Shown here one piece after another: positions 1 to 64,000 of a stretch of 64,000 nucleotides of DNA. The notes beneath the pieces were generated by a model, which was not told where the DNA came from, made no database searches, and was given only the letters and a program-made list of their open reading frames with translations. Position numbers and translations under genes: made by a program. The DNA comes from Bacillota bacterium. GTDB lineage: Bacteria; Bacillota; UBA994; UBA5500. How positions within the stretch are numbered: position 1 is the first letter of the stretch; every line of letters begins with the position of its first letter. The stretch spans positions 91 through 64,090 of the forward strand of contig JAEZJZ010000030.1 of the NCBI GenBank assembly GCA_023436245.1, in the 5' to 3' direction.

Positions 1-507
1 CGTCAAGGCGGAAGTGTCCAGCCAAAGACCGAGGCGCGGGGTGTGATTGCGCAACAGGTCGTCGAGTTGCGCAATCGTCCACAGCCCGTACCCTTGCTTT
101 GATCGACCGGCCTCCCTGAGAGCGACCACCTGCGGGTTGGGCGTCAGCACTACCACAAAAAGCGGGCGGCTGACAAACTGATCCACAAAGCCTTGCAGGA
201 CAGGGCCAACGATCACGTCTTGCACCACAACGGTGAATCCAGCCGCGAAGTAGGTTTCGGCGGCATCAGCCGCCAATCGATAGCGCAGCTTCAACTGTCG
301 CTCGGCTTCGGGGCTTGGCTCTGGCAGCATCTCCTCTCGGCCGGAGACGATCATCCTCCGAAAGGAATCGCCCCGCAAGTGCACCCCACGGGCAAACCTC
401 CTGGCCAAGAGCTCAGCGACTGCGGACTTGCCCGATGCCATTGTTCCTGTGATTAGGTAAATGCCACATTCGTCCGGCGATGTGGCTTTCTGGTGATGTT
501 CTGGCAA
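1..507 (-). CDS. P-loop NTPase/kinase (AAA-type, chloramphenicol-phosphotransferase-like); 3' end runs off the window
   Basis: Reverse frame reads ...IYLITGTMASGKSAVAELLARRFARGVHLRGDSF... (Walker A GxxxxGKS) and continues to position 1 without a stop, so it is absent from the ORF track. GGAGG 9 nt upstream of a TTG (505-507) is the most plausible start. Confidence 0.5.
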   Translation of the reverse strand, partial: MPEHHQKATSPDECGIYLITGTMASGKSAVAELLARRFARGVHLRGDSFRRMIVSGREEMLPEPSPEAERQLKLRYRLAADAAETYFAAGFTVVVQDVIVGPVLQGFVDQFVSRPLFVVVLTPNPQVVALREAGRSKQGYGLWTIAQLDDLLRNHTPRLGLWLDTSALT

Positions 508-631
508 TAATTCCACCTCCAAGTGAATCCAAGCCGTCTCCCTTTCGACATCGACTGGATTTGTTCCTCTCCACCCAGACACACCTACGGCAGCACGGCA
601 ATGGCCGCTCCTTCTGGAGCGGCCACCTGCG

Positions 632-856
632 TCACCGTCTGGTGATCTTCACTTTCCACTCTTTCGGCCCTTGCTGCAGATACTGCCAGTCGAACTGCTC
701 CGGCCGCTCGGCCTGCAGTTGATAGCTGAGCGGCTTGGGATCGTGGTCATTGATCAGCGTGAGTGACTCTCCAGTCTTCAACTCATCCAGATTGCGAAAA
801 ATGGTCGGGTGTCGCTCGGGCAAGGCCACGGCACGCACATCAAGATTCCTGTCCAT
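632..856 (-). CDS. DUF2249-family small protein
   Basis: 74 aa; LDVRxLxPxxRHPxIFxxxDELxxGESLxLINDHDPKPL...W pattern typical of DUF2249. Confidence 0.55.
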   Translation of the reverse strand: MDRNLDVRAVALPERHPTIFRNLDELKTGESLTLINDHDPKPLSYQLQAERPEQFDWQYLQQGPKEWKVKITRR

Positions 857-911
857 GAGCAGCTACCTCCTCTGCGGATGTCGCTGCTAGTATAACCACT
901 ACGGGAAGCAA

Positions 912-1673
912 TCAGAAATCCAGCAGGCCAAAGAGATAAGAAATCAGCGGCCTAGGACCGGCAAAGCGACTGACCAGAGCAAGAACGTCTTCCCAAAAAA
1001 CCACGGCAGAGGGGCAGACCGGCGGAGACAAGTCTTGGATAACAGCATCGCATCCGCTCTCGGCGGCGCTGGGCTGTTCATGGACCTTTGCCCATCTGCG
1101 CCGCGTCACCAACAGCACCCGCAACAGGTTTCTTGCTGGCCGCTGCCCCGTCGCCGAACGACAATCGGCTGCCTGTGTCAGAGCCCCGCTCAACCAGTGT
1201 TCCAGGTCCAGCGAGACCACGGCCTGACTACCAATGATGCGCAGATCGGTCGATTCCACCAAGCCCACGGTCTCTCCCGCCTGGTAGACATGCTCTGCCA
1301 GGTCTATGCGGAGCGCATCGCATTCTAGATCATGATGCAGCGAATGCAGGATGATCGGCACCTGTGAATCAGTCGGCTGGCCAGAATGGTTGCAGGTTAT
1401 CTCGTATGCCCGGCCTAAATGCAACAGGAAGCCGTTCATCAGAGATCGATTAGCCGGTAGCAACTCATGGAAAATGCACCCAGCCAACACCCGGGCGCAA
1501 AGCCGCTTCTCCTTACTCGACGCAGGAAATGCATAGTGGTTGATCAGCATCAGAACACCTCCGCCCTCATGCCTAATATATGGCTGACAGCGACAGGTCT
1601 GACCAGAGATTTGCGCGACATAGGCTAACAGAGATACAGCAAGACCTAGCGATTGAACCAGGTCTTGCTGCAA
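912..1673 (-). CDS. hypothetical protein (possible HxxHHD phosphohydrolase-like motif); start uncertain
   Basis: 253-aa ORF in the same orientation as flanking genes; no confident family assignment. Confidence 0.35.
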   Translation of the reverse strand: MQQDLVQSLGLAVSLLAYVAQISGQTCRCQPYIRHEGGGVLMLINHYAFPASSKEKRLCARVLAGCIFHELLPANRSLMNGFLLHLGRAYEITCNHSGQPTDSQVPIILHSLHHDLECDALRIDLAEHVYQAGETVGLVESTDLRIIGSQAVVSLDLEHWLSGALTQAADCRSATGQRPARNLLRVLLVTRRRWAKVHEQPSAAESGCDAVIQDLSPPVCPSAVVFWEDVLALVSRFAGPRPLISYLFGLLDF

Positions 1674-1687
1674 ATGTTCGGGTCGCT

Positions 1688-2728
1688 CTATCCGTTTACC
1701 AGCAGATCCCGCATCAGGCGGTACATGTCTTCGACATCCTGTTCGTTGATCATCTCGTAGGCGCTATGCGTGTAGCGGGTGGGAAAGGTGAACAGGGCCG
1801 TGGGAATGCCGGCGCGAATCAGTTGATCTCCGTCGGAGCCGAAACCGTGAAAGACGGCATGCTGAATGGGCATCTGCAGCCGCTCAGCCGTGGCGATCAG
1901 CAAATCGGAGATACGCTCGCTATAGTGGATGCGAGCATCCTTGTGGGCAACAATCGGCCCTTTACCGAGCCCTGTGGGCATGTAGCTCTCCTTGACGGTC
2001 GGGATATCTCCCACCAGGCCAATCTCCAGCGCAATCGCCAAGTCGAAGTCCGCCTCTCTGGCTAAGTTGAGCGCCCCGCCCAGCCCGACCTCTTCCTGAA
2101 TGGTGGCGGCGAAGTAGAGCTCATACTTCAGTGACTGACCCTGTAGGTCTCTGGCCAGCGCGGTCATCAAAGCCAGACCGACGCGGTCATCCATCGCCTT
2201 GCCGACAATGTGGTGACCGAGGCGTCTGGTTTCCGCCTGAAAGATGACCGGACTGCCGGGATGGATGCCGAGCGCTTCCACTTCTGCCTTGCTGCTTAAG
2301 CCAAGATCGAGGAAGAAGTCATCCCACAGAAGCGTGTCTTTCGCTCGTTGGGCTACTGTGCGTACATGGCCGGTGGCCACACCGATCTGCCCAGAGTGAT
2401 AGCCGTTGCTGCCCTTCACCAGCACCCGCTGTCCGATATAGGTGGGGTTGGGGGCGATGGAAGATTCGCTCCCGCCGGTGCCCTGAGTCAACCAGCAGAA
2501 GCCATCGGCGGTAATACTCTTCACCAGGAAGTTGATCTCGTCCAGATGGGCGGTGATCAACAGTTTCGGCCCGGTGCCGCCCACCTTCGCCAGCACATTG
2601 CCGACCCTGTTTTGCCAGACCCGCTCGCAGAGCGGTGTCCAATCAGCCACCATGCGCGCCGCAACCAGTTCCTCGTGTCCGACAGGACCGGGCAACTCAG
2701 TGTATTCCTTAATCAAATCATACAGCAT
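1688..2728 (-). CDS. M42 family metallopeptidase (glutamyl aminopeptidase / FrvX-YsdC-like)
   Basis: 346 aa; N-terminal MLYDLIKEYTELPGPVGHE, metal-binding His/Asp/Glu pattern and size typical of M42 peptidases. Confidence 0.8.
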   Translation of the reverse strand: MLYDLIKEYTELPGPVGHEELVAARMVADWTPLCERVWQNRVGNVLAKVGGTGPKLLITAHLDEINFLVKSITADGFCWLTQGTGGSESSIAPNPTYIGQRVLVKGSNGYHSGQIGVATGHVRTVAQRAKDTLLWDDFFLDLGLSSKAEVEALGIHPGSPVIFQAETRRLGHHIVGKAMDDRVGLALMTALARDLQGQSLKYELYFAATIQEEVGLGGALNLAREADFDLAIALEIGLVGDIPTVKESYMPTGLGKGPIVAHKDARIHYSERISDLLIATAERLQMPIQHAVFHGFGSDGDQLIRAGIPTALFTFPTRYTHSAYEMINEQDVEDMYRLMRDLLVNG

Positions 2729-2912
2729 GTCAGATCCTCCTTTTGTACCGCTATAATGGGATTATGCATGTTGTCCCATTTGTCCTGCCGAGTAATTTGT
2801 GAGATTGTGATCTATTGAGACGTTGTGCTTGAGAAGATGTTTGATCCGGACTTGATAGACATACCGCCTCTGGGTAGCGTTGGTGGATGTAAGCTATAGG
2901 GGAGGAACGGAA

Positions 2913-4760
2913 ATGAACAAGAAAATGGCTATGCTGTTAGCCCTGCTGATCAGTGTCACCAGCTGCCGTTCGATTGCACTGGCAGCAAATGAAGGAAGCG
3001 TCGCCCCCTCGGGCTTGACCCACTCCGAGTTGCGACGGGAAGTTGATGAGCTTGCCGCTCGCTACATAGGCGGGACAGTAGCCGGAGCGGCTGTGATTGT
3101 TATTCGAGATGGAGAGGCTGTACTGAACCGAGCGTATGGCATGGCGGACCGAGAGAACGGAGTGGCGGTGGATGACGACACCGTCTTCGAGTGGGGGTCG
3201 GCAACCAAGCTGCTGGTCTGGACAAGTGTGATGCAGTTGGTCGAGCAAGGAAGACTCAACCTGAACGAGGACGTTCGCAACTACCTGCCAGCCGGCTTCC
3301 TGACCAAACTGCAGTTTCCACAACCGATCACCATGCAGAACCTGATGCACCACAATGCTGGCTGGGAAGACCACCTGACCGACTTGTTTTACCAGTCTGC
3401 AGATCATCTGCGATCCCTGGAGGAGAGCTTGCGCATCTGCGAACCGGTGCAGGTTGCCGAGCCAGGGGCGGTAGTCTCGTACTCCAACTACGGGGTTGCC
3501 TTGGCAGGCTATTTGGTGGAGAGACTGACGGGGCAGCCTTTCTATCAGTACGTGAATGACCACATCTTTTCGGTCCTCGGCATGCAGGACACGGCTATCC
3601 ACCCGTCTCAGGCAGACAATCTGGGAGTCGCCGCTCGCAGAGAGCAGATCCACGGTTACCGCACAAAGGGAGAGGGAACGCTGATTCGCTCCCAGAGTGA
3701 GAGGATCTTCATCGGCCTCTATCCGGCGGGTAGCGCCATCGGCACCGCCCTTGACGCAGCCAAGTTCATCAGTGCGTTGCTTCCGAAGACAGGGACGTCC
3801 AGTCCTCTGTTCAAGAGCAACACCATCCTGAACGAAATGCTCTCCACCAGCTACCGCTACACGGACAACTACCCCGGCATCGCTCATGGCTTCTGGGAGG
3901 ATTTCGCCGCAGTGAGAATCCTGGGGCACGGCGGCAATACTGACAGCTTCTCCAGCTATTTGGCGATAGCGCCGGCCGAGGGCGCAGGGCTAGTGGTGAT
4001 GACAAATCAGGCTGCCGATCAATCGCTCTGCCCCAGCCTGCCGACGGTGGTCTTTGGCAGTTATGTCGCTCCCCCCGCTGATGACCTGCCAGCTGCGCAG
4101 CAAGTGGCCGGCAGATATACGGTCAGCCGACGACCATACTACGGCTTCACTAAAGTGATGGGTCTCCTGCAGACAGTCACCATCAATGCCATTGACAATC
4201 AGACCATTACAGCGTTAGGAAGCACTTATCAGCAAGTGCAGCCGTACATCTATCAGCAGGCAGACGGCAACGGGCTGCTCCATTTCTCGCTTGCGGATGG
4301 CCGCGTCTCGAGGGTGTCCATGATGTGCATGGACCTGTTGCCGCTATCGACCGGGTCTTTCACCGGGTCAGTCGTCTCAATTGGGCTATTGGCGGTCTGC
4401 CTGCTGTTCTTGGCGACTGCACTGGTGATCATGCTGATCAACCGGCTCCGGCATCGCGGTCGCGAGCTTCACAAGAGTCTGATTTGGACTGGTCTGCTCA
4501 ATCTGACCGGTGCGATTGCTGTTCTGAACACCGCTAACCTGTTCAGCAGAGCGATGGGTTATGCTCCTTATGCTGCCCTCCGCGTCAACTTCCTGCTCAA
4601 CTACGCCTATCTCGGGTTCACAGCGATTTGCTTGGCCGTAATCGGCTGGCGAGCGAGCAGAGAAGCGCTGACCAAGCGACAGAAGCTGTTCATAGTTCTT
4701 TCGTGTGTGGCTGCACTGGTGCTGGCAGCGACAATCATTGGTTGGCAGCTATACAAGTAA
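2913..4760 (+). CDS. serine hydrolase, beta-lactamase/PBP-like (class C fold), with signal peptide and C-terminal multi-TM anchor
   Basis: GGGGAGGAAC RBS then ATG at 2913; signal peptide MNKKMAMLLALLISV; S-A-T-K (SxxK) active-site motif; about 4 hydrophobic helices in the last 150 aa. Confidence 0.75.
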   Translation: MNKKMAMLLALLISVTSCRSIALAANEGSVAPSGLTHSELRREVDELAARYIGGTVAGAAVIVIRDGEAVLNRAYGMADRENGVAVDDDTVFEWGSATKLLVWTSVMQLVEQGRLNLNEDVRNYLPAGFLTKLQFPQPITMQNLMHHNAGWEDHLTDLFYQSADHLRSLEESLRICEPVQVAEPGAVVSYSNYGVALAGYLVERLTGQPFYQYVNDHIFSVLGMQDTAIHPSQADNLGVAARREQIHGYRTKGEGTLIRSQSERIFIGLYPAGSAIGTALDAAKFISALLPKTGTSSPLFKSNTILNEMLSTSYRYTDNYPGIAHGFWEDFAAVRILGHGGNTDSFSSYLAIAPAEGAGLVVMTNQAADQSLCPSLPTVVFGSYVAPPADDLPAAQQVAGRYTVSRRPYYGFTKVMGLLQTVTINAIDNQTITALGSTYQQVQPYIYQQADGNGLLHFSLADGRVSRVSMMCMDLLPLSTGSFTGSVVSIGLLAVCLLFLATALVIMLINRLRHRGRELHKSLIWTGLLNLTGAIAVLNTANLFSRAMGYAPYAALRVNFLLNYAYLGFTAICLAVIGWRASREALTKRQKLFIVLSCVAALVLAATIIGWQLYK

Positions 4761-4809
4761 GAGACTCCAGAGCATGACTAAGGCCGGATGCACTCGCATC
4801 CGGCCTTAC

Positions 4810-5199
4810 CTATTTTGTCCGCAGCTTCCGGTAGAACAGCAGGACAAGTTCCACCAGCAGACCGAGGGCTGCTCCTCCGAACAAGAATACCAGCAGACTG
4901 AGCAACCCGATCAAGTCTTCCCAACCGCCGTTACCCGTGAAGCTGCTGATCATCACGGTCAGACCGACAGCCAGCCCCAGCGTGGAGAACAACGCAAACC
5001 AGCGCGCGCCGAGCCAGCCCAAGCCGCCAATCACCAAACCGGTGATCAGGCAGAAGAGAGCTATGAAGAAATATCGTGGCTTGGCATGAGGCAACAAGAG
5101 ATGAATCCCCAGACCCATCACAGTCAACTGACCAACGGCCAGCGCAGCTGCGAACCACCACCAAATGGGCTTTCGCGAAGCAGGCAACCAGCGCATCAA
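4810..5199 (-). CDS. small integral membrane protein
   Basis: 129 aa, 4 predicted TM segments; co-oriented downstream of the alpha/beta hydrolase gene. Confidence 0.45.
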   Translation of the reverse strand: MMRWLPASRKPIWWWFAAALAVGQLTVMGLGIHLLLPHAKPRYFFIALFCLITGLVIGGLGWLGARWFALFSTLGLAVGLTVMISSFTGNGGWEDLIGLLSLLVFLFGGAALGLLVELVLLFYRKLRTK

Positions 5200-5244
5200 C
5201 TCACCACCTTCCCTCTCAAGAGATTAGACGTCAACCGAGGGAGA

Positions 5245-6216
5245 TTAGATCGGCTTGTCATTCAAAGCAACAACACTGAGCCTCGCCAGGAAGGTTCGGG
5301 TCAGATCTGCAATTTGCTCCGCCTTAGTCTGATAGATGAAATGGGTTGCATCAATTGTCTGGTGCTGCGCGTTCTCGCCCAGACGCGCGAGATGGGCCCG
5401 CTGATAGCCCATGCCGTCATCCCGATCCCGCTTGGCCATGCCAGCGATCGACTGGGTTGAGATCAGCTTGAGCACCGGGATCTGTGCTGGGAATGGCAGC
5501 TGGTTGACCTGCTTGATGTTCTCCATCAACAAGCTGGCCTGGTTGATCAGCGTATCATTGACCACGTGGAGATTGAACAACCAATAATCGGCCACCTCTT
5601 TCGCAGTATAACCATTTGCGGCGAGCTTGGTCTCCGGAGCCAACTTGGAGGCAAGACGGATCAACCCGATGGCCTGCTGCGCCTTCGCTATCTGGAAGAG
5701 GAAGCTGGGAGGATTGCCTCCGTCAATCTTGGCCGTGGAGGTGGTGTCCAGCATGACCAGGGCGGCTACTTCCTCAGGAAAGGTGCTGGCGTAGTACTCG
5801 CAGTAAATACCAGAGGCAGAGTGTGGCATCAGAATATAGGGCGGTTTCAATCCGGCCGCTGCCAAAGCAGCCCTCAGCTCATGTACATAGTTGGCGTTCG
5901 TTCTTGGCACGTCCGTTTGGTCGCTGAAGCCAATGCCAAAGTACTCCACCGTGGCCACCACATGCTCTTGGGAGAGTGCCCTCATCAAGGGCCCAAAATC
6001 AGCCGAGGGCAGCGCTACACCAAAGCCCGGCAGCAGTACAATCGCCTGCCCGCCACTGCCTAGCGTGTGCACATGCATCCTCCGGCCGTCTACCTCAACC
6101 AACTGACCATATGGCCGAATGTCATCCAGTTCTCCTCTGGAGCGAGCGCTGTTAACCAGATAGCCGATCAGCGCAGCCGCGGCAAAGGATGCAAAGACAA
6201 TTCCAGCAACATACAT
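5245..6216 (-). CDS. alpha/beta-fold hydrolase with N-terminal membrane anchor
   Basis: 323 aa; N-terminal TM helix, HGxGxS-like region (LLPGFG), PHSASG nucleophile elbow-like motif. Confidence 0.65.
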   Translation of the reverse strand: MYVAGIVFASFAAAALIGYLVNSARSRGELDDIRPYGQLVEVDGRRMHVHTLGSGGQAIVLLPGFGVALPSADFGPLMRALSQEHVVATVEYFGIGFSDQTDVPRTNANYVHELRAALAAAGLKPPYILMPHSASGIYCEYYASTFPEEVAALVMLDTTSTAKIDGGNPPSFLFQIAKAQQAIGLIRLASKLAPETKLAANGYTAKEVADYWLFNLHVVNDTLINQASLLMENIKQVNQLPFPAQIPVLKLISTQSIAGMAKRDRDDGMGYQRAHLARLGENAQHQTIDATHFIYQTKAEQIADLTRTFLARLSVVALNDKPI

Positions 6217-6264
6217 AGCTCATTAACCTCTTTTCTCCCTATTTAGTAAACAGACCAAAATCGG

Positions 6265-6777
6265 CTATCTCTCTGTTGGCCACGAAATTAGGGCCAGGTT
6301 GCGCGGCTTTCTGTCCTCCGCCGGCCGATTGTCCAAGTGGCGGCTGAGCAGCCGACTGTACTCGGCAAGCAAGGCGTGGAACTCCTGATCGGTCAACAGG
6401 CAGACTATGTTCTGCAGAAACAACAGATCCCGCTTGGGGTCCGCATCAGGCTGGGAGAAGTAGCGGTCGAAACCGGCGTAAATCTGCATCAGAAAGCCAA
6501 AAGCATTCCTGGAGCCATGCTCCACCGTGTTCTCGGTCGCAAACTTGGCCAGGTTGAGCCCGTACGTGCGCTCCAGTGTCCCTCTCACCTTCGCCTCCGA
6601 GACAACACTGAGCAAGTCATGCTCGGTGAGGACGTTGATGTGGCGGTAAAGCGTGGTGCGAGGAACGTCGCCCATCGCTAGAGCCAAATCACCCGGCGTT
6701 GCCGTCCCACAGACGGAGAGGTGTTGCACGATCCTAGCTCTGACCGGGTGCAGCAGCACCTCATTCATGTCTCTCAT
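6265..6777 (-). CDS. ArsR-family winged-helix transcriptional regulator
   Basis: LLHPVRARIVQHL...TPGDLALAMGDVPRTTLYRHINVLTEHDLL is a classic ArsR-type HTH; first gene of a regulator-hydrolase-membrane protein unit. Confidence 0.6.
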   Translation of the reverse strand: MRDMNEVLLHPVRARIVQHLSVCGTATPGDLALAMGDVPRTTLYRHINVLTEHDLLSVVSEAKVRGTLERTYGLNLAKFATENTVEHGSRNAFGFLMQIYAGFDRYFSQPDADPKRDLLFLQNIVCLLTDQEFHALLAEYSRLLSRHLDNRPAEDRKPRNLALISWPTER

Positions 6778-6979
6778 TGGCTATCGCCCTCCTGTTAATA
6801 GTTCCAAACATGATTATAATACCGATAATGGAACTAGTCAATGAGTAGATTGGCGTACGCGAAAGGCCGCCATCGCCCACTTCTGGCAAGAAACCTTCAG
6901 GCCAACGGCAGGAGCCTAAGACGAGCGGGCCGAAATTCGTTACCAGGTGCTCTACCATGAACAAGATAGGGTGATGTGC

Positions 6980-7423
6980 ATGAAGGAAAGAAACCCCGCG
7001 CCGCTGATTGGGGCGATACTGGCTATCCTGATCCTGATCCCATCTGCACTGATTTTCTACCACGCGATGTTTGGGGACATGGGGTTGGTCTGGGAGTTGA
7101 CTGCGGAGGGGCTGCAGATCCAACACAGGGGCTCCCGCCCGCTGCTCCCAGCGGAAGAAAAGCTGATCCCCTATTCGAGCATCACGGAGATTCAGTTGCT
7201 GTCGCAGCCGGTCAGGATCAAGAAGGAATATGGACTTGACGGCGCGCGCACTCGCATCGGCGACTTCCGGTCAGATGAACTTGGCCAGGTCAAGGCATAC
7301 ATCTCAGATATCGGACGGCCGATAGTGCTGATCCGCTCCACGGGCGAGCCAAAGCCGATACTGCTCTCGCCGGAGGACGCCGAGCAGTTCATTGCGCAGA
7401 TGCATCTCCAAATGGACAAGTAA
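6980..7423 (+). CDS. hypothetical membrane-anchored protein (PH-like/bPH domain candidate)
   Basis: ORF track gives a GTG at 6947; an ATG at 6980 (MKERNPAPLIGAILAIL, TM helix) has a better context; co-directional with the downstream peptidase. Confidence 0.4.
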   Translation: MKERNPAPLIGAILAILILIPSALIFYHAMFGDMGLVWELTAEGLQIQHRGSRPLLPAEEKLIPYSSITEIQLLSQPVRIKKEYGLDGARTRIGDFRSDELGQVKAYISDIGRPIVLIRSTGEPKPILLSPEDAEQFIAQMHLQMDK

Positions 7424-7433
7424 GAAGGAGGTC

Positions 7434-8681
7434 ATGAACATGGAGCAAGCCTATTACAGCGGCAATCGTCAGCGTCTTTATCAGGGCATGGAGGACAACT
7501 CGCTGTTGGTATTGTTTGCGGGACACGCACCACGACAAAGCGGTGACCAGATGTATACCTTTTTCTGCAACCGCAACTTCCTCTACGCCACCGGCTGCAA
7601 TGAAGAGGGCATAGCCCTGCTGGCCGAGAAGCGCGGGGGCAAGGTCACCGAGACACTCTACTTGCAGCGCCCTGACCCAATGGCAGAGCGCTGGTCGGGC
7701 CGACGGCTGAAGGCGGAAGAAGCGATAGCCATCTCCGGCATTTCTCACATCTCCTACCTCGATGCATTTCGGCGCGAGTTCCATACTAGAGCCAGCGGCA
7801 ATGATGTCCGGCAGATCTACCTCGATCTGACCAAACTGACGGCGGAGGAACCGGCGAACGAGGAACACCGCTTCGCGCACTATTGCCAGCGGGAATATCC
7901 GGCTCTGCCCTTGCAGAACATCCATTTGCGCTTCAGCCAGCTACGACTGATTAAGCAGCCGTGCGAAATCTCCGCCATGCGGTCATCCGTGCGCATCACC
8001 AAAGAGGCGATTCTGGCGATGATGCGAGCCTCCCGCCCGGGGATGTGGGAGTACCAATATAAGGCCATCTTTGATCACGTGCTGACGGACAACGGCGTGC
8101 TGGAACCAGGCTTTCAGCCGATCATCAGCGCTGGTCCAAACAACTTCTGCATCCACTACTATGCGTACAGCGGGCAGGCGCAGGATGGGGATCTGATCCT
8201 GAACGATGTCGGCGCCCGCTGCCAGGGCATGGTCAATGATGTCTCCCGCGCTTGGCCTTGCAATGGCAAGTTCACGGAGAGACAGCGTCTGCTCTATGAA
8301 TGTGCTTTGCGCACATCAGATCACATGTTCTCCATCATCAAACCGGGCATGCTGCACGAAGATGTGGATCGCCTGGCGCGCGAGTACAACTATCAGCTGC
8401 TGCACCAACTTGGCCTAGTCGAAAGCTATGAGCAGATCGGAAGGCTGGTCTGGCACGGCGGAGCGCACCATGTCGGCTTGGATGTTCACGACGACGTCGT
8501 GCGCGTCGGCCATCTACAGCCCGGCATGATCTTCTGCGTGGACATCGGCATCTATTGTGAGGACTGGGGCATCGGTTTCCGGCTGGAGGACAACTGCCTG
8601 ATCACGGAAGACGGCTGCGAAAACCTGTCGCGGGACATCCCCAGAACAATCGAAGAGATTGAGGCCACTATGGCTAGATAG
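7434..8681 (+). CDS. pepP: Xaa-Pro aminopeptidase (M24B family)
   Basis: AAGGAGG RBS then ATG at 7434; creatinase/prolidase N-domain followed by the pita-bread fold with His/Asp/Glu metal ligands (HGGAHHVGLDVHD). Confidence 0.8.
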   Translation: MNMEQAYYSGNRQRLYQGMEDNSLLVLFAGHAPRQSGDQMYTFFCNRNFLYATGCNEEGIALLAEKRGGKVTETLYLQRPDPMAERWSGRRLKAEEAIAISGISHISYLDAFRREFHTRASGNDVRQIYLDLTKLTAEEPANEEHRFAHYCQREYPALPLQNIHLRFSQLRLIKQPCEISAMRSSVRITKEAILAMMRASRPGMWEYQYKAIFDHVLTDNGVLEPGFQPIISAGPNNFCIHYYAYSGQAQDGDLILNDVGARCQGMVNDVSRAWPCNGKFTERQRLLYECALRTSDHMFSIIKPGMLHEDVDRLAREYNYQLLHQLGLVESYEQIGRLVWHGGAHHVGLDVHDDVVRVGHLQPGMIFCVDIGIYCEDWGIGFRLEDNCLITEDGCENLSRDIPRTIEEIEATMAR

Positions 8682-8693
8682 AGAAAACAGAAG

Positions 8694-8745
8694 GAAGATG
8701 CTGCTCCCGCAAGTGCAGGAGCGGCATCTTCCTTTCGACGCTCAA
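8694..8745 (+). terminator. intrinsic terminator after pepP-like gene
   Basis: AGGAAGATGCTGCTCC...GGAGCGGCATCTTCCT stem followed by a TTTC tail. Confidence 0.4.
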
Positions 8746-8802
8746 GCCTTGACCCTTGGCTTGGACATCAGCGCGCTGACCGGCCACGCACTGCATCACG
8801 AC

Positions 8803-10536
8803 CTACTCGTCAAACTGGAAGCTGACCACGTCTTCAGTGGTGACAACCACCAGCCGCTCACCTACCCAGAGGGCCTGTAGGATCTCAGTGCCCCGCAACT
8901 TGAGCAACGTACACTCGCGACCTTGCTGATCTATCAGCACGCCGTGCACCAGGCTATCGGAGGCATCGGGCAGAGTTGAGCCCTTGAAGCGGCTGATGAA
9001 CAGCAACTTGCGGGCAGAATGATAGGCCAGTGCCTGGTCCTGCTGCACCTGCCAAGCTGGCTTCCTGGTCACCTGCTGCAAATCGTCGTGCGCAAAACTA
9101 TAATACCAAACGTTTGCGGGGAAGACCTGAGCGTAGCCGTCGCTATGATCGCGGTCAGAGAGATACACCCCCTGCCCGTCTGACGTGAATAGACCGGAAT
9201 TGAACACCGTCTGTCGTTTCAGGCTGATGCTGCCGCCGGATAGATTGTAGAAGGATAGTGTCTGAGCCTCCTGAGGCGCCGTCAGCCGGCAATGGCCAAG
9301 TGCAATCAAACCCTCCGCGATCCAGACGATCTGTTCATGCCGAATGTGCGCCTCCTGGGGCAGCCCGCCCAGTCCCCGTCTCTCTCCGATGTTGAGATCG
9401 AACAGGAACAGTGATTCGTACACTGGGTCCATCGGGCCGGGCTCTGCTTCAGTTGCTTCGACATACAACAGTTGCTTTCGGTTCGGGGAAAGGGCAAATG
9501 CGCCGATCGAGTATTTCGGACTGGCCTCGGCCAGTTGCGCTTCCTGGCGCGAAGCAAGATCGAAGACGAAGACCCGGTTCTGCCCTGCTGGATGCGACAT
9601 GTAATAGAGCTGGCCACCATCCCAGTCGGCCACGAAACCGGTGTTGCCGCTGAGTTGCACTGTCTCGCCCTGAACCCAGAGAATGGACTTGGCCGCGTCA
9701 CCACGCGAACTGACAAACAGATTGCCCTCAGCCCAGATCAGGTCGTCTCGACCGACATCAGCCAGTTCGCGGGTCTTGCCTGAGGCAAGCTCGTGCGCAT
9801 AGACCTTGTTGCCCGAATGGTAGGCCACAGACCCGGCATCATAGGCCCAAATGCGCTTAGTCACTAAGCCCGGCGCCAAAGGTGCGGATGAATAACTTCC
9901 GGGCGAAAAGGTATCCAGATGGCGATCTGTCAGCTCAACATAGTCCTGCCGTAAGTCCAGCAGGTAGATGGTGGCAGGGATGTCGTCTGCCTTGGCGGAA
10001 AAGACGAGTGTAAAGTGGTCGATCCATCCGAGCAACTCCAATTGCTCCAGCCCGGATAGCACCACCAACCCCTGACCGAGAGACGTACTCACTAGCAGGT
10101 CAAACTCGTTCGCACTGGAGCGCCTGTAGGCAACCAGGCGATTCCCCTCACTGTATCGCAAGTTATCGCCGGGGACACTGACGAACTCGTTCGGCTGCTG
10201 ATCCGATTGAGTCCGCAACCTTTCGTTCTCCACAGCCACCGAAGCTCCCCAATCCTCATAGCCCGGGTTTCGCTCCAACAGATGCTCCCCGTCGAGGCTT
10301 GTGCTCCAAAGCAACTGATCGCTCACATACTGCAGCTTCTGTGGCTCAACCATAGCATAGTCACTCACCGCAGCTTCCGGAAAAACTGCCAGTACCTCTC
10401 TACCCTGCAACTTAACAGGCTCCAATGGGATATGCTTCTTGTCTCCCGCCTGCGAGCCTACGCCGGGGGTGCTATGCCTACACCCAGCGAGCAGGACAAG
10501 CGAAGCCAACAGTAATGCACTAAATCTCTTCCTCAT
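8803..10536 (-). CDS. lipoprotein with TolB/PD40-like beta-propeller repeats
   Basis: Signal peptide plus lipobox LLAGC; Trp/Tyr/Gly-rich repeat pattern; 4-nt overlap with the upstream GNAT gene. Confidence 0.5.
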   Translation of the reverse strand: MRKRFSALLLASLVLLAGCRHSTPGVGSQAGDKKHIPLEPVKLQGREVLAVFPEAAVSDYAMVEPQKLQYVSDQLLWSTSLDGEHLLERNPGYEDWGASVAVENERLRTQSDQQPNEFVSVPGDNLRYSEGNRLVAYRRSSANEFDLLVSTSLGQGLVVLSGLEQLELLGWIDHFTLVFSAKADDIPATIYLLDLRQDYVELTDRHLDTFSPGSYSSAPLAPGLVTKRIWAYDAGSVAYHSGNKVYAHELASGKTRELADVGRDDLIWAEGNLFVSSRGDAAKSILWVQGETVQLSGNTGFVADWDGGQLYYMSHPAGQNRVFVFDLASRQEAQLAEASPKYSIGAFALSPNRKQLLYVEATEAEPGPMDPVYESLFLFDLNIGERRGLGGLPQEAHIRHEQIVWIAEGLIALGHCRLTAPQEAQTLSFYNLSGGSISLKRQTVFNSGLFTSDGQGVYLSDRDHSDGYAQVFPANVWYYSFAHDDLQQVTRKPAWQVQQDQALAYHSARKLLFISRFKGSTLPDASDSLVHGVLIDQQGRECTLLKLRGTEILQALWVGERLVVVTTEDVVSFQFDE

Positions 10537-11072
10537 TGCTTTACCTCCTGCGCATCGTCCAAGACGCCGCCAGTACCCCTCAGTGCTCCCCTTGGCCCGA
10601 TCTTGAGCTCGGGCGTCACGCGGCCCTCAGCTTCCGTGAAGGTCGCACCCCATCGTCTCCACAGCGCCAACGACGGTTCGTTGCCCACCTGGATACTGCA
10701 ACCGAGCGTCTCGATTCCCTGCTCGCTGGCTGCCTCGATTAGCAGAGAGAACATCTGCGTCGCGTAGCCCTTCCCCCAGTGCTCGCTGGCCAGCCAGTAA
10801 CCCGTACGGGCGCTCTTTCGCACCAGATCGATATCGCAGAGAGAAATGCTGCCGATCGCCTCCCCCTGCAGGAGTACGGCATAGCAGACGGCCCTCCGAC
10901 GCTTCGCCCACCCTTGGCAGGTGGCATAGTAATCGGCGGGAAGCACTTCCCGGATGGGCTGGAGCGAGTTTCTGGCGTGTAGCAGTTCGTCTGTGCTCAG
11001 AATACGCGCCAGAGTCTGACTGTGATCCAGCGTCAGCTCGGCGATCGTGATTACGTCAAACCCAGCGGTCAT
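10533..11072 (-). CDS. GNAT family N-acetyltransferase (RimJ/RimL-like)
   Basis: Acetyl-CoA-binding motif WGKGYATQMF; about 180 aa. Confidence 0.7.
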   Translation of the reverse strand: MTAGFDVITIAELTLDHSQTLARILSTDELLHARNSLQPIREVLPADYYATCQGWAKRRRAVCYAVLLQGEAIGSISLCDIDLVRKSARTGYWLASEHWGKGYATQMFSLLIEAASEQGIETLGCSIQVGNEPSLALWRRWGATFTEAEGRVTPELKIGPRGALRGTGGVLDDAQEVKQ

Positions 11073-11302
11073 GTTTAGCCACCTCTCCACACATATCTAA
11101 CACCGTGAGATTTCCAGTCCAGTATTCCACCGAGATCCATCCTTTTCCTGCCTGTGTATTGATTAGGCATGACCCCTTTCTCCGAAGCCGCCCTCCAGGT
11201 GCGGCATGGAGTAAACTGCCTGCGGGAAGGCGGAGGTATGCGCCGCGGCTTTGGAGAAATCACAGTGTGGACCTCTCATTCAAGTAGAAAGGCTGGTGCG
11301 GC

Positions 11303-12070
11303 ATGAAGCTCTCCGTTTGTACGGACGCTGTCTTTTCGAACATACCGACGGTGGAAAGTATGCACCGACTGCGGGCATTGGGGATCACGGACTTCGAGTT
11401 CTGGGCCTGGTGGAACAAGGATATCGATGCCATCGACCGCACACGGCGCGAGCTGGGAATGCAGGTGGTGGCGCTCTGCACGCGCTTCATCAGCCTAGTT
11501 GACCAGGGGCAACGCGCTCAGTATCTGGGCGGGCTGAAGGAGACGATCGCCATTGCAGACCAACTCGATTGTCCGCTAATCATCTCCCAAGTCGGAAACG
11601 AGTTGCCGGGCACGCCGAGAGCAATCCAGCAGCAAAGCCTAATCGACGCGTTACGGGCAGCTGTTCCCCTGCTGGCGGCAGCCAGCAAGACCCTCGTTTT
11701 TGAGCCGCTGAATACTCTAGTCGACCACCCCGGCTACTACCTCTGGAGCAGCGAAGAAGCATTCACCATAGTTGATCAGGTTGCGAGCGACAACGTGAAA
11801 GTACTCTACGACATCTATCATCAGCAGGTCATGGAGGGCCATCTGATTCACCGCATCACCCGGAACATCGACAGGATTGGCCACTTCCATGCAGCCGGAA
11901 ACCCAGGCCGGCACGAGCTGAGCCTGGGCGAGATCAACTATGAGGCGGTGTTTGCGGCGATCAGGGGGACGGAGTACAAGGGACATGTTGGGTTGGAGTA
12001 CAGTCCGGTGCAGGAGCCGGAAAGCGAACTGAGAAGAATGTTTGCTGGCAGGCAGTTGATGCAGGGCTGA
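11303..12070 (+). CDS. sugar-phosphate isomerase/epimerase TIM-barrel protein (hydroxypyruvate isomerase-like)
   Basis: 255 aa, MKLSVCTDAVF... xylose-isomerase-like TIM barrel signature; HFHAAGNPGRHE metal site. Confidence 0.65.
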   Translation: MKLSVCTDAVFSNIPTVESMHRLRALGITDFEFWAWWNKDIDAIDRTRRELGMQVVALCTRFISLVDQGQRAQYLGGLKETIAIADQLDCPLIISQVGNELPGTPRAIQQQSLIDALRAAVPLLAAASKTLVFEPLNTLVDHPGYYLWSSEEAFTIVDQVASDNVKVLYDIYHQQVMEGHLIHRITRNIDRIGHFHAAGNPGRHELSLGEINYEAVFAAIRGTEYKGHVGLEYSPVQEPESELRRMFAGRQLMQG

Positions 12071-12201
12071 CTGATGCGGAACGAACCGAGACATATCAGG
12101 GGTGATCAGGGCCTTAGCTTCAACCCCTCGCTCAAATGAAACAGACCACCGACCTCGAGCAGGTTGGTGGTCTGTTTGATGATGCCTAGTGGCAGCACCA
12201 A

Positions 12202-12954
12202 TTAATCAGTGACCGTCGCGCGGGCCATGAACTCATATCCACTCGGGGCGGGGCATGGGGAGAAATCAAAGGCGACAGACTTGCCCTGGTGGCAGAACGA
12301 GAAATAGAGATGGCAAAGGGCGATGCCAATGTCGATTTGGTTCATCTTTCCGTAGATTGATGCCTGGATCAAGTTGAGCTTCTTGCGGCTGACAACGATA
12401 TCATCCATGGTTCCACTGAAGAACCAAGCCTGGGTGTTAGAGGCGGACGGAGCAAGACGCACAGGCTCGAGCAACTCATCGGCTTCAACAATTGATGTGA
12501 TGGCCGACAGGCTAAGACGCTTGAAATCGGCCGAGCTATGCCTGTGAATCGGTTCGCTGCTCTGCCCGAACGCCAGCATGATCACAAACTCCAGCCCATC
12601 CTGTTGCTGCGGGACCTGTTTGGACGGTTTGGCCATGCCCAGCCAGCAACTGCCTAGCCCATGCGCAGAAAGATAGAGATCGACCTGCTGCAGCACGAAC
12701 CCAGCATTCAGCAAGTAGCCATCCTGCTGTTCAGAATAGAGACAGAGATAGTGCGGCGCTTTGATGGGCAGCAGATTCTTCACGTCAGAGGTCCCGAGAT
12801 AGGTGAGCTCATACTTGATTCTCTCATCAAGGGGCTTAGCCTGACGCGCAAATTCCTGCACCGCTGCCAGCGTTGTGGCAGAAAGCGGCGTCATGTCATA
12901 CTTGCGGACTGACCTGCGGCGGAAGATCGCTTCGTAGAGCTGTTCATTGTTCAT
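12202..12954 (-). CDS. nitroreductase family protein
   Basis: RRSVRKY FMN-binding motif near the N-terminus (start MNNEQLYEAIFRRRSVRKY). Confidence 0.7.
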   Translation of the reverse strand: MNNEQLYEAIFRRRSVRKYDMTPLSATTLAAVQEFARQAKPLDERIKYELTYLGTSDVKNLLPIKAPHYLCLYSEQQDGYLLNAGFVLQQVDLYLSAHGLGSCWLGMAKPSKQVPQQQDGLEFVIMLAFGQSSEPIHRHSSADFKRLSLSAITSIVEADELLEPVRLAPSASNTQAWFFSGTMDDIVVSRKKLNLIQASIYGKMNQIDIGIALCHLYFSFCHQGKSVAFDFSPCPAPSGYEFMARATVTD

Positions 12955-13136
12955 GCAGTTACCTCCAGCACATCTCCGGTCGACGCGCACCACGTTGGCC
13001 CCCTGGGCTCAGGAGCGGTCGCCTTGTTTAGTATATCCATGCGCCGGCTGTGAGACGAGCGGGTCACAGGGTGCCTGTGGGTCCGCTGACCGCTCCATTG
13101 GCGCCAGAGAACGAGAAAGGACGGGGAACCATGCAC

Positions 13137-13901
13137 TCAGGGCTTAGCTACCCGGTTAGTCAGTGCGCCTAGGCCCTCGATCTCAATGGTCACCTCATCG
13201 CCGACCTGCATCGGACCGATCCCCGAGGGGGTGCCGGTAAGGATCACATCGCCGGGATAGAGCGTCATCACCTGCGAGACGAAGCTAACCATGTAGGGAA
13301 TCGAGAAGATAACATCTGAAGTACGACCGTCCTGCTTCAACTCGCCGTTCAGGAAAGTCCTAAGAGCTAGATCGCCGGCGTCTACTCCGGTGACGATGCT
13401 GGGCCCGAGGGGGCAAAAGGTGTCAAACGACTTGGCTCTGCTCCACTGAATGTCCTTGGACTGCAGGTCACGAGCGGTGACGTCGTTGGCGATGGTGTAG
13501 CCGAAGATGTATTGCGCGGCGTCCGCTTCTGCAACCTGATGGCACTTCCTCCCGATCACGATGGCAAACTCGCCTTCGTAATCGAGCTGGCCAACGGTCG
13601 GCCAGTAGACGATGTCACCGCCGGGCGGAAGCAATGCAGTGGTCGGTTTGAGAAAGATCACCGGCTCCGCCGGTAACTTCATGCCGAGTTCCAAGGCGTG
13701 CTTACGGTAGTTCAAACCGACGCAGACGACCTTGCTCGGCTGGCAGGGGGTAAGTAACTGGACCTCGCTCAAGGGATACGTTTGCTCGGTCGGCTGGTGC
13801 TCGCCGAAGATGTCGCCCTGAAGCACGGCGACCTGGTCATCTGACAGCAGCCCGAAGTGGGTCTGGCCATTCACCGCAAAGCGGACATAATGGTTCGTCA
13901 T
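13137..13901 (-). CDS. fumarylacetoacetate hydrolase (FAH) family protein (HpcE/2-keto-4-pentenoate hydratase-like)
   Basis: MTNHYVRFAVNGQ...; the ATG at 13899-13901 is preceded by GGAGGAG at 8 nt; the track ORF is 78 aa longer only because the upstream tandem repeat has no stop in this frame. Confidence 0.8.
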   Translation of the reverse strand: MTNHYVRFAVNGQTHFGLLSDDQVAVLQGDIFGEHQPTEQTYPLSEVQLLTPCQPSKVVCVGLNYRKHALELGMKLPAEPVIFLKPTTALLPPGGDIVYWPTVGQLDYEGEFAIVIGRKCHQVAEADAAQYIFGYTIANDVTARDLQSKDIQWSRAKSFDTFCPLGPSIVTGVDAGDLALRTFLNGELKQDGRTSDVIFSIPYMVSFVSQVMTLYPGDVILTGTPSGIGPMQVGDEVTIEIEGLGALTNRVAKP

Positions 13902-13909
13902 ACAATCAA

Positions 13910-14107
13910 CTCCTCCAGCAGTCTGCAAGACTGCGATCTCAATAAAGCGATTCTTGCTCGTCAAGAATCGGCTTGTACCTCCAGCAGTCTGCAAGACTGC
14001 GATCTCAATAAAGTGATTCTTGCTTGCCCAGAATCGGCTTGTACCTCCAGCAGTCTGCAAGACTGCGATCTCAATAAAGCGATTCTTGCTCGTCAAGAAT
14101 CGGCTTG
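13910..14107. repeat. 3 tandem copies of a 66-bp unit immediately 5' of the FAH gene
   Basis: Unit cctccagcagtctgcaagactgcgatctcaataaagcgattcttgctcgtcaagaatcggcttgta. Copies at 13910-13975, 13976-14041 (diverged in one arm) and 14042-14107. Each unit holds two hairpins (GATTCTTG-n5-CAAGAATC and GCAGTCT-tgc-AGACTGC) and the SD-like CCTCCAGCAG. Confidence 0.85.
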
Positions 14108-14141
14108 TACTAGAGGTTTGTCGCAAAGCGGTCATTTTGTA

Positions 14142-14169
14142 GGGGCGCCATTCATGGCGCCCCTACAAA
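14142..14169. repeat. 28-nt perfect palindrome GTAGGGGCGCCAT-tc-ATGGCGCCCCTAC (REP-like)
   Basis: 13-bp arms with a 2-nt centre; related copy GGGCGCCATGCATGGCGCCCCTAC at 62327-62351. Confidence 0.8.
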
Positions 14170-14193
14170 GAAGCGCGCTCTGCGAAGGCGCCT

Positions 14194-15315
14194 CTATAGG
14201 GGCAACTCAAATATGTTGCGGTCCGCCTGGGTGAGCGACTCAGCACCGTGCTCGGTGATCAGGACGATGTCCTCCACCCGCATGTAGTATTCCCCGGGCA
14301 GCCACAGTTTCGGTTCAATGGCCATGACCATGCCCGGCTGCAGCCGCAGGTCGATGGTCGGCCTGAGCCACGGGTCCTCATGCAGGTCAACGCCGATTTG
14401 GTGACCGAGGGTGCCATCGGGCAACCGGGCGCGCAGACGGTCACCGTAGCCCCGCTCATCCAGGAATGACTCCAGGATGGGATAGAACTGGCTGATCGGA
14501 AGCCCCGGCTTGAGCTGGCTGATCAGATGGCACTGACCATCCTGCAGCGCACGATAAGCGCCAGAGATATGCTCCGGGGCAGGCCCCGAGTAGAAGGAGC
14601 GCCCAAAATCCGAACAATAGCCGTCGAGCACGAAGCCGAAATCAAAGGCGACGGAAGTGCCAGCGACCAGCCCTTGCTCGGCGGGATAGACGAAAGGGTT
14701 CTCGCTGGGTTGGCTGCCAGATTTCACATACAGCGACGCGGGTGGAAAGGATACATCCTGAGCGCCGAGGGCAAGGCCGGCTGCGGCTACTCTCGCCTGC
14801 AGCGCAGGCTGAGTGATGCCTGGGCGAATGAACGGCAGCACCTGTGCCATCACGCCGTCCGTGAGAGCCACGACTTTTCGCAGCGCAGCAATCTCGGCCT
14901 CATCCTTGACATAGCGAAGCTCTGCTCCCACCGCTTCCGCGTCGCGGCAGACGGCGTCCGGCAGAGCCTGACCAATTAGGTCGCGCAAGTAGTTCTCTGC
15001 CCGACGACTGACCCCAATCTGCCCACCCTGCAGATGATTGCGCAGGAGAGCAACCGCCTCTGCGCGAGAGGCCGCCACCTCTACCCGGCATTCGCTGGCA
15101 GTGAGCTGGTCGGCATTATCAGGCCCAAGAATGACCAGCGCAGGCTGATTACTTGTCACGACCAGCAGACAGTTCGACTCAGCCGGCTCATGGTCGCGCT
15201 GCCACTTGATCGGCAGCCGGCTGAAGTATTGGAAGTTAGCACCCAAACCGTAGACCAGGCCGTTGAGGCCGCTTTGCAGCATGGCCTGCTGCAGGCGCTG
15301 CAAACGAGTGTCCAT
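14194..15315 (-). CDS. M24 family metallopeptidase (Xaa-Pro dipeptidase-like)
   Basis: 373 aa with a creatinase-like N-domain and pita-bread C-domain (HQIGVDLHEDP, EPKLW, E..I.ITE). Confidence 0.75.
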   Translation of the reverse strand: MDTRLQRLQQAMLQSGLNGLVYGLGANFQYFSRLPIKWQRDHEPAESNCLLVVTSNQPALVILGPDNADQLTASECRVEVAASRAEAVALLRNHLQGGQIGVSRRAENYLRDLIGQALPDAVCRDAEAVGAELRYVKDEAEIAALRKVVALTDGVMAQVLPFIRPGITQPALQARVAAAGLALGAQDVSFPPASLYVKSGSQPSENPFVYPAEQGLVAGTSVAFDFGFVLDGYCSDFGRSFYSGPAPEHISGAYRALQDGQCHLISQLKPGLPISQFYPILESFLDERGYGDRLRARLPDGTLGHQIGVDLHEDPWLRPTIDLRLQPGMVMAIEPKLWLPGEYYMRVEDIVLITEHGAESLTQADRNIFELPL

Positions 15316-15460
15316 TGGATCCCCTCTTTCCCCGCAACTCTTCCAGTTGCTGATACAATCTACTTCTGCGCCGAAAGCGCTATAACCTTTGCCGGCAAGC
15401 CAACCTATCCGCCACTTGCCTGGCGGGCCAGTGGAAGAAGCAGCCGGCTAAGCAGCTCGG

Positions 15461-16084
15461 CTATTCCCGCGCTGATTGACAGAGACCGAATACGTTGCCG
15501 CTACAGAGCAAGGGCATTTGCCGGCGGATTTCCTCCACCGGCCAGTTCCACCACTGCAGCTGCAATAGACTGGCGATCTCCTCGTCGCTGAAGCGCTTGC
15601 GAATCACCCTGGCCGGATTACCGGCCACAATGGCATAGGGCTCAACATCCTTGGTAACTAGGGCCCGGGTGCCGATCACGGCGCCGTCTCCGACATGAAC
15701 GCCGGGCATAATCATTGCCTCAGCGCCGATCCAGACGTCATTGCCGACGACGGTGTTACCCTTGCTGATGTAGCCATCCCGGGTTTCACCCCAATTGTCT
15801 TCCGGAAAACCATGGAACGGATAGGTGGAGACCCAGTCGAAGCGATGCCCTTGGTTCCCGGACATGATGAAAATCGCCCCGGTACCGATGGAGCAGAATC
15901 GACCGATGATCAATTTGTCCTCGTTTGCGTTTTCCGGGTTCAGGTACCAGACATTCTCCTCGAAGTGCTTGCCGTGATAGTAACCCGAGTAATAGCTGTA
16001 ATCCCCCACCATGATATGGGGGTTGGTAATGTGATCGCGAATCAGATAGCCCTGGAATGGACTATCAAATGGGTTTTGCCTCAT
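15461..16084 (-). CDS. vat: Vat-family streptogramin A O-acetyltransferase (xenobiotic hexapeptide acyltransferase)
   Basis: [64 protein letters not shown] and WWNWP match Vat(A)/Vat(D) almost position for position. Start taken as MRQNPF (16082-16084); an upstream M at 16156 would overlap the DUF3795 stop by 4 nt. Confidence 0.8.
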
Positions 16085-16152
16085 TGCTGTCACTATCCTT
16101 CCCTGGCCTGTTCTCGCCCACAAGTTCCTAATGGCAGTGATCAGTGGGCTAC

Positions 16153-16515
16153 TCACGACTGGACCTTGCTGCCCAGCGCCTGTCTCCGGGCGCGCAGCCG
16201 TTGCACGGCAACTTGATGGTTCCTGTCGCCGTCATCCTCAAACGTGATGACTTTCTCACAGGGAAATGCGTCGCAGAGAGAGCAATCCTCTTGGCGTCGC
16301 TCGCTGGAGCAACACTGCCTGATCTGGCAGTCGCCCGACCAGAGCAGTTCTGCGGCCCCGCGGCAGCCCTGGCAGCGAAACCAGGCAGGCAACGCCTGCT
16401 CATGGCCGGCGTTACGCCAGCGCTCGGCCAACTTGGCTGCTTCAGCGGGTGAGTTGGCGGCGCGATAGATGGAACATTCAGCACAATCAATACCGCAAGG
16501 CGCGATCATGGACAT
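16153..16515 (-). CDS. DUF3795 family Cys-rich protein
   Basis: CGIDCAEC...C..C...C Cys-rich pattern, 120 aa. Confidence 0.55.
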
Positions 16516-16701
16516 GCTTCAGAACCCCCGTTCGCTTGGTTTGGGGCAGCGCCCCAAGCATCTGAATTCTGCGCGGCAGCACCCCACACCTCTAATCGGA
16601 GCTATGGAACGCAACTGGATGAGACCTTCCACATCGCAAAGACAGAGAGCCCGGCAGTTGGCCGCAGTCAACTGCCGGGCTCTGTTTTTCCCCGGAACAC
16701 A

Positions 16702-17247
16702 TCACTTCTGCTCCTGCCTCCAGCGCAGTGCCTCCTGTTCCAAAGCCTTCACGAAGCTGTCCTTGCCGTCCATGTAGCCGTAGATGTCCTCTGGGAACTG
16801 CTTGGCCAGGCGCTGCTTCAGTTCTCCGTACTCCCTGGCCATAGCAGGATGGGTGCGGAGATAGTCCCTCACGGCCAAATGGCGCTCGATAGCCTGTCGG
16901 TTGTCCCACTGGTAGGCGTGTATGTTATGGGTTCTGTCATCGCCGCCTTTTCGAAAGTATCTTCTTCCAGCCAGCCCACACTCGCCCATTGCTTCATAAC
17001 CGAGTGACTGCATCTGCCCATTGAGTAAGTCGACTTGCGTGATGTTCTTGACGATCGGCATGATGTCTATCACCGGCTTGGCTGGCAAACCAGGCACTGC
17101 AGTGCTGCCGATGTGATGAATCTCCAACAGGAGATCGCCGAAGACCGGCCCGAGCCTGGCTGCCTCCTGCTCGAACAACTGCGCCCATCTTGCGTGATGT
17201 TCGCTCACGACCACAACTCTCACCTGACTACCCCTCCCATCCCACAT
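16702..17247 (-). CDS. GrpB family protein (nucleotidyltransferase-fold)
   Basis: HIGSTAVPGLPAKPVIDIM and HAYQ...RDYLRTHP motifs typical of GrpB. Confidence 0.7.
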   Translation of the reverse strand: MWDGRGSQVRVVVVSEHHARWAQLFEQEAARLGPVFGDLLLEIHHIGSTAVPGLPAKPVIDIMPIVKNITQVDLLNGQMQSLGYEAMGECGLAGRRYFRKGGDDRTHNIHAYQWDNRQAIERHLAVRDYLRTHPAMAREYGELKQRLAKQFPEDIYGYMDGKDSFVKALEQEALRWRQEQK

Positions 17248-17428
17248 TGGTAAGCTGATCTATTACTACCGATGCAAACATCTCTGATCCGTCTTCGCCA
17301 AACAGACCTTCTTAACCTTCGTTCATGCTGGAGAGCAAGGAGCAATCGCGACCTACTCTGTCAGCTTAGCTTGGGCTGGTGTTATGCACCCGGCTCACTC
17401 CTGCATAGGATGTGAAGGGGGTGATAGC

Positions 17429-18376
17429 ATGATTGGGGTTCTTTGCTCCGATGGGAAACGGCATGACTATGCCAGTGCGTTGCAAACCGGGCATGCCCCT
17501 GCAGGCGGCCGTACCCTGCCGCTGCTCTTCTTCTCGGCGACTGACCATGACAGCAAGAGCGGTCTAGTCGACGGCCTGGCGGCAGGCGCACCTGCCAAGG
17601 TTGTGCGGGCAGAGCTACCGCGCGTAATCCTCAATCTTTCGGTGCAGACCAACAGCTCTGGCCGACGAGCGCTGAAGGCCCTGCGGCTGAACCCAAATGT
17701 GCACTTGATCAACCCTGCCAATCGCTTCAACCAATGGACCGTACAGCAGATGCTAGCTTCCTCCCTCAACTTGGCAAACAACCAGCTGCCGATGCAGGTC
17801 TCGGACCAGCGGGAGCTGTATGCTCAGGTCATCCGCGCCCAAGGTCTACTCTTCACCCCAATTCAGAGTACCAGCCCCTGGCGGCTGCATTACCTCCCGG
17901 ACAGTCGGAAGGCGGCCCTGCTGGGAGCGCCAGGCCAAAGCGAGTGGCTTGACCAAATGCTGCTCAGGATCTCCTTTCACCAGCGTTGGCTGTCCAGCGA
18001 GGTCCCAGAGTTGCTCTGTACGGGCAAGCGACCCCTGGTTGCTCGTATCTACCTGCAGCGTGGCATGGGCGGTCTCTGGACCGTGCTCGGCAAGAGCCAG
18101 TTCAATGGGCAGCCCAGCGCGGGAGACTTGGCTGGCCCGGTTTCCACCCTGGCTCTGCAAGCCATTCATACGTTGTCCACATACCTGCCGACGTTGGGGC
18201 TTGCCTTCGTGGACTTCGTCTTCAGCATCCAAGGAGAGCCGTTCCTGCTGCATGCAGGGGGCTGGGACTACCGCCTGTTGCTTGCTTCCGAACTACATCA
18301 GCCACTGCTGGACAATCTGTTCAACTACGCCTATTGGTTGCTCAGCCATCAGGAGGTAGCGCCGGATGTGGATTAG
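17429..18376 (+). CDS. YheC/YheD-like protein, divergent and probably catalytically degenerate (no clear ExN)
   Basis: GAAGGGGGG RBS then ATG at 17429; VHLINPANRFNQWTVQQML region resembles the YheC/D pre-ATP-grasp domain; the stop overlaps the next start (ATGTGGATTAG). Confidence 0.45.
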   Translation: MIGVLCSDGKRHDYASALQTGHAPAGGRTLPLLFFSATDHDSKSGLVDGLAAGAPAKVVRAELPRVILNLSVQTNSSGRRALKALRLNPNVHLINPANRFNQWTVQQMLASSLNLANNQLPMQVSDQRELYAQVIRAQGLLFTPIQSTSPWRLHYLPDSRKAALLGAPGQSEWLDQMLLRISFHQRWLSSEVPELLCTGKRPLVARIYLQRGMGGLWTVLGKSQFNGQPSAGDLAGPVSTLALQAIHTLSTYLPTLGLAFVDFVFSIQGEPFLLHAGGWDYRLLLASELHQPLLDNLFNYAYWLLSHQEVAPDVD

Positions 18377-19730
18377 GCTGCACAGAATCTCGATGGAACA
18401 GACGGCGATCGGGCTCCCGAGCCCTTTATGTGCAGAGGTGGGGCCTTCCGCCACGCTCACGGTCGGCTGCCGGACGCAGGAAGTGACCATCCAGCAGACA
18501 GACAACCAACTGACCGGGAGCGGGGTGGCTTTGGAACAACCGCTGCAAGTTGATGTGTCCTCCGCTTTGCTGGACAACCTGTCCTTGCCCGATGGGCTAT
18601 GCTACCGACTGAGGTACGCTCGTAACCGCCTGCTGCTTGGCCCAATCATCGGACTATTGCTTGGCCGAGACACGCACCGCTACAGCCCGGCCTTCATGCA
18701 GAAGTTCAGTGATCGGCTGGGCGTCTATCAGCAGGTGGGTGGGCTAATTTGCGCCTTCTCCGCGGAAGCCATCGACTTCACCAGTCGAATGGCCGCCGGG
18801 CTGTATTACGATCCGGAGGAGGATAACTGGCGATATGGACAGTTCCCGCTGCCGGGAGTGATCTATCGTCGCAATTTCCATACAGGCCAGCAGGTGATCG
18901 ATAGACTGGTCGGCCTAACTGAGGGACGTCTGTTCAACTCCTATCGCTTTGACAAGGCAGAGCTCTACGCTTTTCTGGCCGGGGATCAGACTCTGCGGCA
19001 ATACCTGCCTCCCTGGGACGTAGCCAGCGACCCCGTCCAAGTGTCCGTCTTCCTGGACCGACACCAGAAAGCAGTGCTAAAGCCCATGGATTTGTCCCGA
19101 GGCCGCGGTATTTGCATCCTCGAGAAGGCAGACGACTGTGTGCTGGTGCACGATTACCGAGCGCATCTGCCAGTGAGGCGCGAGCTGGCAGGCGACCTAG
19201 GATTCCGGCAGTGGCTTGACCAGAACCCCGGTCTGTTCAATCGTTACCTAATGCAGGGCTATGTTCAGTTGGCCACCATTGCTGGGGCGCACTACGATGT
19301 GCGGTTGGTGATGCAGAAGAGGCTCTCGCTGAAGTGGGAGTGCTCCGGCATCGAATGCCGGGTGGGGCAAAGCAACAGCCTGCTGACCAACATCTCGCGC
19401 GGTGGCTACGCCCTGACCCTGCCGAAGGCTCTGGCGCTGTCCTTCCCGGGGCAGACCAACAACCCGCTGCTCGCACGTCAGTTGGTTGACGTGGCCTTGG
19501 GGATTTGCCGCAGGCTAGATCAACTGGGGGCGCACTTCGCCGAGCTGGGGCTGGACCTGGCAGTAGATGTTCACCGCCGGGTCTGGATTATCGAGGCCAA
19601 TGTGTTTCCTAGCTTCAAGGGCTTCAAGCGCACCAGCCAGCTCACATACCTTGCCATCCGCCATGCGCCTTTGCTTTATGCGCTCCATCTGAGCGGGCTG
19701 GACCAACCGGAAGGGGGTGAGTGGAGTTGA
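18366..19730 (+). CDS. YheC/YheD family ATP-grasp protein
   Basis: LLGPIIGLL N-terminus; ATP-grasp motifs KPMDLSRGRGICIL, MQGYVQ, YDVRLVMQK, IIEANVFPS. Confidence 0.7.
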   Translation: MWIRLHRISMEQTAIGLPSPLCAEVGPSATLTVGCRTQEVTIQQTDNQLTGSGVALEQPLQVDVSSALLDNLSLPDGLCYRLRYARNRLLLGPIIGLLLGRDTHRYSPAFMQKFSDRLGVYQQVGGLICAFSAEAIDFTSRMAAGLYYDPEEDNWRYGQFPLPGVIYRRNFHTGQQVIDRLVGLTEGRLFNSYRFDKAELYAFLAGDQTLRQYLPPWDVASDPVQVSVFLDRHQKAVLKPMDLSRGRGICILEKADDCVLVHDYRAHLPVRRELAGDLGFRQWLDQNPGLFNRYLMQGYVQLATIAGAHYDVRLVMQKRLSLKWECSGIECRVGQSNSLLTNISRGGYALTLPKALALSFPGQTNNPLLARQLVDVALGICRRLDQLGAHFAELGLDLAVDVHRRVWIIEANVFPSFKGFKRTSQLTYLAIRHAPLLYALHLSGLDQPEGGEWS

Positions 19731-21067
19731 CTGATCACTTGCGGCTGAAAGTGTTCAGCTCGCGCCGGCCACTGCTGGTCATCGAAACGAAGTTGGGCAA
19801 GCGACATGGCCTCGGCTCCGGCAGCATCTACAGAATCAGCTTCGGTACACACTCCACCAAGGCAAGACTCAGACTCGACAAGAGTCAGCCAGCCTCTGTA
19901 TTGGCCGTTTCTGAACACACGCAGGGCGAGCTTGTGCTCAGCGCTGCCCCCGCTTACCTACTGCGGCGGATAGGGAAGGAGATCCGGCTTGGTCCCCTGA
20001 TCGGAATATTATATTGCCGGCGTAGGGATCGCCTCACCAGCCGTCGTCTGCGCAGGCTGCAGAGCTACATACGGGAATACCCCAGGTTGCGCTGCAGCAT
20101 AGTTGTCTTCTCGTTGGACCAAATCAACCGCAGGAAGCTAACAGTGAACGGTTTTCTGTACAATCCGACCAGTGACAGCTGGGATGCCGGCACATACCCA
20201 TTCCCGGCCGCCATGTACCGGAGAATAGGGGTACCGCCATCCTGGCGGGATTTCTTCCACCAGACGATCGGGCGAGCCTGGTTCAATGACTATTACTGGG
20301 ACAAATTCGAACTGCATCAACGCCTCTCCACCCTGCCAGCCATCAGGGACTACCTGCCTGAGACTCGCCTGGCATTGACCGTTGAGGACGTGCAGTGCCT
20401 GTTGGCCAAACATGGCAGGGTATTTCTGAAACCAGTGGCTGGGATGCGCGGCAGGGGGGCAGTTCAACTCGCCCAGTCAGGCGCAGGGGTAAGCGTTCGT
20501 CGTGCGGATATGGCAGGCTCCATGCTGCTTGCCAGACAGGAGGAAGTCACCCGGTTCTTGCTTGAGCAGGTAATCGGCACTGGCTACTTGGTGCAGCAGT
20601 ATCTGCCGCTACTCAAGTGGCAGGATTGTGTGATAGATCTGCGCGTGCTGATGCAGAAAGAGGATGATTGCAGGTGGCACTGCCAGGGCATGGTCGTGCG
20701 GCAGGGCATGCAGGGCAGCATAGTCAGCAACATCTCTCGCCGGGGAGTAGCGTGGCAGGTCGATCTGTTCCTCCGGGATTGCCTAAGCCTCACTGAACAG
20801 GCAGCGCAGGAATGGCGCCAGCAAGCCGAACAGGTAGCCGGGCGCGTCTGCGCAGCGATCGACACCCTGGGCTGGAACAATGGAACCATTGGACTTGACC
20901 TTGGGCTGGATCAATCGGGGCGCTGGTGGTTAATTGAGGCAAACAACCGCGATCCCGACCCCACCATTGCCTTGGACGCCAACGATAGTCAGCTCTACAG
21001 GCGCCTGAAGCTGGCGCCGCTGCTCTACGCCAAAGGGTTGGCCGGATTTGGGCCTGACCACGAGTGA
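19721..21067 (+). CDS. YheC/YheD family ATP-grasp protein (paralog)
   Basis: GTG start overlapping the upstream stop by 10 nt; RLGPLIGIL, KPVAGMRGRGAVQL, VQQYLPL, IDLRVLMQK, LIEANNRDP. Confidence 0.7.
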   Translation: MELTDHLRLKVFSSRRPLLVIETKLGKRHGLGSGSIYRISFGTHSTKARLRLDKSQPASVLAVSEHTQGELVLSAAPAYLLRRIGKEIRLGPLIGILYCRRRDRLTSRRLRRLQSYIREYPRLRCSIVVFSLDQINRRKLTVNGFLYNPTSDSWDAGTYPFPAAMYRRIGVPPSWRDFFHQTIGRAWFNDYYWDKFELHQRLSTLPAIRDYLPETRLALTVEDVQCLLAKHGRVFLKPVAGMRGRGAVQLAQSGAGVSVRRADMAGSMLLARQEEVTRFLLEQVIGTGYLVQQYLPLLKWQDCVIDLRVLMQKEDDCRWHCQGMVVRQGMQGSIVSNISRRGVAWQVDLFLRDCLSLTEQAAQEWRQQAEQVAGRVCAAIDTLGWNNGTIGLDLGLDQSGRWWLIEANNRDPDPTIALDANDSQLYRRLKLAPLLYAKGLAGFGPDHE

Positions 21068-21188
21068 GCGGAAGCGATCTATTCGCATGCTCAGTTGTCA
21101 TCATTTCCATTGGACTGACGTAATAGTATGGTGACAGCATAAGGTCACGTAGTAGCCACAACCATTCTGAGAGGGGTGTGAAAGTACC

Positions 21189-21890
21189 GTGCAGCAGCTC
21201 CTGTTCCCACTGAATGAGCTTTCGGCAGCGAGTAAGTTCTACCGTTCCATCTCCACATCCCCTGCAGGAGGAACAGCCTTCTGCCAGCTCGCAGAAGGGC
21301 TGGCAGAAATCAGCCTGACCGCGCAAAACCTGCGCCGGTTAGAGCCGTTACCTGAAAACCAACTGGCATATGTCTCAGGACCTGCCTCCTATAGCCAGTA
21401 CCACGTGTGGTTGACCGCAGCGGACCACGAACCGCTGTACATAGGCGCCTTCAACGTGCCGAACTACGGCCTGGGAACCTTCTATGTTGTCGTTGATCCA
21501 GAGAACGTCAATGGCTGCGGGCTGACGCTGGGCAAGTTCGCCTGGCTGATAGTCACCGCTAGCCCAGGGGTCAGACACAATCTTTGGCCGGGCGAGTTGG
21601 ATGCGGGAGTACTCTACAGCCGCCTCACGGATACGGGAGCCTCTCCCTTCTGCTTGTTTGACAGATCCAGCAAGAAGCTGGAGCTGGACGACGATCTGGA
21701 TGACGACGCCGACTTTGATGAGGACAGCTTCAACGACGATCCTCCGGATGAAGACCGCTTCGAGGACATGGAGTCAGAAGAAGAGAGCCCGGAGGACGGC
21801 GAGGAACCGCTCTGGGAGGAACTGACTGACAACGAGGCGAAACCCTCGACCCGAAGGCGTCGCGGAAAACGCGGCAGGAGTTCGCGCTGA
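21189..21890 (+). CDS. hypothetical protein with extreme poly-acidic C-terminal tail ending in an Arg-rich patch
   Basis: Last ~75 aa: LELDDDLDDDADFDEDSFNDDPPDEDRFEDMESEEESPEDGEEPLWEELTDNEAKPSTRRRRGKRGRSSR; follows the ATP-grasp triplet after a 120-nt gap. Confidence 0.5.
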   Translation: MQQLLFPLNELSAASKFYRSISTSPAGGTAFCQLAEGLAEISLTAQNLRRLEPLPENQLAYVSGPASYSQYHVWLTAADHEPLYIGAFNVPNYGLGTFYVVVDPENVNGCGLTLGKFAWLIVTASPGVRHNLWPGELDAGVLYSRLTDTGASPFCLFDRSSKKLELDDDLDDDADFDEDSFNDDPPDEDRFEDMESEEESPEDGEEPLWEELTDNEAKPSTRRRRGKRGRSSR

Positions 21891-22100
21891 ACAACAGACA
21901 GCCGACTGGCGAGACTGTTCAGCTTGCGCTCTGCAGAGGCTCGGCATGCCGAGCCAATCCCGGCACCACAGGCATGCTGGGGGAGCTACGGTGAAGAGAA
22001 AGGCGACTTTCGAACACCGTCGCTTGCGTGCACCGAGCAGGCAGCACGGCAAAGTGACGCAGTGAGTCAACTTCAGCTACCCTAGTTCTGTACCTCAAGA

Positions 22101-22132
22101 GGCCGCTCGGACGTGATGCCGAACGGCCTCTT
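22101..22132. terminator. bidirectional hairpin between convergent genes
   Basis: GAGGCCGCTCGG-n-CCGAACGGCCTC stem. Confidence 0.35.
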
Positions 22133-22158
22133 CATGATCTACACGGCAGCTCACGCAG

Positions 22159-23586
22159 CTAGAAACTACGCAGCGCGTACAGGTTCGGGTTTTCGGTCTT
22201 GTCCCAGTTGCCGCTACTCCGCATCATCTGCAAGAAGGCCGCGCGGGCATCGCTCAGCACGCACCGCTGATCCACGCTTTGTACCTGACGATCTTGCATC
22301 AGCACCTGCCCGTCGACGATCACGTGACTGACATCCTGCCCGGAGGCATGATAGACCAGCCGCTGGATGGGCATCACGCCAAACGGCGCTAGATGCGGCT
22401 GCTCCACATCTACCAGAATGATATCCGCGCGCTTACCCACCTCCAGGGAACCGATCAGATGATCCAGCTTCAGAGCCCGGGCAGCGCGAATGGTGGCCAT
22501 CTCCAGGACGAGGCCGGCCGGCAGCAACCCGGTGTGGTGAAAGTGACCACGATGCAACACTTGGGCGACACGCAAATCCCGCCAGAGGTCAAAGCTGCGG
22601 TCGGGAGCAGTGCCGTCGGTGGCTATGACCACATTCACACCGGCCTCCAGCATCTCAAAGGCGGGGCAGCGCTGCCGCATCACCGAGTGGGTGGATGGCC
22701 CGTGGCAGACACTGATCCCCTTCTCGGCCATGATCTGCCATTCGTGCGGACTCATCCCGGTGCTGTGGCTGAGCGAGATGTCGCCACCCAACACCTCCGG
22801 ACTTGTCTGCTGCACGAACTCCATGTCTCCGCCGAAGGCATGAGCGTGAATCGGCACGCCGTAGCTATTGGCAATGCGCCGCATCTCCCGATTCTGCTTG
22901 ATGGCCAACTCCAACGGTATGCTGGGCGCGCGCCCGATGCGTGATGGCATGACGTAGCAGTAGGCGCGCGGATGCTTGCCCTGCCACTGACGTATGGCCT
23001 GTTCAGTCTGGGGAAACGCGTCTTCCGGGTTCACCGCATACTCCCGATAATCATCACCGCTCCAGACTCGTGCGAGCTTCGGCCACGGCGGGTTGGGCGA
23101 GCCAATGCCGCTGACCTGACGGATACCGATGGGCAATGCGCCGGCAAAATGAGCATCCAGAAGCTCCAGCCGATCCACACGCGGGGTGTTTCCAAGCATG
23201 GAAACGCCGGTGGTCACTCCAAACTTGAGGCGCTCCAGCGCAGCCAGGGCGCCCTCCGACCGCCAGAACTCCTCATCCGAGAACCGATGATAGATCCCCT
23301 CCGCCATCGGCTCCCACTCGTCACCCAGGTGCTCCCCCAACGTCTTGGTCAGACAGTGACCAGCATGACCGTGGCTGTCGATTAGCCCCGGCAGTACGGC
23401 GTGTCCGCTGGCGTCAATAGTGCGTGCCGCCGAGGCATCGGCAGGCAAGTCGCTCATTGGCCCGATGGCCGCGATGCTGTTTCCGCTGACTGCCACGAAA
23501 CCAGGCTGGTACACCCGGTGGTCTGGATCGACGGTAATCAATGTTCCGTTCTTGATCAACAAGTCAAACATCCGAAACCCTCCCAT
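22159..23586 (-). CDS. amidohydrolase family protein (ATZ/TRZ-like metal-dependent deaminase/hydrolase)
   Basis: LIDSHGHAGH HxH metal motif, about 470 aa, typical amidohydrolase domain organisation. Confidence 0.75.
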   Translation of the reverse strand: MGGFRMFDLLIKNGTLITVDPDHRVYQPGFVAVSGNSIAAIGPMSDLPADASAARTIDASGHAVLPGLIDSHGHAGHCLTKTLGEHLGDEWEPMAEGIYHRFSDEEFWRSEGALAALERLKFGVTTGVSMLGNTPRVDRLELLDAHFAGALPIGIRQVSGIGSPNPPWPKLARVWSGDDYREYAVNPEDAFPQTEQAIRQWQGKHPRAYCYVMPSRIGRAPSIPLELAIKQNREMRRIANSYGVPIHAHAFGGDMEFVQQTSPEVLGGDISLSHSTGMSPHEWQIMAEKGISVCHGPSTHSVMRQRCPAFEMLEAGVNVVIATDGTAPDRSFDLWRDLRVAQVLHRGHFHHTGLLPAGLVLEMATIRAARALKLDHLIGSLEVGKRADIILVDVEQPHLAPFGVMPIQRLVYHASGQDVSHVIVDGQVLMQDRQVQSVDQRCVLSDARAAFLQMMRSSGNWDKTENPNLYALRSF

Positions 23587-23812
23587 CGTTCTCTGCTTCC
23601 TTCATTCTTCCCCTTGCGGGTAAATGCCTGCCAGGCAAGCGCACTCCCTATTCCTTTCTACCTGGTCACAGTCCGATATACTTTTGATTCCATACTATTT
23701 TGTTGCCCAACATGCTACAATGCAAGCAGTTTTCTCATCAAATTTCGGCTAAGCCGCAACAATCATTCGCCATTTCGAGTATATAGTTAAAGCAGCTAAG
23801 GAGGTATAAGCA

Positions 23813-25651
23813 GTGCAAAAAAGGCGAGGCCCGAGGAACCCCGTCCTCTTCTACTATGGCTTGGTGATCCTGGTCACCATGTTACTCAACGCATTTGTCT
23901 TTCCGCTGTTCATGCAACAGCCGGTCACCCTGGTTGACTATGGGACCTTCCTGCAGCAGGTGGATAGCGGCAGCGTGTTCGCGGTGGAGATTCAGGACTA
24001 TCAAATCCTGTTCGCCACCAAGCAAGCTGATGGAACAGAGGCCCTCTTCAAGACGGGAGTCATGGACGACCCCGAGTTGGTCAAGCGACTGCAGACAGCG
24101 GCCGGTCAGGGTGAAGGCGGCAAGATCTCTTTTTCCCGGGTAATCCCGAGAGAACTCTCTCCCCTGCTCAACTTCATCCTCACCTGGATTCTGCCACTGG
24201 TCATATTTGCGCTGATGGGCCAAATGTTGATGGGCCAGGTGCAGAAGCGCATGGGCGGGCTGGGCAATGCCATGAGCTTCGGCAAAAGCAACGCCAAAAT
24301 CTACGTGCAGGCCCAGACCGGAAAGACATTCGCGGACGTGGCCGGGCAGGATGAAGCCAAGGAGGCATTGGAGGAGATCATCGACTTCCTGCACGACCCG
24401 CTGAAGTATTCCTCCATCGGCGCCACCTTGCCCAAGGGGGCGCTGTTGGTTGGCCCGCCCGGCACCGGTAAGACGCTGTTGGCGCGGGCGGTGGCCGGCG
24501 AAGCCAAGGTCCCCTTCTTCTCCATCTCCGGATCTGAGTTCGTGGAGATGTTCGTCGGCATGGGCGCGGCCAAGGTGCGCGATCTCTTCCGGCAAGCCAG
24601 TGAAAAGGCGCCTTGCATCGTGTTCATCGACGAGGTAGACACCATCGGCAAGCGACGCGACACCGGCGGCATCGGTGGGAACGATGAGCGCGAACAGACG
24701 CTGAACCAACTGCTGACTGAGATGGACGGATTCGACGGTAAGAAGGGCGTGGTCATTCTGGCTGCAACCAACCGTCCGGAGACCTTGGACAAAGCGCTGC
24801 TTCGTCCCGGCCGCTTCGACCGCCGCATCCCAGTGGAACTGCCGGATCTGCGTGGTCGCGAAGCTATTCTCAAGGTGCACGCTGAAAAAGTGAGTCTGGG
24901 CCGGGACGTGGACTTCAATGCCATCGCCCGAGCCACGGTGGGCGCTTCCGGCGCGGACCTGGCCAACATGATCAACGAAGCCGCCTTGCGGGCAGTGCGC
25001 TGCGGCCGCACAGAGGTCACCCAGAGCGACCTGGAGGAAAGCGTGGAAGTGGTGATCGCCGGCTACCAGAGAAAGCATGCGGTAGTGTCTGAGAAGGAGA
25101 AGGCCATCGTGGCCTATCACGAGATCGGGCACGCGCTGGTCGCCGCCAAGCAATCGGCGTCCGCACCAGTGCACAAGATCACGATCATCCCGCGCACATC
25201 CGGCGCACTGGGCTACACCGTGCAGGTCGAGGCCGACGAGCAGCGGCTGCTGAGCAAAGAAGAGGCGCTGAACCGCATTGCCACCCTGACCGGCGGCCGG
25301 GCGGCAGAGGAACTCGTCTTCAACACCATCACCTCCGGAGCCTCCAACGACATCGAACAGGCAACTCGGCTAGCCCGGGCGATGGTCACACGCTTCGGCA
25401 TGAGCGACGAGTTCGGCATGGTCGCTCTGGAAACGGTGAACAGCCAGTACCTGGGTGGAGATGCCTCGCTGATCTGCTCTCCCGAGACGTCGGCGCGCAT
25501 CGACCGCGAAGTGATGGCGATCATCCGGGAGGCCAAAGAAAGAGCGCAGACCATCCTCCAGGAGAACATGAGCAAGCTGCATGAACTGGCCAAGTTCCTG
25601 TTTGAGAAAGAGACGATCACCGGCGAGGAGTTCATGAAGCTTCTAGGATAA
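23813..25651 (+). CDS. ftsH: ATP-dependent zinc metalloprotease FtsH
   Basis: AAGGAGG RBS then GTG at 23813; two N-terminal TM helices, Walker [22 protein letters not shown] region, HEIGHAL zinc site. Confidence 0.9.
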
Positions 25652-25660
25652 GGTCAGCTA

Positions 25661-25705
25661 GGCCCTCGGCAGCCACAGGGGCTGGCCGAGGGCCTTTGCT
25701 ATTTT
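25661..25705 (+). terminator. intrinsic terminator of ftsH
   Basis: GGCCCTCGGC...GCCGAGGGCC stem followed by TTTGCTATTTTGG. Confidence 0.7.
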
Positions 25706-25826
25706 GGAGGACGAACGGAAACAAGTACGCGGGCAGGGTGCGCCAGAAAGCTGACGTTCAGTTGTCAGGTTACTTGCGGTATGCCAGTAATGTGAGGGCG
25801 ACTAGCACGGAAGGTCGGTGAAGGAA

Positions 25827-26585
25827 ATGCAGATCATTCGGGTTGATCAGAGCAACATTGATCGGGAACATATCTGTTGCGCGATCTCGGACAGCAAGGG
25901 GGATTCTGGCGTTCGGTGCAAAAAGGTGTGGATGCAGGAGCGCTTCGCGGAGGGGTTGACCTTTCAGAAGCTGGACGCACGGGGCAAGGTGTTCATTGAG
26001 TACATCCCGGCAGAGAATGCCTCGTGCCCAATCGTCGCAGATGGGTACATGTTCATCAACTGCTTTTGGGTGTCCGGGCAGTATAAGGGACAAGGATATG
26101 CCAACCAACTGCTTGACCTGTGTAGCAAGGACGCTCAGGCACGCGGGATGAAGGGCCTGGTGGCGCTCTCCGCAGCGAAGAAGATGCCGTTTCTGTCCGA
26201 TCCCAAGTACCTGAAGTATAAGGGCTTTCGGGTCGCGGACACGGCAGCCCCTTACTTTGAACTGCTCTATCTTCCGTTTGCGGAGGAGGCGGAGCAGCCG
26301 GTGTTCCGGGAATGTGCCAGAACCGGTCGTATAGAGGACCAAGGATTTGTGCTCTTCTACTCCAGCCAGTGTCCTCACACGGCGAAGTACGCTCCGCTGA
26401 TAGCGAGTATGGCCCGAGAACAAGGAGTCGAGTTCAAGCTGGTGCATCTGCGAACTACCAAAGACGCACAGCAAGCACCCACGCCGTTCACCACTTACGG
26501 GCTGTTTCACAATGGCGAGTTCGTCACCAATGAGATTCTCTCGGAGAAGAAATTCATCAGGTTACTGGACGAGAGAGGCCGATAG
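25827..26585 (+). CDS. GNAT acetyltransferase with YoaP-like C-terminal domain
   Basis: N-terminal GNAT fold (QGYANQLL acetyl-CoA motif) plus a C-terminal domain like B. subtilis YoaP; start could be the GTG at 25818. Confidence 0.6.
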   Translation: MQIIRVDQSNIDREHICCAISDSKGDSGVRCKKVWMQERFAEGLTFQKLDARGKVFIEYIPAENASCPIVADGYMFINCFWVSGQYKGQGYANQLLDLCSKDAQARGMKGLVALSAAKKMPFLSDPKYLKYKGFRVADTAAPYFELLYLPFAEEAEQPVFRECARTGRIEDQGFVLFYSSQCPHTAKYAPLIASMAREQGVEFKLVHLRTTKDAQQAPTPFTTYGLFHNGEFVTNEILSEKKFIRLLDERGR

Positions 26586-26606
26586 GTTGCCAACCCGGTA
26601 CGGCAA

Positions 26607-26648
26607 GACCCCCATGACCGAAAGCGGCTCATGGGGGTCTTCTTGTAG
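26607..26648 (+). terminator. intrinsic terminator
   Basis: GACCCCCAT...ATGGGGGTC stem then TTCTTGTAG. Confidence 0.6.
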
Positions 26649-26767
26649 AACTATGCCGTCGCTCATTTCATGTTCATCAGATGGTCAACCAGGGTGCCGA
26701 ACTCCGGGTCGGCGCTGCGGCGCGACCATAGCATAATCTGAACGCATCGCTCAAATGAGTCATTGTT

Positions 26768-26822
26768 ATGAACTCACGTGAGTATATTGAGCCAACTCAT
26801 CAATTATGAACATTTATAATTG
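26768..26822. promoter_or_regulatory. two palindromic candidate operator sites upstream of the dehydratase/activase operon
   Basis: ACTCACGTGAGT (perfect 12-bp palindrome, 26768-26779) and CATCAATTAT-n8-ATAATTGATG (10-bp inverted repeat, 26795-26822) in the AT-rich region 60-110 nt upstream of the ATG at 26880. Confidence 0.4.
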
Positions 26823-26879
26823 ATGCCATAAGCATAGTAATGCTATAGTGGGGTGATCTGATGCGAAGGAGGCCTTGCC

Positions 26880-28025
26880 ATGTCTGATGCCCTCAACCAA
26901 GCGCTAGAGCAATTCCACCGGCTGCGGGAGGCCGGTTTGTCTGCCATCATCAGTGGGAAGAAGAAGGGACTGAAGGTGGTTGGAACCTATTGCACCTATT
27001 GTCCGCAAGAGCTGATCCTGGCCGCCGGCGCAGTGCCAATCAGCCTCTGCGGCACGAAGGAGGAGCCGATTGCTGCAGCCGAAGAGACGCTGCCCCGCAA
27101 TCTCTGCCCGATGATCAAATCGTCCTATGGATTCGCCGTCACCGATACCTGCCCTTTCTTCTTCTTCTCGGACCTGATCATCGGGGAGACAACCTGTGAC
27201 GGCAAGAAGAAGATGTTCGAAATCATGCAGCAGAAGAAACCGGTACACGTGATGACCCTGCCCCACACGCAGACTGGAGCCGATGCGGTGCAGTTCTGGG
27301 TCGCTGAGATGCGCCGCCTGCGCACACGTCTGGAGCAGGAGCTGGCGGTTACTATCAGCGACGATCAGATCTGGGAGGCAATCGATCTGGTGAATGAGGA
27401 GCGGCGGGCAATCAAGGCTTTGCATGATCTCAACCAATCCAATCCGCCGCCAATCCCCGGGCTGAAGCTGCTGCAAGCGAGCTGGTTGCGAGCATTCGCA
27501 GCGGATAAGCGGGAAGTGATTGACCGCATCAGGCAGTTGATTGACGTGGCCAAGTCGAGCGTGTCTACCACCCCGTCCAGCAGACCGCGCGTGTTGCTGA
27601 CCGGCTGCCCGGTGGGCTTGGGCAGTGAAAAGGTGGTCACTCTGCTCGATCAGCTTGGCGCCGACATGGTGACGATGGAGAACTGCAGCGGCTACAAGAC
27701 GCTGGAACTGATGACGAGCCACGAGCACAGCGATCCGATTGAGGCGCTGGCTGCGAAGTACTTGCAGATTCCCTGCTCGTGCATGAGCCCGAATGACTAT
27801 CGACTTGACCTGCTTGAGAGAATGATGGCGGACTTTCGGGTAGATGCGGTGATCGACCTGACCTGGCAGGCCTGCCATACTTATAACGTGGAAGCTTACA
27901 GCGTGGGTCAATTGGTGCGCAAACATGGCCTCCCGTTCCTCCATCTGGAGAGTGACTACTCTCAGTCCGACATCGAGATTCTGCGGGTGCGCATCGAGGC
28001 GTTGCTGGAGATGGTGCACGCGTGA
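26880..28025 (+). CDS. 2-hydroxyacyl-CoA dehydratase family protein (HgdB/HadC-like, Cys-rich)
   Basis: 381 aa, multiple conserved Cys (CTYCP, CPMIK, CPVGLG, CSCM); AAGGAGG RBS; stop overlaps the start of the activase gene (GTGA). Confidence 0.65.
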   Translation: MSDALNQALEQFHRLREAGLSAIISGKKKGLKVVGTYCTYCPQELILAAGAVPISLCGTKEEPIAAAEETLPRNLCPMIKSSYGFAVTDTCPFFFFSDLIIGETTCDGKKKMFEIMQQKKPVHVMTLPHTQTGADAVQFWVAEMRRLRTRLEQELAVTISDDQIWEAIDLVNEERRAIKALHDLNQSNPPPIPGLKLLQASWLRAFAADKREVIDRIRQLIDVAKSSVSTTPSSRPRVLLTGCPVGLGSEKVVTLLDQLGADMVTMENCSGYKTLELMTSHEHSDPIEALAAKYLQIPCSCMSPNDYRLDLLERMMADFRVDAVIDLTWQACHTYNVEAYSVGQLVRKHGLPFLHLESDYSQSDIEILRVRIEALLEMVHA

Positions 28026-28789
28026 TCACGATTGGGCTCGACATCGGGTCGGTAGCAGCCAAGGGTTTGCTTCTGACGGAAGACCAGCAACTGACCCTAC
28101 TGCGACCGACCGGCTGGAGCCCTCGGGATGCTGGGGCAGGGCTCATTCAGGAACTGCTGGCCGCCGCGGGCCTAAACAGAGGAGACGTGTCCAGGATAGT
28201 GGCCACAGGTTATGGCCGGGTTGCGGTTACGGGCGTGGACAAGGCGGTGACTGAGATTACCTGTCACGCCCGCGGGCTGATTGCTCTCCTGCCTCAGGTG
28301 CGGACGGTGATCGACATCGGCGGTCAGGACAGCAAGGTGATCAAGCTGAATGAGCGCGGCAGGGTGATTGACTTTGCCATGAACGATAAGTGTGCCGCTG
28401 GCACTGGTCGCTTTCTGCAAGTGATGGCCGGAACGCTCGGTCTGGACGTGTCCGAACTAGCTGCCGCCGAACGGCCAGGGGAACTGGTGCCAATCACCAG
28501 CATGTGTACCGTCTTCGCCGAATCGGAGCTGATCAGCCATCTGGCTCAGAACAGGAGCAAAGGTGGCCTGGTGGCTGGCTTGCACCAGTCGGTGGCCAAA
28601 CGGGTAGCCAGCATGGCCAGCAAACTAGGGGTGGTTGAGCCGGTGGCGTTCACCGGCGGGGTCGCCCTAAACGATGGTGTCCGCAGGGCTTTGGCTGTGG
28701 AAATGCGGGTCGAGCTATTGACTCCGCCTGAGCGGCAGTTTACCGGCGCGCTGGGCGCAGCCATTCTGGCGCGTGAGTTAGGCGAATAG
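28022..28789 (+). CDS. acyl-CoA dehydratase activase (BadF/BadG/BcrA/BcrD-type ATPase, HgdC-like)
   Basis: MITIGLDIGSVAAKGLLL N-terminal ASKHA phosphate-1 motif, two Cys for a bridging [4Fe-4S], 255 aa. Confidence 0.75.
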   Translation: MITIGLDIGSVAAKGLLLTEDQQLTLLRPTGWSPRDAGAGLIQELLAAAGLNRGDVSRIVATGYGRVAVTGVDKAVTEITCHARGLIALLPQVRTVIDIGGQDSKVIKLNERGRVIDFAMNDKCAAGTGRFLQVMAGTLGLDVSELAAAERPGELVPITSMCTVFAESELISHLAQNRSKGGLVAGLHQSVAKRVASMASKLGVVEPVAFTGGVALNDGVRRALAVEMRVELLTPPERQFTGALGAAILARELGE

Positions 28790-28856
28790 CAAAGCGGGAC
28801 GTGGCCGTCACCCCTGTTGGGTGGACTTTCACGTCCCGCTTCTAATGTCCGGTTAT

Positions 28857-29675
28857 CTAGGAGAAGAGCAGTAAGCTGATCGCCATCACCGCCATGCCGC
28901 CAACCACGCCGTAGATAGCCAGATGTTCCTCAGCGTAAGCTCTCGCTGCCGGCAGCAGCTCATCCAGCGAGATGAAGACCATAATGCCGGCGACGAAACA
29001 GAACAATAGGCCAAGCACGACCTCGCTGAAAAACGGTTTGAGCAGCAGGTAACCGACAAGAGCTCCCGCCGGCTCGGACAAACCGGAAAGCAGGGCATAG
29101 CGAAAGGCTTTCCCCTTATCGCCGCTTGCGTAGTAGATTGGAACTGCAACCGCGATGCCTTCCGGCAGATTGTGGATAGCTACGGCAATAGCGATGGCAA
29201 TGCCCAACTTCGGATTCTGCAAGGCTGAAGCAAAGGTGGCCAAACCTTCGGGGAAGTTGTGAATGGCGATGGCCAGCGCGGCCATCAGCCCCATCCGCTG
29301 CAAACTCTCTGCACTCCTGGTCTCTGCGGGGCACCGCAAGTCCTCGGCAGAGCAGACGTGATGCGGGTTGTTGTCCTCTGGAATCAGCCTGTCGATTACC
29401 CCGATGGCCAGGATCCCAGCAAAGAAAGCGGCAACTGCCAGCCAGGCGCCAACTGCCTGACCCTTGGCCGCCATCAGGGATTCCTGCCCTTTGACCAGAA
29501 TGTCAGCAAAAGAGACATAGATCATCACTCCCGCCGAGAAGCCCAGCGCAAGCGACAGAAAGCGGTCGTTCAGTTTCTTGCTGACCAGCGCAATCCCACC
29601 GCCGATGCCAGCCGCCAGACCAGCGAACAGGGTGAGCAAGAAGGCTAGCCAAAAGTTGCCCTGAAACACAGGCAT
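28857..29675 (-). CDS. zupT: ZIP-family zinc/divalent metal transporter ZupT
   Basis: HNFPEG and HNLPEG motifs, 8 TM segments; start ambiguous (ATG 29675 or the GTG two codons later, GGAGGG RBS); co-directional immediately after rubrerythrin. Confidence 0.75.
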
Positions 29676-29789
29676 CCCTCCGTGCACCAAATCTGAGAGC
29701 AACGCAACCAGGCAAATTCCTGCAGGCAGAATCACAGGTCAGATGACAAGGCGACCCTCGATGATCTGAGGGCCGCCGCTTCTCCGTGT

Positions 29790-30338
29790 CTAGAACTGCA
29801 CGAACCGTTCCTTTGGCGCGCCGCAGATTGGGCACTTGTCTGGGGCCTCGCCCTCCCTAGTGTGCCCACAAACCGGGCAGACTTGAATGGCCACATCAGA
29901 GTAATCGCTGCCGGCGGCTACCATGGCTGCCGCTTTGCCGAACAGCTCGCTATGGTTCTTCTCGGCTTCCAGCGCATAGCGGATGGTCCGTTGGGCACCC
30001 TTTTCCTCCTGCGCGACAGCTACCACCTGGAATGACGGGTACATTTCGGCCACTTCATAGTCCTCGCCCGCCTTTGCCCAGGTGAGGTTCTCCTCCACCG
30101 AGCCAATGCCGAAACCGGCCATCGCCGGCACCAGAAAATCTCCGTGCACTGTGCGTAGTTCGCCAAAATGGGCATGGGCATGCACCTGCTCGGCATAGGC
30201 TACTGCTTCAAACAGCCTGGCCACTTGTGGAAATCCCTTGCGCTTGGCATCTGCCCCCCAGGCCAGATAACGCATGTGAGCCATGCTCTCCCCTCCGAAA
30301 GCGGAGCGCAGGTTGGCAGCAGTGGTGTTGTCCTTCAT
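29790..30338 (-). CDS. rbr: rubrerythrin
   Basis: Di-iron ExxH ferritin-like core plus C-terminal rubredoxin-like CPVCG...CPICG; GGGGGA RBS before ATG at 30338 (MKDNTTAANLRSAF). Confidence 0.8.
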   Translation of the reverse strand: MKDNTTAANLRSAFGGESMAHMRYLAWGADAKRKGFPQVARLFEAVAYAEQVHAHAHFGELRTVHGDFLVPAMAGFGIGSVEENLTWAKAGEDYEVAEMYPSFQVVAVAQEEKGAQRTIRYALEAEKNHSELFGKAAAMVAAGSDYSDVAIQVCPVCGHTREGEAPDKCPICGAPKERFVQF

Positions 30339-30462
30339 GTTCCTATTCCCCCTTGCACATTCTCTTGCACCGGGAATGGTGCAATGTCTACTACTTCTAT
30401 TCGCGTCTGCCTGTCGGCATACCTGCCTTCCCATATCCGCAGCGGTCATTAACTTATTTTTC

Positions 30463-30490
30463 AGTTAGTATATTAATAACTATTATTGAT
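30463..30490. promoter_or_regulatory. AT-rich imperfect palindrome (Fur/PerR-family-like box) in the rbr <-> prx divergent intergenic region
   Basis: AGTATATTAATAACTATTATTGATTTG; both flanking genes are classic peroxide-stress regulon members. Confidence 0.3.
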
Positions 30491-30567
30491 TTGTAGTTGC
30501 CATGTGATCTATGATGGGAATAGACAGAACTCGTTTCCAGTACTATGTAGCAAAGGGAGGAATGTAG

Positions 30568-31164
30568 ATGACAGTCATGGTTGGCAAGCCTGCTCCTTTG
30601 TTCACGGCAAAGGCGTTCCATCAGGGCAAATTTACCTCGGTTGAGCTAGAAAAACTGCGCGGGAAATGGGTGGTGCTCTGCTTCTACCCCGGCGACTTCA
30701 CCTTCGTCTGACCAACGGAGTTAACGTCGATAGCGGTTCGCTATCCGGAATTGCAGGCGCTTGACGTCGAAGTGTTGAGTTGCAGTGTCGACAGTGTTCA
30801 TTCACATAAGGTCTGGCAGGAGACGGAACTGTCCAAGATGGTTGAGGGCGGTGTGCCGTACCCGATGCTGGCTGACCAGGGCGGCAAGTTGGGCTCGCTC
30901 TATGGCGTGTACAACGAAGAGGCTGGAGTGAATGTGCGCGGTCGTTTCTTAATCGATCCCGACGGAGTGGTGCAGACCATGGAAGTGCTCACTCCTCCGG
31001 TTGGTCGCAACGATGCTGAACTGCTCCGCCAGGTAAAGGCGTATCAGCACCAGCGCGCCACCGGAGAAGTGATTCCGGCCGGCTGGCAACCGGGCAAACC
31101 GACGCTCAAGCCGTCAACGGCATTGACCGGTCGCGTCTGGGAAGTATGGAAGCCTGAGGCCTAG
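30568..31164 (+). CDS. AhpC/Prx1-type peroxiredoxin with in-frame TGA at the peroxidatic Cys position: candidate selenocysteine peroxiredoxin (PrxU-like); alternatively a TGC->TGA pseudogene
   Basis: AAAGGGAGG RBS then ATG at 30568; translation MTVMVGKPAPLFTAKAFHQGKF...FYPGDFTFV[TGA]PTELTSIAV... aligns with AhpC FYPADFSFVCPTEL; same frame continues 151 codons to the stop at 31164; the resolving Cys (GEVCPA) is replaced by GEVIPA. Confidence 0.6.
30729..30745 (+). promoter_or_regulatory. SECIS-like hairpin 18 nt downstream of the in-frame UGA
   Basis: GAUAGCG-GUU-CGCUAUC (7-bp stem, apical loop containing GU) centred about 27 nt after UGA, within the window expected for bacterial SECIS elements. 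Confidence 0.45.
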
Positions 31165-31167
31165 GAT

Positions 31168-31255
31168 CCTGCATATCTAGGTTCTGATCTCAAATAGCGC
31201 CCCTGGAGTGTTGTGACCTAAACACACCAGGGGCGCAACTTGTGCACCGACTTTC
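31168..31255. terminator. bidirectional hairpin between convergent prx and AOR-like genes
   Basis: GCGCCCCTGG...CCAGGGGCGC 10-bp stem. Confidence 0.35.
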
Positions 31256-31274
31256 GCTACCTCCCCCAGAGCAA

Positions 31275-32840
31275 TCAACTCCTGGCGGCGCTTCCTTGCG
31301 CGAAGTAGCGATAAAGCACCTTCACGAACTCTGGCACACTGGCATCAACAGACTGCTCAAAAAGAGAGAGCTCATATCCCTTAACTGCCTGTAGCGCATT
31401 CAGTCCGGACTGGATGATATCCCCCGAAGCAAACGTCTTCCCCACTTTGGCCGAAGCCAAACGAGCAAGCAAATCTTGCCCCTCGGGGTGCTCCAAGATG
31501 GCGAAGGACGTGAACAGACAAATGCCCAGGTTCCCAGTACCCAGCATATACGCGTGTAGGTAGTCTAAATCGGATAGTGAGGCGAAGCCCTCAGCCTTAT
31601 GAGGAATCGCAACCTGAAAGTGTTTTGCCTCCTGCACTGAGGGCCGAGTGACTAGCCCAGCCAGGTCGGTCTGGTCCGCATATAGCTTGGCAATCGTACC
31701 GGTGCCGCTGCCTACAATGCGGCCGGTGGACGTCAAGTGCGTCACCTCGCTCAGCAGCTCCCAGATCGCCCCCTCGCTGGCTGGTCGCCTTTCCGCCCGT
31801 AGGAACATGGCAGCGCTAGCCACGAACTCCAGGCTGTCAATCCCAAGCTCGAAGCAGGCCTGATTGAGGGCGCGCGCAAAGCTAGGACTGTTGATGGCAA
31901 AGTGCTTCTCGCAACCAGCTAGGACTTCGCTTTCGGCTGGTGAGCTGTATGCCTCCTCTGCGCTGGCTGCGTGCCGATTCAGGCAGCCGATCACGCATCC
32001 GGGTCCGCAATTGCGGTTCAGTCCCGGCTGAACCCCTACTGGCCGCTTGCTGCCGTCTGCTGTCAGGCTGACGGCGAAATCGTGTCCATGCCGCAGCATC
32101 TTGATTAGTGTGATCGAACCATAGGCTGGCAGCGCTCCACCGCAGACCGGGTGCTGGACGATTATCCGCCCCAGTTGCTTGTTGAGCTGCGCAATCAGGG
32201 CGGAATCAGCAGTAGGAGCAGAGAAGTGCGCCCTCCCGCTGACAACAACCGCCTTCAGCCCCATACTTCCAAAGACAGACCCGAGGCGATTACGACCGAC
32301 ATGGTAAACAGGGCTGCCGCTCGCGGGATAGGTGCTGAACGCACTGGATAGGGCCAGTAAGCGCTCACCAGCCGGGCCAATGCCAACAACTGCCGTTTCG
32401 GCATCCCACTTCGCACGGAGAGCGGACACCGTCTGCCCGACAGGTGCCCCACGCAGTTCCGGGATGGCAACCAACTGCACTCCGGTTGCAGATGCCTGAA
32501 CCGTGAGGGTACGCTGCGATTGTCGGTCGCCCACGACAACCAGCGCGGCGATGTCCAGCGAAGCCAGCTTCTGCGGAAGCGGGCCCGCGATGTTGGCCAG
32601 ATGCAACTGATTGCTGGCGGGTGCAATGCCCGCCAAGCTCAGCCGACAGGTGCTCGGCACAGGGGTACCGCTCAACAACCCGGGCGCAAGCACCAGACAC
32701 CCGCGCTGGCCGCCCTGGCCGCGGTACTCGTAGCATAGGCGTGCAGAAAGGCTTCTACCGCTCTGATCAAGGCTCTCGAACTGGTGCTCCTGAGATATGA
32801 CCGTCCCCTTGTCCAAGTCAACCAAGACTACTCTGGGCAT
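31275..32840 (-). CDS. aldehyde ferredoxin oxidoreductase (AOR) family protein, shorter than canonical tungsten AORs
   Basis: N-terminal AOR domain (MPRVVLVDLDKGTV, IGPAGE, GLKAVVVSG), Cys cluster NCGPGCVIGC, C-terminal GICLFTSF; these motifs match Pyrococcus AOR; last gene of the ABC transporter operon. Confidence 0.55.
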   Translation of the reverse strand: MPRVVLVDLDKGTVISQEHQFESLDQSGRSLSARLCYEYRGQGGQRGCLVLAPGLLSGTPVPSTCRLSLAGIAPASNQLHLANIAGPLPQKLASLDIAALVVVGDRQSQRTLTVQASATGVQLVAIPELRGAPVGQTVSALRAKWDAETAVVGIGPAGERLLALSSAFSTYPASGSPVYHVGRNRLGSVFGSMGLKAVVVSGRAHFSAPTADSALIAQLNKQLGRIIVQHPVCGGALPAYGSITLIKMLRHGHDFAVSLTADGSKRPVGVQPGLNRNCGPGCVIGCLNRHAASAEEAYSSPAESEVLAGCEKHFAINSPSFARALNQACFELGIDSLEFVASAAMFLRAERRPASEGAIWELLSEVTHLTSTGRIVGSGTGTIAKLYADQTDLAGLVTRPSVQEAKHFQVAIPHKAEGFASLSDLDYLHAYMLGTGNLGICLFTSFAILEHPEGQDLLARLASAKVGKTFASGDIIQSGLNALQAVKGYELSLFEQSVDASVPEFVKVLYRYFAQGSAARS

Positions 32841-32843
32841 TTT

Positions 32844-33611
32844 CTACTCCTCCTCGAAGTACCTCAAGCTATCTGCCAAGGCACGTCCATATTCACTCGC
32901 TGGATGAGTGAGCAGTGATTCCTTCCGACCGTGCTCAACTATCCGCCCACTCTGCATGATGTAGATGTAGTCGCAACTCTGGCGCACCAGTCGCAGTTGA
33001 TGACTGATCAGCAGCACACTGAGGTCCCCTCCGGCAACCAACTCGCGCAGGATTCCCAGTAGACTGGCGGCCGTCTCATCGTCTAGCATTGACGTGCTTT
33101 CATCGGCGATGATCAGGCGAGGCCCCGGGATGAGTGCCCTGGCTAGAGCCAGCCGCTGCCGCTGCCCGCCACTTAGCTGGCCAACCATGTGTTTTGCCCA
33201 CTGTTCCCAAGCGCCAAGCCCAACCAAGCGCACAGCTTCTGCCGCGGACAGCCTTGGCGGCTGTCGGTGTCTAGCACAGATGCGAATCGGCTCAAGGAGT
33301 ATTTGCTCCACAGTGCGCTCCGTCTCCAAGGCAGCGTATGGGTCCTGAAAGATGTACTGAATAGCCTTGGCCTCAGCGAAGCTTCGCCTGCGCAGCTCTG
33401 GCAACTGACTCCCGCTCCAGCAAACCTGCCCCCGCTCAGGAGCAAGCTGTCCAGTGATAATCCTGGCCAGGGTGGACTTGCCACAACCGCTCTCGCCCAC
33501 CAAACCGACCACGCTGCCGGCAGCAATCTCCAAATTGACGCCTTGGAGCACGTGGTACTCTCTACCGTAGCTGAGGTAGCTCTTGTGCAGATCAATCGCT
33601 CGCAGCAGCAT
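32844..33611 (-). CDS. ABC transporter ATP-binding protein (NikE/DppF-like)
   Basis: Walker A GESGCGKST, LSGGQRQR signature, Walker B. Confidence 0.8.
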   Translation of the reverse strand: MLLRAIDLHKSYLSYGREYHVLQGVNLEIAAGSVVGLVGESGCGKSTLARIITGQLAPERGQVCWSGSQLPELRRRSFAEAKAIQYIFQDPYAALETERTVEQILLEPIRICARHRQPPRLSAAEAVRLVGLGAWEQWAKHMVGQLSGGQRQRLALARALIPGPRLIIADESTSMLDDETAASLLGILRELVAGGDLSVLLISHQLRLVRQSCDYIYIMQSGRIVEHGRKESLLTHPASEYGRALADSLRYFEEE

Positions 33612-34269
33612 GCTTCTCCTGCCCTTTCTCCAAAGAAACGACTTGATCGGCCAATCGCCTCACCAGATCGCGGTCGTGGGAGACCAGCAGAAGGGACAGC
33701 CCGCTGCTCTCTTTCAGTTCCAGCAGCAACTTCACCAGTAATCGCAGAGTGACCACGTCAACGGCCGTAGAAGGCTCATCCAGAATCAACAGATCAGGTT
33801 GTTTGAGCAAAGCCAGCAGCAGAAACACCCGCTGCTTCATCCCGCCGCTGAGTTGGTGAGGGCGGAGGTTGAGCGCGCCCTGATCGAGCTGCAGGGCCTG
33901 CAACCAGCCCAGGTAAGCGCGGTCACGGCTGGAACCTACGCTCTGCTGAATATGGCGAACATGAGTCCCCACGGTCAGTGTAGGATTGAGCCCGCTCAGC
34001 GAGAACTGCGGCATGTACGAGACTCGCCGATAGAGCATCTGTCGTGGCAGCGACCGCAAGTCAACTCCCATGAACTCGGCCCGCTCGTAGCTGACCAACC
34101 CGGGGAACTGCCACTGAAAAAGCGCATTCACCAACGTCGTCTTGCCGCAACCGGTGGGCCCGGTGAGCGCGATGGCTGTTCCCACCGGAAGATCAAGGCT
34201 GGGCAAGTGGAAGGAGCCCCCGAGCGACCCATAGGTCGCCCGCAGTTGACGCACGCGGAGCAGCATCAC
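33592..34269 (-). CDS. ABC transporter ATP-binding protein (NikD/DppD-like, short form)
   Basis: Walker A GPTGCGKTT, LSGGMKQR signature. Confidence 0.8.
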   Translation of the reverse strand: MMLLRVRQLRATYGSLGGSFHLPSLDLPVGTAIALTGPTGCGKTTLVNALFQWQFPGLVSYERAEFMGVDLRSLPRQMLYRRVSYMPQFSLSGLNPTLTVGTHVRHIQQSVGSSRDRAYLGWLQALQLDQGALNLRPHQLSGGMKQRVFLLLALLKQPDLLILDEPSTAVDVVTLRLLVKLLLELKESSGLSLLLVSHDRDLVRRLADQVVSLEKGQEKHAAASD

Positions 34270-35078
34270 TGCTCAACACCGTCCTTTGCCTGTGAAGTTC
34301 GAAAACCAAGCATAGCCAGTGCCAGAACGAAGACGAGCAACAAGACCACTGGGGGCAGGAGCCACCAGAGGTATGTACGTTCCAAGAAGATGCGATCGTA
34401 ATCCAGAGCCGCCCGAATCATTCTCCCCCATGACTTGACTGTCGGATCGCCGATGCCGAAGAAAGCGATGCTGGCCTCATTAACCGCTGCCCGGCTGCAT
34501 TGCTGAATGAACGCCGTGATCATCGCTGGATAGAGGGGCCTTCGCAGCTTGCGCAACACCTCGAAAAGGCCGCCTTGAAGCAGCAGCGTGTACTGGATGG
34601 AGTCTTGTTGCATGGCTAAGGTCACCTTCCCGCGCAGCAGGCGCGCAACTCTGGCCCAAGAGAAGAGACTCATCGTCAGCACGAGATTGAGCGTACCCGG
34701 CCCGGCGAAGGCCGCGAAGGTGAGAATGACCACCGTTTCAGGCACTATCAGGAACACGTCAGTCAGATACAGCAACAGTCGTTCGAGCCAACCGCCGACG
34801 TATGCCCCAATCATGGCCACCATGGCTCCCACGACGCAAGTCAGGAGCGCTGTCGCCAGTGCCACTCCGACCGTTAACCTGAATCCGACAATCAGGCTCG
34901 ATAGATTATCCTGACCGATGCTGTTGGTGCCCAAGAGATGCTCCCGGCTAGGAGACTGGGCGGCTGGGCTGGCAAAGTCCCCTGGGTCGTGGGGAGTCAA
35001 CCAAGGCGCAAAACAAGCCACCAAAACAAAGAGCCAGAGAACAAAGCTAGCGGCTCGTTGCGAAAATGGGCGGCTCAT
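34266..35078 (-). CDS. ABC transporter permease (NikC/DppC-like)
   Basis: Start MSRPFSQRAASFVLWLF at 35076-35078 overlapping the upstream stop (ATGA coupling); the 90-aa N-terminal extension in the ORF track is rejected. Confidence 0.7.
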   Translation of the reverse strand: MSRPFSQRAASFVLWLFVLVACFAPWLTPHDPGDFASPAAQSPSREHLLGTNSIGQDNLSSLIVGFRLTVGVALATALLTCVVGAMVAMIGAYVGGWLERLLLYLTDVFLIVPETVVILTFAAFAGPGTLNLVLTMSLFSWARVARLLRGKVTLAMQQDSIQYTLLLQGGLFEVLRKLRRPLYPAMITAFIQQCSRAAVNEASIAFFGIGDPTVKSWGRMIRAALDYDRIFLERTYLWWLLPPVVLLLVFVLALAMLGFRTSQAKDGVEQ

Positions 35079-36049
35079 CGGCTTAGCCTCGGGTCGTATC
35101 TCTGCTGTACCAACTGAAAAGCGACATTGACGACAATGCTGTATAGACAGATCGTCAAGAAGATGCCTTGTACAAGCGGATAGTCTCGGGCGGCGATGGC
35201 CGTCTTCAGCAGTACCCCTATTCCAGGGTAAGAGAATACCATCTCCACGAAGAGTGACCCAGCAATGGCGTAGAGGAACTGGATGTTTAGCCTGCCAAAG
35301 ATCTCGGGCAAACTGTTGCGCAGAATATAGGCGCTGGTTACGATGCACGGAGACACTCCGTTATAGCGAGCGGCTTCTACGTATGGCTGGCGCTTAGTCT
35401 CGGCGACGATGTTATGCGTCAGGATGGCGAGCGGAGGGAGTTGACTGCACATCAACACCAACGTGGGCAGTACTCCGTGTCGAATCACATGGGCCCAAAA
35501 GCCAGGCGTGTTCGCTGTCATCCCCATCGGATAGGCGCCGGTGGCTGGGAACCACTTGGTCCCATAGGCGAGAAACAGGCGAGCCAGGACCGCCAACAGG
35601 AAGGTCGGAACCGTCTGCACCGCTACCAACCCAAGAAGTGCCAACTGCGAGCGTCGCCTGCGGGGAGATAAGGCCAACCGGCTGCCGAGAGGCAGGGCGA
35701 ATGCGGTCGCGGCGATCAGAGAGGTCAGGGACAACCCTAGCGTCCAGCCTATTTTGCTGCTGATTAGCATTTTCACCGGTAAGCCAAAGTAGAAGGAAAA
35801 GCCCCAGTCTCCGCGCAGCAGCTGACCCAAGTAGCGAGTCAACTGCTGCGGCAGAGAAAGCTCGGGGGCGTAGTACTGGCTAAAGCGGTTAAAGGCGTTT
35901 TCAGTAATCTGCAGGTTGGCGGGGCTCAGTTCCTCTGGGCTGAGAGAAAGCGGATTGCCAGGCAGTATTCGTGGCAGGAGGAAGCCCAGCAAAACCAGAG
36001 TGGCCAGGAGCAACAAGTTCCTGGCCAAAACCTGGAGCACAGCCCTCAT
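35075..36049 (-). CDS. ABC transporter permease (NikB/DppB-like)
   Basis: 324 aa, 6 TM segments, binding-protein-dependent transport inner-membrane signature. Confidence 0.75.
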   Translation of the reverse strand: MRAVLQVLARNLLLLATLVLLGFLLPRILPGNPLSLSPEELSPANLQITENAFNRFSQYYAPELSLPQQLTRYLGQLLRGDWGFSFYFGLPVKMLISSKIGWTLGLSLTSLIAATAFALPLGSRLALSPRRRRSQLALLGLVAVQTVPTFLLAVLARLFLAYGTKWFPATGAYPMGMTANTPGFWAHVIRHGVLPTLVLMCSQLPPLAILTHNIVAETKRQPYVEAARYNGVSPCIVTSAYILRNSLPEIFGRLNIQFLYAIAGSLFVEMVFSYPGIGVLLKTAIAARDYPLVQGIFLTICLYSIVVNVAFQLVQQRYDPRLSR

Positions 36050-36073
36050 CTGCGTCGAACTCTCGTGAACACC

Positions 36074-37708
36074 CTACTTGCCCCAGGTGCCCCGAACATA
36101 GACCAGCTTGTTCTGCAGGGTCGGAACTGCCCTGGCTACCCCGTCCTTGGTATAGAACCAGCCGTTCAGCTTACTCTGGTCATAGGCAAAGGTGGTGAGG
36201 GTGTAGTAGAGCGTCAGCGTGGGCAGTTCGTCAGCAATCAGTTGCTGCATTTCTGCCACCATCGCATAGCGCTTGGCCTGATCGAGCTCGCGCAGTTGGC
36301 TGGCAAACAGCCGATCGAACTGAGCATTACCCCATTTGCCGCCTCCTTGCGTAGTGGACCCCGGCGTCGCACCCAAGCTGCCGCTGTCGCTGACAAAGCG
36401 GGCAAGCAGAACCGGGTCACCGCCAAAGGAACCGTGTCCATTGAGCGCAAGGGTGAAGCTACCCTCATTGATCATCGACTCGAAGGCCTTGGCTTCCACC
36501 AGCTTGGGCGTCACCGCGATACCCAGCTGAGCCAGGTAACCTTGTACCAGTTCAGCCTCTTTGGAGCGGTCGCTGGCGGCCAGCAACTCGAACTTGAGGG
36601 CCTTGCCCTGATACTCTCTAGTACCGTCACCATTCTTATCCTTGATCCCAGCCTGATCTAGCATGGATTTCGCCTGCTCTAGGTCGTAAGCGTACTGCTT
36701 TACATCCGCGGCGAACCATTCCGAGTCGGGGTGAATATGGCCCGGATTGCCGGCGACTCCAGCCCCGCCTGTCGCCTTCTGCACCAGTTCCTCCCGGTTG
36801 ATGGCGTAGTACATGGCTTGGCGCAGAGCGACGTTCTGCAGTGCCGGCTGGTTGAAGTTGAAGTAGAGGCGATAGACCCAGAAGCCGGGGCCCTCCATTG
36901 TGCCAAACTTGCCCGCAGTCTTCATGTCCTGAAAGACGCTCCACTTGACTCTCTGGGCAACATCGATGTCGCCGTTTTGCAGAGCAGCGGCTGCATCGTC
37001 CACGGGAGCAAAGATCAACTGATCGACCTGAGGCTTCCCGAGGAAGTAATCGGGATTGGCAACAAAGGTGTAGCTGCCGGCGGTCACATCGTATTGCTCA
37101 AGGGTAAAGGGACCGGAACCGATCACTGCCTCCGCAGTGTTGAACTCACCTGGCACGGTGACGTTCTTCCAAATATGCTCCGGCAGGATGGGGACATTGC
37201 CGGCCACCTCAGTGATGAATGGAGCATAGATGTCGGTCAGTGTGATTTTCACCTTGTACTCTTCCACGGCGTCCACACTCTTGACCATGTCCAGCGCCAC
37301 CCATGGGTGCGGGTGCGCCTTCACGTAGTCGAAGGAGAACTTCACGTCGCGTGCGGTCAGCGGCTGTCCATCGGTGAACTTGGCGTTCTCAACCAGATCG
37401 AACTCAAGAGTGAGGTGATCGTCCGAATTACGCCAGGCAGTCGCCAAGAGCGGAACGACGCCATCGGCGTCCTTCCAGACCAAGGTGTCGAACATCAAGC
37501 TAGTCAGTAGATAACCCCGCCCGCGCGTCGAGACAGTATAGAACGCGGGATAACCGAGATCGGACTCATCCACCCGCAGGATGCGAGGTCCTCCGTTTGT
37601 GGCAGGATTGGATACGCAGCCCGAAATCAGGGAGGCCACCGCCAGTAGGATCAGGAGCAAACTGAGTAACCGTTTCTTCATTTGTGATCTCTCCTCTGCA
37701 GTAATCAT
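36074..37708 (-). CDS. ABC transporter substrate-binding lipoprotein, family 5 (peptide/nickel/opine type)
   Basis: Signal peptide with LISGC lipobox; 544 aa SBP_bac_5 architecture. Confidence 0.8.
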   Translation of the reverse strand: MITAEERSQMKKRLLSLLLILLAVASLISGCVSNPATNGGPRILRVDESDLGYPAFYTVSTRGRGYLLTSLMFDTLVWKDADGVVPLLATAWRNSDDHLTLEFDLVENAKFTDGQPLTARDVKFSFDYVKAHPHPWVALDMVKSVDAVEEYKVKITLTDIYAPFITEVAGNVPILPEHIWKNVTVPGEFNTAEAVIGSGPFTLEQYDVTAGSYTFVANPDYFLGKPQVDQLIFAPVDDAAAALQNGDIDVAQRVKWSVFQDMKTAGKFGTMEGPGFWVYRLYFNFNQPALQNVALRQAMYYAINREELVQKATGGAGVAGNPGHIHPDSEWFAADVKQYAYDLEQAKSMLDQAGIKDKNGDGTREYQGKALKFELLAASDRSKEAELVQGYLAQLGIAVTPKLVEAKAFESMINEGSFTLALNGHGSFGGDPVLLARFVSDSGSLGATPGSTTQGGGKWGNAQFDRLFASQLRELDQAKRYAMVAEMQQLIADELPTLTLYYTLTTFAYDQSKLNGWFYTKDGVARAVPTLQNKLVYVRGTWGK

Positions 37709-37819
37709 GCTATATTATACATACAATAATCCTATCTAATCTAAGTTCCTGCCTATGCTTGCGATAGTGGGTATAGAGCACATCAATAGTGGCGCTGTGC
37801 TGCAGAGGAGTGATCGATA

Positions 37820-38710
37820 TTGGACCTGCGAAAACTGGAGGTTTTTGTGAATGTGGTACATCAGGGGAACTTCTCCAAGGCAGCGGAGGCGCTCTACTTG
37901 TCGCAGCCTACGGTGAGTGCGCATATCGATGGCCTGGAAAAGAGCTTGGGCGTGATCCTGTTTGAGCGGCGCAGTCGGCTAGCCGTTCTCACCGCCGCAG
38001 GACGCGTGTTCTACCCGCATGCACTGGAGACATTGCGTTCCGTGGAAAGAGGGAAACAGAGCCTGAAACTCCATGCCGATCAACTGCGGGGTGAAGTCAG
38101 ACTAGCTGCAAGCTCAACGCCAGGCATCCATTGGTTGCCTGCCCGGTTGAGCGCCTTTCGGCAGCAGCACCCGTCCATCACGTTTGACATCCAGATCGTG
38201 GACTCTAGTGAGGCAGCTACCTTGGTGTCCAGTTACGCAGCTGACATGGGCCTAGTTGGCAGAGAACTCCCCGAACACACGACGCTAGCATGCTCCCGCA
38301 TTGCCAAGGATCGCCTGGTTGCTGCTGTTCCGCGCCTCTGGGCGCCAGCACAGGCAAAGGCCCACCCGCTGGGCATTGAAGAGTTGATTGGCTATCCATT
38401 GGTCATGCGTCACACTGGTTCGGCGACCCGGGAAGCGTTTCTCAACGCGCTACAGCAGATCGGTCATCAGCTGAGTGACTTGGACATCGTGGCCGAGGTT
38501 GACAGCCTGGAGGCAGCCAAGAGCTGCGTGCACGCCGGTTTGGGTGTTGCAGTATTGTCAGAGCTATGCGTATTGCGAGATGCTGACATCTTGGCCTGCC
38601 CAGTGCCGGAACTGGACATGGAACGCAACTTCTATTTGGTGCATCGAAAGACTCACGTCTTCACTGCTGCCGCAGAGATGCTACATAACTACCTATTGAG
38701 CGACCGATGA
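37820..38710 (+). CDS. LysR family transcriptional regulator
   Basis: N-terminal HTH MDLRKLEVFVNVVHQGNFSKAAEALYLSQPTVSAHI; divergent from the ABC operon. Confidence 0.8.
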   Translation: MDLRKLEVFVNVVHQGNFSKAAEALYLSQPTVSAHIDGLEKSLGVILFERRSRLAVLTAAGRVFYPHALETLRSVERGKQSLKLHADQLRGEVRLAASSTPGIHWLPARLSAFRQQHPSITFDIQIVDSSEAATLVSSYAADMGLVGRELPEHTTLACSRIAKDRLVAAVPRLWAPAQAKAHPLGIEELIGYPLVMRHTGSATREAFLNALQQIGHQLSDLDIVAEVDSLEAAKSCVHAGLGVAVLSELCVLRDADILACPVPELDMERNFYLVHRKTHVFTAAAEMLHNYLLSDR

Positions 38711-38766
38711 CCAGCATGCAAGAAGGGGCCTCCTACCGGAAGCCCCTTCTTGTCTCATGTTTAAGC

Positions 38767-39261
38767 TTAGCGCACGCGGCCTCTGCCGAAGCCAGCACCG
38801 TTACCGAGCCCGCCCTGACGACGCATTCCGCCGCCCATTCCGAGTCCCTGGCCCGCGCCGACTCCGGCGCCACAGCCGAAGCCTGCTCCATATTGCTGGC
38901 CGACCCCGGCTGAGCCGGTGCCGTTACAGGTGGCCTGGTTATCCTTGATCGCCTGATAGATCTCGTCGGCTTGTTCTTGAGTAAGCCGCCCGTCCTTAAC
39001 CCGCTGGTCCAAGATTTCCTTCTTCAGCTCGAGCATTTCCTGCTGGAACTCGGGGAGCACCTCGGCCTCAGCTGCGATCGTTCCATAAGTAACGCCAGTC
39101 GCGCGCAGCTCAACTACCTGCTCCACTGTTTGTCCGGTCAACCCGGCCACTATCTCGGCGGGAGTCGTGGCTGTCGCTGCGTAAGCAGCGGCCCCTACGC
39201 CCAGCACGCCCACAACCACCAAAGCACTGCCAACCAACTTCTTCAAATTCACTCTGTTCAC
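38767..39261 (-). CDS. secreted DUF2680/YckD-like protein with Gly-rich C-terminus
   Basis: Signal peptide; LTQEQADEIYQAIKDNQ helical repeat like B. subtilis YckD; downstream of the two-component system. Confidence 0.45.
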   Translation of the reverse strand: MNRVNLKKLVGSALVVVGVLGVGAAAYAATATTPAEIVAGLTGQTVEQVVELRATGVTYGTIAAEAEVLPEFQQEMLELKKEILDQRVKDGRLTQEQADEIYQAIKDNQATCNGTGSAGVGQQYGAGFGCGAGVGAGQGLGMGGGMRRQGGLGNGAGFGRGRVR

Positions 39262-39353
39262 CTTGCCTTTCGTTTTCTTGCGATTACTCGCTTACAATCT
39301 TGTTATACAGGTCAATTGTGATCAGACTGTGAGCGAATCTCCATGAAAAAACT

Positions 39354-40760
39354 TCAGCTGCTGGCGCGTTTCAGCTTAAACCAAACCGTGGTGCCGACGC
39401 CGACCTCGCTGTCCACGCCGTACTCGGCGCCGTGTGCGTCCAGAATGCCCTTCACGATCGCCAGACCGAGACCAGTGCCGCGGATGGTTCCAGCGCTGGC
39501 CGTTGTTCCCCGGTGAAACTTGTCCCAGATATGTGGCAAATCTGCGGCTGGAATACCGGCGCCGGTGTCTGCCACCGCGACCCGAACGCTGTCCGCGTTT
39601 TCCACCACCTCTATCACTACCTGTCCCTCGAGAGCGGTGTGCTGCAGACTGCTTTGCAGCAAGTTGCGCACAACCTGCTCCAGCTTCGCCTCGTCTGCCA
39701 CCACTCTCGCCTCGCCCTCACCGCGCAACAGCAGCTTCACGCCCTTCTGTTCGGCTATGAGCAGGTAGCGTTCCACCACGTCTTGCAGCAGGTCAGCCAG
39801 GCAGAAATCCCGCAGCTTCAGTTCAACGTTCCCAGACTGCAGCAACGCAAGGTGAAGATTGTCATTGACCAGGCTCGTCAACCGCTCGGTCTCTTCAATG
39901 ATGATCGCGAGCTGCGCTTCCCGTTGCTCGGGGTTGTTCCCGGTGATGTCCCGAATCGTCTCCGCATAGCCACGGATCACGCCGAGCGGCGTGCGCAGTT
40001 CGTGCGAGACATTGGCCACCAAGTCGCGTCGCAACTGCTCTATCTTCGCCAGTTCGGTGCCAAGGTGGTTGATTGACTCAGCCAGCCTGCCGATTTCATC
40101 CTGGCTTTGGTGATTCGTTCTGACCGAAAAGTCACCGTTGGCCAGGGCCGCTGACACCCGCCGGATTTCCAGGATCGGTTTGGCAAAGCCGCGTGCCAGC
40201 CAGAAGGAGCAGAGCGATGCCACCACGAGCAGCGTTGCGCTGACATAGACGAGTTGATGCTTCAGAATGTCAGCCGTTTCGGCGACTGCAGCCATCGGCA
40301 GGGTGGTCATCAAGGCCCCAACCACTGACCCAGCGGCAGTGCGCAGCGGCAGACCGAGCAGAGTATACTCCGTGCCAAACCTAGGATGGCTGACCGTCGC
40401 TTGCACCTCCTCGCCCGCCAATACCTGCCGGTATAGATCGGCTCTGATCATGTTGCGCATCATCGGCATCTGGCTGCCGGAGTCTCCCGTGCTTGAGTGA
40501 ATGGCGCTGCCATCGGCATTGAGCCACTCAATAGTCAGATTCTGCGTGGAGGCCAACCGGTCCATTTCATAGACTACGTCCTGATAATCACTCGACTGAG
40601 TCAGGCGAGCGAGCGAGGTCAGGTTTTTCTGCAGACCGTTGACGCGCATGCTGGCGTAGAATCGTTCCAGCCAGACGATCTGAAGTAGCCAGAGCAGAAG
40701 CAGCACTACCCCGACCAGGGTCATCATCCCCAGCCAGAGCTTCCCGCGTATACTTCTCAC
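39354..40760 (-). CDS. sensor histidine kinase (2 TM, HAMP, HisKA, HATPase_c)
   Basis: HELRTPL H-box, N/G1/G2 boxes (GTGLGLAIV); stop overlaps the RR gene by 4 nt. Confidence 0.8.
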   Translation of the reverse strand: MRSIRGKLWLGMMTLVGVVLLLLWLLQIVWLERFYASMRVNGLQKNLTSLARLTQSSDYQDVVYEMDRLASTQNLTIEWLNADGSAIHSSTGDSGSQMPMMRNMIRADLYRQVLAGEEVQATVSHPRFGTEYTLLGLPLRTAAGSVVGALMTTLPMAAVAETADILKHQLVYVSATLLVVASLCSFWLARGFAKPILEIRRVSAALANGDFSVRTNHQSQDEIGRLAESINHLGTELAKIEQLRRDLVANVSHELRTPLGVIRGYAETIRDITGNNPEQREAQLAIIIEETERLTSLVNDNLHLALLQSGNVELKLRDFCLADLLQDVVERYLLIAEQKGVKLLLRGEGEARVVADEAKLEQVVRNLLQSSLQHTALEGQVVIEVVENADSVRVAVADTGAGIPAADLPHIWDKFHRGTTASAGTIRGTGLGLAIVKGILDAHGAEYGVDSEVGVGTTVWFKLKRASS

Positions 40761-41443
40761 GGCTTGCTCACCGCCAGAAACTTGTAGCCAACACCCCAGA
40801 TGGTGACCAGCATCCGACGGTTCTCACCCAGCCGCTCGCGCAGCATTTTCACATGCGTATCGACTGTACGGCTGTCACCTTCAAACTCATAGCCCCAAAC
40901 TGAACTGAGCAACTGCTCGCGAGAGAAGACTTGATTCTGATGTTGCATGAAGAAGCTGAGCAAGTCGTACTCCCGGGGAGTGAGGGTGAGTGCCTCGCCG
41001 TCCAGCGTCACATTGCGGGAGTCAATCTCAAGTACCAAGCCTTCCACCTGAATGCGCTTCTGCTGTGCCTTGAACTGGTCGCTACGGCGAATGATCGCCT
41101 TCATGCGGGCCAGCAACTCCTTTGGGCTGAACGGCTTCACCAAGTAATCGTCAACGCCCAGTTCGAAGCCAAACAGGCGATCATATTCTTCGCCGCGAGC
41201 CGTGAGCATGATGATGGGTACAGTTGAAGTTCTGCGCATCTCCCGGCAGACGGTCCAGCCATCGACTTTCGGCATCATCACATCCAGGATGACCAGATCG
41301 AAGCGTTGCTCAGCAAACAGCCAAAGCGCTTCCGCCCCATCAGCTGCCTCCACTATCTCGTAACCTTCGTGGGCGATATACTCCCCCAGCATCTGCCGCA
41401 GCCTCTGTTCATCGTCAACCAGCAGGACCCTCATCTGGTTCAT
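40757..41443 (-). CDS. OmpR/PhoB-family response regulator
   Basis: MRVLLVDDE receiver domain with conserved Asp, winged-helix output (VWGYEF...RTVDTHV). Confidence 0.85.
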   Translation of the reverse strand: MNQMRVLLVDDEQRLRQMLGEYIAHEGYEIVEAADGAEALWLFAEQRFDLVILDVMMPKVDGWTVCREMRRTSTVPIIMLTARGEEYDRLFGFELGVDDYLVKPFSPKELLARMKAIIRRSDQFKAQQKRIQVEGLVLEIDSRNVTLDGEALTLTPREYDLLSFFMQHQNQVFSREQLLSSVWGYEFEGDSRTVDTHVKMLRERLGENRRMLVTIWGVGYKFLAVSKP

Positions 41444-41569
41444 GCGAGACCCCCCGTTCCCCCAGGTAGTTCTGAGACCATTCTATCAGAATGAGCGGAA
41501 GTAAAGCAGCGACGCCGCCCATGGCAAACCCGCCCACGGTCCACGCCGCAGGCGGGCTTTCAGCTCTAT

Positions 41570-42271
41570 CTAGACTGTACGGTCTACTCGACGATAGATC
41601 ACGTTCCAAAGCACGAACACAATCGCAGTCTCGGCCAGGGATCTGGCTGGCCAGACCCGATTGACCAGCACTTCGTAGAGCGATCCTCCGACCAAGAGCA
41701 GCGCCAGCGTCCAGTAGAGGGTGGTGACTGCCGACTTACCCATCACCACCTGGTAGCGCTCATCCATGCTGCGGCTGTGATCCCCGGTCTCAAAACCCTC
41801 CACCCACTCGCTGCTCGGCTTGCGCAACCAGTGCGCCAGAATGAAGCCGCCATAGAGCAACCACAGGATGCCCGTGAACGCCAGTTGATCGAAGCTGAAG
41901 GCCTGACCGCGTAGCAGCTTGAGCGTGATCGGCACGGCGGTACCGACGATGAAGACCAGCCCGCCCACGGTGATCAGCCAGCGGTTGATGCTCCAACTCA
42001 GGCGATAGCTGTCACCTGAGCGCTTGCGCAGCAGCCTCTCGTAGACGGCGGGAAAGACAAAGAGCATCAGGATGTACATCAGGCCGAGAGGCAGCATCTG
42101 CTCCCGCCAAAAGCCAGGCTCCTGTACGATGGCGCGCAGAGCCTCCCAGGTGCTCTCCCCGGCGCGCATCGCAGGCAGGGCGTTCATGGAAACGATGAAC
42201 ACAAACGTCAACATCATAGTCAGGATCATGATTGCCGGCCGCGGCTTCGCCTTGGCTTGTTTACTCATGTT
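41570..42271 (-). CDS. membrane protein (DUF2178-like), partner of the XRE regulator
   Basis: Start MSKQAKAKPRP overlaps the end of the XRE gene; 4-5 TM helices. Confidence 0.45.
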   Translation of the reverse strand, partial: NMSKQAKAKPRPAIMILTMMLTFVFIVSMNALPAMRAGESTWEALRAIVQEPGFWREQMLPLGLMYILMLFVFPAVYERLLRKRSGDSYRLSWSINRWLITVGGLVFIVGTAVPITLKLLRGQAFSFDQLAFTGILWLLYGGFILAHWLRKPSSEWVEGFETGDHSRSMDERYQVVMGKSAVTTLYWTLALLLVGGSLYEVLVNRVWPARSLAETAIVFVLWNVIYRRVDRTV

Positions 42272-42482
42272 TGCTCTCCTCCTCCAGCTCCTCTTGACAG
42301 AGAAAGACTCGCTCAATCGGCTGCGCAAAAATCTGTGCAATCTTGTAGGCCAGCATGATGGACGGATTATACCGGCCACTCTCGATGGAGATGATCGTCT
42401 GCCGCGAAACGCCCACCCGTTGAGCCAAATCCTCCTGCGTCAGCCCGTGCTGACCGCGTAAATCTCGCACCATATTTTTCAC
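42261..42482 (-). CDS. XRE-family helix-turn-helix transcriptional regulator (YozG-like)
   Basis: LRGQHGLTQEDLAQRVGVSRQTIISIESGRYNPS, 73 aa. Confidence 0.8.
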   Translation of the reverse strand: MKNMVRDLRGQHGLTQEDLAQRVGVSRQTIISIESGRYNPSIMLAYKIAQIFAQPIERVFLCQEELEEESKHE

Positions 42483-42513
42483 ACCTGCTTCCCCCTCAGA
42501 GTGTCGACGTAAA

Positions 42514-42575
42514 GTAAAGGTACCTTTACATCGAATATACTCCGTACGGGAGCCGATGTCAAGGTGCCTTTACAT
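42514..42575. promoter_or_regulatory. two related palindromic operator candidates upstream of the XRE gene
   Basis: GTAAAGGTACCTTTAC (perfect 16-bp palindrome, 42514-42529) and TGTCAAGGTGCCTTTACAT (42557-42575), sharing AAGGTRCCTTTACAT. Confidence 0.5.
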
Positions 42576-42747
42576 GAATATTGATTATTCACTTTGAATA
42601 ATGGGGGACAGACTTAGTCCTCTTTGGGTTGTTGCTCTGCCAAACGCAAGTGCAGGCCAAACGCCATCTCAGTTAGTGCAAGAATGCGTAGCATGCCTAA
42701 AGTGATCTAGGGGAACGACACGTGAGTCAGAAGTCCGTCCCCTTGAC

Positions 42748-43599
42748 TCAGTCAGCGAGCTGCAGGCGCCAGGCATCATGCTTGGACACAAACGTCCAGC
42801 CCATGCTCTCGTACAGCTGACGCGCGGCTGCGTTCCAACTGACGACATGCAGGGTGACGGGATCGATCCCTCTCGTCAGCATCAGATTGGTGCAGTAAGC
42901 CATGATGCGGCGGCCATAGCCCTTACGCCTCTCCCTGGTGTCTACAGTCACAGTGTCAATCTCTGTACCCTCCAGTTCAGCCATGCCGATCAGGCGATCG
43001 CCATCGAAGAAAAGAAGGTTATTGATCGGGTCCAATCCCAGCAGTTTCTGCCGCGTTGCCGGGTCATTCCTAACCTCGTTGGGATAGACGAGATTCGGCT
43101 GGATATCCATGGCCTGGCGCATGGGGAAGAAACCCTCATTGATCAAGCGAATCCAATCCTCGTAGTCGGCATCCTGATATCCGCGCACCACCAAGTCTGG
43201 ATCAGGAAGCGCGGGGCCGGAGTAATGCATCAACTCCAGGCCATACCACGGCTGGAAGCCGTGCCGCTTTAGCCAAGCCTGGCCAGCTTGGTCCGTGGCG
43301 GGGCAGAAGCAGGAGATCTGACGAACATCGCTTGGCCTGTTGGCCAAGAGTTCTGCCCAAAGCTGGCTGCCGACGCCCTGGCGCCTCTCGCTTGGGGCGA
43401 CCAACATCCCGCAAGAGTAGAACCCTGGGCGACGACCAGGGGTGAGGGTGCCAAGGGCAAGCAGATCATCTCCCCGCAGGGCGACTAGGCGCTGCCCTCG
43501 CTCCAGCAGCCGCACCTGCTCGTCTTCCGGCATCCCAGTGTGCTGCAGTAAGGAAAGAACGACCGACCGATCTGCTTCTGCGAATTCCCTAATCAACAA
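42748..43599 (-). CDS. tandem double-GNAT N-acetyltransferase (MshD-like architecture)
   Basis: Two GNAT acetyl-CoA motifs (RRQGVGSQL and RRKGYGRRIM) in 283 aa. Confidence 0.65.
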   Translation of the reverse strand: MLIREFAEADRSVVLSLLQHTGMPEDEQVRLLERGQRLVALRGDDLLALGTLTPGRRPGFYSCGMLVAPSERRQGVGSQLWAELLANRPSDVRQISCFCPATDQAGQAWLKRHGFQPWYGLELMHYSGPALPDPDLVVRGYQDADYEDWIRLINEGFFPMRQAMDIQPNLVYPNEVRNDPATRQKLLGLDPINNLLFFDGDRLIGMAELEGTEIDTVTVDTRERRKGYGRRIMAYCTNLMLTRGIDPVTLHVVSWNAAARQLYESMGWTFVSKHDAWRLQLAD

Positions 43600-44500
43600 T
43601 TTCCATCTTCCTCCTCGCTATTCAACTGAAGTGCGTATGTTGTGGAGCGGCGCCAGGGCACAAAGCCAGCGCGGTGGTAAATCGAGAGCGCACGCTCGTT
43701 CTCCACGTTCACGGCCAAATGGATGTTCCGATGACCTCGTGCTGCCAGCGTTCGTACGCCGAGAGCCAGCAGAGAACTCCCCAGGCCGCTACGCCGGTAT
43801 TCCGGCAGCACCCCCAGGTAAGAGATCTCCGCCTCCTGCCCATACTCAGCGCAGGTGCAGAAGCCGACTAGGGTGCGCTCAAGAAAGGCCAGCAACCAGA
43901 GTTCCGGGGGAAACTCACTCTGCGCTACCGCTTGGTCCAGTTCCCGCCGGCTGATCGGTCGCGCAAAGATGCTATTATGGGCAGCCAGCATCGGCTCGAT
44001 GTCGGCTTCTCCGCCGTAGGACCGAATCTCTATGCCGGGCACAAGCTGGGGTGCCGGGAGCAGTTCGGGCAGCCGGCCATACTGCAGTACATGGAAGTAG
44101 GTGATCGGTTGCATGTGCAGACTGGTTACCAACTGTTCCAGGCCTTGTACACTGTGCCGGACCGGTACGAAGAACGTAAATGGGCGACCCGCCCTGACCT
44201 GTTGGGCGCGCTGCATCGCCCTTTGCACCAGCGCCGTGCCCACTCCCTGCCGCCGAGAACCAGGATGATTCCGCAGCAACCAACCCTCGTCGATTCCGCA
44301 TCTCCCCACTCCAGGCGGGCGTAGCCAACCAGCTGATCTGACTGAAAGGCCAGTTGGATGTCCTCTGGGTCGGTGCTGGCGACGAGCAGCGAGAGTGATT
44401 CGCGGGAAGTCCCTAGGTTGGCCCGATCCACCTGATCGGCAGCATTGATCAGTTGACAGAGACTATCCAGGTACTGTGGCGCATATGGCCTGATCTGCAT
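43593..44500 (-). pseudogene. paralogous double-GNAT acetyltransferase interrupted by a frameshift
   Basis: Two overlapping ORFs (44126-44500 and 43593-44309) in different frames; joined they give ...GYARLEWGDA|GIDEGWLLRNHPGSRRQGVGTAL..., colinear with the neighbouring paralog; shift lies within about 44270-44300. Confidence 0.5.
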
Positions 44501-44664
44501 ACTCTACTCCCTCCCGTCCGCTACTGACCTGATTGTATCTCTGCGCAGCGGTCCACTCGAGGCAGAAAATGTGTGTAACTCATCTTCTCCCAACACGAAA
44601 AATGGCCCCCGGGTTCTCGGGAAGCCACAACAATATCCAAGACGTCGCGGATGGGAAACCTCTT

Positions 44665-45315
44665 CTAAGAAAGCGGCGGGAACAACTCCAGCAAGCCTCC
44701 TGGGTTCTCGACCAGATGATGCGGGTCGCACTCTTCCAGCGACTCGCGTGGGAAGCTGGACCAGAGCACCCCAATTGCGGTCACGCCAGCCGCCTTCGCC
44801 GCAAGCAGGTCGTAAGGGCTGTCACCAACCATAGCGGCTGCCTGGTTGTCCACGCCGAACAGCTCCAGCGCCTTCTGCACCGGAGCAGGATGGGGCTTAT
44901 GCTTATCCGTGTCCTCGGCGCAAACCAACAGTTCAAAGTACCGTTCCAGATTGAACAACTGCAGGCCCCGCAGCACAATCGGTCTGATCTTGGAGGTTAC
45001 TATACCCAGACGGTAACCGCGCTGCTCCAGCTCTGCCAAGAGAGCGTCAATGCCAGGGAAGCCCTGGGTGAGTTGATCATGCATGTCCGAGTTGAACTGC
45101 CGATAGGTGGCAATCAGCTGTTCCTCCTGCCCGGGAGCGAACAACGCGAACTGGTCGTGCAGCGGCTGGCCGAAGTAACGATAAATCTCTTCGTCGGTCA
45201 CCTGCAGCCCATGCGTGGCAAAGGTGTGGCGGAAGGATTGGATGATCAACTCGTTGGTGTTGATCAGGGTGCCGTCGAGATCGAAAAGTAGAGTGGTGAT
45301 CTTGCTATTGCTCAT
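44665..45315 (-). CDS. HAD-IA family hydrolase (PpaX/phosphoglycolate phosphatase-like)
   Basis: LLFDLDGTL motif I, GIVTSK motif II, K...GDSPYD motif III. Confidence 0.75.
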   Translation of the reverse strand: MSNSKITTLLFDLDGTLINTNELIIQSFRHTFATHGLQVTDEEIYRYFGQPLHDQFALFAPGQEEQLIATYRQFNSDMHDQLTQGFPGIDALLAELEQRGYRLGIVTSKIRPIVLRGLQLFNLERYFELLVCAEDTDKHKPHPAPVQKALELFGVDNQAAAMVGDSPYDLLAAKAAGVTAIGVLWSSFPRESLEECDPHHLVENPGGLLELFPPLS

Positions 45316-45479
45316 GCGCCAACTCCTCCTCTGGTATCCAGTTGCGGATGTCTTCCTGACGTTAGCATTTTTCGCAGTGAGTGGTCAAGGCTTGCGGCGC
45401 TAGGCATCGGCCCTGCCCATGTGATAGTCTAGTTTGGAAGCTGCAGCATCCTGCCGCAACGACGATCGGGAGTGAGAGA

Positions 45480-46163
45480 ATGAGCACCTCCTACTATAGC
45501 CACGTCCTCTGGGACTGGAACGGAACCTTGCTTGACGACCGCGATCTTGCTCTGAGCATAGTGAATGACATGCTCGGCAAACGCGACCTAGCGCCGATTA
45601 GCATGGCCACATACCTGACCTTGTTTGATCACCCGGTGATGGATTTCTATCGTGCCATTGGCCTAGGGCCTGAAGTGATGCCTGTGGCGCAAGTGGCAGC
45701 AGAGTTCCAGTCCGGTTACACTGCGGGGTACCGCAATTGCCAACTGCAGCCCGGCGCAGAACAGGTGTTGTGGGGGTTACGCAAGCTTGGGGTGAAGCAA
45801 TCAGTGCTCTCTGCCTCTCAGCGGCATACGTTGCGGCAGCTGGTGACTCACTTCGGCGCAGCTGCCCACTTTCAGTCACTGCTCGGTCTGGGCGACCACC
45901 TGGCCCATAGCAAGATTGAGCTCGCCGAGACTTGGCTGGCAAAACAGCCGTTCCTGCCGAAAAGGGTTCTCCTGATTGGGGACACGACACACGATTTCGA
46001 TACAGCGAAGGCTATCGGCTGCGATTGTCTGCTGGTGGCGAGAGGCCACCAGAGCCGAGGCAAACTGGCGGAGTGTGGGGTCCCGGTGATCGATGATCTA
46101 TGCCGATTAGCAGAGAGGTGCGATGCATCCATTTCGGAGTGCTTATTTGGCCTGTCAGACTGA
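45480..46163 (+). CDS. HAD family hydrolase
   Basis: LWDWNGTL (DxNGT motif I), GDTTHD motif; GGGAG RBS before ATG at 45480. Confidence 0.6.
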   Translation: MSTSYYSHVLWDWNGTLLDDRDLALSIVNDMLGKRDLAPISMATYLTLFDHPVMDFYRAIGLGPEVMPVAQVAAEFQSGYTAGYRNCQLQPGAEQVLWGLRKLGVKQSVLSASQRHTLRQLVTHFGAAAHFQSLLGLGDHLAHSKIELAETWLAKQPFLPKRVLLIGDTTHDFDTAKAIGCDCLLVARGHQSRGKLAECGVPVIDDLCRLAERCDASISECLFGLSD

Positions 46164-46339
46164 AGATGGCCTGCCCTCAAAAGAAGCTAACAGCCAACCG
46201 CCCGCCCGCTTGCGTCTGCTGGTCTCTGCGTCAAGGGCCTTTCGCGTTTCCGCCAGGTCGAATGGGCGATTTGACAGGGAAATCGGCATGGTGTATGCTA
46301 GTGAGCAACTAGCAAGCGAAAATGCCGATGACAGGGGAC

Positions 46340-46640
46340 AGTAGGTTGTTTCGTCTTATCCAGAGAGCTGCCGGGTGGTGCAAGGCAGTGCAGACGACAA
46401 CGCGAACCGGCCTTGGAGGCGCCGACCGAAACCATCTCTGGGAGTAGGCTCGGACGGAGGCCCGCCGTTAAAAGGGATAGATGTCGGCAGGATTGCCCGC
46501 ATCGATAATGGCTATGGCAATCGGAGTGTGTATGCGGAAGCTTAGGCTTTCGTCTCGGTAAGAGACGGAGGCCTTTTTATTTTGCCAGGCTAGTGTTGTT
46601 GCGGCGCCCTGCCAGCTTGCAGAAAAAGGAGGAGAAAGTG
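46340..46640 (+). promoter_or_regulatory. structured 5' leader of the EF-Ts gene (unclassified riboswitch/attenuator candidate)
   Basis: Starts with an S-box-like UCUUAUCCAGAGAG that can pair with downstream AUCUCUGG, several nested helices, then an intrinsic terminator 55 nt before the RBS. Confidence 0.4.
46545..46586 (+). terminator. intrinsic terminator inside the tsf leader
   Basis: GGCUUUCGUCUC-ggtaa-GAGACGGAGGCC (12-bp stem with 2 G.U) followed by UUUUUAUUUUG. Confidence 0.75.
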
Positions 46641-47231
46641 ATGAAGATCGAGGCAAAGCAGATTCAGGAGTTGCGCCTGGCCACGGGCGCGGGGGTGATG
46701 GACTGCAAGCGGGCGCTGGAAGGAACGGCCGGAGACATGGCCAAGGCTCTGGCCATCCTAAAGGAGAAGCAAGCACAGATCGCCAAGAAGAAGGAGCAGA
46801 ATGCCACCAAGGCCGGTTATGTCTATGCTTATGTGCACGGAGATGGTCGAGTGGGCGTGATGATTGAGGCCCGCTGCGAGACGGACTTTCTCTCGAAGAG
46901 CGCCGACTTTCGCACTCTGGTGCACGAGCTAGCCCTACACATCGCCTCGGAGGCGCCCTGCTATGTCAAGGTGAGCGATGTGCCGCCTGAGGTACTGGCC
47001 GCGGTGGAGGCGGAGGCCGAGGCAGCTGCATTGGCGCTTGACAGACCAGCTGCGGCGGTGCCGAAGATCAAGGCAGGCAAAGTGCGCAAGTTCCTGAGCA
47101 AGAGCTGCCTCATGGAGCAGCCGTTTGTGAAGAACCCTGACGTATCAGTCTCGAGCCTGGTACAATCGCTCTCAGCCAGAAGCGGTGAAAGTGTGCAAAT
47201 TGTGCAGTTCAGCCGCTACGAGGTCGAGTGA
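46641..47231 (+). CDS. tsf: translation elongation factor Ts, short form; out of the usual rpsB-tsf context so probably a second copy
   Basis: AAAAGGAGGAG RBS; MKIEAKQIQELRLATGAGVMDCKRAL N-terminal UBA-like domain, ...RCETDFLSKS..., ...KFL...QPFVKNPD...FSRYEV core matching EF-Ts. Confidence 0.7.
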   Translation: MKIEAKQIQELRLATGAGVMDCKRALEGTAGDMAKALAILKEKQAQIAKKKEQNATKAGYVYAYVHGDGRVGVMIEARCETDFLSKSADFRTLVHELALHIASEAPCYVKVSDVPPEVLAAVEAEAEAAALALDRPAAAVPKIKAGKVRKFLSKSCLMEQPFVKNPDVSVSSLVQSLSARSGESVQIVQFSRYEVE

Positions 47232-47239
47232 ACGATTAC

Positions 47240-47282
47240 CAATACAGCCCGGAGGGCACCGTGCGCGGCGCCCTCTGGGCTG
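47240..47282. terminator. bidirectional hairpin between convergent tsf and aminotransferase genes
   Basis: CAGCCCGGAGGGC...GCGCCCTCTGGGCTG imperfect stem. Confidence 0.35.
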
Positions 47283-47286
47283 TAAG

Positions 47287-48393
47287 CTAACTGATCGCGT
47301 TCAGGAACTGATCGATCTCCGCTTCGGTGTTGAAGAACGAGGGGCTAACCCGGCAGACACCACCCCGCAGGGTGATGATGATGTTCTGTGCCTGCAAGCG
47401 TTCATAAAGCTGACGATTCTCATCGGGTGAGCCAGCCGAAAAGAGCAGGATGCCCGATCTACTCTGAATGTCGTTGACCGGACTGATGATCGTCTGCCGT
47501 GCGGCCTGTAGTCCGCTGATTAGGCGGTCCGTCAGCTGCAGCACCCGTTGATAGATGTTGTCTACGCCTACCTCTTGCAGCAGTTCGAGCCCGGCCGTCC
47601 AGGCGTGGAACAGAGAATAGGCGATCGACCCCGTCTCGTAGCGGCGAGCATCAGGCCAGTAGCGCAACTCCCGCATGTTGTCCTCAGCCGCGAACATCCC
47701 GGGTAAAGCGGGCTTAATCAGCTGCTGTGCTTGTCGCCGCACGTAAAGGAAGCCTGTCCCGGGCAGACCGAGCAGCCACTTGAATCCAGCACAGGCCAGA
47801 ATATCGATGCCATCCTCATCAACGTTCATCGGCACCACTCCGCTAGCCTGAATGCCGTCTACCAGGAACAGCGCACCGACGTCATGGGCGATCCGGCTGA
47901 GCCGCTTCAAATCGGTGCGGAAGCCGGAGTTGAAGCGCACAGCTGCAGTGGCTATGAGCTTGGTACGGCTGTCCGTCATGGCAGCGACGCGCTCAGGAGA
48001 GATGCTGTTGTCTTCCTCCGTCGGGGCGAGGCGCACTTCCACTCCCCGCTCCGCGAGCGCCAACCAAGGAAAGGTGTTGTTCCAATGCTCCTCCACCGGC
48101 ACAACCACGTTATCTCCCGGTTGAAGTTCAAGCCCGGCAGCGACGATGCCGATGCCCACCCCGGTGCTGGTCACCAAGGCATACTCGTCCGGGTCTCCAC
48201 CCATCAGCGCTGCCAGTTGCCGGCGCACGGCGCTGCGCACTGACGGTTTCCGCTGTGGCGTCGCGCTGACCAGATCCAGGTACTGATCGAGCCGCTGCCT
48301 CACCCGGGTGTTCAGTGGTGACTCGGCGGCACTGTTCAGGAAGACTGCGTGCTTGGTCACGGGGAACAGATCTCTCACTGCCATCAAGTCCAT
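47287..48393 (-). CDS. class V aminotransferase-fold PLP enzyme (cysteine desulfurase/SufS-CsdA-like)
   Basis: About 370 aa; FLNSAAESP N-terminal motif; start chosen at MDLMAV (GGGAGGA plus 6 nt) rather than the upstream M at 48423. Confidence 0.65.
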   Translation of the reverse strand: MDLMAVRDLFPVTKHAVFLNSAAESPLNTRVRQRLDQYLDLVSATPQRKPSVRSAVRRQLAALMGGDPDEYALVTSTGVGIGIVAAGLELQPGDNVVVPVEEHWNNTFPWLALAERGVEVRLAPTEEDNSISPERVAAMTDSRTKLIATAAVRFNSGFRTDLKRLSRIAHDVGALFLVDGIQASGVVPMNVDEDGIDILACAGFKWLLGLPGTGFLYVRRQAQQLIKPALPGMFAAEDNMRELRYWPDARRYETGSIAYSLFHAWTAGLELLQEVGVDNIYQRVLQLTDRLISGLQAARQTIISPVNDIQSRSGILLFSAGSPDENRQLYERLQAQNIIITLRGGVCRVSPSFFNTEAEIDQFLNAIS

Positions 48394-48485
48394 GGTCATT
48401 CCTCCCATCCCAAATCGACTCATGTACTTGATTATATACCATGTTCATCCAGCGTTGTTCACAAAGTTGTGCTCACTGTTGGCAG

Positions 48486-48520
48486 CAAAGTGAAAGAGCT
48501 CCCAACTTTCTGGGAGCTCT
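48486..48520 (-). terminator. intrinsic terminator of the gltS-like operon
   Basis: AAGAGCTCCCA-actttc-TGGGAGCTCTT stem with a U-rich tail on the minus strand. Confidence 0.5.
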
Positions 48521-48647
48521 TCTTCAGCACAGGTCGTAGGTATGCGACCCCTACGAACGCGACCGGGGCAGCTATCGTAAGGGCACCATGCCGGCGGCGC
48601 TTGCGGAGGTGGTGGCCAGTAAGCGCTCTGCGACCAAGCCCCCTCTG

Positions 48648-49796
48648 CTAGAGCAGGCTGCTGACCCAGTTGAAGATCAGGGGATTGATCAAGGTGATCA
48701 TCCAGGCTCCTACCACAGGAACAACGAAGGTAACCAGCGGCGCTGGCGAGTTCTGTTCCTGGATGTTCTGCAGAGTGGCCATCGTGTTCGGCGGCATGCC
48801 GATGGCAAACCCCGGCAGGCCGGCAGCTATCAGCGCCGCCATCCTGTCCCGCCCAAAGAGAGCGGGAACCACAAAAAGGGATATCCCGAGCACCAGCAGG
48901 ATCTGCAGGAAGACGAGCATCCACGCCCCGGCCGTCAGCACACCCAGCTTGCTGAGGTCAAGGTTCATAAACGCGATGGCCAAAGTGATGGAGAGGGAAA
49001 TGTTGCCCAGCGTATTGATGTAATTCAAGTCAAGCCGAGGGTGACCGGATAAATCATCCACGATGCGCCAGGCGCTCGCCGCCGCCAAAGCCCCGGCGAA
49101 GGCCGGGAAGTAAGGCATCAGTTTGGGCACGAGCAACTGTCCGATGGTCACGACCACTAGATAGGCGGCCAGATGCGACAGCAGCGCCGGCGGGTTGATC
49201 GGGGACGGGCTCGGTGGGCTAGCTGGCCGCTGACGGTTGCCCTTGGTCAAGAGGGCGTACAGCGGACCTCCCAGGAACCCACCGAGCAGCAGGCCCAAAG
49301 TAGCGACAGCCCCGAGCAATGGCAATTGGCTCGCTGCTCCCTGTCCGGCCAGCACGGGGACGGCCAGGGGTTGGAGGGCCATTCCTCCCATGTGTCCGCT
49401 GCCGACGAGCAGACCGGCAGTGCGCGACAGACCGACCAGCGGCCCGAGCAGCAAGCCGGACAGCTTCTGCAGGAATGCCACACCGACCGTTACTACCAGA
49501 AAGAGCAGCACCTTCGGCAGCCCCTCCCGCAATAGTTTAGCGCTGGCCCGAAAGCCGATGGAAGCGAAAAAGCCTGCAAAGAAGATGGGCTGCAAAGTCG
49601 CATCCAACTGCACTGAGACTATCCCTTGACTGCCGAGCAAGTAGCGTGCTGCTGCAAACAGCAATCCTCCCACCACTGGGGCGGGTATGTAGTAGCGCCG
49701 GAGCAAGTCCACCCGCTTGGTCAGGCAATAGCCGAGTTGCAGTACCAGCAGCGCTACCGCAAGGGTCTGCAATGGACTGAGTGCAAGTGTCTGCAT
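48648..49796 (-). CDS. gltS: sodium/glutamate symporter GltS family
   Basis: Start MQTLALSPLQTLAVALLVLQLG; about 12 TM helices; the upstream in-frame ORF extension is rejected. Confidence 0.65.
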   Translation of the reverse strand: MQTLALSPLQTLAVALLVLQLGYCLTKRVDLLRRYYIPAPVVGGLLFAAARYLLGSQGIVSVQLDATLQPIFFAGFFASIGFRASAKLLREGLPKVLLFLVVTVGVAFLQKLSGLLLGPLVGLSRTAGLLVGSGHMGGMALQPLAVPVLAGQGAASQLPLLGAVATLGLLLGGFLGGPLYALLTKGNRQRPASPPSPSPINPPALLSHLAAYLVVVTIGQLLVPKLMPYFPAFAGALAAASAWRIVDDLSGHPRLDLNYINTLGNISLSITLAIAFMNLDLSKLGVLTAGAWMLVFLQILLVLGISLFVVPALFGRDRMAALIAAGLPGFAIGMPPNTMATLQNIQEQNSPAPLVTFVVPVVGAWMITLINPLIFNWVSSLL

Positions 49797-49798
49797 GC

Positions 49799-50257
49799 TT
49801 ACTTTGCCTCGGAGCTGAGGAAGCGGTCCATCACCCAGGCAGCAACCTGACCGGTGATCTTGACGCAATGTGCTTTGCGCTCCGGGCTGCCAAACTCGGG
49901 GAAGCTCGAGGTGATCACTCTGCAACAGGTGGCTCCGTACTCGGAGATAATGTAGTCATGCAGGTCTGCCGCAGCCGGAAAACTGTCTGGCATGGGAGCG
50001 CCTGGCTCGGTGCGCCCATATTTCATCCCCAGTGCCATGACGCCGCCGCTGATCGCTCCACAGACGCAACCTGACTTGCCGATGCCAATGGGGAACCCAG
50101 AAGCCATGCGCACGATCTCCTTGGGGAATGGTGAGCCCAGCAGCTCATTGATGGTGGCTACGACCGCCTCTGAACAGAAGTAGCCGCCGGAACGGAAGTA
50201 CTCCTCCGCCATGTCTCTCGCCTGGTCCACCAGGACCAGTTTCTCTTCATTAGTCAT
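49799..50257 (-). CDS. C_GCAxxG_C_C family redox protein
   Basis: CSEAVV...GCVCGAISGGVMALG...CC signature; stop 2 nt before the gltS start. Confidence 0.65.
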   Translation of the reverse strand: MTNEEKLVLVDQARDMAEEYFRSGGYFCSEAVVATINELLGSPFPKEIVRMASGFPIGIGKSGCVCGAISGGVMALGMKYGRTEPGAPMPDSFPAAADLHDYIISEYGATCCRVITSSFPEFGSPERKAHCVKITGQVAAWVMDRFLSSEAK

Positions 50258-50299
50258 CTATTAACGACCTCCTACCGCCAATTGGGCTCGATAGTGCTG

Positions 50300-50329
50300 A
50301 TTATAGGTATGGAGAGATGTGTATGTCAA
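50300..50329 (-). promoter_or_regulatory. consensus sigma-A promoter for the C_GCAxxG-gltS operon
   Basis: Minus strand TTGACA, 18-nt spacer, TATAAT, about 45 nt upstream of the GGAGG RBS. Confidence 0.6.
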
Positions 50330-50402
50330 TGACTAATGTGAACCATGACTGATCCTAATGCATGGGCGATTGTAGCATAAGGCAGGGTTATGAGCGGCTG
50401 CC

Positions 50403-50609
50403 CTAGGCAGCCGCCTTAACAGCAGCAGCCAGTTGCTCCATTGGGGAAGGAGTATGGTAGATGAGGCCGGCCTGCTCGGGATAGTGCTGTTTGATCAATC
50501 CCAAGAACGCAGGACAGCAGGAGGTGGTCATCACCGGATCGCCAGCCGCTCGCCGGGCCAAATACTCGCTGCCCTCATCGCGCGCCACTTTCTCCGTGCC
50601 CTGCGCCAC
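50403..50609 (-). pseudogene. relic of a [FeFe]-hydrogenase H-cluster domain (isolated 68-aa fragment)
   Basis: ...VMTTSCCPAFLGLIKQHYPEQ...SPMEQLAAAVKAA matches the HydA L1 motif FTSCCPGW..YPEL...SPQQM; no upstream or downstream continuation (83-nt and 145-nt gaps). Confidence 0.5.
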
Positions 50610-50692
50610 CTAGTCGGCCACGTCAAAAAGCGAGCCTCCCCGAAACTCAGGGGAAGGCTCGCTTTGGACCGGCTATGGCGTTGTTAAGCTCC

Positions 50693-51562
50693 CTAGAGAG
50701 ACAACTCCATTCCCTCGCGTGCGACATGAAACCCGCGTCCGAGCAACTCGTGCATTTCGGGACCGTGTGCAGCAAGCAGAGGATTTGTGTGATTCAGGTG
50801 AAAGAAGTAAATCCCGGTGTGGCCAGCGTCGACCACTGGTTGCAGCCGGTCCATGGTGTCGCGGATCAGTGGGTGGGGAATCTGAGAGTAATCCCTGCCG
50901 CGCGCGGACAGTTCGTCTGTCGAGAAGAAGGTGCCATCCAGGAAGAGATAGTCAAAGTCCTTCGCAACGTCCAGCAACGAGCGTTCCCACTGCTCCCACC
51001 GATCCAGGTCCGGCAGAAAGAGCAGCCTGTGCCTGGGGCCGGACACCTGGAAAGCGAAAGTCTCAGCGAACTCGTTGCGGTGCGGGACCAACCAAGGCGT
51101 GATGCTCAGTCCTGACGGCAACCGAACAGGATGATCCGGTTGCAGTGTCTGCAAGCTGATGTTGCCTAGGTCCACCAACTGACTCCAAGGTGCAGATGAG
51201 CGGATTAGGTTCTCCAAGCCTGCGCCTGCCCAGACGGGAACCTCCTGGGCGGAGATCGCCTCTTTCCCGAGGTACATCAGCCCCGCGTAGTGACCAATGT
51301 GGGCGTGAGTAAGAAAGACCCCATTCATCAGCCCGAGTTCCGGAGACGTTGCGTGCAGCAAGGCTAGCTGTTCCGGCAGATCGGGAGTCGCCTCCAGCAG
51401 ATACCATCGCTTTTCTCCCGGGAGAATAAGAGCCATGGCGGCGGCGTAACGCCGGTTCGCCGTGTGCTGCCGCGCTGCCTGGCAGTGATCGCAATAGCAG
51501 TTTGCTTGGGGCACCCCAGCATCTTGGGCCGTGCCCAGAATCTTCACCCGGATGTTCTCCAC
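50693..51562 (-). CDS. MBL-fold metallo-hydrolase, PqqB-like
   Basis: MENIRVKILGTAQDAGVPQANCYCDHC N-terminus is very similar to PqqB (LGSAAGGGFPQWNCNC); HxHxDH-type motif THAHIGH. Confidence 0.6.
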   Translation of the reverse strand: MENIRVKILGTAQDAGVPQANCYCDHCQAARQHTANRRYAAAMALILPGEKRWYLLEATPDLPEQLALLHATSPELGLMNGVFLTHAHIGHYAGLMYLGKEAISAQEVPVWAGAGLENLIRSSAPWSQLVDLGNISLQTLQPDHPVRLPSGLSITPWLVPHRNEFAETFAFQVSGPRHRLLFLPDLDRWEQWERSLLDVAKDFDYLFLDGTFFSTDELSARGRDYSQIPHPLIRDTMDRLQPVVDAGHTGIYFFHLNHTNPLLAAHGPEMHELLGRGFHVAREGMELSL

Positions 51563-51665
51563 AGGTCAACCTCCCTGATCGAGACTTGCAGACCGATCCC
51601 GCTCAACATTAGCTTACCAGTTCGGGCTAAGTTGCGCATTAGGCAGGCGCCAACCTGGCAATGGC

Positions 51666-53114
51666 CTAAACGCCCTCACCCAGGTCGTTCTGAAACTTGG
51701 CCACCAGATGCACCTGCCAATCGGAGACCGGCTGCAGGCGCCCGAAAAAGAAGCGGAGAGTGGCCGGCTCCTCAGTGAAGACTAGCCCTTCCACCATCTG
51801 TCGATTCTCAAATAGCCAAACGACGCGGTCGATGGCGTACTTCACCTGGGAGAGCGTGAAGACGCGTCGCGGCAGGGCCAGTCTCACCAACTCCAAAGCA
51901 GAGAAGACCTCATCTCCGGCGGGAGTGCGTTGCTCAGACAGGGTACCGCGTTCCATGCCGCGAATGCCGCCTGCTAAGTAGAGCGCCGCGGCCAGCGCCC
52001 CGGCCGGGTACTGGCCTTGCGGTACGTGAGGCAAGAAGGCGCTGGCATCGAGATGACAGCCCAGCCCTCCAGCCGGCGTGACCACAGGCACGCCCTGCGC
52101 CTGCAGCTGCTCCACCATGTAGCGAATGAACTCGGGCCCCTGGCTGATCATGTCTTCATCCATCGTCTCCTCCAAGCCGACCGTCATCGCTTCCATCTCG
52201 CGCACTGACATCCCGCCATAGGTGAGGAAGCCTTCGAAGAGTGGAATCATCTCGCGCAGCTGCAGGAAGGTCTGCTCGTCTCGCAGGCAGATGCCGCCGC
52301 CGCGGGCACAGCCCAGCTTGCGACCCGAGAAGTAGAGGATGTCGCAGAGGTCGGCAATCTGGCGTGTGATCTCGCGAATGCTCAAATAGGCGCAGCCGGC
52401 TTCCCGCTGCTTGATGAAGTAGAGGTTGTCGGCCAACAGACTGGCATCAAGCACCAGCGTCAGCTGATGCTGGTCACAAACCTGGCGCACTGCGCGCAGG
52501 TTCTCCAGCGAGAAGGGCTGGCCGCCAATCAGGTTACCGCCCGCCTCCATGCGCACGAAAGCGACCTGTTGCCTACCTTCACGTTCAATGAGCGCCTGCA
52601 GTGCGGCGACGTCAATGTTGCCTTTGAACTGGTGATTGCTGGTCACCTGCAGGCTCTCCGGCAGGAGCAGTTCCTCCACCCACCCTCCGCGCAGGGTGAT
52701 ATGCGCCTTGGTGGTGGTGAAGTGCACGTTCATCGGCACAACCATACCCGGGCGGACGAACACCTGTGCCAAGAGGTGCTCGCAGGCACGACCCTGATGG
52801 GTAGGCAGGAAGTGCTGGAAGGCAAACAGCTCCTGCAGCTTCTCCTCGAGACGCGTAAAGGTTGAGCTGCCGGCATAGCTGTCGTCAGCCAGCATCATTG
52901 CTGCCTGCTGGCGATCGCTCATGGCATTTACGCCGCTATCGGTGAGCATATCCAGAAAGATGTCGCGATTCTGCAGCAGGAAGGTATTGTTTCCAGCCGC
53001 ACTGATGGCTTGCAGCCGCTGCTTCGCCGGCAGCAGCTCTAGCTTCTGCACGATTCGCACCTTGTGCATTTCCAGGGGCAGCGATTCGCCGCTCCAAAAG
53101 GTTACTCTACTCAT
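51666..53114 (-). CDS. beta-eliminating lyase (tryptophanase / tyrosine phenol-lyase family)
   Basis: MSRVTFWSGESLPLEMHKVRIVQKLEL...; PLP-lysine region FSGRKLGCARGGGI resembles TPL MSGKKDCLVNIGGFL; AAGGAGGAAT RBS before ATG at 53114. Confidence 0.8.
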   Translation of the reverse strand: MSRVTFWSGESLPLEMHKVRIVQKLELLPAKQRLQAISAAGNNTFLLQNRDIFLDMLTDSGVNAMSDRQQAAMMLADDSYAGSSTFTRLEEKLQELFAFQHFLPTHQGRACEHLLAQVFVRPGMVVPMNVHFTTTKAHITLRGGWVEELLLPESLQVTSNHQFKGNIDVAALQALIEREGRQQVAFVRMEAGGNLIGGQPFSLENLRAVRQVCDQHQLTLVLDASLLADNLYFIKQREAGCAYLSIREITRQIADLCDILYFSGRKLGCARGGGICLRDEQTFLQLREMIPLFEGFLTYGGMSVREMEAMTVGLEETMDEDMISQGPEFIRYMVEQLQAQGVPVVTPAGGLGCHLDASAFLPHVPQGQYPAGALAAALYLAGGIRGMERGTLSEQRTPAGDEVFSALELVRLALPRRVFTLSQVKYAIDRVVWLFENRQMVEGLVFTEEPATLRFFFGRLQPVSDWQVHLVAKFQNDLGEGV

Positions 53115-53480
53115 TGGATGATTCCTCCTTCGTTTTTTTACTAGATTGCCAGTAACGTACGGATAGTCGACATCCAATGGAACCACCCCCTTCATGCAAA
53201 AACCCCGCCCTTTGAAAACTCAAAGGGCGGGGTTAACCGCGTTACCACCAATGTTCATCGGCACTTCACAGTGCCAACCTCGTCAAGTACGCTGCCTGCG
53301 GCAGTTATACCCTAGCGCTGTAACGGGCGCGGGCCCCGGCACGGCCTACTGGGGGGACCCCGTTCAGCCTGCAACTCGCGAGATGTATTCAGAGCCGGCC
53401 CCCTCGCACCTCTCAGCAACCGGTAGCTTTCTGTCAGGTGGCGCTTGGCTCTTACTGGTTCTCGGTCAACGTCTTTGTTA
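53115..53480 (-). promoter_or_regulatory. candidate T-box riboswitch leader of the lyase gene
   Basis: Transcript from a consensus promoter (53487-53514); T-box-like CAUUGGUGGUAACGCGG (consensus AGGGUGGNACCGCGG, UGGU bulge) lies immediately 5' of the terminator 53199-53235; about 80 nt from terminator to start codon. Confidence 0.5.
53199..53235 (-). terminator. intrinsic terminator within the T-box leader
   Basis: Minus strand AACCCCGCCCUUUG-aguuuuc-AAAGGGCGGGGUU followed by UUUUGCAUG. Confidence 0.8.
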
Positions 53481-53486
53481 TTTGGT

Positions 53487-53514
53487 ATTATAGCCGTTCT
53501 GGCGTTGCTGTCAA
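53487..53514 (-). promoter_or_regulatory. consensus sigma-A promoter (TTGACA-16-TATAAT) on the minus strand
   Basis: rc of 53509-53514 is TTGACA; rc of 53487-53492 is TATAAT. Confidence 0.65.
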
Positions 53515-53533
53515 CCACCGTTTTCTGACTATT

Positions 53534-54190
53534 GCACTTGACGTCGATGTGGATATCCAACCGCAAGCCGACTGTAGGGCACCAACAACATTTGGACACA
53601 GCGAAGGCAGCATGCTCACCACAGTCTATGCTGCCAGACATGAGCTGGCGGGCGCGATCCTGCTGGCGGGAGCCAACGAGAGCCTGGCGGAAGCCACGGC
53701 ACGCCAGCGGCAACTCGCTTACGCGGAACTGATGAGCCGGCCGGGCCTGAAGGGCTGGCTGTTCCGCAAGTTGCGCGTTGACATCAAGGGTGAGAAACAA
53801 GCACAGGGGCTACTGAACAGAATGGTCGCGTCCAAGGAAGATGTGATCAGGGTCCAGTTCAAGCCTATGAACGCCAAGTGGTTCCGCGAGCACTTCCAGC
53901 ATGACATCAAGACCGACTTAGCCAATGTCACCTGCCCCGTGCTGGCGATTACCGGCTCCAGCGATCTGCAGGCCGACCCCGAGCGCTTGCGTGGAATCAA
54001 GCAAAGTAACATCCGTTGGCACATCGTGGAGCAGATGAATCACGCTCTGCGTGAGGAGAGCAGTCCCTCGGTGCTCAAGGCGAAGGACTCCTTCCTGGTC
54101 TGCGCCACACAGCCGGTACACCCGGGGCTGAAGGCGCTGTTGGCGGAGTGGTTGGCCCAGTTCCAAGGTTCCGCGCCGCGTACGGAGTGA
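53534..54190 (+). pseudogene. N-terminally truncated alpha/beta hydrolase (nucleophile elbow GHSEGS retained; upstream ~60 aa missing)
   Basis: Homology begins right after the minus-strand promoter; the ORF-track N-terminus (MALGSYWFSVNVFVIWYY) is non-homologous read-through of the leader region. Confidence 0.45.
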
Positions 54191-54257
54191 AGCTGCTAGT
54201 ATCTGAGGACAGAGGAGAGGCTGGCGACACCAGCCTCTCCTCTGTTTGTCTCTGCAG

Positions 54258-55340
54258 CTATCTGCTCTCCAACAGATATGCGTAGATGCTTTGCCATGAT
54301 CGCTTGGCCCGGTAGGTCTTGATCCGATCCTTCAGCACCGCCGTTTGGCGCAGTCCGGCGCCGTCGATCAGTCGCTCCAGGTTGATGATCGCCTGACTGC
54401 CCGAGTTATCGGCGTAACCCACAACCACCTGACCGCCCGAGTTAAGGTGGCCGGGGCACTGCTCCAAAAAGCGCCTGATGGTTTGTTGTCCGGGATCGTT
54501 GAGTGCCAACTCGGCCCGGTTATGCGCCGGAGCCACCACCCAGGGGGCATTGAAGATGATCAGGTCAAACCGCTGGCCGGAGAGCTGCTGAAACAGGTCT
54601 CCTGGATCGCCGATCTGGACGGCGGAAGCGCCAGGCTGCCCCCCGCCTGCCAGCCGCTCGACATTGAGGCGAGTGGTGGCTAACGCTTCAGGCAGGATAT
54701 CTGAGGCCATAATCTGCGGGGCAAGATGCCGCAGAAGCTGCCAGGCAGCAATCGTCAGCACCCCTGACCCACAACCCATGTCCAAGACGCGCGCGTTCAC
54801 CGGCAGACTGCAACCGGCTTGGCGGATCGCGCTGCAGACTAGCTGCAGTGTCGGCTCCGATTTCGGCGCCAGCACGTCCGGATGAACCAGCAGGTCGGAG
54901 GCAATGGTTGGCACGACGCAGCGCGTCTCCGACATTCCCGCAATCACCGCGGCCTCCTGTATCGGGATGAGCAGCGGCAAAGGGGGCAAGTCGCGTTCTC
55001 CCAGCAATCCAGCGATATCCAGTCCTGGACCGGCTGAGACCTGCCCAGCGAGCGTGAGCATGCGTTGCCGCAGTTGGCGTGAAGCCAGCTTGCGTCCACG
55101 CGCGTCAGAAGTCCGAGGCAGCAGCTCATACTCACTGTCCAACAACCGGGACACGACTTGCTGAGCTAGTTCCAGGGATCCGTCAAAAACCACGTTGCCA
55201 CCATTCTTCAGGTAGCGGCGCGCCTGATTGAGTACATCCTTGTCCATGGCGAACAGGCGAAACTCCCCGCCGGCTGCACCGGAAAACTTCTCTGGCAAAC
55301 AGGCCGAACCCAACCGGCTGACATGTACAATCAATGACAT
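54258..55340 (-). CDS. class I SAM-dependent methyltransferase (HemK/N5-glutamine-MTase-like, NAPW motif) with N-terminal extra domain
   Basis: VLDMGCGSGVL motif I, FDLIIFNAPW motif IV; GGAGGA RBS before ATG at 55340. Confidence 0.6.
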   Translation of the reverse strand: MSLIVHVSRLGSACLPEKFSGAAGGEFRLFAMDKDVLNQARRYLKNGGNVVFDGSLELAQQVVSRLLDSEYELLPRTSDARGRKLASRQLRQRMLTLAGQVSAGPGLDIAGLLGERDLPPLPLLIPIQEAAVIAGMSETRCVVPTIASDLLVHPDVLAPKSEPTLQLVCSAIRQAGCSLPVNARVLDMGCGSGVLTIAAWQLLRHLAPQIMASDILPEALATTRLNVERLAGGGQPGASAVQIGDPGDLFQQLSGQRFDLIIFNAPWVVAPAHNRAELALNDPGQQTIRRFLEQCPGHLNSGGQVVVGYADNSGSQAIINLERLIDGAGLRQTAVLKDRIKTYRAKRSWQSIYAYLLESR

Positions 55341-55596
55341 TTTCCATCCTCCTTTGTCTTTCCCGCATCGAGCAACTAGGAAAGACAAGGAGGAGGGCGA
55401 GCATATCCGGAAACACAAATAGTCGTCGAAACGATCGTCCCACGACTACAGATGAAACCTAGATTATGGCTTCGGGATCAAGATCAACTAGGGCTGTTCA
55501 TCGGCTGACTCTTTCTAGGAGCGCTCACTCTATGCTGCCAACGAGCGCTCACCCCTATTCTAGCACGGGCAGGCGGAGTCAAGCCAGAATAGAACA

Positions 55597-55630
55597 ATGA
55601 AAGGGACACTCCGCCTGGAGTGCCCCTTGT
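55597..55630 (-). terminator. intrinsic terminator downstream of the MCP gene
   Basis: Minus strand GGGGCACUCC-aggc-GGAGUGUCCC then UUUCAUUGUUCUAUUCU. Confidence 0.55.
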
Positions 55631-55770
55631 CAAGTCGGTATCATTCCGGGCGGCTGAGTGTGGCCTTTAGTCGCTCGTAGTCGTCTGGAAGACGTAACAG
55701 GGCGTGCCTTGGCAAATAGCACATTCAGACCTCCGAAGATCGCTCGTGAGCCTTTGCGAGGTCATGCCTA

Positions 55771-57130
55771 CTAAATCTTGAACTTGGCCACTAGGGAACT
55801 GAGTCGCTCGGCCATCTCTGCCTGGGCTTGAGCCGTCTTCGACATCTCGTCCAAGGCTTGGGTCGTTTCCGAGACATTATTGCTGATCTCCTGGGAGGAG
55901 GCAGTGGATTGCTCAACTGCTGCCGCCACGCCTTCGATGGCGATGTTCACCTCAGTGACAGAGGATGATATCTGATCAGCGACCTCCGCAAACTCCTCAA
56001 CCAGAGTCTTCACCGCACGCGCATCAGATGCGTATTGATCGCCTGTCTGCACGAGCATCTCATAGTCAGGAGTGACCTTGTCATCGATGAACTGCAGAAT
56101 CTGCCCCGCATTATTCATCAAGCGGTCAACCGTCGCTTTTACCTGTGCAATCACGCGCTGAATACCGCTCGCCGTTTCGGCTGAGTTCTGGGCCAGCTTT
56201 CGCACTTCCTCGGCGACCACGGCAAATCCACGGCCTTGTTCCCCTGCCCGAGCCGCTTCGATCGCGGCGTTCAGCGCCAGCAGGTTGGTCTGCGACGCAA
56301 TGCTGGTGATCACGTCGGCCATAGCAGCTATCTCCTCGACCACTTTCGCCTCCTCGATAGCCTGCCTGATACCGATCTGCTTGTCCTGATACACTTGCAG
56401 CGCTGTCTCTTTGGAGGCTTGCGCATGTTGCATCATTTGGGAAGCACGCTGTTCGATCTCGCCGGCAGTAGCGCGTCCATCGACAGTCCGAGCCGCCAAT
56501 TGCTTAGCCAGATTGAGTATGCCCGCCCCGGCCGCGGCGACCTCTTCCGTGGCCGCGCTATTCTCCTCCATGCCTGCGGCGATCTGCAGGACAGCGTCAT
56601 CAATGTGCTCGCTCTGTGCGCTCGCTTCTTGCACGGTTGCGGATAGTTGCGGCCCGCGCCAGTCCCCCAATTTCATCACGGCGGCGAGCATACTCCACCG
56701 CGACCGAACCAGTGAAGTCCCCATTGGCAGTGGTGGATTCAAACTGGTGCGAAACTGTCGTAATCGGTCTGGCGATTCCTCGACCAATGAGGACCGTCAC
56801 TGCGGCAAGAATGAGTAGCGCCGCAACGGCAACGATCATTAACGTACTCAGGGTGTGCCTCACCCCTGCCAGTACCTCGGCGGTCGGGACCACGACGGCA
56901 AAAGCCCAAGGGGTCGCTGCTCTACCGATCTGCAGCGGGACAATTACCTTGTGCACTTCCTTGTCGAGACTAGATGATTGGTCTAGGGTGGTGTACGACT
57001 CACCAGCCAAGATGGCAAGGTCAATGCCCACCGCTCCAACCACGCGAGAACCCACCTGGATCGAGTGCCCTGGTATCTTGCGGCTACGAGAGCCTTCCCT
57101 GATGTGGAAACACATTACATCAGACGATGC
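55771..57130 (-). pseudogene. methyl-accepting chemotaxis protein, frameshifted and N-terminally truncated (partial Cache, TM, HAMP, MA domains)
   Basis: Track ORF 55771-56787 carries the MA signalling domain; ORF 56600-57667 (part below about 57130) carries the Cache C-terminus, TM helix and HAMP (DEIGGLA); frames join at a C5 run near 56645-56667; the region upstream of about 57130 is antisense to the AKR gene. Confidence 0.5.
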
Positions 57131-57208
57131 AGGAGCCAACGACTCCACTATTGAATGTTCTAGTAACAACTGCGGGCGGCGGCGCCCGCAAGAGCAGGGA
57201 GGGTCATC

Positions 57209-58360
57209 ATGAACTATCGAGTGCTGGGCAGGACGGGACTCAGGGTCAGTGAGATCAGCATGGGCAGCGAAGGCTTTGAGGGAGCGGGCCTTGATGCGGT
57301 GAAGGAAATGGTGGATACAGCCATTGCCGGCGGCATCAACTACTTCGACTGCTACAACTCCAACCCGGTAATGCGCGACAATCTGGGCAAGGCGTTGCTC
57401 GGTCGGAGGGACCAGGTAATCATCCAGGGACATATTTGCTCCGCCTTCAAAGACGGGCAATACTATCGCACGCGCGAGATGGACGTGGTGAGAGGAGCGT
57501 TCATGGATCTGCTGACCCGCCTCCAGACCGACTATATCGATGTAGGCATGATTCACTATGTGGACACCGAAGAAGACTACGATGCGGTGATGAGCGGGCC
57601 GATCATCGCCTACGCTCAGGAACTGAAGGCCAAGGGTGCAATTCGACACATAGGCATGAGTTCGCATAACCCCACCGTGGCGCTGCGCGCGGCCGAATCG
57701 GGCCTGATTGACGTGCTCATGTTCAGCCTTAACCCGGCCTACGATCTGCTCCCGGCTAATGATGACGTCTATGCTTTGTTTGAGGAGAAGACATACGAAA
57801 GCGATGCTCTAGGCGGTATCGACCCGGAGCGAAATCATCTCTACCGCACCTGCGAAACACTGGGCGTGGCGATCACCGTGATGAAAAGCTTTGCAGCGGG
57901 CGCCCTACTGTCAGAAGCAAAATCGCCATTCGCCACGGCGCTGACAACCACACAATGCCTGCACTATGCCTTGAATCGCCCAGGGGTGGCGACGGTGCTG
58001 GTGGGGGCGCGGGATTGCACCGAGATCGAGGCTGCGGTCGCGTATGCCGAGGCCAGCCCTGCGGAAAAAGACTATTCCCTTGCCTTGAGCCAGGCACCGA
58101 AGCATTCCTTCAGCGGCATGTGCATGTACTGCGGACACTGCGCGCCTTGCACCGCCGGCATCGACATCGCGCTGGTCAACAAGTATCTCGATCTGGCGCA
58201 GGCGCAGCCAGAACTGCCCGAAACAGTGCGCGAGCACTATCGGGTGCTGCCGGCCAAAGCCGCCGACTGTGTGGCTTGCGGCATCTGCGAAACGAACTGC
58301 CCCTTCGGCGTGCGCATCGTGGAACGCATGCTGGAAGCTAGAAAAGTGTTCGGAGAGTGA
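57209..58360 (+). CDS. aldo/keto reductase fused to a C-terminal 2x[4Fe-4S] ferredoxin-like domain
   Basis: MNYRVLGRTGLRVSEISMG AKR N-terminus; C-terminal CMYCGHCAPC...CVACGICETNCP. Confidence 0.8.
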   Translation: MNYRVLGRTGLRVSEISMGSEGFEGAGLDAVKEMVDTAIAGGINYFDCYNSNPVMRDNLGKALLGRRDQVIIQGHICSAFKDGQYYRTREMDVVRGAFMDLLTRLQTDYIDVGMIHYVDTEEDYDAVMSGPIIAYAQELKAKGAIRHIGMSSHNPTVALRAAESGLIDVLMFSLNPAYDLLPANDDVYALFEEKTYESDALGGIDPERNHLYRTCETLGVAITVMKSFAAGALLSEAKSPFATALTTTQCLHYALNRPGVATVLVGARDCTEIEAAVAYAEASPAEKDYSLALSQAPKHSFSGMCMYCGHCAPCTAGIDIALVNKYLDLAQAQPELPETVREHYRVLPAKAADCVACGICETNCPFGVRIVERMLEARKVFGE

Positions 58361-58425
58361 AGCCAATCCTGCCCCTGAGACGTCTATCCGGTATAGGGGT
58401 CGAGGAAATGAAACAGGGTAGCAGG
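58021..58425. repeat. left copy of a ~405-bp direct duplication (3' end of AKR gene, intergenic region, first 6 codons of the downstream gene)
   Basis: About 95% identical to 61264-61666; here the downstream gene start is truncated (MKQGSRDA*). Confidence 0.85.
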
Positions 58426-58706
58426 GATGCCTGACCATGGCCAGGCGTCTTCAATTCCAGCAAAAAATCCCATGCGCTTGCGAACTCTCTGGCCCCCTCG
58501 CGTAGTTACCGGTTCTTGGGCTATTCAAAACCCTCTAGAGCGCTTTTCTGTCGCTCCCCTACGCCGCTTCCCCTATCCCATCGCACCGCGCTCTCCGGGC
58601 CGCGTAGGAATCCGCTATGGCCTTCTCATTTCCACGGCGGCAGTTCCCCATGCGCAAGAAATGGCGACCACATCGCCCTGATCGCCTTAACGAGCCCTCT
58701 GAGGCG

Positions 58707-59513
58707 CTACCGCCTTTCAGGAGGTGCCTCAGCCAGGTTGCTACCATCTAGACCCATTTTGAACAGCCTACCAGCGGGCCCAACCCGAAAGTATACTTCA
58801 TCGTTATGAATGTGAAGGTCGTAAGCAACCCCATCGTATAGCTCCGTCATTTCGGATCCATCTGGCGCCATACGGAAGATATGCCCACCCTTGCCGGGGA
58901 GAATGAGAAACACCTTGCCTTGACCTAGCTCATACTCAGAAACGATGCCCGGATGAATGATGTCCACTGGCTGGGTCGTTTTGGCCTGAACTCTCTGGAG
59001 TGCGTAATCCAAAGAGACATTGACGAAATAGACCCAGAGTCCGTCTGTCTTCACTCTAATGCAGGATGCGGAAGAGACCAGTTTGGCTTCCGGCTTTCCT
59101 AACTCAAGTGCATACAGAAGGTGATCATTGCTGCTCACGTAATACAAATAGTTGTCGATCGCAACCAGACTCTCTGGATGCTCTGATGTAACGGTTTCCG
59201 CCGTACCGATGCGATCAGATAGACCGACCCGAACGGTGCTTTGCATGAAGCAATCGTAGTAGTACACCATTCCCAGGGAGACGTGAAGTATACGTGCGTT
59301 ACCGTTTGTAAGGATCCTCTTCTCCTTCGTATGAGCGTTTATTGCCGTTAGGACACCTCGATTACCTTTATCTGCGTACACTTTCCAGTCTCCTACACGG
59401 AAACTTGCGAAATCCACTTCTTGCTCCTTGGATCGTAGCCTGGGTTCAAGAAGCAAAAATGCCAGCACTGCTGCCAATGTCAAAAGCAAGATGAGCTTGG
59501 TGCTTCTCCGCAC
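58707..59513 (-). CDS. secreted/membrane-anchored beta-propeller-like protein (DUF5050-like)
   Basis: N-terminal TM/signal, YYV/YYY-rich repeats; within the inserted segment. Confidence 0.4.
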   Translation of the reverse strand: MRRSTKLILLLTLAAVLAFLLLEPRLRSKEQEVDFASFRVGDWKVYADKGNRGVLTAINAHTKEKRILTNGNARILHVSLGMVYYYDCFMQSTVRVGLSDRIGTAETVTSEHPESLVAIDNYLYYVSSNDHLLYALELGKPEAKLVSSASCIRVKTDGLWVYFVNVSLDYALQRVQAKTTQPVDIIHPGIVSEYELGQGKVFLILPGKGGHIFRMAPDGSEMTELYDGVAYDLHIHNDEVYFRVGPAGRLFKMGLDGSNLAEAPPERR

Positions 59514-59519
59514 GAGAGC

Positions 59520-60452
59520 TCATTTGGGGATGGTGAGGGCGTTGCTTCCCCGTAGCCAATTGTGGTGAACGGTGTTGTACGTCACAGACAGACCAAAGCC
59601 AACAAACTGAGCAGATGAGATGGACGCCGATGCGGATGGTGTAACGGTCTTCCAGTTGTGCTCAAAGTTGGTCTTTACGCGATTTGTGGCCGTACTTCCT
59701 TTGTTGATCCAGCCTGCAATGCGAACCATATCGGTCTTGTACCTGTACATCAAGGGGTTCCACTCATCATGAAGATTGTAGATCTTACCTTGCCAAAAAT
59801 CGTCCCGCAGAGTAACAGCGTCTCCTCGAGTGTTCCCTGCGGTACCGTCTGTAAAGCCAGTTTCGTTTCCGTTCTGATCCCATGTCTGGCACTCCATTGA
59901 TCTCCATCGCCAGCCATTATCTGATTCAAGCTGTGCTGATACTAGGTCGTATGTATCCCAAAAAACGTCATAGTTATACTGTGGTGTCCAGTCCCAGTAC
60001 GCGTAATAGTAGATTGAACCATCTACATCCATTACCGCGTCGGGATATACAGTAAGCTCACTAGACATGGACATGGGCGAGACAACGGAGGATGTGGATT
60101 CCTCACCGAATACGAATGATTCGCCATCGTACTTCCCGCATTCAACAAGTCCTTCGGACTTCAGGTAGGCCTTGATCTCGGCCAAGCATTCCTTGAGCGT
60201 TCTCTGCGCATTGAGCTCAGCTGCTTGTTCGTCGAGGGTGACATTGTTCATTTCGGCGGCAAGCCGCATTTCACCAATTCTTTGCAGATGTCTGTCACTG
60301 ATATCAGCAACGTTTGCGTTGATCCTTACCTGCCGGTCGGTTAGGGGTTGCTGAACAACCTGTGTGTTTTGCCCTTGTAGCGCCACCACAGGGTTTGACC
60401 CCAATGATACTGCGATAATTAGGGCCATCGTTAATGCCAATACCTTTTTCAC
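59520..60452 (-). CDS. secreted hypothetical protein, Trp/Tyr-rich
   Basis: Signal peptide MKKVLALTMALIIAVSLG; no recognisable family. Confidence 0.4.
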   Translation of the reverse strand: MKKVLALTMALIIAVSLGSNPVVALQGQNTQVVQQPLTDRQVRINANVADISDRHLQRIGEMRLAAEMNNVTLDEQAAELNAQRTLKECLAEIKAYLKSEGLVECGKYDGESFVFGEESTSSVVSPMSMSSELTVYPDAVMDVDGSIYYYAYWDWTPQYNYDVFWDTYDLVSAQLESDNGWRWRSMECQTWDQNGNETGFTDGTAGNTRGDAVTLRDDFWQGKIYNLHDEWNPLMYRYKTDMVRIAGWINKGSTATNRVKTNFEHNWKTVTPSASASISSAQFVGFGLSVTYNTVHHNWLRGSNALTIPK

Positions 60453-60593
60453 CTGTATTCCCTCCGTATTCTTACCATCAGACGTTACGGCCGCATTATG
60501 TCCCAGCGCTCAAGTCACAGTAGCATCCCATTCCTCCTCGCGTTCTGGAATTCGATCGACAATAGTTCTCCTCAGCACGGGCTCATATATACA

Positions 60594-60646
60594 GACACCT
60601 ATAAGACGATTCTGCAACGCCTTTTCTTGCAGCTTATGGATATGTC
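60594..60646. repeat. 53-bp direct repeat, copy 1 (ACACCTATAAGACGATTCTGCAACGCCTTTTCTTGC-n7-GGATATGTCT)
   Basis: Second copy at 63091-63143; the weaker similarity continues for about 40 nt. Confidence 0.8.
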
Positions 60647-60722
60647 TTTTGAAACCGAAGCTTTAATCTCAAGAAGGGGCGCCTCTCACAAAGAGAGACG
60701 CCCACTTAGCTCTCCCAGTTCC

Positions 60723-61251
60723 TTACAGCCTTATATTCGCCGCCGCGTTATCCCGGAACAGCGTTCCTTCCCGAATGTATCTTCTGACCATGGCCACCGA
60801 TCGGAGTCCAGTCTGCGTCATGATCGAATGCTCTGACTTGCCCGCAGCCGCAGCACTGGTAGCCAGGCCGCTCCGGAGCGAGTGACCGGAATAGTTGGCC
60901 GAGTCGAGCCCTGCAGCCTCGGCAGCTCGCTTGACGATCCTAGCCACGGAACGATCGGTGAGCCGACCTGGTAGCAGCTAGCCATGGCGGTCCACTGGCC
61001 GGAAGATGGATCCCTCGGTAATGCCGGATACCTGCAGCCAGGCCTTGTAGCTTCGGACCGGGCAAGTCCCCCCTGTCCACCGTATGGAGCTCGCCCTCGC
61101 CCTCCTGGTCAGTCTTGCTCCTTTTTGCCAAGACCTGCAGCCCTTCTTCTACCTCGGCCACGTCCTCGATGTTCAAGCCGACGAGCTCCGATCGGCGAAA
61201 CGCCCCAGCAAAGCCAAGAAGCAGCAGCGTATGATCACGCATGCCGAGCAA
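60723..61251 (-). pseudogene. tyrosine recombinase/phage integrase, C-terminal catalytic region only, at least 2 frameshifts
   Basis: 60723-60947: GHSLRSGLATSAAAAG...VAMVRRYIREG (HxxR and catalytic Tyr); 60940-61251: RDHTLLLLGFAGAFRRSELVGLNIEDV...RSKTDQEGEGE (box I Arg) then out of frame; N-terminal domains absent. Confidence 0.6.
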
Positions 61252-61261
61252 GTTATCCGGC

Positions 61262-61601
61262 AGAGATCGAGGCTGCCGTCACGTATGCCAAGGCCAGCCC
61301 TGCGGAAATGGACTGTTCCCTTGCCTTGAGCCAGGCACCGAAGCATTCCTTCAGCGGCATGTGCATGTACTGCGGACACTGCGCGCCTTGCACCGCCAGC
61401 ATCGACATCGCGCTGGTCAACAAGTATCTGGATTTGGCGCAGGCGCAGCCAGAACTGCCCGAGACGGTGCGCGAGCACTATCGGGTGCTGCCGGCCAAAG
61501 CCGCCGACTGTGTGGCCTGCGGTATCTGCGAAACGAACTGCCCCTTCGGCGTGCGCATCGTGGAACGCATGCAGGAAGCTAAAAAAGTATTCGGCCAGTG
61601 A
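61262..61601 (+). pseudogene. orphan 3' fragment of an AKR-ferredoxin gene (right copy of the duplication)
   Basis: ...EIEAAVTYAKASPAEMDCSLALSQAPKHSFSGMCMYCGHCAPC... is identical in register to the AKR C-terminus, with no 5' part. Confidence 0.7.
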
Positions 61602-61666
61602 AGCCAATCCTACCCCCGGGACGTCTACCTGATGTAGGGGGTGAGGAAATGAGACAGGGTAGCAGG
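61264..61666. repeat. right copy of the ~405-bp direct duplication
   Basis: See 58021-58425. Confidence 0.85.
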
Positions 61667-62287
61667 AGAATAATCTGGTTGGTCATCCTAGCTTTGCTGG
61701 TTGTACTCGCGCTCTGCGTCCAAGACGGCAGGATTCCGGGCTTTCGCAAGGTTAAGCTGAACGAGCCCGCGTGGTTGTCTGAGGCGATGGATGCAGAGGA
61801 GATCTACGAGCATCTCAAGCAGTCATCGGCCGAGATTCCGAGGAAATACTCGGCGGAGGATGGTGTGGCTGACGGACATGTCGTGGTCCTCTGGGGCAAA
61901 ATGCAGTCGGACCCCCGGCTGGCAGACGCCTTCCTCGCTGCGTGCCAAAAGGGCCACAGAGCTGAGATGAAGTTCGTGAGATTCGGGTACGAAGGTGACG
62001 TTTACATCACCAGTCTCGTCTTTGATGGCGAAACCTATTTCGGGGTCAGGGACAGATCAAGGGATTTCTACGCTGGCTTCAGCCTGGATCAGGATTACTA
62101 TCAGGAGTTCGCTTTCCCCTACCTGCATGTCTTTGAGACCGACAATGGACGATCGGTGTACCTATCTGATGATCCCGAGTTGACCCTGGAACGACTAGAG
62201 GCAAAGATAAACGGTCAAGGTTCGGACGACCCCGTGAAGTATCAACGGCTATATGGCACCTACAAACAGCTGAAGATCGTGAGGTAA
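61649..62287 (+). CDS. hypothetical membrane-anchored protein
   Basis: MRQGSRRIIWLVILALLVVLALC N-terminal TM; its first 6 codons are duplicated at 58389. Confidence 0.5.
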   Translation: MRQGSRRIIWLVILALLVVLALCVQDGRIPGFRKVKLNEPAWLSEAMDAEEIYEHLKQSSAEIPRKYSAEDGVADGHVVVLWGKMQSDPRLADAFLAACQKGHRAEMKFVRFGYEGDVYITSLVFDGETYFGVRDRSRDFYAGFSLDQDYYQEFAFPYLHVFETDNGRSVYLSDDPELTLERLEAKINGQGSDDPVKYQRLYGTYKQLKIVR

Positions 62288-62326
62288 CCAGCAAACAGGG
62301 CTGTCGCAGAAGCCTGTCGGCAAGCG

Positions 62327-62480
62327 GGCGCCATGCATGGCGCCCCTACGATAGCTCAGGCATTTCCCGCTCGCCCGTAAGGGTCGCATGCATGCGACCC
62401 GCGTTTGCGCCACATCGCAACCTATGGACAGCATTTGCGCACTCAAAGGCAAGAGAGACGTCAGCTGTCGTCTCTCTTGC
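62327..62480. repeat. cluster of three palindromic (REP-like) elements
   Basis: GGGCGCCATGCATGGCGCCC (62327-62346, followed by CTAC), GGGTCGCATGCATGCGACCC (62381-62400), GGCAAGAGAGACG-tcagctg-CGTCTCTCTTGCC (62446-62478). Confidence 0.8.
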
Positions 62481-62674
62481 CCTGTTCGTGGGGTCCTATT
62501 GCAGAAGCCCGTCTCATTTGCACTAGTATGAGACGTAATGGCTACGCCCGTTCCACCAGCAGAGCGGTGCCTATGCCGCCGCCGACGCACAAACTCACTG
62601 TTCCAAGTTTGTTGCTGTCTGAAGCGTTAGCAAAGCAAGCCCAAACTGAAGGTTACCGATTACCAGAAGCGTTA

Positions 62675-63061
62675 CTAGAAGAGATTAGTGCTCTCTTCGT
62701 GTTCGGACTCTCCGTTCGTTTGCCTGTTCAGAGATCTCCGTTTCGTCTGCAATGCTGCAATAATCATCCCAAAACCAATCACAATCCAGATCAGATACTT
62801 TGCGATCATGTAGGGTCCTCCACCCATACTGTCAAAAGGCGCTGGACCCTGGATAATCCACAAGCGATACTCGCCAATTGACAGATAATGGGACAGGATC
62901 GCGGGCCAAGAGAGAACCACCAGTCCGATTCCAAAGAGCAGCAAGGCTAGAAAGTCACTTTTCCAGGTCGGCAGAAATCTCCTAAACCAGCTCAAGATAA
63001 TCATCAGCCCTACCAAGACGACAACAATCACCCCACTACCTCCTCGCACTTCAACACTCAA
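62675..63061 (-). CDS. small membrane protein, hypothetical
   Basis: 128 aa, 3-4 TM helices, lower GC. Confidence 0.4.
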   Translation of the reverse strand: MSVEVRGGSGVIVVVLVGLMIILSWFRRFLPTWKSDFLALLLFGIGLVVLSWPAILSHYLSIGEYRLWIIQGPAPFDSMGGGPYMIAKYLIWIVIGFGMIIAALQTKRRSLNRQTNGESEHEESTNLF

Positions 63062-63090
63062 ATGTAGTCCCGTTCCGAACTACTACCTCG

Positions 63091-63143
63091 ACACCTATAA
63101 GACGATTCTGCAACGCCTTTTCTTGCGGCCAGTGGATATGTCT
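63091..63143. repeat. 53-bp direct repeat, copy 2
   Basis: See 60594-60646. Confidence 0.8.
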
Positions 63144-63183
63144 GCAACTGAAGTGCAATCTCAAGTGTTAAGCGGCTCGCTGA

Positions 63184-63900
63184 GTGAGCCACTTTTTGAT
63201 GCTCTTTGCCGAGATATTTGGTCTGTCCAAACGTACATTTGGGCAAGCTAGAGCAGCAAAGATGACCGCGCTAATTGACGGGAGGGAAAAAGAAAGAAGG
63301 CGCCATGGGATCGCACCCGCGCCTTCGTTCCTCAACATGATCATTCCACACCACTATGGAATAACCATCCATGAATATTGTCGCCGCGGGAAAGAGAATT
63401 TATACCCCGAAATCGTTGGGTGTAGATCCTGCGTTTATGGTGGTCGGTTGCGCCGCCATGGTCACTACGAACGGAACGCACTCTCTCTCGGTGCTTCCTA
63501 TCGCTTATTCATCCCCCGGTACCTCTGCCCAGTCTGCGGTCGCACCTGTTCTATTCTCCCTTCTTTCTTGTTGCCCAGGTTTCAGTACGTCTTGGCAGTC
63601 ATCCACCTGCTGCTCCGCTGCTATACCTTGACGGAGTGCAGTATGGAAAGCCTAGCTCAGTTCTTGCGCGGGTGCGGCCAAGCCGCCTTCAGCTACCAAC
63701 TGCTCAGCTTCTATCGCAAACGGCTGCTTCTGAATCGAGGCAGCATCACCGCAACTTTGGCCGAGCTACGAGTTGAGTTGCCAAGTGGCGGCGAGGACTG
63801 GGTCAGGGCGTGGGCCTCAGCGATTGCCACACATGAGCAGATCAGTTCCTTTCATCTAAACCACCACCGAATCTGGAGACGGTCCTTCCTGTCATCCTGA
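63184..63900 (+). CDS. hypothetical protein with two CxxC pairs (zinc-ribbon), possibly transposon-associated (DUF6431-like)
   Basis: CRSCVYGGRLRRHGHYERN...CPVCGRTC pattern. Confidence 0.3.
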   Translation: MSHFLMLFAEIFGLSKRTFGQARAAKMTALIDGREKERRRHGIAPAPSFLNMIIPHHYGITIHEYCRRGKENLYPEIVGCRSCVYGGRLRRHGHYERNALSLGASYRLFIPRYLCPVCGRTCSILPSFLLPRFQYVLAVIHLLLRCYTLTECSMESLAQFLRGCGQAAFSYQLLSFYRKRLLLNRGSITATLAELRVELPSGGEDWVRAWASAIATHEQISSFHLNHHRIWRRSFLSS

Positions 63901-64000
63901 ATCACCATGCCCTGCCCCAAGGCACCAGTCTGCCCGTCGCGCTGTTTTTGGCCATCTGAACCTGTATTGACCGTGCTGTTTGACCAACTATCTCTGGCCG

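Follow-up and report, generated by a model that had tools for sequence, protein, structure and literature searches.

Many spore-forming Bacillota encode ATP-grasp proteins of the YheC/YheD type, which are listed as coat components. In Bacillus subtilis, YheC and YheD are ATP-binding spore-coat proteins encoded in the same operon (PMC7725329), and both are also described as coat proteins in a second report (bioRxiv 10.1101/2022.02.25.481979). The literature searched contained no functional study, substrate, product or structure for YheC/YheD-type proteins. The ATP-grasp superfamily to which they belong uses acyl-phosphate chemistry, and RimK and TTL, which share the ATP-grasp fold, act on substrates with Glu-rich ends. 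A sequence-only reading of the locus described here had proposed that three coupled YheC/YheD paralogs act together with an adjacent acidic-tailed protein as their substrate or scaffold.

The window analysed is a 64,000-nucleotide stretch of contig JAEZJZ010000030.1 from a MAG of an uncultured Bacillota bacterium; its GC content is 58%, and the neighbouring genes are of anaerobe type. Four open reading frames on the + strand make up the locus. The first, g1 (17429-18376, 315 aa), is predicted to encode a short, catalytically degenerate YheC/D-like ATP-grasp paralog lacking an N-terminal domain; g2 (18366-19730, 454 aa) and g3 (19721-21067, 448 aa) encode full-length YheC/D ATP-grasp ligases, in g2 with an N-terminal domain of ~90 aa followed by the catalytic core; and g4 (21189-21890) encodes a predicted β-sandwich (residues 1 to ~155), a disordered acidic tail (165-221) and a basic C-terminus (222-233). 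A ribosome-binding site (GAAGGGGG) precedes g1, and the sequence AGGAGG lies upstream of the g2 start. The overlap of start and stop codons described in the sequence-only reading is present at both junctions: g1 and g2 share 11 nt (ATGTGGATTAG at 18366-18376), and g2 and g3 share 10 nt if g3 starts at the listed GTG at 19721. The latter start needs a small correction, since RBS spacing and the ortholog in the related locus L003 favour TTG at 19727, which is more likely the true start and would give a 4-nt TTGA overlap with g2. The gap between g3 and g4 is 121 nt, and g4 is therefore not translationally coupled to the trio. The neighbourhood of the trio is rich in peptidase and GNAT genes, and no Rfam element was detected in the 16.5-23 kb region of the window.

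Both g2 and g3 are clearly, from their profile matches, PF14398 (ATPgrasp_YheCD) proteins, scoring 189.6 bits (7.6e-56) and 198.4 bits (1.6e-58), respectively, against a cut-off of 26.8; they are 31% identical to each other over 411 columns. The catalytic set, in g2 numbering K239-P240, R245-G246, Q297, D311/R313, D397 and E410/N412, is invariant or nearly so in 10 sequences, and includes all the ATP-grasp motifs attributed to the two proteins earlier. Their N-terminal domain had no Pfam match, and hhalign against approximate AbrB/SpoVT/MazE sequences gave a probability of only 27%, which makes a relationship to these proteins no more than a lead. A search of PDB sequences with the g2/g3 profile returned nothing informative and no solved structure, TTLL6 appearing at an E-value of 8e-3. 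As for membership of the RimK/TTL type, g2 scored 20.7 bits against PF03133 (TTL; cut-off 20.1) over only 35 of 292 profile positions, and TIGR00768 (rimK_fam) gave 12.1 bits, far short of its cut-off of 143.4; this assignment was rejected.

Neither Pfam nor NCBIfam matched g1, and direct BLASTP against g2 and g3 gave nothing significant, so that profile-profile comparison was needed. With hhalign, a g1 profile built from 6 sequences aligned colinearly with the g2/g3 profile over 300 columns at a probability of 98.4% (E 7.4e-15), residues 1-305 of g1 corresponding to 93-443 of YheC/D; an earlier 4-sequence profile had reached 87.9%, before sequences from loci L017 and L018 were added. Moreover, the L018 protein that occupies the place of g1 passed PF14398 directly (4.1e-16, 59.5 bits). 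On the basis of the hhalign match and this L018 counterpart, we assign g1 to the family by sequence comparison as a true but degenerate YheC/D paralog, as had been supposed when it was counted as the third ATP-grasp paralog. Six of its nine catalytic positions are lost (K239 to T, R245 to S, Q297 to S, D311 to V, E410 to H and N412 to G), while R313, Q317 and D397 are kept. The ExN motif, already described as missing, is replaced, with LLHAG in place of IIEAN. Searching PDB sequences with the g1 profile gave nothing informative, and searching genome contigs with it returned only the already known MAG.

The order of a short dead paralog followed by two full-length active paralogs, with overlapping or abutting genes, is common to the three lineages in which the trio was found, namely the window with L003, L004 with L005, and L016-L018, although these are not fully independent, the window being broadly syntenic with L004 and L005. 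Across them, g1 identity falls to 20-24%. Conservation of order and overlaps in three lineages supports the view that g1-g2-g3 are a co-expressed unit, in keeping with the co-expression proposed earlier. By contrast, the gene that follows the trio varies: it is g4 only in the window and in L003, the closest relative (~60% identity; its g4 is 61% identical), whereas it is a GNAT gene in L004, a CotF-like gene beyond a gap in L005, and a fourth YheC/D gene in L018.

Upstream of the trio, at 17381-17412 on the + strand, lies a bipartite promoter-like motif consisting of GTTATGCAC, 14 nt and CATAGGATG. Counterparts are found in L004 (GTTATCAC-N15-CATATGATG) and L005 (GTTATCAC-N15-CATAGGATG), in both of which the spacer sequence differs from that of the window. 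The CATA-type -10 element resembles mother-cell sporulation sigma promoters, and the motif may be a sporulation-type promoter. Assignment by eye to sigma-E, -K, -F or -G was tried and dropped, the spacing and -10 matches being ambiguous; the scan for sigma-70 sites and terminators stayed at background level, with no sigma-70-like match on the + strand. A second promoter-like motif is located in the g3-g4 gap (21118-21146, + strand; AC, 18 nt, CATAAGGTC). The regions upstream of four distant g4 homologs have GCAC-N17-(T)GCATAAGACATAGTAGTGA in common, and this motif is partly kept in the window as GCATAAG and GTAGT, which suggests a separate transcription start for g4. The scan for sigma-70 sites and terminators found no terminator-like site between g3 and g4, and read-through co-transcription is therefore also possible.

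The acidic C-terminal tail ascribed to g4 is real: Asp and Glu make up 53% of residues 165-221 (30 of 57), RRRRGKRGRSSR comes next, and none of the other open frames of 100 codons or more in the window (209 in all) has such a stretch. Neither Pfam nor NCBIfam matched g4, and a PDB sequence search with its profile found no relative. The AF2 model is an eight-stranded Greek-key β-sandwich, with pLDDT of 80-92 over most β-strands and below 50 in the tail. Only about six clusters at 50% identity represent the family among 1.84 billion representatives. For the four more distant homologs that could be placed (~40% identity; nine loci, L006-L014), no YheC/D gene occurs within 8 kb, and the surrounding genes are of the MarR, LuxR/GerE, MatE, MCP and M20 peptidase kinds. 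Acidic tails are common to the whole family, measuring ~50-57 aa in the two trio-linked copies versus ~25-30 aa in the others. Standalone members terminate in hydrophobic-I-(D/E)-E, while the trio-linked copies lack a terminal EE and end in RSSR and KPHP. Small and orphan though it is, the family has an acidic motif conserved at the C-terminus and may merit study in its own right.

Taken together, our preferred reading, to which we give a probability of roughly 0.58, is that the trio is a heteromeric ATP-grasp amide ligase with a pseudo-enzyme subunit, acting on a substrate encoded elsewhere, and that g4 is an independent orphan gene brought next to it by a lineage-specific rearrangement. According to this reading, g1-g2-g3 would form a conserved, translationally coupled YheC/D-family module in which g2 and g3 would be the ligase subunits competent for catalysis, both bearing an additional N-terminal domain of ~90 aa, and g1, shorter and catalytically dead, would most likely have a structural or regulatory role within a hetero-oligomer; translational coupling is our reason for supposing such a complex. 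By analogy with other ATP-grasp enzymes, g2 and g3 would use ATP to convert a carboxylate to an acyl-phosphate, which would then be joined to an amine, and because there are two active subunits that differ from each other, the module may carry out two ligations, either distinct or successive. The carboxylate would belong to a peptide or protein encoded elsewhere, and the setting would probably be sporulation, in parallel with B. subtilis YheC/YheD. The coat location of the B. subtilis proteins, the CotF-like neighbour in L005 and the CATA-type motifs hint at such a setting; the remainder of the window, scanned with Pfam, revealed no recognisable sporulation gene. As a separate transcription unit, g4 would owe its position beside the trio to the rearrangement and not to a conserved enzyme-substrate pairing.

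The strongest competing explanation, which we regard as unlikely, is that the trio does not act on a protein at all: its product would be a small free peptide or metabolite, as with L-amino-acid ligases or glutathione synthetase, or its target a ribosomal precursor peptide of the graspetide type. Weak secondary matches to glutathione synthetase ATP-grasp domains agree with it, as does the peptidase- and GNAT-rich surrounding, and two different active subunits would suit stepwise peptide assembly. However, neither the region upstream of g1 nor the g3-g4 gap holds a credible small ORF with an RBS that could encode a graspetide or RiPP precursor, the lineages compared have no transporter, tailoring or biosynthetic gene in common as a partner of the trio, and the characterised members of the family are spore-coat-associated proteins (PMC7725329).

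Less probable still is that, in this lineage, g4 serves the trio as substrate or scaffold, with the ligases adding Glu or another amino acid to Asp/Glu side chains of the tail in a TTLL-like manner, or docking on it. Its adjacency to the trio is kept in L003 at ~60% identity, the copies with an expanded tail are precisely the two linked to the trio, and no terminator separates it from g3. Acidic tails occur throughout the family, the C-termini of the standalone members recall the Glu-rich ends of RimK and TTL substrates, and g3 is strongly basic, with a net charge of +19. Yet the orthologs of g3 (+13 to +18) are equally basic with or without an adjacent g4, the linkage is absent from the four distant g4 lineages and from the other two trio lineages, and the trio-linked copies are the ones without the terminal EE. 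The conserved upstream motif of g4 and the failure of the trio proteins to match RimK, or TTL beyond a 35-residue motif, likewise argue against this reading. Since g4 belongs to a tiny orphan family normally located elsewhere, it is, judging from gene context, probably a neighbour of the trio and not its substrate. Two proposals of the sequence-only reading therefore find no support: g4 as substrate or scaffold, given what follows the trio in L004, L005 and L018 and given the loci of the distant homologs; and a RimK/TTL-like tail ligase, the TTL match covering just a common Mg-site motif. That reading had itself named a lack of linkage at other YheC/D loci as evidence against the idea, and such a lack is largely what the loci display. 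A functional link confined to this lineage is possible, because L003 keeps g4 after the trio and because both tails are the longest of the family.

A more speculative extension, which we consider improbable, is that the g4 family is a dedicated acidic-tail substrate for bacterial ATP-grasp tail ligases. In most lineages its hydrophobic-I-(D/E)-E terminus would be extended in trans by YheC/D-type enzymes encoded at other sites, and in the lineage of the window the gene would have been relocated beside its enzymes and its tail expanded. If true, this would provide the first substrate and chemistry for the YheC/D spore-coat ligases, and bacteria would have an equivalent of the glutamylation of tubulin or S6, carried out by a hetero-complex with a pseudo-enzyme among its subunits. 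Finally, the notion that g1 is a decaying, functionless duplicate, with g2 and g3 independent and the overlaps incidental to gene packing, fits the lost catalytic residues, the missing direct Pfam match and a poor AF2 model (pLDDT 45.8 from a three-sequence alignment), but it is very improbable, since a relic would not have kept an intact ORF of similar length and position in three lineages, 27 invariant columns across 6 sequences (including NP.NR..Q, R206, Q210 and D262) and, in L016-L018, the degenerate state itself.

Among known systems, the predicted fold of the g4 N-terminal domain weakly resembles Cu/Zn superoxide dismutase (SOD). In Foldseek against the PDB, the top ~37 matches were all Cu/Zn SODs, at E-values of 2.7e-3 and weaker and 7-12% sequence identity, the best target-normalised TM-score (0.70) being to a loop-deleted monomeric SOD1. 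Unlike SOD, the g4 family has no conserved metal-ligand His: no His occurs among the invariant or near-invariant columns of the 11-sequence alignment, and g4 therefore has no SOD metal site.

With RimK, TTL and TTLL the trio shares the ATP-grasp fold and the Mg-site motif, and it has an acidic-tailed protein encoded next door; it differs in that its association with the acidic-tail gene is not conserved and that the trio-linked tails lack a Glu end. Recognising g4 as a non-conserved partner curbs the tempting but probably false analogy with tubulin and RimK, and the locus accordingly does not supply the YheC/D substrate hoped for earlier. What it does define is an arrangement of three genes that recurs, in which a dead but conserved paralog accompanies two active-type ligases carrying an extra N-terminal domain, and hence a concrete unit for co-expression, biochemical and structural work. 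Among the closest described systems is the B. subtilis YheC/YheD pair: like these proteins, g2 and g3 are PF14398 members with intact ATP-grasp residues, encoded as adjacent paralogs in what would be one operon. The trio belongs to an uncultured host and comprises three genes instead of two, the first of which encodes a conserved putative pseudo-enzyme without the N-terminal domain.

The locus comprises three YheC/D-type ATP-grasp paralogs (g1, g2 and g3, together the trio) followed by g4, which encodes a protein with an acidic tail, all on the forward strand. g1 (17429-18376, 315 aa), whose ATG start is preceded by GAAGGGGG, overlaps g2 (18366-19730, 454 aa) by 11 nt (ATGTGGATTAG). The overlap between g2 and g3 (19721-21067, 448 aa) is 10 nt if g3 starts with the GTG at 19721 and 4 nt (TTGA) if it starts with the TTG at 19727, the latter being more likely because of the spacing of the ribosome-binding site and the ortholog at L003, the locus most closely related to the window (~60% identity). 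g4 (21189-21890, 233 aa) follows g3 after a gap of 121 nt. These four open reading frames, the overlapping starts and stops within the trio, the acidic g4 tail and the catalytic motifs of g2 and g3, all noticed in the sequence-only reading, were confirmed. Proteins identical to g1-g4 are encoded on a 68-kb metagenome scaffold (ENA ERZ28596075, LEMO22-1). The GC content is ~58% across the whole region, g1-g4 included, and the surrounding genes (GrpB, DUF3795, amidohydrolase, FtsH, HGD-D/BcrAD, rubrerythrin and AFOR) represent the ordinary metabolism of an anaerobe-like Bacillota. A GC-rich hairpin at 22098-22133 (AAGAGGCCGCTCGGACGTGATGCCGAACGGCCTCTT), missed by a simple scan, separates g4 from the convergent amidohydrolase gene and is probably a bidirectional terminator.

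Elsewhere in the window, three tandem 66-nt units (13912-14110; 94-100% identical, each with internal hairpins) lie in the gap between FAA-hydrolase and M24 peptidase genes and are followed by a perfect 16-nt palindrome with a 2-nt spacer (14136-14169); the longest-ORF call at 13137-14135 runs through the repeats and thereby acquires a spurious repeated N-terminus. Two adjacent, overlapping GNAT acetyltransferase genes lie at 42748-44309 on the reverse strand, and further acyltransferases are encoded at 10533-11090 (GNATs) and 15461-16156 (a hexapeptide acetyltransferase). Overall, acyltransferases and peptidases are abundant in the window.

g2 and g3, sharing 31% identity, matched the Pfam family PF14398 (YheC/D-like ATP-grasp) with E-values of 7.6e-56 and 1.6e-58, which assigns both to the YheC/D family. 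Other matches (TTL, GSH-S_ATP, ATPgrasp_ST, glutathione synthase and rimK_fam) were short and far under the family cut-offs, except that of TTL, which covered 35 residues with 20.7 bits; membership of the RimK or TTL family was ruled out by the sub-cut-off scores and the shortness of the TTL match. The catalytic motifs named for g2 and g3 in the sequence-only reading held when ten g2/g3 orthologs were aligned: K239-P240, R245-G246, Q297, D311/R313, D397 and E410/N412 (g2 numbering) are invariant or nearly so. Every full-length YheC/D protein of the trios, in the window (18366-18650 and 19727-20005) and at L003, L004, L005 and L018, carries a separate N-terminal domain of ~90 aa with two L-P...L...G / F-G-x-R-like half-motifs. 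This domain had no match in Pfam and only weakly resembled the AbrB/SpoVT/MazE swapped-hairpin domains (hhalign 27%). A sequence search of the PDB found no structure of a YheC/D protein.

g1 alone had no family match, and BLASTP did not align it significantly with g2 or g3. A six-sequence g1-type profile, however, aligned colinearly with the g2/g3 profile over 300 columns (probability 98.4%, E 7.4e-15), pairing g1 residues 1-305 with YheC/D positions 93-443, and the protein in the g1 position at L018 reached PF14398 unaided (4.1e-16). g1 lacks the N-terminal ~90 residues found in g2 and g3. In the profile alignment, six catalytic positions are replaced (K239 to T, R245 to S, Q297 to S, D311 to V, E410 to H and N412 to G), and R313, Q317 and D397 are retained. 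Thus, the gene previously described as degenerate is a true paralog by profile alignment, a divergent and inactive member of the YheC/D family. Its counterparts at L016-L018 are degenerate likewise, with LQVRG where IEAN is expected; because the catalytic losses recur, g1 is a conserved pseudo-enzyme rather than a recent wreck.

g1-type proteins are rare, being found in three clusters of the big collection, one GTDB genome and three JGI metagenome contigs. A g2-type gene comes after every g1-type gene, and a g3-type gene after that where the contig extends far enough, with stops and starts overlapping or abutting, which supports the earlier proposal of a co-expressed ATP-grasp unit. The gene after the trio is a GNAT at L004, a CotF-like gene beyond a 400-nt gap at L005, and at L018 a fourth YheC/D paralog (3942-4240), whose start overlaps the stop of the third gene, so that tandem arrays of four or more YheC/D members occur in some lineages. 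The window is broadly syntenic with L004 and L005 (M42 peptidase, a ~570-aa protein without a Pfam match, GNATs, Zip and β-lactamase), and since those loci carry other genes after the trio, g4 occupies a slot filled differently in related genomes. The window protein of 577 aa without a Pfam match (8803-10536, reverse strand) and those of 562 aa at L004 and 567 aa at L005, likewise without a Pfam match and located close to the trio beside M28 and M42 peptidases, are similar in size and may mark a conserved chromosomal neighbourhood.

Profile searching of a 5.8-billion-cluster collection yielded eleven g4-type proteins. When 1.84 billion representatives were scanned exhaustively by HMMER for the g4 domain, eight matched, six of them real family members. 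Weak matches were to the repeat proteins P0011 and P0012, similar to a 566-aa protein of DUF11-like repeats with a distinctive helical C-terminus (…QAITDIIESIALQEAALSHILNAEGEKMQ…) immediately upstream of the trio at L017 (95-1795). All full-length g4 family members have an acidic C-terminal tail. In distant members (P0007, P0010, P0013-P0018; L006-L014) it has only ~25-30 residues and a conserved hydrophobic-I-(D/E)-E end, possibly a short linear motif used for binding by these standalone homologs. The trio-linked copies in the window and at L003 have longer tails with other ends, RRRRGKRGRSSR and TPSKPHP, the basic C-terminus being confined to the window copy.

The sequence-only reading had suggested the acidic g4 protein as a possible substrate or scaffold of the trio. 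As a lineage-specific arrangement this is consistent with the adjacency of g4 and the trio in two related genomes, the confinement of tail expansion to those two copies and the lack of a terminator in the g3-g4 gap, but it is unlikely. Linkage was found only in the window and at L003, where the nearest relative P0002 (61% identity) likewise follows g1-g2-g3; the trio loci L004, L005 and L018 contain neither a g4 homolog nor another acidic-tailed protein. The placeable distant members (P0007, P0014, P0008 and P0016, ~40% identity) occupy nine loci of two context types, free-standing and flanked by MarR, a LuxR/GerE-type regulator, MatE, MCP and M20/M28 peptidase, and none has a YheC/D gene closer than 8 kb. 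Moreover, all g3 orthologs are basic, with net charges of +13 to +19 both in loci that have g4 and in those that lack it. The genes of these four homologs share an upstream block, GCAC-N17-TGCATAAGACATAGTAGTGA, part of which the window retains before g4 (AC-N18-CATAAGGTC...GTAGT, 21118-21155), which argues that g4 has its own promoter. The conserved unit, as judged from these loci, is the trio, without g4 as a conserved partner; on this view g4 would be an orphan gene with transcription of its own, placed behind the trio in an ancestor shared by the organisms of the window and L003.

The trio is read most economically as a heteromeric YheC/D ATP-grasp ligase in which two distinct, putatively active subunits join a non-catalytic paralog. 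Given the translational coupling, g1-g3 would assemble as a hetero-complex and, as ATP-grasp enzymes generally do, would form amide bonds via an acyl-phosphate intermediate; the gene for their substrate would lie elsewhere. A CATA-type bipartite motif, GTTAT(G)CAC-N14/15-CATAkGATG, lies upstream of the trio in the window, L004 and L005. We infer a sporulation setting because YheC/YheD of B. subtilis are coat proteins (PMC7725329; bioRxiv 10.1101/2022.02.25.481979), L005 has a CotF-like neighbour and CATA-type motifs precede the trio and g4. The locus thus belongs to a known family for which the literature searched contained no biochemical study, and the conserved pseudo-subunit and separate N-terminal domain are its useful features.

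The g4 protein had no sequence match in Pfam, NCBIfam or the PDB. Its residues 165-221 are 53% Asp/Glu, a stretch without counterpart in the other open frames of the window, and the underlying DNA has only a 12-nt unit in about two copies as repeat content; residues 222-233 form the basic end. An AF2 model from an 11-sequence alignment predicted a disordered tail and, at residues 1 to ~150, a β-sandwich most of whose strands have pLDDT 80-92. Essentially all top Foldseek matches of this model in the PDB were Cu/Zn superoxide dismutases, with weak scores (best E 2.7e-3; TM-score up to 0.70 against loop-deleted SOD1). The g4 family alignment has no conserved histidine, and the domain therefore looks like an SOD-type Greek-key barrel minus the metal site.

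Follow-up and report, generated by a model that had tools for sequence, protein, structure and literature searches.

Does the in-frame TGA of a peroxiredoxin gene from a Bacillota bacterium specify selenocysteine (Sec), or is the gene broken, mis-sequenced or translated by another route? The gene lies in a stretch of 64,000 nucleotides that was analysed as a whole, hereafter the window. This stretch belongs to scaffold_267 (68,278 bp) of ENA ERZ28596075, BioSample SAMN17062689. A preliminary description of the locus had proposed a Sec-containing peroxiredoxin with a hairpin of the bacterial SECIS type downstream of the TGA.

A peroxiredoxin gene with an in-frame TGA

The gene, prxU, and the parts that define it are located as follows.

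30568-31164, + strand: prxU coding sequence, 198 codons including the predicted Sec48, with the stop codon TAG at 31162-31164 (translation, Pfam and NCBIfam)
30553-30560, + strand: Shine-Dalgarno sequence AAGGGAGG, with a spacing of 7 nt to the ATG at 30568 (read from the sequence)
30709-30711, + strand: predicted Sec48 codon, an in-frame TGA at the peroxidatic position of the PxxxTxxU motif (P41, T45, U48)
31072-31074, + strand: Ile169 codon, at the resolving-Cys position of typical 2-Cys peroxiredoxins (GEVIPAGW, not GEVCPAGW)

Translation of the + strand from 30568 starts with MTVMVGKPAP, runs through WVVLCFYPGDFTFV to the TGA at codon 48 and resumes with PTELTSIAVRYPEL. An in-frame TAG is found directly upstream of the ATG, and 150 further codons are open between the TGA and the TAG that ends the gene. 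Read through the TGA, the product matched the Pfam domain AhpC-TSA (E-value of 1.5e-36), as well as Redoxin and 1-cysPrx_C. Its best description came from the NCBIfam equivalog NF040737 "peroxi_PrxU", a model for thioredoxin-dependent, Sec-containing peroxiredoxins with a curated cut-off of 270 bits: residues 2-197 matched profile positions 35-232 of 233 with 333.5 bits (E-value of 6.9e-100). All other NCBIfam peroxiredoxin models remained below their own cut-offs on this protein, including the AhpC equivalog TIGR03137 (192.5 bits, cut-off 272). When the protein was searched for the C-terminal resolving Cys of the GEVCPA motif, this residue was absent and Ile169 stood in its place. Positions 30568-31164 thus very probably represent an intact prxU gene, coding for a PrxU-family peroxiredoxin with selenocysteine as its peroxidatic residue. 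The preliminary description had read the gene in the same way, and its main points were borne out: a ribosome-binding site with an ATG at 30568, AhpC/Prx1-type similarity over the full length, a TGA replacing the peroxidatic Cys codon in FTFV-U-PTEL, and Ile replacing the resolving Cys.

The same description had pointed out that the open reading frame track splits the gene and that automated annotation would miss it. Only 30751-31164 of prxU is present in the mechanically generated ORF list for the window, and the public gene calls for the identical contig cut prxU into pieces of 47 aa and 137 aa. Two matches from the protein database, P0015 and P0083, are split prxU fragments as well. The splitting by ORF callers, together with the single base that separates TGA from TGC or TGT, could be taken to point to a nonsense mutation or a faulty assembly at this codon, with prxU being either a pseudogene or a Cys-peroxiredoxin that was sequenced wrongly. 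The full-length match to the PrxU equivalog model speaks against such a defect, as do the comparisons with relatives given below.

Protein entries raise a different possibility. Among the 107 motif-carrying sequences in the best 120 protein-database matches, 88 have W and 18 have C at the Sec48 site. The many W entries would be in line with a genome-wide reassignment of TGA to Trp or Gly (genetic code 4 or 25), a reading that we give almost no credence. As an ordinary stop codon, TGA is used more often in the window than TAA or TAG: it ends 25 of the 55 ORFs with 150 aa or more, many of them with end-to-end Pfam matches, and the genetic code is therefore standard. This stop-codon usage refutes reassignment. 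Moreover, an enzyme with Trp or Gly as its peroxidatic residue would be catalytically inactive, and the phyla of the relatives use the standard code. A W at the Sec48 site of a protein entry means that a gene caller read through the TGA. True TGC or TGT forms are found in more distant members of the PrxU family, for example in Aggregatilinea lenta.

Conservation of the TGA and of the hairpin behind it

When GTDB species were scanned with one genome each, 589 relatives were returned, of which we kept the best 80 (64-92% identity). All of these best 80 of 589 have TGA at the Sec48 codon: a motif search detected it in 79, and the eightieth, L012, reads FTYV-TGA-PTEL. The comparison of TGA against TGC among orthologs, put forward as a check in the preliminary description, was thereby decided for TGA. 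According to their records, the 80 relatives come from more than ten phyla, including Bacillota, Chloroflexota, Actinomycetota, Thermodesulfobacteriota/Deltaproteobacteria and Acidobacteriota, with Nitrospiraceae, Zixibacteria, Calditrichota, Ignavibacteria and Armatimonadota among the further phyla and groups. The resolving Cys is missing in nearly all Sec-form relatives among the best 80 of 589, which have GEV[M/T/I/A/L]P or GEATP at this position; within this set, GEVCPAGW is kept only in L053, L067, L073 and L075.

To quantify selection before and after the TGA, we compared the window gene with its closest relative, L001, to which it aligns without gaps (92% amino-acid and 79% nucleotide identity). 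The 47 upstream codons gave a pN/pS of 0.09/0.77 and the 150 downstream codons one of 0.038/0.72, the latter corresponding to an omega of about 0.02, with synonymous sites saturated between the two genes. Purifying selection is thus strong on either half of prxU. The same TGA is also present in a Logan assembly of SRR13347280, which is 99.99% identical to window positions 21942-31233. As this contig probably derives from the same reads or sample as the window, it is a check on the assembly and not on the sequencing. A nonsense mutation or error, already hard to combine with the equivalog match, is incompatible with the downstream pN/pS in so far as it implies a pseudogene, and it would have to recur identically in 80 of the 80 best species-level genomes of 589. 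Together with the same base in the second assembly, these observations leave it extremely unlikely and effectively refuted.

Besides the TGA itself, Sec insertion would depend on a structure such as the following hairpin.

30729-30745, + strand: SECIS-type hairpin GAUAGCG-GUU-CGCUAUC, with a 7-bp stem (30729-30735 paired to 30739-30745) and the loop at 30736-30738

The hairpin was initially reported at 18 nt after the UGA; it is indeed present, at a spacing of 17 nt, and its apical loop follows the UGA after 24 nt (30712-30735). The accompanying claim of a GU-containing apical loop in bacterial SECIS geometry stands, with seven Watson-Crick pairs around a GUU loop at the 24-nt spacing. In PMC13188914 (legend of Figure 2), the bSECIS model is described by a loop of 3-9 nt, an upper stem of 4-16 bp, a spacing of 16-37 nt, a G in one of the first two loop positions that is usually followed by G or U, and a minimum free energy of -7.5 kcal/mol or lower. 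The window hairpin has a loop of 3 nt, seven pairs and a spacing of 24 nt, all within these ranges. Its loop reads G-U-U, and the G and U of the corresponding alignment columns 28-29 do not vary among the 15 sequences of the class that resembles the window (class 2, see below). Its energy is borderline against the -7.5 threshold and varies with how the element is delimited, from -7.3 kcal/mol for the bare 17-mer to -8.4 kcal/mol with four flanking nucleotides on each side (z -1.5), a context in which the seven drawn pairs form.

Taken by itself, the hairpin is thus energetically marginal. Contexts of 59-71 nt did no better than shuffles, with a z of +0.28 for 71 nt, and the significance of the hairpin therefore rests on comparative data. 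As an estimate of chance occurrence, 23 of the 2167 TGA triplets in the window (1.1%) precede a hairpin of SECIS geometry with seven or more Watson-Crick pairs. An Rfam scan, at gathering thresholds for the window and with permissive settings around prxU, yielded no match to a SECIS family. Single-sequence folding preferred a longer structure for 30712-30770 (-18.5 kcal/mol), which we rejected as not conserved: it was 48.8% paired among the relatives, no better than shuffles.

The relatives of prxU divide into two groups by their hairpins. Class 2, which resembles the window, comprises 15 sequences, mostly from Clostridia-type Bacillota, that encode S-(H/S)-I-A-V-(G/R)-Y in this region. Their hairpin is 94.3% paired over seven pairs in alignment A1; sliding the 3' arm as a control gave 25-41%. 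In three of the seven pairs, changes occur on both sides. Pair 21-37, for instance, is CG in nine sequences, GC in three and UA in two, and pair 22-36 is AU in 13 with one GC and one GU. None of 500 shuffles equalled the observed covariation score. Codon usage points in the same direction, in that all 15 sequences have A as the last base of the Ile/Val codon (AUA or GUA) and 14 of 15 use UAU for Tyr, with the single UAC paired to a GUA. In class 1 the Tyr codons are UAC in 34 cases and UAU in 28. The choice of third codon positions in class 2 appears to fit the stem.

Class 1 contains the other 70 sequences, where the hairpin lies 7 nt nearer to the UGA and has the form NNGNCGGC-RGUY-GCCGNCNN. 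It is 85.5% paired, and in five pairs both partners have changed, mostly where one third codon position faces another. From the UGA to the start of the loop there are 17 nt in class 1 and 24 nt in class 2. Both classes fit the published bSECIS constraints, with the window borderline in energy as noted. With two SECIS registers 7 nt apart, this one orthologous family would exemplify the turnover of a SECIS element within coding sequence that is itself conserved. We also compared the DNA of four homologs with a Cys codon, which kept 3, 5, 7 and 7 of the eight class-1 pairs. As a class-1-like hairpin is kept in two of these four Cys forms, such hairpins are not exclusive to TGA forms. They could be remnants of former SECIS elements, or the structure could follow in part from the AAVAA codons. 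For the window, pairing, covariation and loop conservation support the 7-bp/GUU hairpin as the predicted bacterial SECIS element of prxU.

We then considered the machinery that would decode the UGA. Searches of essentially all ORFs with Pfam and NCBIfam models found no selA, selB or selD in the 64-kb window or in the rest of the 68,278-bp scaffold. Likewise, tRNA-Sec was detected neither in the window by ARAGORN or Rfam, nor on the rest of the scaffold, nor at any of the 80 related loci when these were scanned for tRNAs. A tRNA-Sec gene is not expected to be adjacent to a selenoprotein gene, so these tRNA scans are uninformative, and so is the absence of Sec machinery from 68 kb. A class-V aminotransferase gene at 47287-48423 was considered as the selenocysteine lyase SclA and rejected, with a score of 89 against a cut-off of 525. 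Scanning the window for reading frames joined across a TGA gave no convincing second selenoprotein gene; the other TGA-joined frames overlap genes on other frames or correspond to adjacent genes.

The lack of Sec machinery on the 68-kb scaffold would suit an organism that decodes this UGA as Cys or Trp rather than Sec, because the trait was lost or selenium is scarce. Near-cognate readthrough or a Cys-charged tRNA(Sec) would then yield a Cys-containing or an inactive peroxiredoxin, and true Cys-form family members, presumably functional, do exist. Yet a TGA in 80 of the 80 best relatives across phyla, followed by a covarying hairpin, is sensible only with dedicated recoding. If a lineage had no Sec machinery, one would expect the codon to become fixed as TGC or prxU to be lost. 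Strong purifying selection also persists 3' of the TGA. We consider both the loss of Sec decoding and the alternative routes of reading the codon very unlikely. From the retention of TGA and hairpin under selection, we infer that the organism can decode Sec. The Sec-containing peroxiredoxin of the preliminary description is the very probable product of the gene, strongly supported by the universal TGA among the best relatives, the purifying selection, the covarying hairpin and the NF040737 match.

Genomic neighbourhood and a proposed catalytic route

The genes and signals around prxU are listed below.

29790-30338, - strand: rubrerythrin gene, divergent from prxU (182-aa start at 30338; longest ORF to 30449)
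30486-30515, + strand: candidate sigma-70-like promoter TTGATT-18-TATGAT (consensus scan; weak)
31197-31236, no strand assigned: GC-rich hairpin in the gap between the prxU stop and the AFOR_N gene (-30.6 kcal/mol, z -6.15, none of 200 shuffles as stable)
31275-32840, - strand: gene with an AFOR_N domain, convergent with prxU

The rubrerythrin gene matched the Pfam domains Rubrerythrin and RUBY_RBDX, and its product is called as 182 aa on the identical contig. The NCBIfam rubrerythrin and nigerythrin models also match it, below their cut-offs. With this Pfam support for the gene at 29790-30338/30449 (-), the rubrerythrin neighbour and oxidative-stress cluster named in the preliminary description were recovered. 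A ZupT gene comes after the rubrerythrin gene. On the other side of prxU, the hairpin at 31197-31236 is a probable transcription terminator shared by the two convergent genes; the + strand has no U-tract there. An imperfect palindrome, rich in AT, lies at about 30471-30490 and overlaps the -35 region of the candidate promoter. A PerR box of the B. subtilis type is absent from the promoter region in the window and is not enriched upstream of prxU genes.

To place this arrangement in context, we counted genes within 3.5 kb of the Sec-peroxiredoxin gene in the 80 related loci plus the window (81 loci). Flavodiiron protein genes were found at 14 of these loci, rubrerythrin at 13, with the window included, and Fur/PerR-family regulators at 12. 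Further neighbours were desulfoferrodoxin (10), ferritin-like proteins (9), flavin reductase-rubredoxin (8) and NADH-oxidase-like flavoproteins (8). This is the classical oxidative-stress set of anaerobes. Considering the pairing with rubrerythrin in the window and the flavodiiron, superoxide reductase, Fur/PerR and ferritin neighbours in relatives, prxU would have an oxidative-stress role, serving with rubrerythrin in the defence of an anaerobe.

The enzyme most likely works by the following route. At UGA48, the 7-bp/GUU hairpin would recruit SelB-GTP-Sec-tRNA(Sec), and translation would run on to the TAG to give an enzyme of 198 residues. Judging from what is known of the family, the Sec48 selenolate, in a site formed by P41-x3-T45-x2-U48 and Arg124, would reduce H2O2 or organic hydroperoxides and would itself be oxidised by the peroxide to a selenenic acid. 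As Ile169 leaves the protein without a resolving Cys, recycling would have to be of the 1-Cys type, probably through attack by an external thiol (thioredoxin, to go by the NCBI family name) or possibly through the residue below.

30679-30681, + strand: Cys38 codon TGC, ten residues before the predicted Sec and the sole Cys conserved across the family

Cys is present at this -10 position in 87 of 88 TGA-form and in 11 of 18 Cys-form homologs, a difference with a Fisher p of about 1e-5 when kinship is ignored. The solved Prx1/AhpC structures have Phe at the position of Cys38. The distribution of the -10 Cys between Sec and Cys forms hints at a functional coupling with Sec. About half of the family carries an N-terminal extension of ~34 residues with a conserved Cys, which is part of the NF040737 profile and which the window protein lacks. 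Short-form PrxU might recycle its oxidised Sec via Cys38, in strand beta3, by an intramolecular selenenylsulfide, an idea that we regard as rather unlikely. To our knowledge, a resolving position like that of Cys38 has not been described for any peroxiredoxin subfamily.

Relation to known peroxiredoxins and SECIS elements

PrxU, as modelled by NF040737, corresponds to the 'Prx (TxxU)' family of the selenoproteome surveys by Zhang and Gladyshev. PMC13188914 cites the purification of a peroxiredoxin with Sec from Eubacterium acidaminophilum (Sohling et al. 2001, Biol Chem 382:979) and has "Peroxiredoxin (Prx), TxxU" among the experimentally verified prokaryotic selenoproteins. A 2006 survey counted 12 Sec-peroxiredoxin genes (PMC1794560, Table 1) and named Syntrophobacter, Syntrophus, Anaeromyxobacter and Geobacter metallireducens as hosts, along with Alkaliphilus, Syntrophomonas wolfei and Symbiobacterium. 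Sec-peroxiredoxin is also named as one of the selenoprotein families with the highest abundance in GOS (PMC2398784). The preliminary description had placed the gene in a rare class with a single precedent, which does not hold: the family is common, as seen from the 12 genes of PMC1794560 and from GOS (PMC2398784), and the window gene is a PrxU ortholog. It is an ordinary member of a known family and not novel. Since family, Sec codon and SECIS-type hairpin are all established, no new biological question arises from it. Its main value is for annotation, as prxU is split (47 + 137 aa) or read with Trp, both in this metagenome and in many public entries. Calling the gene correctly gives the organism back a peroxide-detoxifying enzyme in its oxidative-stress repertoire and marks it as a probable selenium user.

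Compared through the NF040737 profile with PrxU of E. acidaminophilum, the window protein has the same UGA in PxxxTxxU, the same Prx1/AhpC-like fold and a similar length of ~200 residues. The anaerobic, Clostridia-like context is shared as well, as is a SECIS hairpin just 3' of the UGA. There is no essential difference from the PrxU family, in which the window protein represents the short form without the N-terminal extension of ~34 residues. The closest solved structures are typical 2-Cys peroxiredoxins (4fh8, human Prx2 1qmv and Amphibacillus AhpC 1we0; E-values of 1e-43-1e-50), to which residues 4-184 align with the same DFTFV-C/U-PTE motif and the conserved Arg. The window protein differs from them in its predicted Sec for the peroxidatic Cys and in Ile for the resolving Cys, and the PrxU family further carries Cys at -10, where the solved structures have Phe, and Gly at -6, where they have Leu/Ala/Met. 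With the 1-Cys peroxiredoxins (Prx6), it shares the lack of a resolving Cys, the Pfam domain 1-cysPrx_C and presumably a 1-Cys-like recycling; by sequence, however, it belongs to the Prx1/AhpC clade, and it falls well short of the cut-offs of the Prx6-like NCBIfam models. Like bacterial SECIS elements of the E. coli fdhF type, the window hairpin is a stem-loop within the coding sequence, directly 3' of the UGA, with a small G-U loop and a spacing within 16-37 nt. Unlike them, it is a minimal element of 17 nt that has neither the bulged U nor a conserved lower stem, and the PrxU family uses two registers, with the loop 17 or 24 nt past the UGA.

SECIS hairpins in TGA and Cys forms

Two different SECIS hairpins were found within one orthologous selenoprotein family when the first 60 nt from the UGA were aligned. 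In most phyla the apical loop starts 17 nt past the UGA (class 1, 70 sequences), and in the window-like group, which is mostly Clostridia, it starts 24 nt past the UGA (class 2, 15 sequences). Each hairpin shows its own covariation in its respective alignment. Two of the four true Cys-form homologs, loci L088 and L089, still have seven of the eight class-1 hairpin pairs in the first 60 nt counted from their TGC. Such hairpins could be fossil SECIS elements that survived conversion from Sec to Cys; alternatively, the AAVAA codons may in part impose the structure.

Genes and intergenic elements around prxU

Two intergenic elements flank prxU, and further genes were annotated in the window:

31197-31236: GC-rich hairpin between the convergent prxU and AFOR_N-domain genes (-30.6 kcal/mol, z -6.2)
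30471-30490: imperfect AT-rich palindrome, TATTAATAACTATTATTGAT, between the rubrerythrin gene and prxU
31275-32840, - strand: 521-residue protein with AFOR_N (aldehyde:ferredoxin oxidoreductase N-terminal) as its sole Pfam match
26880-28789: anaerobic reductase of the double-cubane-cluster type (NF040772, 490 bits), paired with a BcrAD/BadFG-type ATPase
18366-21067: tandem pair of YheC/D-like ATP-grasp genes, after a 330-residue ORF

The GC-rich hairpin is very stable and is likely a bidirectional terminator, even though no U-tract follows it on the + strand. The palindrome shares bases with the -35 region of a promoter-like site and could serve as an operator for a Fur/PerR-type regulator, but its sequence is unlike the B. 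subtilis PerR box. The AFOR_N-domain protein has no NCBIfam match, and canonical tungsten AORs are longer and less divergent than it is. The reductase/ATPase pair lies directly upstream of the ZupT-rubrerythrin-prxU cluster. No family match was found for the 330-residue ORF ahead of the ATP-grasp pair, and several further ORFs have no Pfam match (8803-10536, 41570-42379, 44533-45291 and 59520-62287).

Protein architecture and the cysteine ahead of Sec

Roughly half of the PrxU-family proteins, in Sec and Cys forms alike, carry an N-terminal extension of 32-37 residues (P0001, P0006, P0008, P0042 and others), which the NF040737 profile covers. Its single conserved Cys lies within the motif (D/V)GC(V)xPA(K/R)GPI, and some extended proteins also have a signal-peptide-like leader. 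The extension is absent upstream of 30568, making the window PrxU a short form. Some genomes (L049, L067, L070 and L073) hold two TGA-containing Prx genes a few kb apart, as tandem or nearby Sec-Prx paralogs, and often the C-terminus of one copy is divergent.

In the window protein a cysteine precedes the Sec:

30679-30681: Cys38 codon, 10 residues ahead of Sec in VVLCFYPGDFTFVU

Among the best 120 protein-database matches, Cys occupies this -10 position in 87 of 88 TGA-form and 11 of 18 Cys-form homologs, a comparison made without correction for phylogeny. Because it is commoner in the TGA forms, the pattern suggests a possible functional coupling of this Cys to Sec, in which it might act as a resolving thiol or a stabilising one. 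In typical Prx1/AhpC proteins the -10 residue is Phe.

Follow-up and report, generated by a model that had tools for sequence, protein, structure and literature searches.

Why a gene for a PLP-dependent beta-eliminating lyase of the tryptophanase (TnaA) and tyrosine phenol-lyase (TPL) family should be preceded by a leader with the appearance of a T-box riboswitch, and which amino acid such a leader would sense, are questions raised by a locus on the minus strand of the window, the 64,000-nucleotide stretch of Bacillota DNA analysed here. A first-pass annotation had described a consensus promoter, an untranslated leader ending in an intrinsic terminator and a T-box motif at this locus, and had considered both tyrosine and tryptophan as the amino acid sensed. 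Here, the leader, its relatives in other genomes and the lyase itself were examined; the features identified are collected in Table 1.

Table 1. Features of the lyase locus, in order of transcription and numbered along the window.
Feature	Positions	Strand	Basis or detail
-35 box TTGACA	53509..53514	-	With the -10 box, 12/12 sigma-70/sigma-A consensus; 16-nt spacer
-10 box TATAAT	53487..53492	-	Promoter scan
T-box leader, RF00230 full-length match	53220..53478	-	84.1 bits, E 7.9e-19, model positions 1-219
Stem I: GA/K-turn region, Specifier Loop, AG bulge ACAGAAAG (53434-53427), distal loop GGUUGCUGAGAGG (53421-53409)	53373..53473	-	
Specifier codon UAC (Tyr), inside GAAUACA (53390-53384), conserved purine next	53385..53387	-	Rfam alignment
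Stem II (S-turn CAGUAGG, 53351-53345) and Stem IIA/B region (CCCGUUA, 53327-53321)	53321..53371	-	Rfam alignment
Additional two-tier linker hairpin, 3' of Stem IIA/B and 5' of Stem III	53285..53312	-	Insertion under the Rfam model
Stem III	53258..53277	-	Seven pairs with covariation
Antiterminator	53223..53251	-	Helices A1 and A2, 7-nt bulge
Intrinsic terminator	53198..53234	-	15-bp stem, 4-nt loop, U run; -28.7 kcal/mol
Ribosome-binding site AAGGAGG	53124..53130	-	Direct reading
482-aa PLP-dependent beta-eliminating lyase	51666..53114	-	NF009709, 595 bits; independent gene call agrees

The promoter assignment proved correct, with both hexamers exact (53514-53487) and no other site reported in the 5 kb covered by the promoter scan. 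Transcription probably starts near 53480, and the leader of ~280 nt runs from there to the end of the terminator near 53198; according to the leader alignment, the promoters of related loci occupy the equivalent position. The terminator described in the first-pass annotation was likewise found, its stem being separated from the lyase ATG at 53114 by ~82 nt. Folding of the leader as a whole was more stable than that of all shuffled versions (200/200, z = -4.2). An in-frame ATG at 53195, from which a 509-aa ORF would be read, was rejected as the start codon, the homologues all being 482 aa in length and matching the ATG at 53114.

Comparison of the leader with the Rfam T-box model RF00230 returned a minus-strand match, from 53478 to 53220, to all 219 model positions, and the T-box consensus that had been noticed 5' of the terminator is present as UGGUGGUAACGCGG at 53250-53237. 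The hit can be regarded as real on the basis of its E-value (7.9e-19) and its full length, but its score of 84.1 bits is below the curated gathering score of 93 bits, so that Rfam at default settings reported nothing anywhere in the window and the T-box emerged only when E-value thresholds were applied. The shortfall is attributable to an insertion and to GC-rich deviations from the model, with no domain missing.

A genome scan with the lyase protein identified 80 loci encoding orthologues with 63-79% identity, and in 27 of these the sequence GGUGGUA[ACU]C[GA]CG is located 73-321 nt upstream of the lyase gene. The 27 T-box loci are all of Bacillota type, and include representatives of Youngiibacter, Halanaerobium, Tissierellaceae, Christensenellaceae, Oscillospiraceae and Izemoplasmatales; cultured carriers are Youngiibacter multivorans DSM 6139, Y. 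fragilis 232.1 and Halanaerobium sp. MA284. The associated leaders (26 full-length and one truncated) each precede the orthologous 482-aa gene. Seventeen score above the Rfam gathering score (94-154 bits), whilst eight more are full-length RF00230 matches with scores of 60-93 bits (E <= 1e-10). The earlier suggestion that the T-box might be mis-wired is contradicted by the recurrence of the same wiring in these 27 related loci.

Covariation in the relatives supports Stem I and Stem III as well as the antiterminator and the terminator, as expected of a T-box. Folding of Stem I alone with RNAalifold yielded the canonical five helices, with the codon in an internal loop and compensatory changes in 19 of 20 pairs. 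Pairing in Stem I extends to 90.4% of cells, compared with 64% in shuffled alignments, none of which (0/500) reached the observed value, and control structures in which the pairing partners were slid by 1-3 columns were only 38-49% paired. The AGUA, AGAGA-like (AG bulge) and GGUG-like (distal loop) boxes are conserved across an alignment of 27 leaders, with the distal loop of the window reading GCUG as opposed to GGUG, and AGUAG and CGUUA in the Stem II and IIA/B regions are invariant columns of the same alignment. The extra hairpin in the linker, although variable in size, is present in all 27 leaders, with compensatory changes in every one of its five outer pairs. When the whole leader was folded with RNAalifold, the distal Stem I helix, part of Stem IIA, the linker hairpin, Stem III and the terminator were recovered, with compensatory changes in 21 of 32 pairs.

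The lyase leaders share their architecture with T-boxes of the Bacillus subtilis tyrS type: Stem I, in which the Specifier Loop, the AG bulge and the distal loop are located, Stem III, Stem II and a predicted Stem IIA/B pseudoknot precede an antiterminator with a UGGN bulge and a competing terminator. The combination of UAC and UGGU (A73) and the attenuation logic are likewise the same. The lyase leaders differ from the tyrS type in the additional linker hairpin, which covaries, and the window T-box in its weakened A1 helix, in its sub-threshold Rfam score and in being located before a PLP lyase rather than a tyrosyl-tRNA synthetase. The RNA itself is an ordinary T-box with a lineage-specific extra hairpin, and it is the regulated gene that is the new element.

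Two candidate contexts for the specifier codon had been proposed previously. The first, GAA-UAC-A, lies in the 3' side of the internal loop that constitutes the Specifier Loop in the Rfam model alignment, and was upheld. The second, GCUACC, was ruled out, being located within the distal helix of Stem I in both the Rfam alignment and the RNAalifold structure. Similarly, the claim that the leader contains no UGG holds for the Specifier Loop but not elsewhere, UGG being present in the T-box sequence and beside Stem III. The Specifier Loop thus reads UAC (Tyr), and the bulge of the antiterminator carries UGGU. Bacterial tRNA-Tyr has the anticodon GUA and the discriminator base A73; the window contains no tRNA gene of any kind, and no tRNA-Tyr gene was found at the related loci. 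UAC is an invariant column across the window and the 26 full-length related leaders, as is UGGU in the same 27-leader alignment, and the base following UAC is a purine in every case (A in 25 leaders, G in 2). The covariance model match, the covarying pairs in the 26 related leaders and the unchanging UAC and UGGU support, at the level of sequence, identification of the leader as a T-box riboswitch that has a tyrosine specifier and whose UGGU bulge would suit a tRNA with A73 as discriminator.

It could be argued that the T-box reads a different tRNA, such as tRNA-Thr via the +1 frame, or is dual-specific, given that the +1 frame reads ACA or ACG (both Thr) in all leaders and that, for certain T-boxes, specifiers in other frames have been considered (PMC7778990). 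However, the canonical position rule from TBDB (PMC7778990) selects the same UAC triplet as the Rfam alignment; the base after ACA or ACG varies, whereas UAC is invariably followed by a purine. Additionally, T-box specifiers favour C-ending codons (PMC7778990), and the pocket of the enzyme is of the tyrosine/phenol type. A specificity other than for tyrosine is accordingly considered highly improbable.

The antiterminator comprises helix A1 (53251-53248 with 53226-53223) and helix A2 (53240-53237 with 53230-53227), which flank the 7-nt bulge UGGUAAC (53247-53241). The predicted acceptor-binding UGGU, at 53247-53244, would pair with the ACCA-3' end of the tRNA. Across the aligned leaders, 88.5% of the cells of this specified structure are paired, a value attained by 0/500 shuffles; pairing in A2 reaches 100%, with AU, GC and GU replacing one another, and A1 varies between AU, GC and CG at one position. 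The arms of the terminator, AACCCCGCCCUUUGA (53234-53220) and UCAAAGGGCGGGGUU (53215-53201), precede a U run, and six of its ten pairs in the relatives show compensatory changes. The 3' strands of the antiterminator lie within the 5' arm of the terminator, where the two structures overlap at 53230-53223. Since the antiterminator of the window is worth only -6.5 kcal/mol, the terminator is predicted to win by default, which is the design expected of a switch that is stabilised by tRNA.

The same figures could nevertheless be taken to indicate that the window leader is a decaying or constitutively terminating relic from which regulation has been lost. The Rfam score is under the cut-off, the distal loop reads GCUG instead of GGUG, helix A1 has two U.U mismatches, and the antiterminator (-6.5 kcal/mol) is opposed by a terminator of -28.7 kcal/mol. 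Against this, all model positions are matched and every conserved box is present, and the consensus promoter and ribosome-binding site are intact. The A1 variant is not peculiar to the window but also occurs in its three closest relatives, with 78-79% protein identity (L001, L002 and L004), of which L004 passes the Rfam cut-off with 94.5 bits; moreover, the mismatches are flanked by extra A-U and C-G pairs, and weak antiterminators are usual in T-boxes. Loss of function in this leader therefore seems very unlikely.

A further alternative is that expression is controlled by a TnaC-like leader peptide and Rho-dependent termination, as in tnaCAB, an arrangement for which the designation of the gene as 'tryptophanase' by NCBI pipelines might be cited. 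No such peptide is apparent in the leader: the sole AUG frame is a 12-codon ORF embedded in the T-box sequence, with neither a ribosome-binding site nor a Trp codon, and the T-box model accounts for the leader fully. The probability of TnaC-type control is accordingly judged to be negligible. TnaA with its tnaC leader does belong to the same protein family as the lyase, which however lacks Asp137, Ile396 and His463 and is preceded by a tRNA-Tyr T-box as opposed to a leader peptide.

We are very confident, therefore, that the leader is a transcription-attenuating T-box specific for tRNA-Tyr. The proposed sequence of events is that transcription would start at the consensus promoter, after which Stem I would offer UAC to the GUA anticodon of tRNA-Tyr while the distal loop docks against the tRNA elbow. 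With an uncharged tRNA, pairing between the free NCCA end (A73) and UGGU in the 7-nt bulge would stabilise the weak antiterminator such that RNA polymerase reads into the lyase gene. With a charged tRNA, the stronger 15-bp terminator would form, and transcription would stop ~82 nt before the start codon. Read-through at this leader is thus presumed to be tRNA-dependent, and because it would need uncharged tRNA-Tyr, the lyase would be made only when tyrosine charging is low.

The surroundings of the lyase gene were examined also. All-against-all clustering of the ORFs from 81 loci revealed no conserved operon partner, the lyase family being the only one common across loci, and no conserved phenol-related or transporter partner gene was found among the related loci. 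The same-strand genes downstream in the window, which encode an MBL-fold PqqB-like protein, a C_GCAxxG_C_C protein and a GltS-like symporter, are not conserved in the relatives. At many T-box loci the lyase gene is followed by one of opposite orientation, and the T-box is therefore dedicated to the lyase alone. At one locus (L031), genes encoding DAHP synthase and AroB follow the lyase on the same strand. At two others (L041 and L073), the lyase adjoins a bona fide trpB gene (631-634 bits) that is equipped with a T-box of its own, with specifier UGG and bulge UGGC, whereas the lyase leaders at these loci have UAC and UGGU; the lyase is therefore wired to tyrosine and not to tryptophan. The stand-alone trpB with its Trp T-box resembles the lyase in encoding a PLP enzyme that is able to make an aromatic amino acid out of a free ring compound (indole plus serine), but differs in being of fold-type II and in catalysing an irreversible beta-replacement, in addition to the different specifier and bulge.

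Approximately two thirds of the related loci are without a T-box, and some carry a quite different leader. At Syntrophomonadaceae-type loci, the same lyase is preceded by a leader of ~125 nt, with an extended -10 element and a terminator. This leader contains two clusters of UAG triplets (7-9 UAG, compared with ~3 in shuffles), matches no Rfam family and resembles TRAP or HutP binding sites. At two additional loci (L021 and L040) the leader is short and atypical, and contains a T-box-like bulge sequence and a terminator, but Rfam made no call at E <= 0.01. Control of the lyase may be exerted by T-boxes in some Bacillota and by a UAG-repeat attenuator in Syntrophomonadaceae.

The nature of the enzyme bears directly on what such control would achieve. 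The lyase passes only the broad NF009709 'tryptophanase' model (595 bits), and is below the cut-offs of the equivalog models for both TPL (TIGR02618; 444.4 bits against 720.7) and tryptophanase (TIGR02617; 345.6 bits against 825.8). Its best relatives in the PDB are TPLs (~390-404 bits), with tryptophanases scoring ~290-315 bits, and it is 40.5% identical to Citrobacter freundii TPL and 35.7% identical to Escherichia coli TnaA. With regard to the earlier placement of the gene as either a TPL or a tryptophanase, membership of the family and a TPL-type pocket are borne out, and the protein is nearer to TPL, but it falls inside neither equivalog and represents a separate, third subfamily as opposed to a canonical TPL. 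TPL and TnaA are themselves 43.2% identical, whereas members of the present clade share at least 62% identity with the window lyase. As judged by these comparisons, the clade is a third deep branch of the TnaA/TPL family, being neither canonical TPL nor tryptophanase. Members are named 'tryptophanase' by NCBI and 'tyrosine phenol-lyase' by JGI, and no characterised member of the 482-aa clade was found.

Residues Thr124, Met379, Arg381, Phe448, Phe449, Tyr71, Arg100, Asn185, Asp214, Lys257 and Arg404 are each retained in 192-193 of 193 clade sequences. The first five are those of the TPL-type phenol pocket, which the clade is thus predicted to keep, whereas the TnaA specificity positions Asp137, Ile396 and His463 are occupied by Thr, Arg and Phe. 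Near the PLP and cation sites, the changes R217L, K256R, N262R, E69D and T216S are invariant in the 193 sequences, while 192 carry D258L and 192 carry M288F. When 1.84 billion representatives were searched exhaustively, this signature was returned only for the query's own group, P0121 and P0127, beyond which a few truncated representatives carry only its N-terminal part; E69, R217, K256 and D258 are kept in canonical TPL representatives and in most TnaA representatives. The clade therefore resembles canonical TPL (Citrobacter freundii, Erwinia herbicola; TIGR02618) in fold, family, Lys257, Tyr71, Arg404 and the phenol-pocket residues, but is only ~40% identical to it, a greater distance than that between TPL and TnaA, and differs from it in the substitutions at positions 69, 217, 256, 258 and 262, and in regulation, which would be of the opposite sense (PMC10170061). 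Given the invariant R217L at a PLP-contacting position, the chemistry of the clade may differ from that of TPL. One speculation is that Arg262, paired with Asp69, could replace the monovalent cation.

TPL is able to synthesise tyrosine or DOPA by joining phenols either to pyruvate and ammonia or to serine (PMC10170061, PMC13174591). As regards the direction and substrates of the lyase in vivo, the output that is most coherent with the sequence is tyrosine from phenol, because the TPL residues that handle the phenol ring and the C-beta-C-gamma catalysis are all kept; the co-substrates of phenol would be pyruvate and ammonium, in the reverse of the TPL reaction, or serine, by beta-replacement. 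The route would be one of salvage, comparable to the recovery of indole by a stand-alone TrpB under T-box control. Regulation points in the same direction. Canonical tpl, which is regarded as a catabolic gene, is switched on by TyrR in response to L-Tyr (PMC10170061); because tyrosine is thus its inducer, whereas the present clade would be induced by tyrosine shortage, we infer a tyrosine-forming role for the latter. Known targets of Tyr T-boxes comprise tyrS, an NhaC-type transporter, the aro operon and phenylalanine-4-hydroxylase (PMC2494555), all of which raise the level of charged tRNA-Tyr. One parallel among these concerns the Bacillus cereus group, in which a Tyr T-box precedes phenylalanine-4-hydroxylase and the aro operon (PMC2494555). 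As would be the case here, the T-box of phenylalanine-4-hydroxylase is Tyr-specific and turns on an alternative tyrosine-making enzyme when tRNA-Tyr is uncharged, although the enzyme family, the precursor (hydroxylation of Phe as opposed to the presumed condensation of phenol) and the taxa are different.

It is also conceivable that a functional T-box controls an ordinary catabolic TPL, employed, for example, to produce phenol or to release pyruvate and ammonia during starvation. The TPL-type pocket is retained, the enzyme is regarded as degradative and its equilibrium favours breakdown (PMC10170061, PMC13174591). However, destruction of tyrosine while tRNA-Tyr is uncharged would be self-defeating, and yet the wiring has been kept in 27 loci across many Bacillota lineages; known Tyr T-box targets all increase the supply of tyrosine (PMC2494555), the neighbouring genes include trpB with a Trp T-box and aro genes, and the canonical catabolic gene responds to the presence of tyrosine and not to its absence (PMC10170061). 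A degradative role is accordingly thought improbable. The best explanation overall, and one that we hold to be likely, is that a Tyr T-box switches on a TPL-like lyase for the formation of tyrosine, in agreement with the route to tyrosine induced by its starvation that the first-pass annotation had put forward.

The tyrosine-forming role of the lyase, with salvage of phenol, is taken by itself slightly more likely than not. The main caveat on tyrosine formation is thermodynamic: the equilibrium of the TPL lyase reaction lies towards breakdown, and substrates at 1-10 mM are usually employed to drive it (PMC13174591), a problem that beta-replacement with serine would bypass. More tentatively still, and with somewhat less than even confidence, the clade may represent a natural anabolic 'tyrosine synthase' that converts environmental phenol to tyrosine under tyrosine limitation, in which remodelling of the PLP and cation sites (R217L, K256R, D258L, N262R and E69D) biases the enzyme towards synthesis or beta-replacement, perhaps independently of monovalent cations. 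Such an enzyme would do for tyrosine, by analogy, what stand-alone TrpB does in salvaging indole.

No T-box preceding a gene of the TnaA/TPL family was found in the literature consulted, being absent from Wels 2008 and its supplements, Sun 2013 and the TBDB paper, with an earlier mention possible in Vitreschak 2008, Gutierrez-Preciado 2009 or the RegPrecise and TBDB tables. The specificity of a T-box is one of the few statements of gene purpose that can be read from sequence, and the presence of a Tyr T-box across many anaerobic Bacillota points to a widespread lyase that is needed when tyrosine is scarce. At present, enzyme engineers either drive canonical TPL against its equilibrium or obtain tyrosine synthases by evolution of TrpB (PMC13174591), and the clade, if the proposed role is true, would provide them with a natural starting point. 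Thousands of database entries would similarly have to be re-annotated, and a route from phenol to tyrosine would exist in anaerobic digesters, sediments, shale and the gut, where phenol and ammonium are abundant.

The T-box leader of the lyase in the window carries an additional two-tier hairpin between Stem IIA/B and Stem III, handled by the Rfam T-box model as an insertion. All 27 lyase leaders of the T-box kind have a hairpin at this position, although its size varies, and covariation is evident in its outer helix. Shorter, atypical leaders precede the lyase at two related loci, L021 and L040, where a sequence resembling the T-box bulge, either GGUGGUAAUACGG or AUGGUUACGG, is accompanied by a terminator. 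The upstream RNA in both is too short to accommodate a normal Stem I, and neither leader drew an Rfam call at E <= 0.01. These leaders may represent reduced variants of the T-box, or something else.

The T-box is absent before the same lyase in genomes of the Syntrophomonadaceae type. The leader here, which is approximately 125 nt in length and has an extended -10 element (UGGUAUAUAAU), contains two clusters of three to five UAG triplets, separated by some 20-25 nt, with an intrinsic terminator located after both. UAG triplets are enriched in these leaders, numbering 7-9 versus approximately 3 in shuffled sequences, and no matching Rfam family was found for the UAG-repeat leader. At locus L003, the 5' arm of the terminator is complementary to AGGGUG of the second UAG cluster. 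The UAG-repeat leader has the look of a sequence to which an attenuation protein of the TRAP or HutP type would bind. Riboswitch-type matches in the flanks of related loci, namely to the azaaromatic (yjdF) riboswitch (L063, 5941-6035, minus strand, 67 bits), the Moco riboswitch (L007, 7779-7898, plus strand, 63 bits) and, near threshold, TwoAYGGAY RNA (L011, 7139-7296, plus strand, 41.3 versus 43), are unrelated.

Features associated with the lyase in the window and at related loci (L handles)
Feature	Locus	Position	Strand	Remark
Extra two-tier hairpin	window	53285-53312	-	
Same-strand downstream region	window	48648-51562	-	
MBL-fold PqqB-like protein	window	51562-50693	-	
C_GCAxxG_C_C family protein	window	50257-49799	-	
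GltS-like symporter	window	from ~49796	-	
UAG-repeat leader	L003	~3700-3915		before lyase start
UAG-repeat leader	L006, L007, L008, L009, L020, L023, L027, L032	100-330 nt upstream of lyase start		
Short atypical leader	L021	3850-3975		before lyase
Short atypical leader	L040	3780-3945		before lyase
Stand-alone trpB and its T-box	L073	512-739 and 863-2032		adjoins lyase
Stand-alone trpB and its T-box	L041	5539-5791 and 5916-7106		adjoins lyase
DAHP synthase and 3-dehydroquinate synthase (aroB)	L031	5898-7975	same as lyase	

Within the enzyme itself, which is encoded at 51666-53114 on the minus strand of the window, Asp78, Leu226, Arg265, Leu267 and Arg271 correspond to Glu69, Arg217, Lys256, Asp258 and Asn262 of Citrobacter freundii TPL, residues of the region around the PLP O3' and the monovalent cation. 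The substitutions are invariant in the lyase's own clade (Leu267 in 192 of 193 sequences), in which an Arg/Asp pair might stand in for the monovalent cation. Separately, eight database proteins of ∼850-930 residues (P0122-P0126, P0128, P0130 and P0132) comprise two tandem TnaA/TPL-like domains, each sharing 32-39% identity with the window enzyme.

Since a scan between the lyase and the MBL-fold PqqB-like gene found no terminator, the downstream genes in the window may be transcribed together with the lyase under T-box control. In relatives, these genes are not kept beside the lyase. At L031, the T-box-controlled lyase is followed, after a gap of 449 nt, by the DAHP synthase and aroB genes. The trpB genes of L073 and L041 (equivalog scores of 631-634 bits) are preceded by Trp-specific T-boxes, with specifier UGG and bulge UGGC, and make up, with the lyase, a small neighbourhood for 'aromatic ring salvage'.

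Follow-up and report, generated by a model that had tools for sequence, protein, structure and literature searches.

In Escherichia coli K-12, e14 and phage 21 occupy icd in such a way that an intact target gene stands at one end and an orphan 3' fragment at the other, with a tyrosine integrase aboard. In the case of e14, icd has a 165-bp end supplied by the prophage and there is a 165-bp orphan, icdC, so the duplication lies within the gene, while intact intE and xisE are found well inside the 15-kb prophage. In SSV1-type integration the integrase gene itself contains attP and is split when the element integrates. Inserts flanked by duplicated sequence are also produced by Campbell-type insertion-duplication, i.e., heterologous DNA placed between direct duplications with arbitrary boundaries; in E. 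coli conjugation experiments, circular molecules that shared a partial fragment with the chromosome integrated by one crossover and left flanking duplications of 109–950 bp (PMC3240628). Finally, linear DNA can enter by homology-facilitated illegitimate recombination, a process described from bacteria with natural competence; it combines one homologous anchor with a joint nearly free of homology and is predicted to leave a deletion in the recipient (PMC3240628).

The locus described here lies in a 64-kb window (the whole stretch of DNA that was analyzed) of a metagenomic scaffold from an uncultured Clostridia-like bacterium. It contains a foreign insert of 2.8 kb (2.84 kb) between two diverged direct copies of the 3'-end segment of an AKR gene, the target gene itself being left intact (Table 1). 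The similarity to e14 is evident in the intact target at one end, the orphan 3' fragment at the other and the tyrosine integrase; however, the 405-bp duplication seen here extends past the stop codon and across the spacer into the next gene, and the joint cuts through the recombinase, with no xis or other element gene. As in SSV1, the integrase ORF stops exactly at an att-like repeat, but the other half of the integrase, expected at the opposite end of the insert, was found neither at that repeat nor elsewhere in the window (tblastn), and this candidate was rejected. With Campbell-type events the locus shares heterologous DNA between direct copies of a chromosomal segment, arbitrary boundaries and a duplication within the 109–950-bp range, although we deal here with a natural event in which the copies have diverged by 7%, gene conversion came later and the incoming molecule is a matter of inference. 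Homology-facilitated illegitimate recombination would account for one homologous anchor plus a nearly homology-free joint (1 nt at joint J2, see below), but the outcome here is a duplication instead of a deletion.

Table 1. Features of the AKR locus, in positions of the 64-kb window.
Feature	Positions	Strand	Basis
AKR/4Fe-4S ferredoxin-domain gene, intact, 383 aa, 3' end duplicated	57209..58360	+	Pfam PF00248 and Fer4 families
Left repeat copy: AKR codons 272-383 and stop, spacer, 6 codons of next gene	58022..58425
MKQGSRDA*, cut start of downstream gene	58408..58434	+	Sequence reading; alignment with right copy and relatives
Non-coding stretch of 281 bp, GC 0.59	58426..58706
Cargo gene 1, DUF5050 (LRP1-like beta-propeller), N-terminal membrane anchor or signal	58707..59513	-	Pfam PF16472
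Cargo gene 2, 310-aa signal-peptide protein	59520..60452	-
D3 copy 1, 54-70-bp orphan of the sequence preceding the DUF6431 gene	60592..60661	+
Tyrosine recombinase gene fragment, dead	60723..61263	-	Pfam PF00589, translations, tblastn, sequences of relatives
Right repeat copy: orphan AKR 3' fragment, spacer, start of intact downstream gene	61263..61666
Downstream gene, intact, predicted membrane-anchored protein	61649..62287	+
Thiolase gene 3' stub	62532..62595	-	blastn to L058 and L059; junction alignment
Gene i, 128-aa membrane protein, GC 0.49	62675..63061	-
D3 copy 2 (63088-63154), then DUF6431 ORF (63184-63900)	63088..63900	+	Pfam PF20020

An AKR gene followed directly by the downstream gene, the empty site for which the earlier note had proposed a check of related genomes, is present in two related metagenomic contigs (L057 and L058), where an AKR of the same length as that in the window is followed after 78 bp by a gene of 202 aa (in the window this gene measures 212 aa from its ATG and was called as 202 aa from a TTG at 61679). 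Homology of the window to both contigs breaks off at 58425 and restarts at 61260, and positions 9581–9988 of L057 occur twice in the window. Since the relatives have the empty site and the integrase/AKR joint also appears in a second assembly (see below), the insert can be taken as real. The direct repeats, which start 3241 bp apart, were correctly recognized from the beginning, although their identity is ~93% and not the 95% given at the time (27–28 substitutions and a compensating 1-nt indel pair in 404 nt; the first 300 nt are gap-free and 96% identical). Their reported content also holds, with 112 AKR codons plus the stop, an intergenic spacer of 47 nt and six codons of the next gene in each copy, and so does the contrast between a left copy with intact AKR and a truncated downstream start, severed after codon 6 by joint J1 (58425/58426), and a right copy with an orphan AKR piece and an intact downstream gene.

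How the two copies are related is less simple. They are closest to each other (93%, compared to 89–91% to L057), and their longest identical run, 82 nt, encodes the Cys-rich ferredoxin motif, which is conserved in the empty-site relatives too. Their dN/dS is 0.24, against ~0.5 expected for an orphan drifting since an in-situ duplication, and 4–5 linked sites toward their 3' end form a block in which the left copy agrees with L057 and the right one with L058 and L059. Taken together, dN/dS and the linked block suggest that the copies come from different lineages, an argument that rests on 9.5 synonymous and 8.5 non-synonymous differences and whose signal is further blurred by gene conversion. 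Such conversion between the copies is indicated by contig L066, in which all six differences (6/6) carry the bases of the left copy.

The recombinase fragment next to the right repeat corresponds to residues ~131–315 of a 315-aa family of two-domain enzymes (PF02899 and PF00589, with no extra N-terminal domain). It contains the frameshifts already reported (at least two had been claimed; we count two) plus one in-frame TAG, and the histidine of the conserved GH(R/K)S motif reads Leu. The first ~130 codons are also missing, a loss that the earlier note did not mention, and the gene is cut exactly at the boundary of the repeat; the proposal that the recombinase has decayed and the island is immobile is borne out. 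At joint J2 (61263) integrase codon ~131 is fused to AKR codon 272 (...CGGCAG/AGATCGAGG..., integrase to the left and AKR to the right) with an overlap of 1 nt, a shared G, as estimated with relative L060 standing in for the integrase and the left copy for the AKR. Residues 1–130 are encoded nowhere in the window, including 58426–58800, according to tblastn with nine integrase relatives as queries (eight of 309–315 aa and the 204-aa P0006). The same joint recurs, with 99% identity and variants of its own, in the independent contig L066. Judged from these sequences, J2 arose illegitimately and disrupts the integrase, unlike an att site beside an integrase gene, i.e., the gene is interrupted by the junction itself and is not a separate unit beside an att-like repeat. 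The closest relative of the integrase, P0006 (82–85% nucleotide identity), is found in L060 and L061, two short contigs in which it adjoins a homologue of gene i and no AKR fragment lies beside it. Since gene i itself is found in the window beyond the right repeat, the integrase fragment would be resident debris and not part of a self-contained element. The idea that the resident integrase carried out the integration is the claim of the earlier note that finds no support: J2 cuts the gene, its N-terminal half is absent, its nearest relative is linked to gene i and element functions are lacking, so the broken integrase probably did not insert the 2.8-kb DNA.

The rest of the insert is compositionally foreign and a mosaic of unrelated pieces, namely low-GC cargo, an orphan D3 and an integrase fragment with a GC content of 0.61. 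The two AT-richer genes for secreted proteins that had been pointed out do stand apart, with GC of 0.49–0.50 and GC3 of 0.54–0.55 in comparison to GC3 of 0.66–0.75 in neighboring genes. The first one (GC 0.50, GC3 0.535) matches DUF5050 (PF16472, E = 8e-21) and is followed by a terminator-like hairpin at 58663–58686 on the minus strand, detected by a terminator scan. For the second one (GC 0.49) five relatives were found, but no match in Pfam, NCBIfam or PHROG profiles, and its poorly modelled structure matched no fold significantly. The 281-bp stretch adjacent to J1 has no counterpart in any fetched locus. Searches of Pfam, NCBIfam and PHROGs revealed no excisionase, regulator, replication or transfer gene in the insert. 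D3 copy 1, 93% identical to 63090–63143, probably represents a solo transposon end, although no further instance of D3 turned up outside this locus.

The best explanation, to which we give about an even chance, is that the locus is a scar of insertion-duplication, immobile and produced by homologous together with illegitimate recombination, not by the integrase inside it. The ancestral order would have been AKR, the 78-bp spacer, the 202-aa gene and thiolase, as in the relatives today. The incoming DNA would already have carried a related 405-bp segment that spanned the AKR 3' end and the spacer and reached into the first codons of the next gene, with a broken recombinase gene on one side and the two low-GC secreted-protein genes on the other. 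Most likely it recombined with the chromosome through these 405 bp of homology, either as a circle that entered by one Campbell-type crossover, the most likely route, or equivalently as a linear fragment with one homologous and one illegitimate end. Both routes would leave 2.84 kb of heterologous DNA between direct copies, the left one belonging to a complete AKR gene and the right one leading into a complete downstream gene. Older mobile elements whose debris was reshuffled in the same hot spot may then account for the integrase fragment, gene i and the 70-bp transposon end, and the repeat copies would later have exchanged sequence by gene conversion. While the empty site, the joints, the mosaic make-up of the insert and the defunct integrase are observed, the crossover between homologous segments and the shape of the incoming DNA, circular or linear, are steps that we infer: among the contigs searched there was no donor molecule, no circular-junction contig and no second genome with J1 alone, so the intermediate is hypothetical. 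Two observations fit this scar poorly. An integrase fragment abutting a repeat that restores the 3' end of a gene is just what an integrase model predicts and would here have to be partly a coincidence, and the flipped and split arrangement of the integrase and gene i needs at least one rearrangement beyond a single Campbell event.

A recombinase-mediated origin of the e14 type, which we consider unlikely, would start from an element whose attP included its own version of the AKR 3' end and the spacer. Its recombinase would have inserted it at the AKR 3' end; a later deletion would have removed the 5' half of the integrase along with some of the AKR copy that the element had brought, and frameshifts would have completed the decay. 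The e14 layout is matched by the empty site, the restored AKR and the orphan 3' fragment, the recombinase gene directly abuts one repeat, copies of seemingly different lineages are what an element-borne copy predicts, and plasmids and viral contigs carry members of the recombinase family. Yet the joint itself, with its 1-nt overlap, destroys the integrase ORF, so that the extra deletion from the integrase to the repeat must be assumed. Furthermore, neither xis nor a regulator nor any other gene of an element is present in the insert, a mosaic with an orphan transposon end among its pieces; the closest integrase lineage is tied to gene i, located past the right repeat, and not to AKR; the recombinase is a simple two-domain enzyme of 315 aa that is often solitary beside toxin-antitoxin genes on plasmids; and the duplication in e14 is shorter than these 405 bp by a factor of 2.5. 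A more specific version, in which a decayed e14-like element of uncultured Clostridia with an attP cassette of at least 405 bp was inserted by the two-domain tyrosine recombinase, appears doubtful to us. Such a cassette would restore not only the 3' end of the target but also the spacer and the beginning of the gene that follows. If an e14-like reading were true, the AKR-ferredoxin gene would be a new target for this plasmid- and phage-borne recombinase family, and the att region would be the longest target-restoring one known to us.

Rather unlikely as well is a larger island, with everything from 58426 to beyond the end of the window forming one rearranged foreign island that interrupts the 202-aa gene at codon 7. 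In this case a host-like piece of 1.33 kb (61263–62595), made up of the AKR 3' fragment, the 202-aa gene and the thiolase stub, would be lodged between the integrase and gene i of a resident element, and the true continuation of the locus would lie further on. In L060 and L061 the homologues of the integrase and gene i are neighbors, ~210 bp apart, and in the window they flank exactly this piece, with low-GC DNA and transposon ends on both sides of it. The ends of the piece are arbitrary cuts, at AKR codon 272 and roughly at the last 50 bases of thiolase; synteny with the relatives ends at 62595/62596 (joint J3), inside the thiolase gene that comes next in them, and the whole window lacks the thiolase and lysine-fermentation cluster found at this point in the relatives. 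However, the integrase and gene i stand in flipped relative orientation, so a simple insertion between them fails to give the observed order. The AKR and the 202-aa gene show similar synonymous divergence from L057 (0.46 and 0.52, respectively), which gives no sign of a different ancestry for the right-hand piece, and the presumed right end falls beyond the 64-kb window.

Duplication in situ, by unequal exchange between sister chromosomes or a replication template switch that doubled the 405 bp in tandem, trapped 2.8 kb of filler and let the copies diverge in place, is improbable. In its favor, both joints appear illegitimate and the copies are mutually closest, but their dN/dS is below the expectation for a single drifting copy, the linked 3' haplotype block matches two different outgroup lineages, and the filler is foreign in composition. 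An assembly artefact, i.e., versions of the locus from two strains stitched together, is very improbable: the scaffold is metagenomic and two contigs (L059 and L066) start or stop within the repeat, but neither joint lies inside shared sequence able to mislead an assembler, the integrase/AKR joint exists in the separate assembly described above, and the window is free of Ns.

The locus serves mainly as a caution: low-GC cargo, long direct repeats derived from a gene 3' end and a piece of integrase together mimic a textbook integrative element, while the joints here make the recombinase itself a casualty of the event. It also offers a small natural case in which homologous but diverged segments gave an insertion-duplication whose copies later underwent gene conversion, and illustrates a hot spot that gathers and reshuffles mobile-element debris. 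The scar is real but ordinary, implying no new type of system and opening no new question.

On the right-hand side, homology to L060 fades just ahead of 63088. The DUF6431 ORF that follows is 36–44% identical to the first gene of units known from Geobacillus plasmids (DUF6431, an IS481-like DDE transposase and an AAA ATPase). D3 lies just upstream of this ORF, where the Geobacillus units have end repeats, and the window holds only the first gene of such a unit; D3 copy 2 and the ORF are probably the left end of a DUF6431-DDE-AAA transposon that runs past the end of the window. The debris gathered at this locus includes the integrase stub and the orphan transposon end, together with a chemoreceptor gene that is truncated and a thiolase cluster that has been lost.

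The two copies of the direct repeat are 3241 bp apart, and each carries codons 272-383 and the stop codon of the AKR gene, the spacer and codons 1-6 of the gene that follows, as the earlier note had described. Their identity, put there at about 95%, is closer to 93% (404 nt with 27-28 substitutions and two 1-nt indels that compensate each other). At the left copy the AKR gene is intact (383 aa, PF00248 and 4Fe-4S families) and the next gene ends after MKQGSRDA; at the right copy the AKR piece is an orphan and it is the next gene that is intact. A search of 5.8 billion proteins gave only three relatives for the product of this downstream gene, called as 202 aa; two of them are located on long contigs (L057 from JGI and L058 from Logan). 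Both contigs show the empty site, with a 383-aa AKR gene, 78 bp and then the 202-aa gene, followed by thiolase, CoA-transferase and a lysine-fermentation cluster; neither has the duplicated arrangement of the window. By blastn, window 57129-58425 corresponds to L057 8693-9988 and window 61260-62298 to L057 9581-10619, so that the window has 2.84 kb extra and L057 9581-9988 twice.

Coordinates of the features discussed (window positions)
Feature	Position	Strand	Remark
ORF with tandem repeats	13137-14135	-	66-bp units at 13912-14110
Methyl-accepting chemotaxis gene	55771-57128		degraded; one deletion at 56650/56651
AKR gene (AKR/4Fe-4S ferredoxin domains)	57209-58360	+	intact
Direct repeat, left copy	58022-58425		
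Gene for 310-aa secreted protein	59520-60452		
D3, first copy	60592-60661		orphan
Integrase fragment	60723-61263	-	
Direct repeat, right copy	61263-61666		
Downstream gene (202 aa)	61649-62287		called from TTG at 61679
Thiolase 3' stub	62532-62595		
Gene i (membrane protein)	62675-63061	-	
D3, second copy	63088-63154		
DUF6431 transposon, left end	63088-64000		probable

The insert holds two lower-GC cargo genes, in line with what had been proposed from the sequence: the DUF5050 gene and the gene for the 310-aa signal-peptide protein have GC 0.49-0.50 and GC3 0.54-0.55, compared to a GC3 of 0.66-0.75 in their neighbours. The 310-aa protein represents a very small family with only five relatives, and none was found among viral contigs. 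Its structure model was poor (pLDDT 58) and gave no significant fold match in the PDB; a helical hairpin and a beta-sandwich are predicted. One contig (L062) contains a full homologue of this protein plus a ~155-bp piece of the same gene (7528-7682). An orphan copy of D3, a 54-70-bp repeated sequence for which no exact match was found in JGI metagenomes or viral contigs, separates the cargo genes from the integrase fragment. Cargo, orphan D3 and integrase fragment are unrelated, so that the insert is a mosaic with three or more components. A structured RNA was considered for D3 and rejected, there being no Rfam match in 57000-64000 and no consistent fold between both copies.

The integrase fragment belongs to a large recombinase family of ~315-aa two-domain enzymes (PF02899 and PF00589), common on plasmids and present in viral contigs too. 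In the two plasmid contexts inspected the recombinase gene stands alone; in one of them it directly follows an AbrB/PIN pair resembling a toxin-antitoxin module. What the window retains of the enzyme is residues ~131-315, interrupted by two frameshifts (stretch GEGEL / PYGGQ / TCPVR) and one in-frame TAG, and with a leucine in place of the conserved His of the GH(R/K)S motif. Residues 1-130 could not be found anywhere in the 64 kb, and an SSV-type split integrase was rejected on that ground. The closest relative, P0006 (70% amino acid and 82-85% nucleotide identity), is itself a degenerate 204-aa gene. The integrase is cut exactly at the edge of the repeat. Across the joint (slash) the window has the sequence ...GTTATCCGGCAG / AGATCGAGG..., the contig with the closest integrase DNA (L060) reads ...CGGCAG / CGTGGCC... 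and the AKR parent ...TTGCACCG / AGATCGAGG..., with a single shared G. The joint is illegitimate and lies within two genes, rather than being an att site adjoining the integrase gene. The earlier interpretation is thus partly supported. It holds for DNA inserted where relatives have an empty site, and for an island left immobile with a dead recombinase; site-specific integration by the element's own integrase is not supported, since the joint cuts that gene with one shared G, and the scar is most likely not its footprint.

We favour, with moderate confidence, an insertion-duplication by general recombination, a reading drawn from the segment duplicated around heterologous DNA, the arbitrary joints within genes, the dead and decapitated recombinase and the allelic look of the two copies. 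The incoming molecule would already have contained the broken integrase joined to the 405-bp segment and would have recombined via this homology, either as a circle (Campbell-type single crossover) or as linear DNA joined by homology at one end and illegitimately at the other. Circles with a partial homologous fragment produced, by single crossover in E. coli, 109-950-bp duplications around the insert (PMC3240628). The type of event at the present locus would be ordinary, its location new.

The layout is also reproduced by an integration at the 3' end of the AKR gene similar to that of the e14 prophage of E. coli K-12, which provides the final 165 bp of icd, with a 165-bp icdC orphan at its far end. 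We consider this unlikely here, as it requires a later deletion from the integrase gene into the repeat, leaves the position of gene i without a reason and lacks any accessory element gene in the insert.

Gene i is the homologue of a small membrane-protein gene found ~210 bp from P0006, and divergent from it, in two JGI contigs (L060 and L061). In the window it is separated from the integrase by the right repeat, the 202-aa gene and the ~60-bp thiolase stub, and the relative orientation is flipped; judged by this layout, the integrase fragment is part of older debris. A scan of JGI metagenomes for relatives of gene i gave none. The 91-aa gene, gene i and degenerate integrase form an identical unit in L060 and L061, which come from two JGI samples, with an HD-domain gene upstream in one and a sigma-70 fragment in the other, so the unit or its flank is variable there too. 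The stub is the sole remainder of the thiolase/CoA-transferase/lysine-fermentation cluster in the entire 64-kb window. No single inversion or single insertion starting from AKR-gene-thiolase plus gene i and integrase yields the observed order, at least two events being needed, and the favoured insertion-duplication would have to be accompanied by at least one further rearrangement to account for the split, flipped position of integrase and gene i. A larger island that captured a host-like 1.33-kb piece is attractive because integrase and gene i flank this piece; however, a simple insertion would not give the orientation seen, and the island's far end would be beyond the window, and we regard it as quite unlikely.

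Similarity of the window to L060 5' of gene i fades just before 63088, where D3 and then the DUF6431 ORF begin. In Geobacillus plasmids DUF6431 heads DUF6431 / IS481-like DDE / AAA-ATPase units with repeated motifs at both ends; by this likeness, and by its position before DUF6431, D3 is probably a transposon end, and what follows to the end of the window is the probable left end of such a transposon. A metagenomic scaffold from ENA (ERZ28596075, LEMO22-1_SAMN17062689 scaffold_267) matches the window without a difference as far as position 63219, stopping inside the transposon end as expected of a multi-copy repeat. Exact look-ups for DNA past 64000, with either of two possible starts of the DUF6431 ORF and with an 80-aa orphan product, gave no match.

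Between the two copies of the repeat dS is 0.137 and dN/dS 0.24, on small counts (9.5 synonymous and 8.5 non-synonymous differences); between the AKR gene and L057 the values are 0.46 and 0.07. A dN/dS of 0.24 is below the ~0.5 expected for an orphan drifting since a duplication in situ, which suggests, from these few counts, that both copies diverged partly within functional genes, i.e., in different lineages. An in-situ duplication with filler DNA is very improbable. Within the final 25 nt of the repeat lie 4-5 linked sites that agree with L057 in the left copy and with L058 and a related contig (L059) in the right copy. Another ENA assembly contains a 598-bp contig (L066) that covers the integrase/AKR joint (window 61042-61639, 99% identity) and differs from the right copy at six sites, all six with the left-copy base; this indicates that the copies undergo gene conversion in a sister population, so that their divergence is no clock. 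Total identity to L057 (83% vs 89%) had hinted that the right copy and the 202-aa gene came from a remoter lineage than the left flank, an idea dropped because the synonymous distances are alike (0.52 for the 202-aa gene and 0.46 for AKR), the 202-aa gene simply evolving fast. An assembly artefact is barely credible, given the independent occurrence of the integrase/AKR joint in L066 and the fact that neither joint falls in sequence common to both copies.

The best matches of the AKR gene in reference genomes reach 59% identity (Ruminococcaceae, Massiliimalia and Acutalibacter MAGs), too remote for comparing synteny, and indicate that the host (GC ~58%) is an uncultured Clostridia-like bacterium. 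Upstream of AKR, the chemotaxis gene has decayed relative to the 706-aa dCache receptor of L057 and L058, with an 80-bp deletion and 112 bp in place of ~1.08 kb (sensor domain). At ~55685 the window lacks ~2.7 kb of L057 (SHOCT, flavodoxin_2, a hydrolase and an acetyltransferase), a set present without the hydrolase in L058. Set against these relatives, the whole neighbourhood of the insert reads as rearranged, with the thiolase cluster lost, two deletions in the chemoreceptor and 2.7 kb gone. Elsewhere in the window, one ORF contains a 66-bp unit three times in tandem (94-100% identical).
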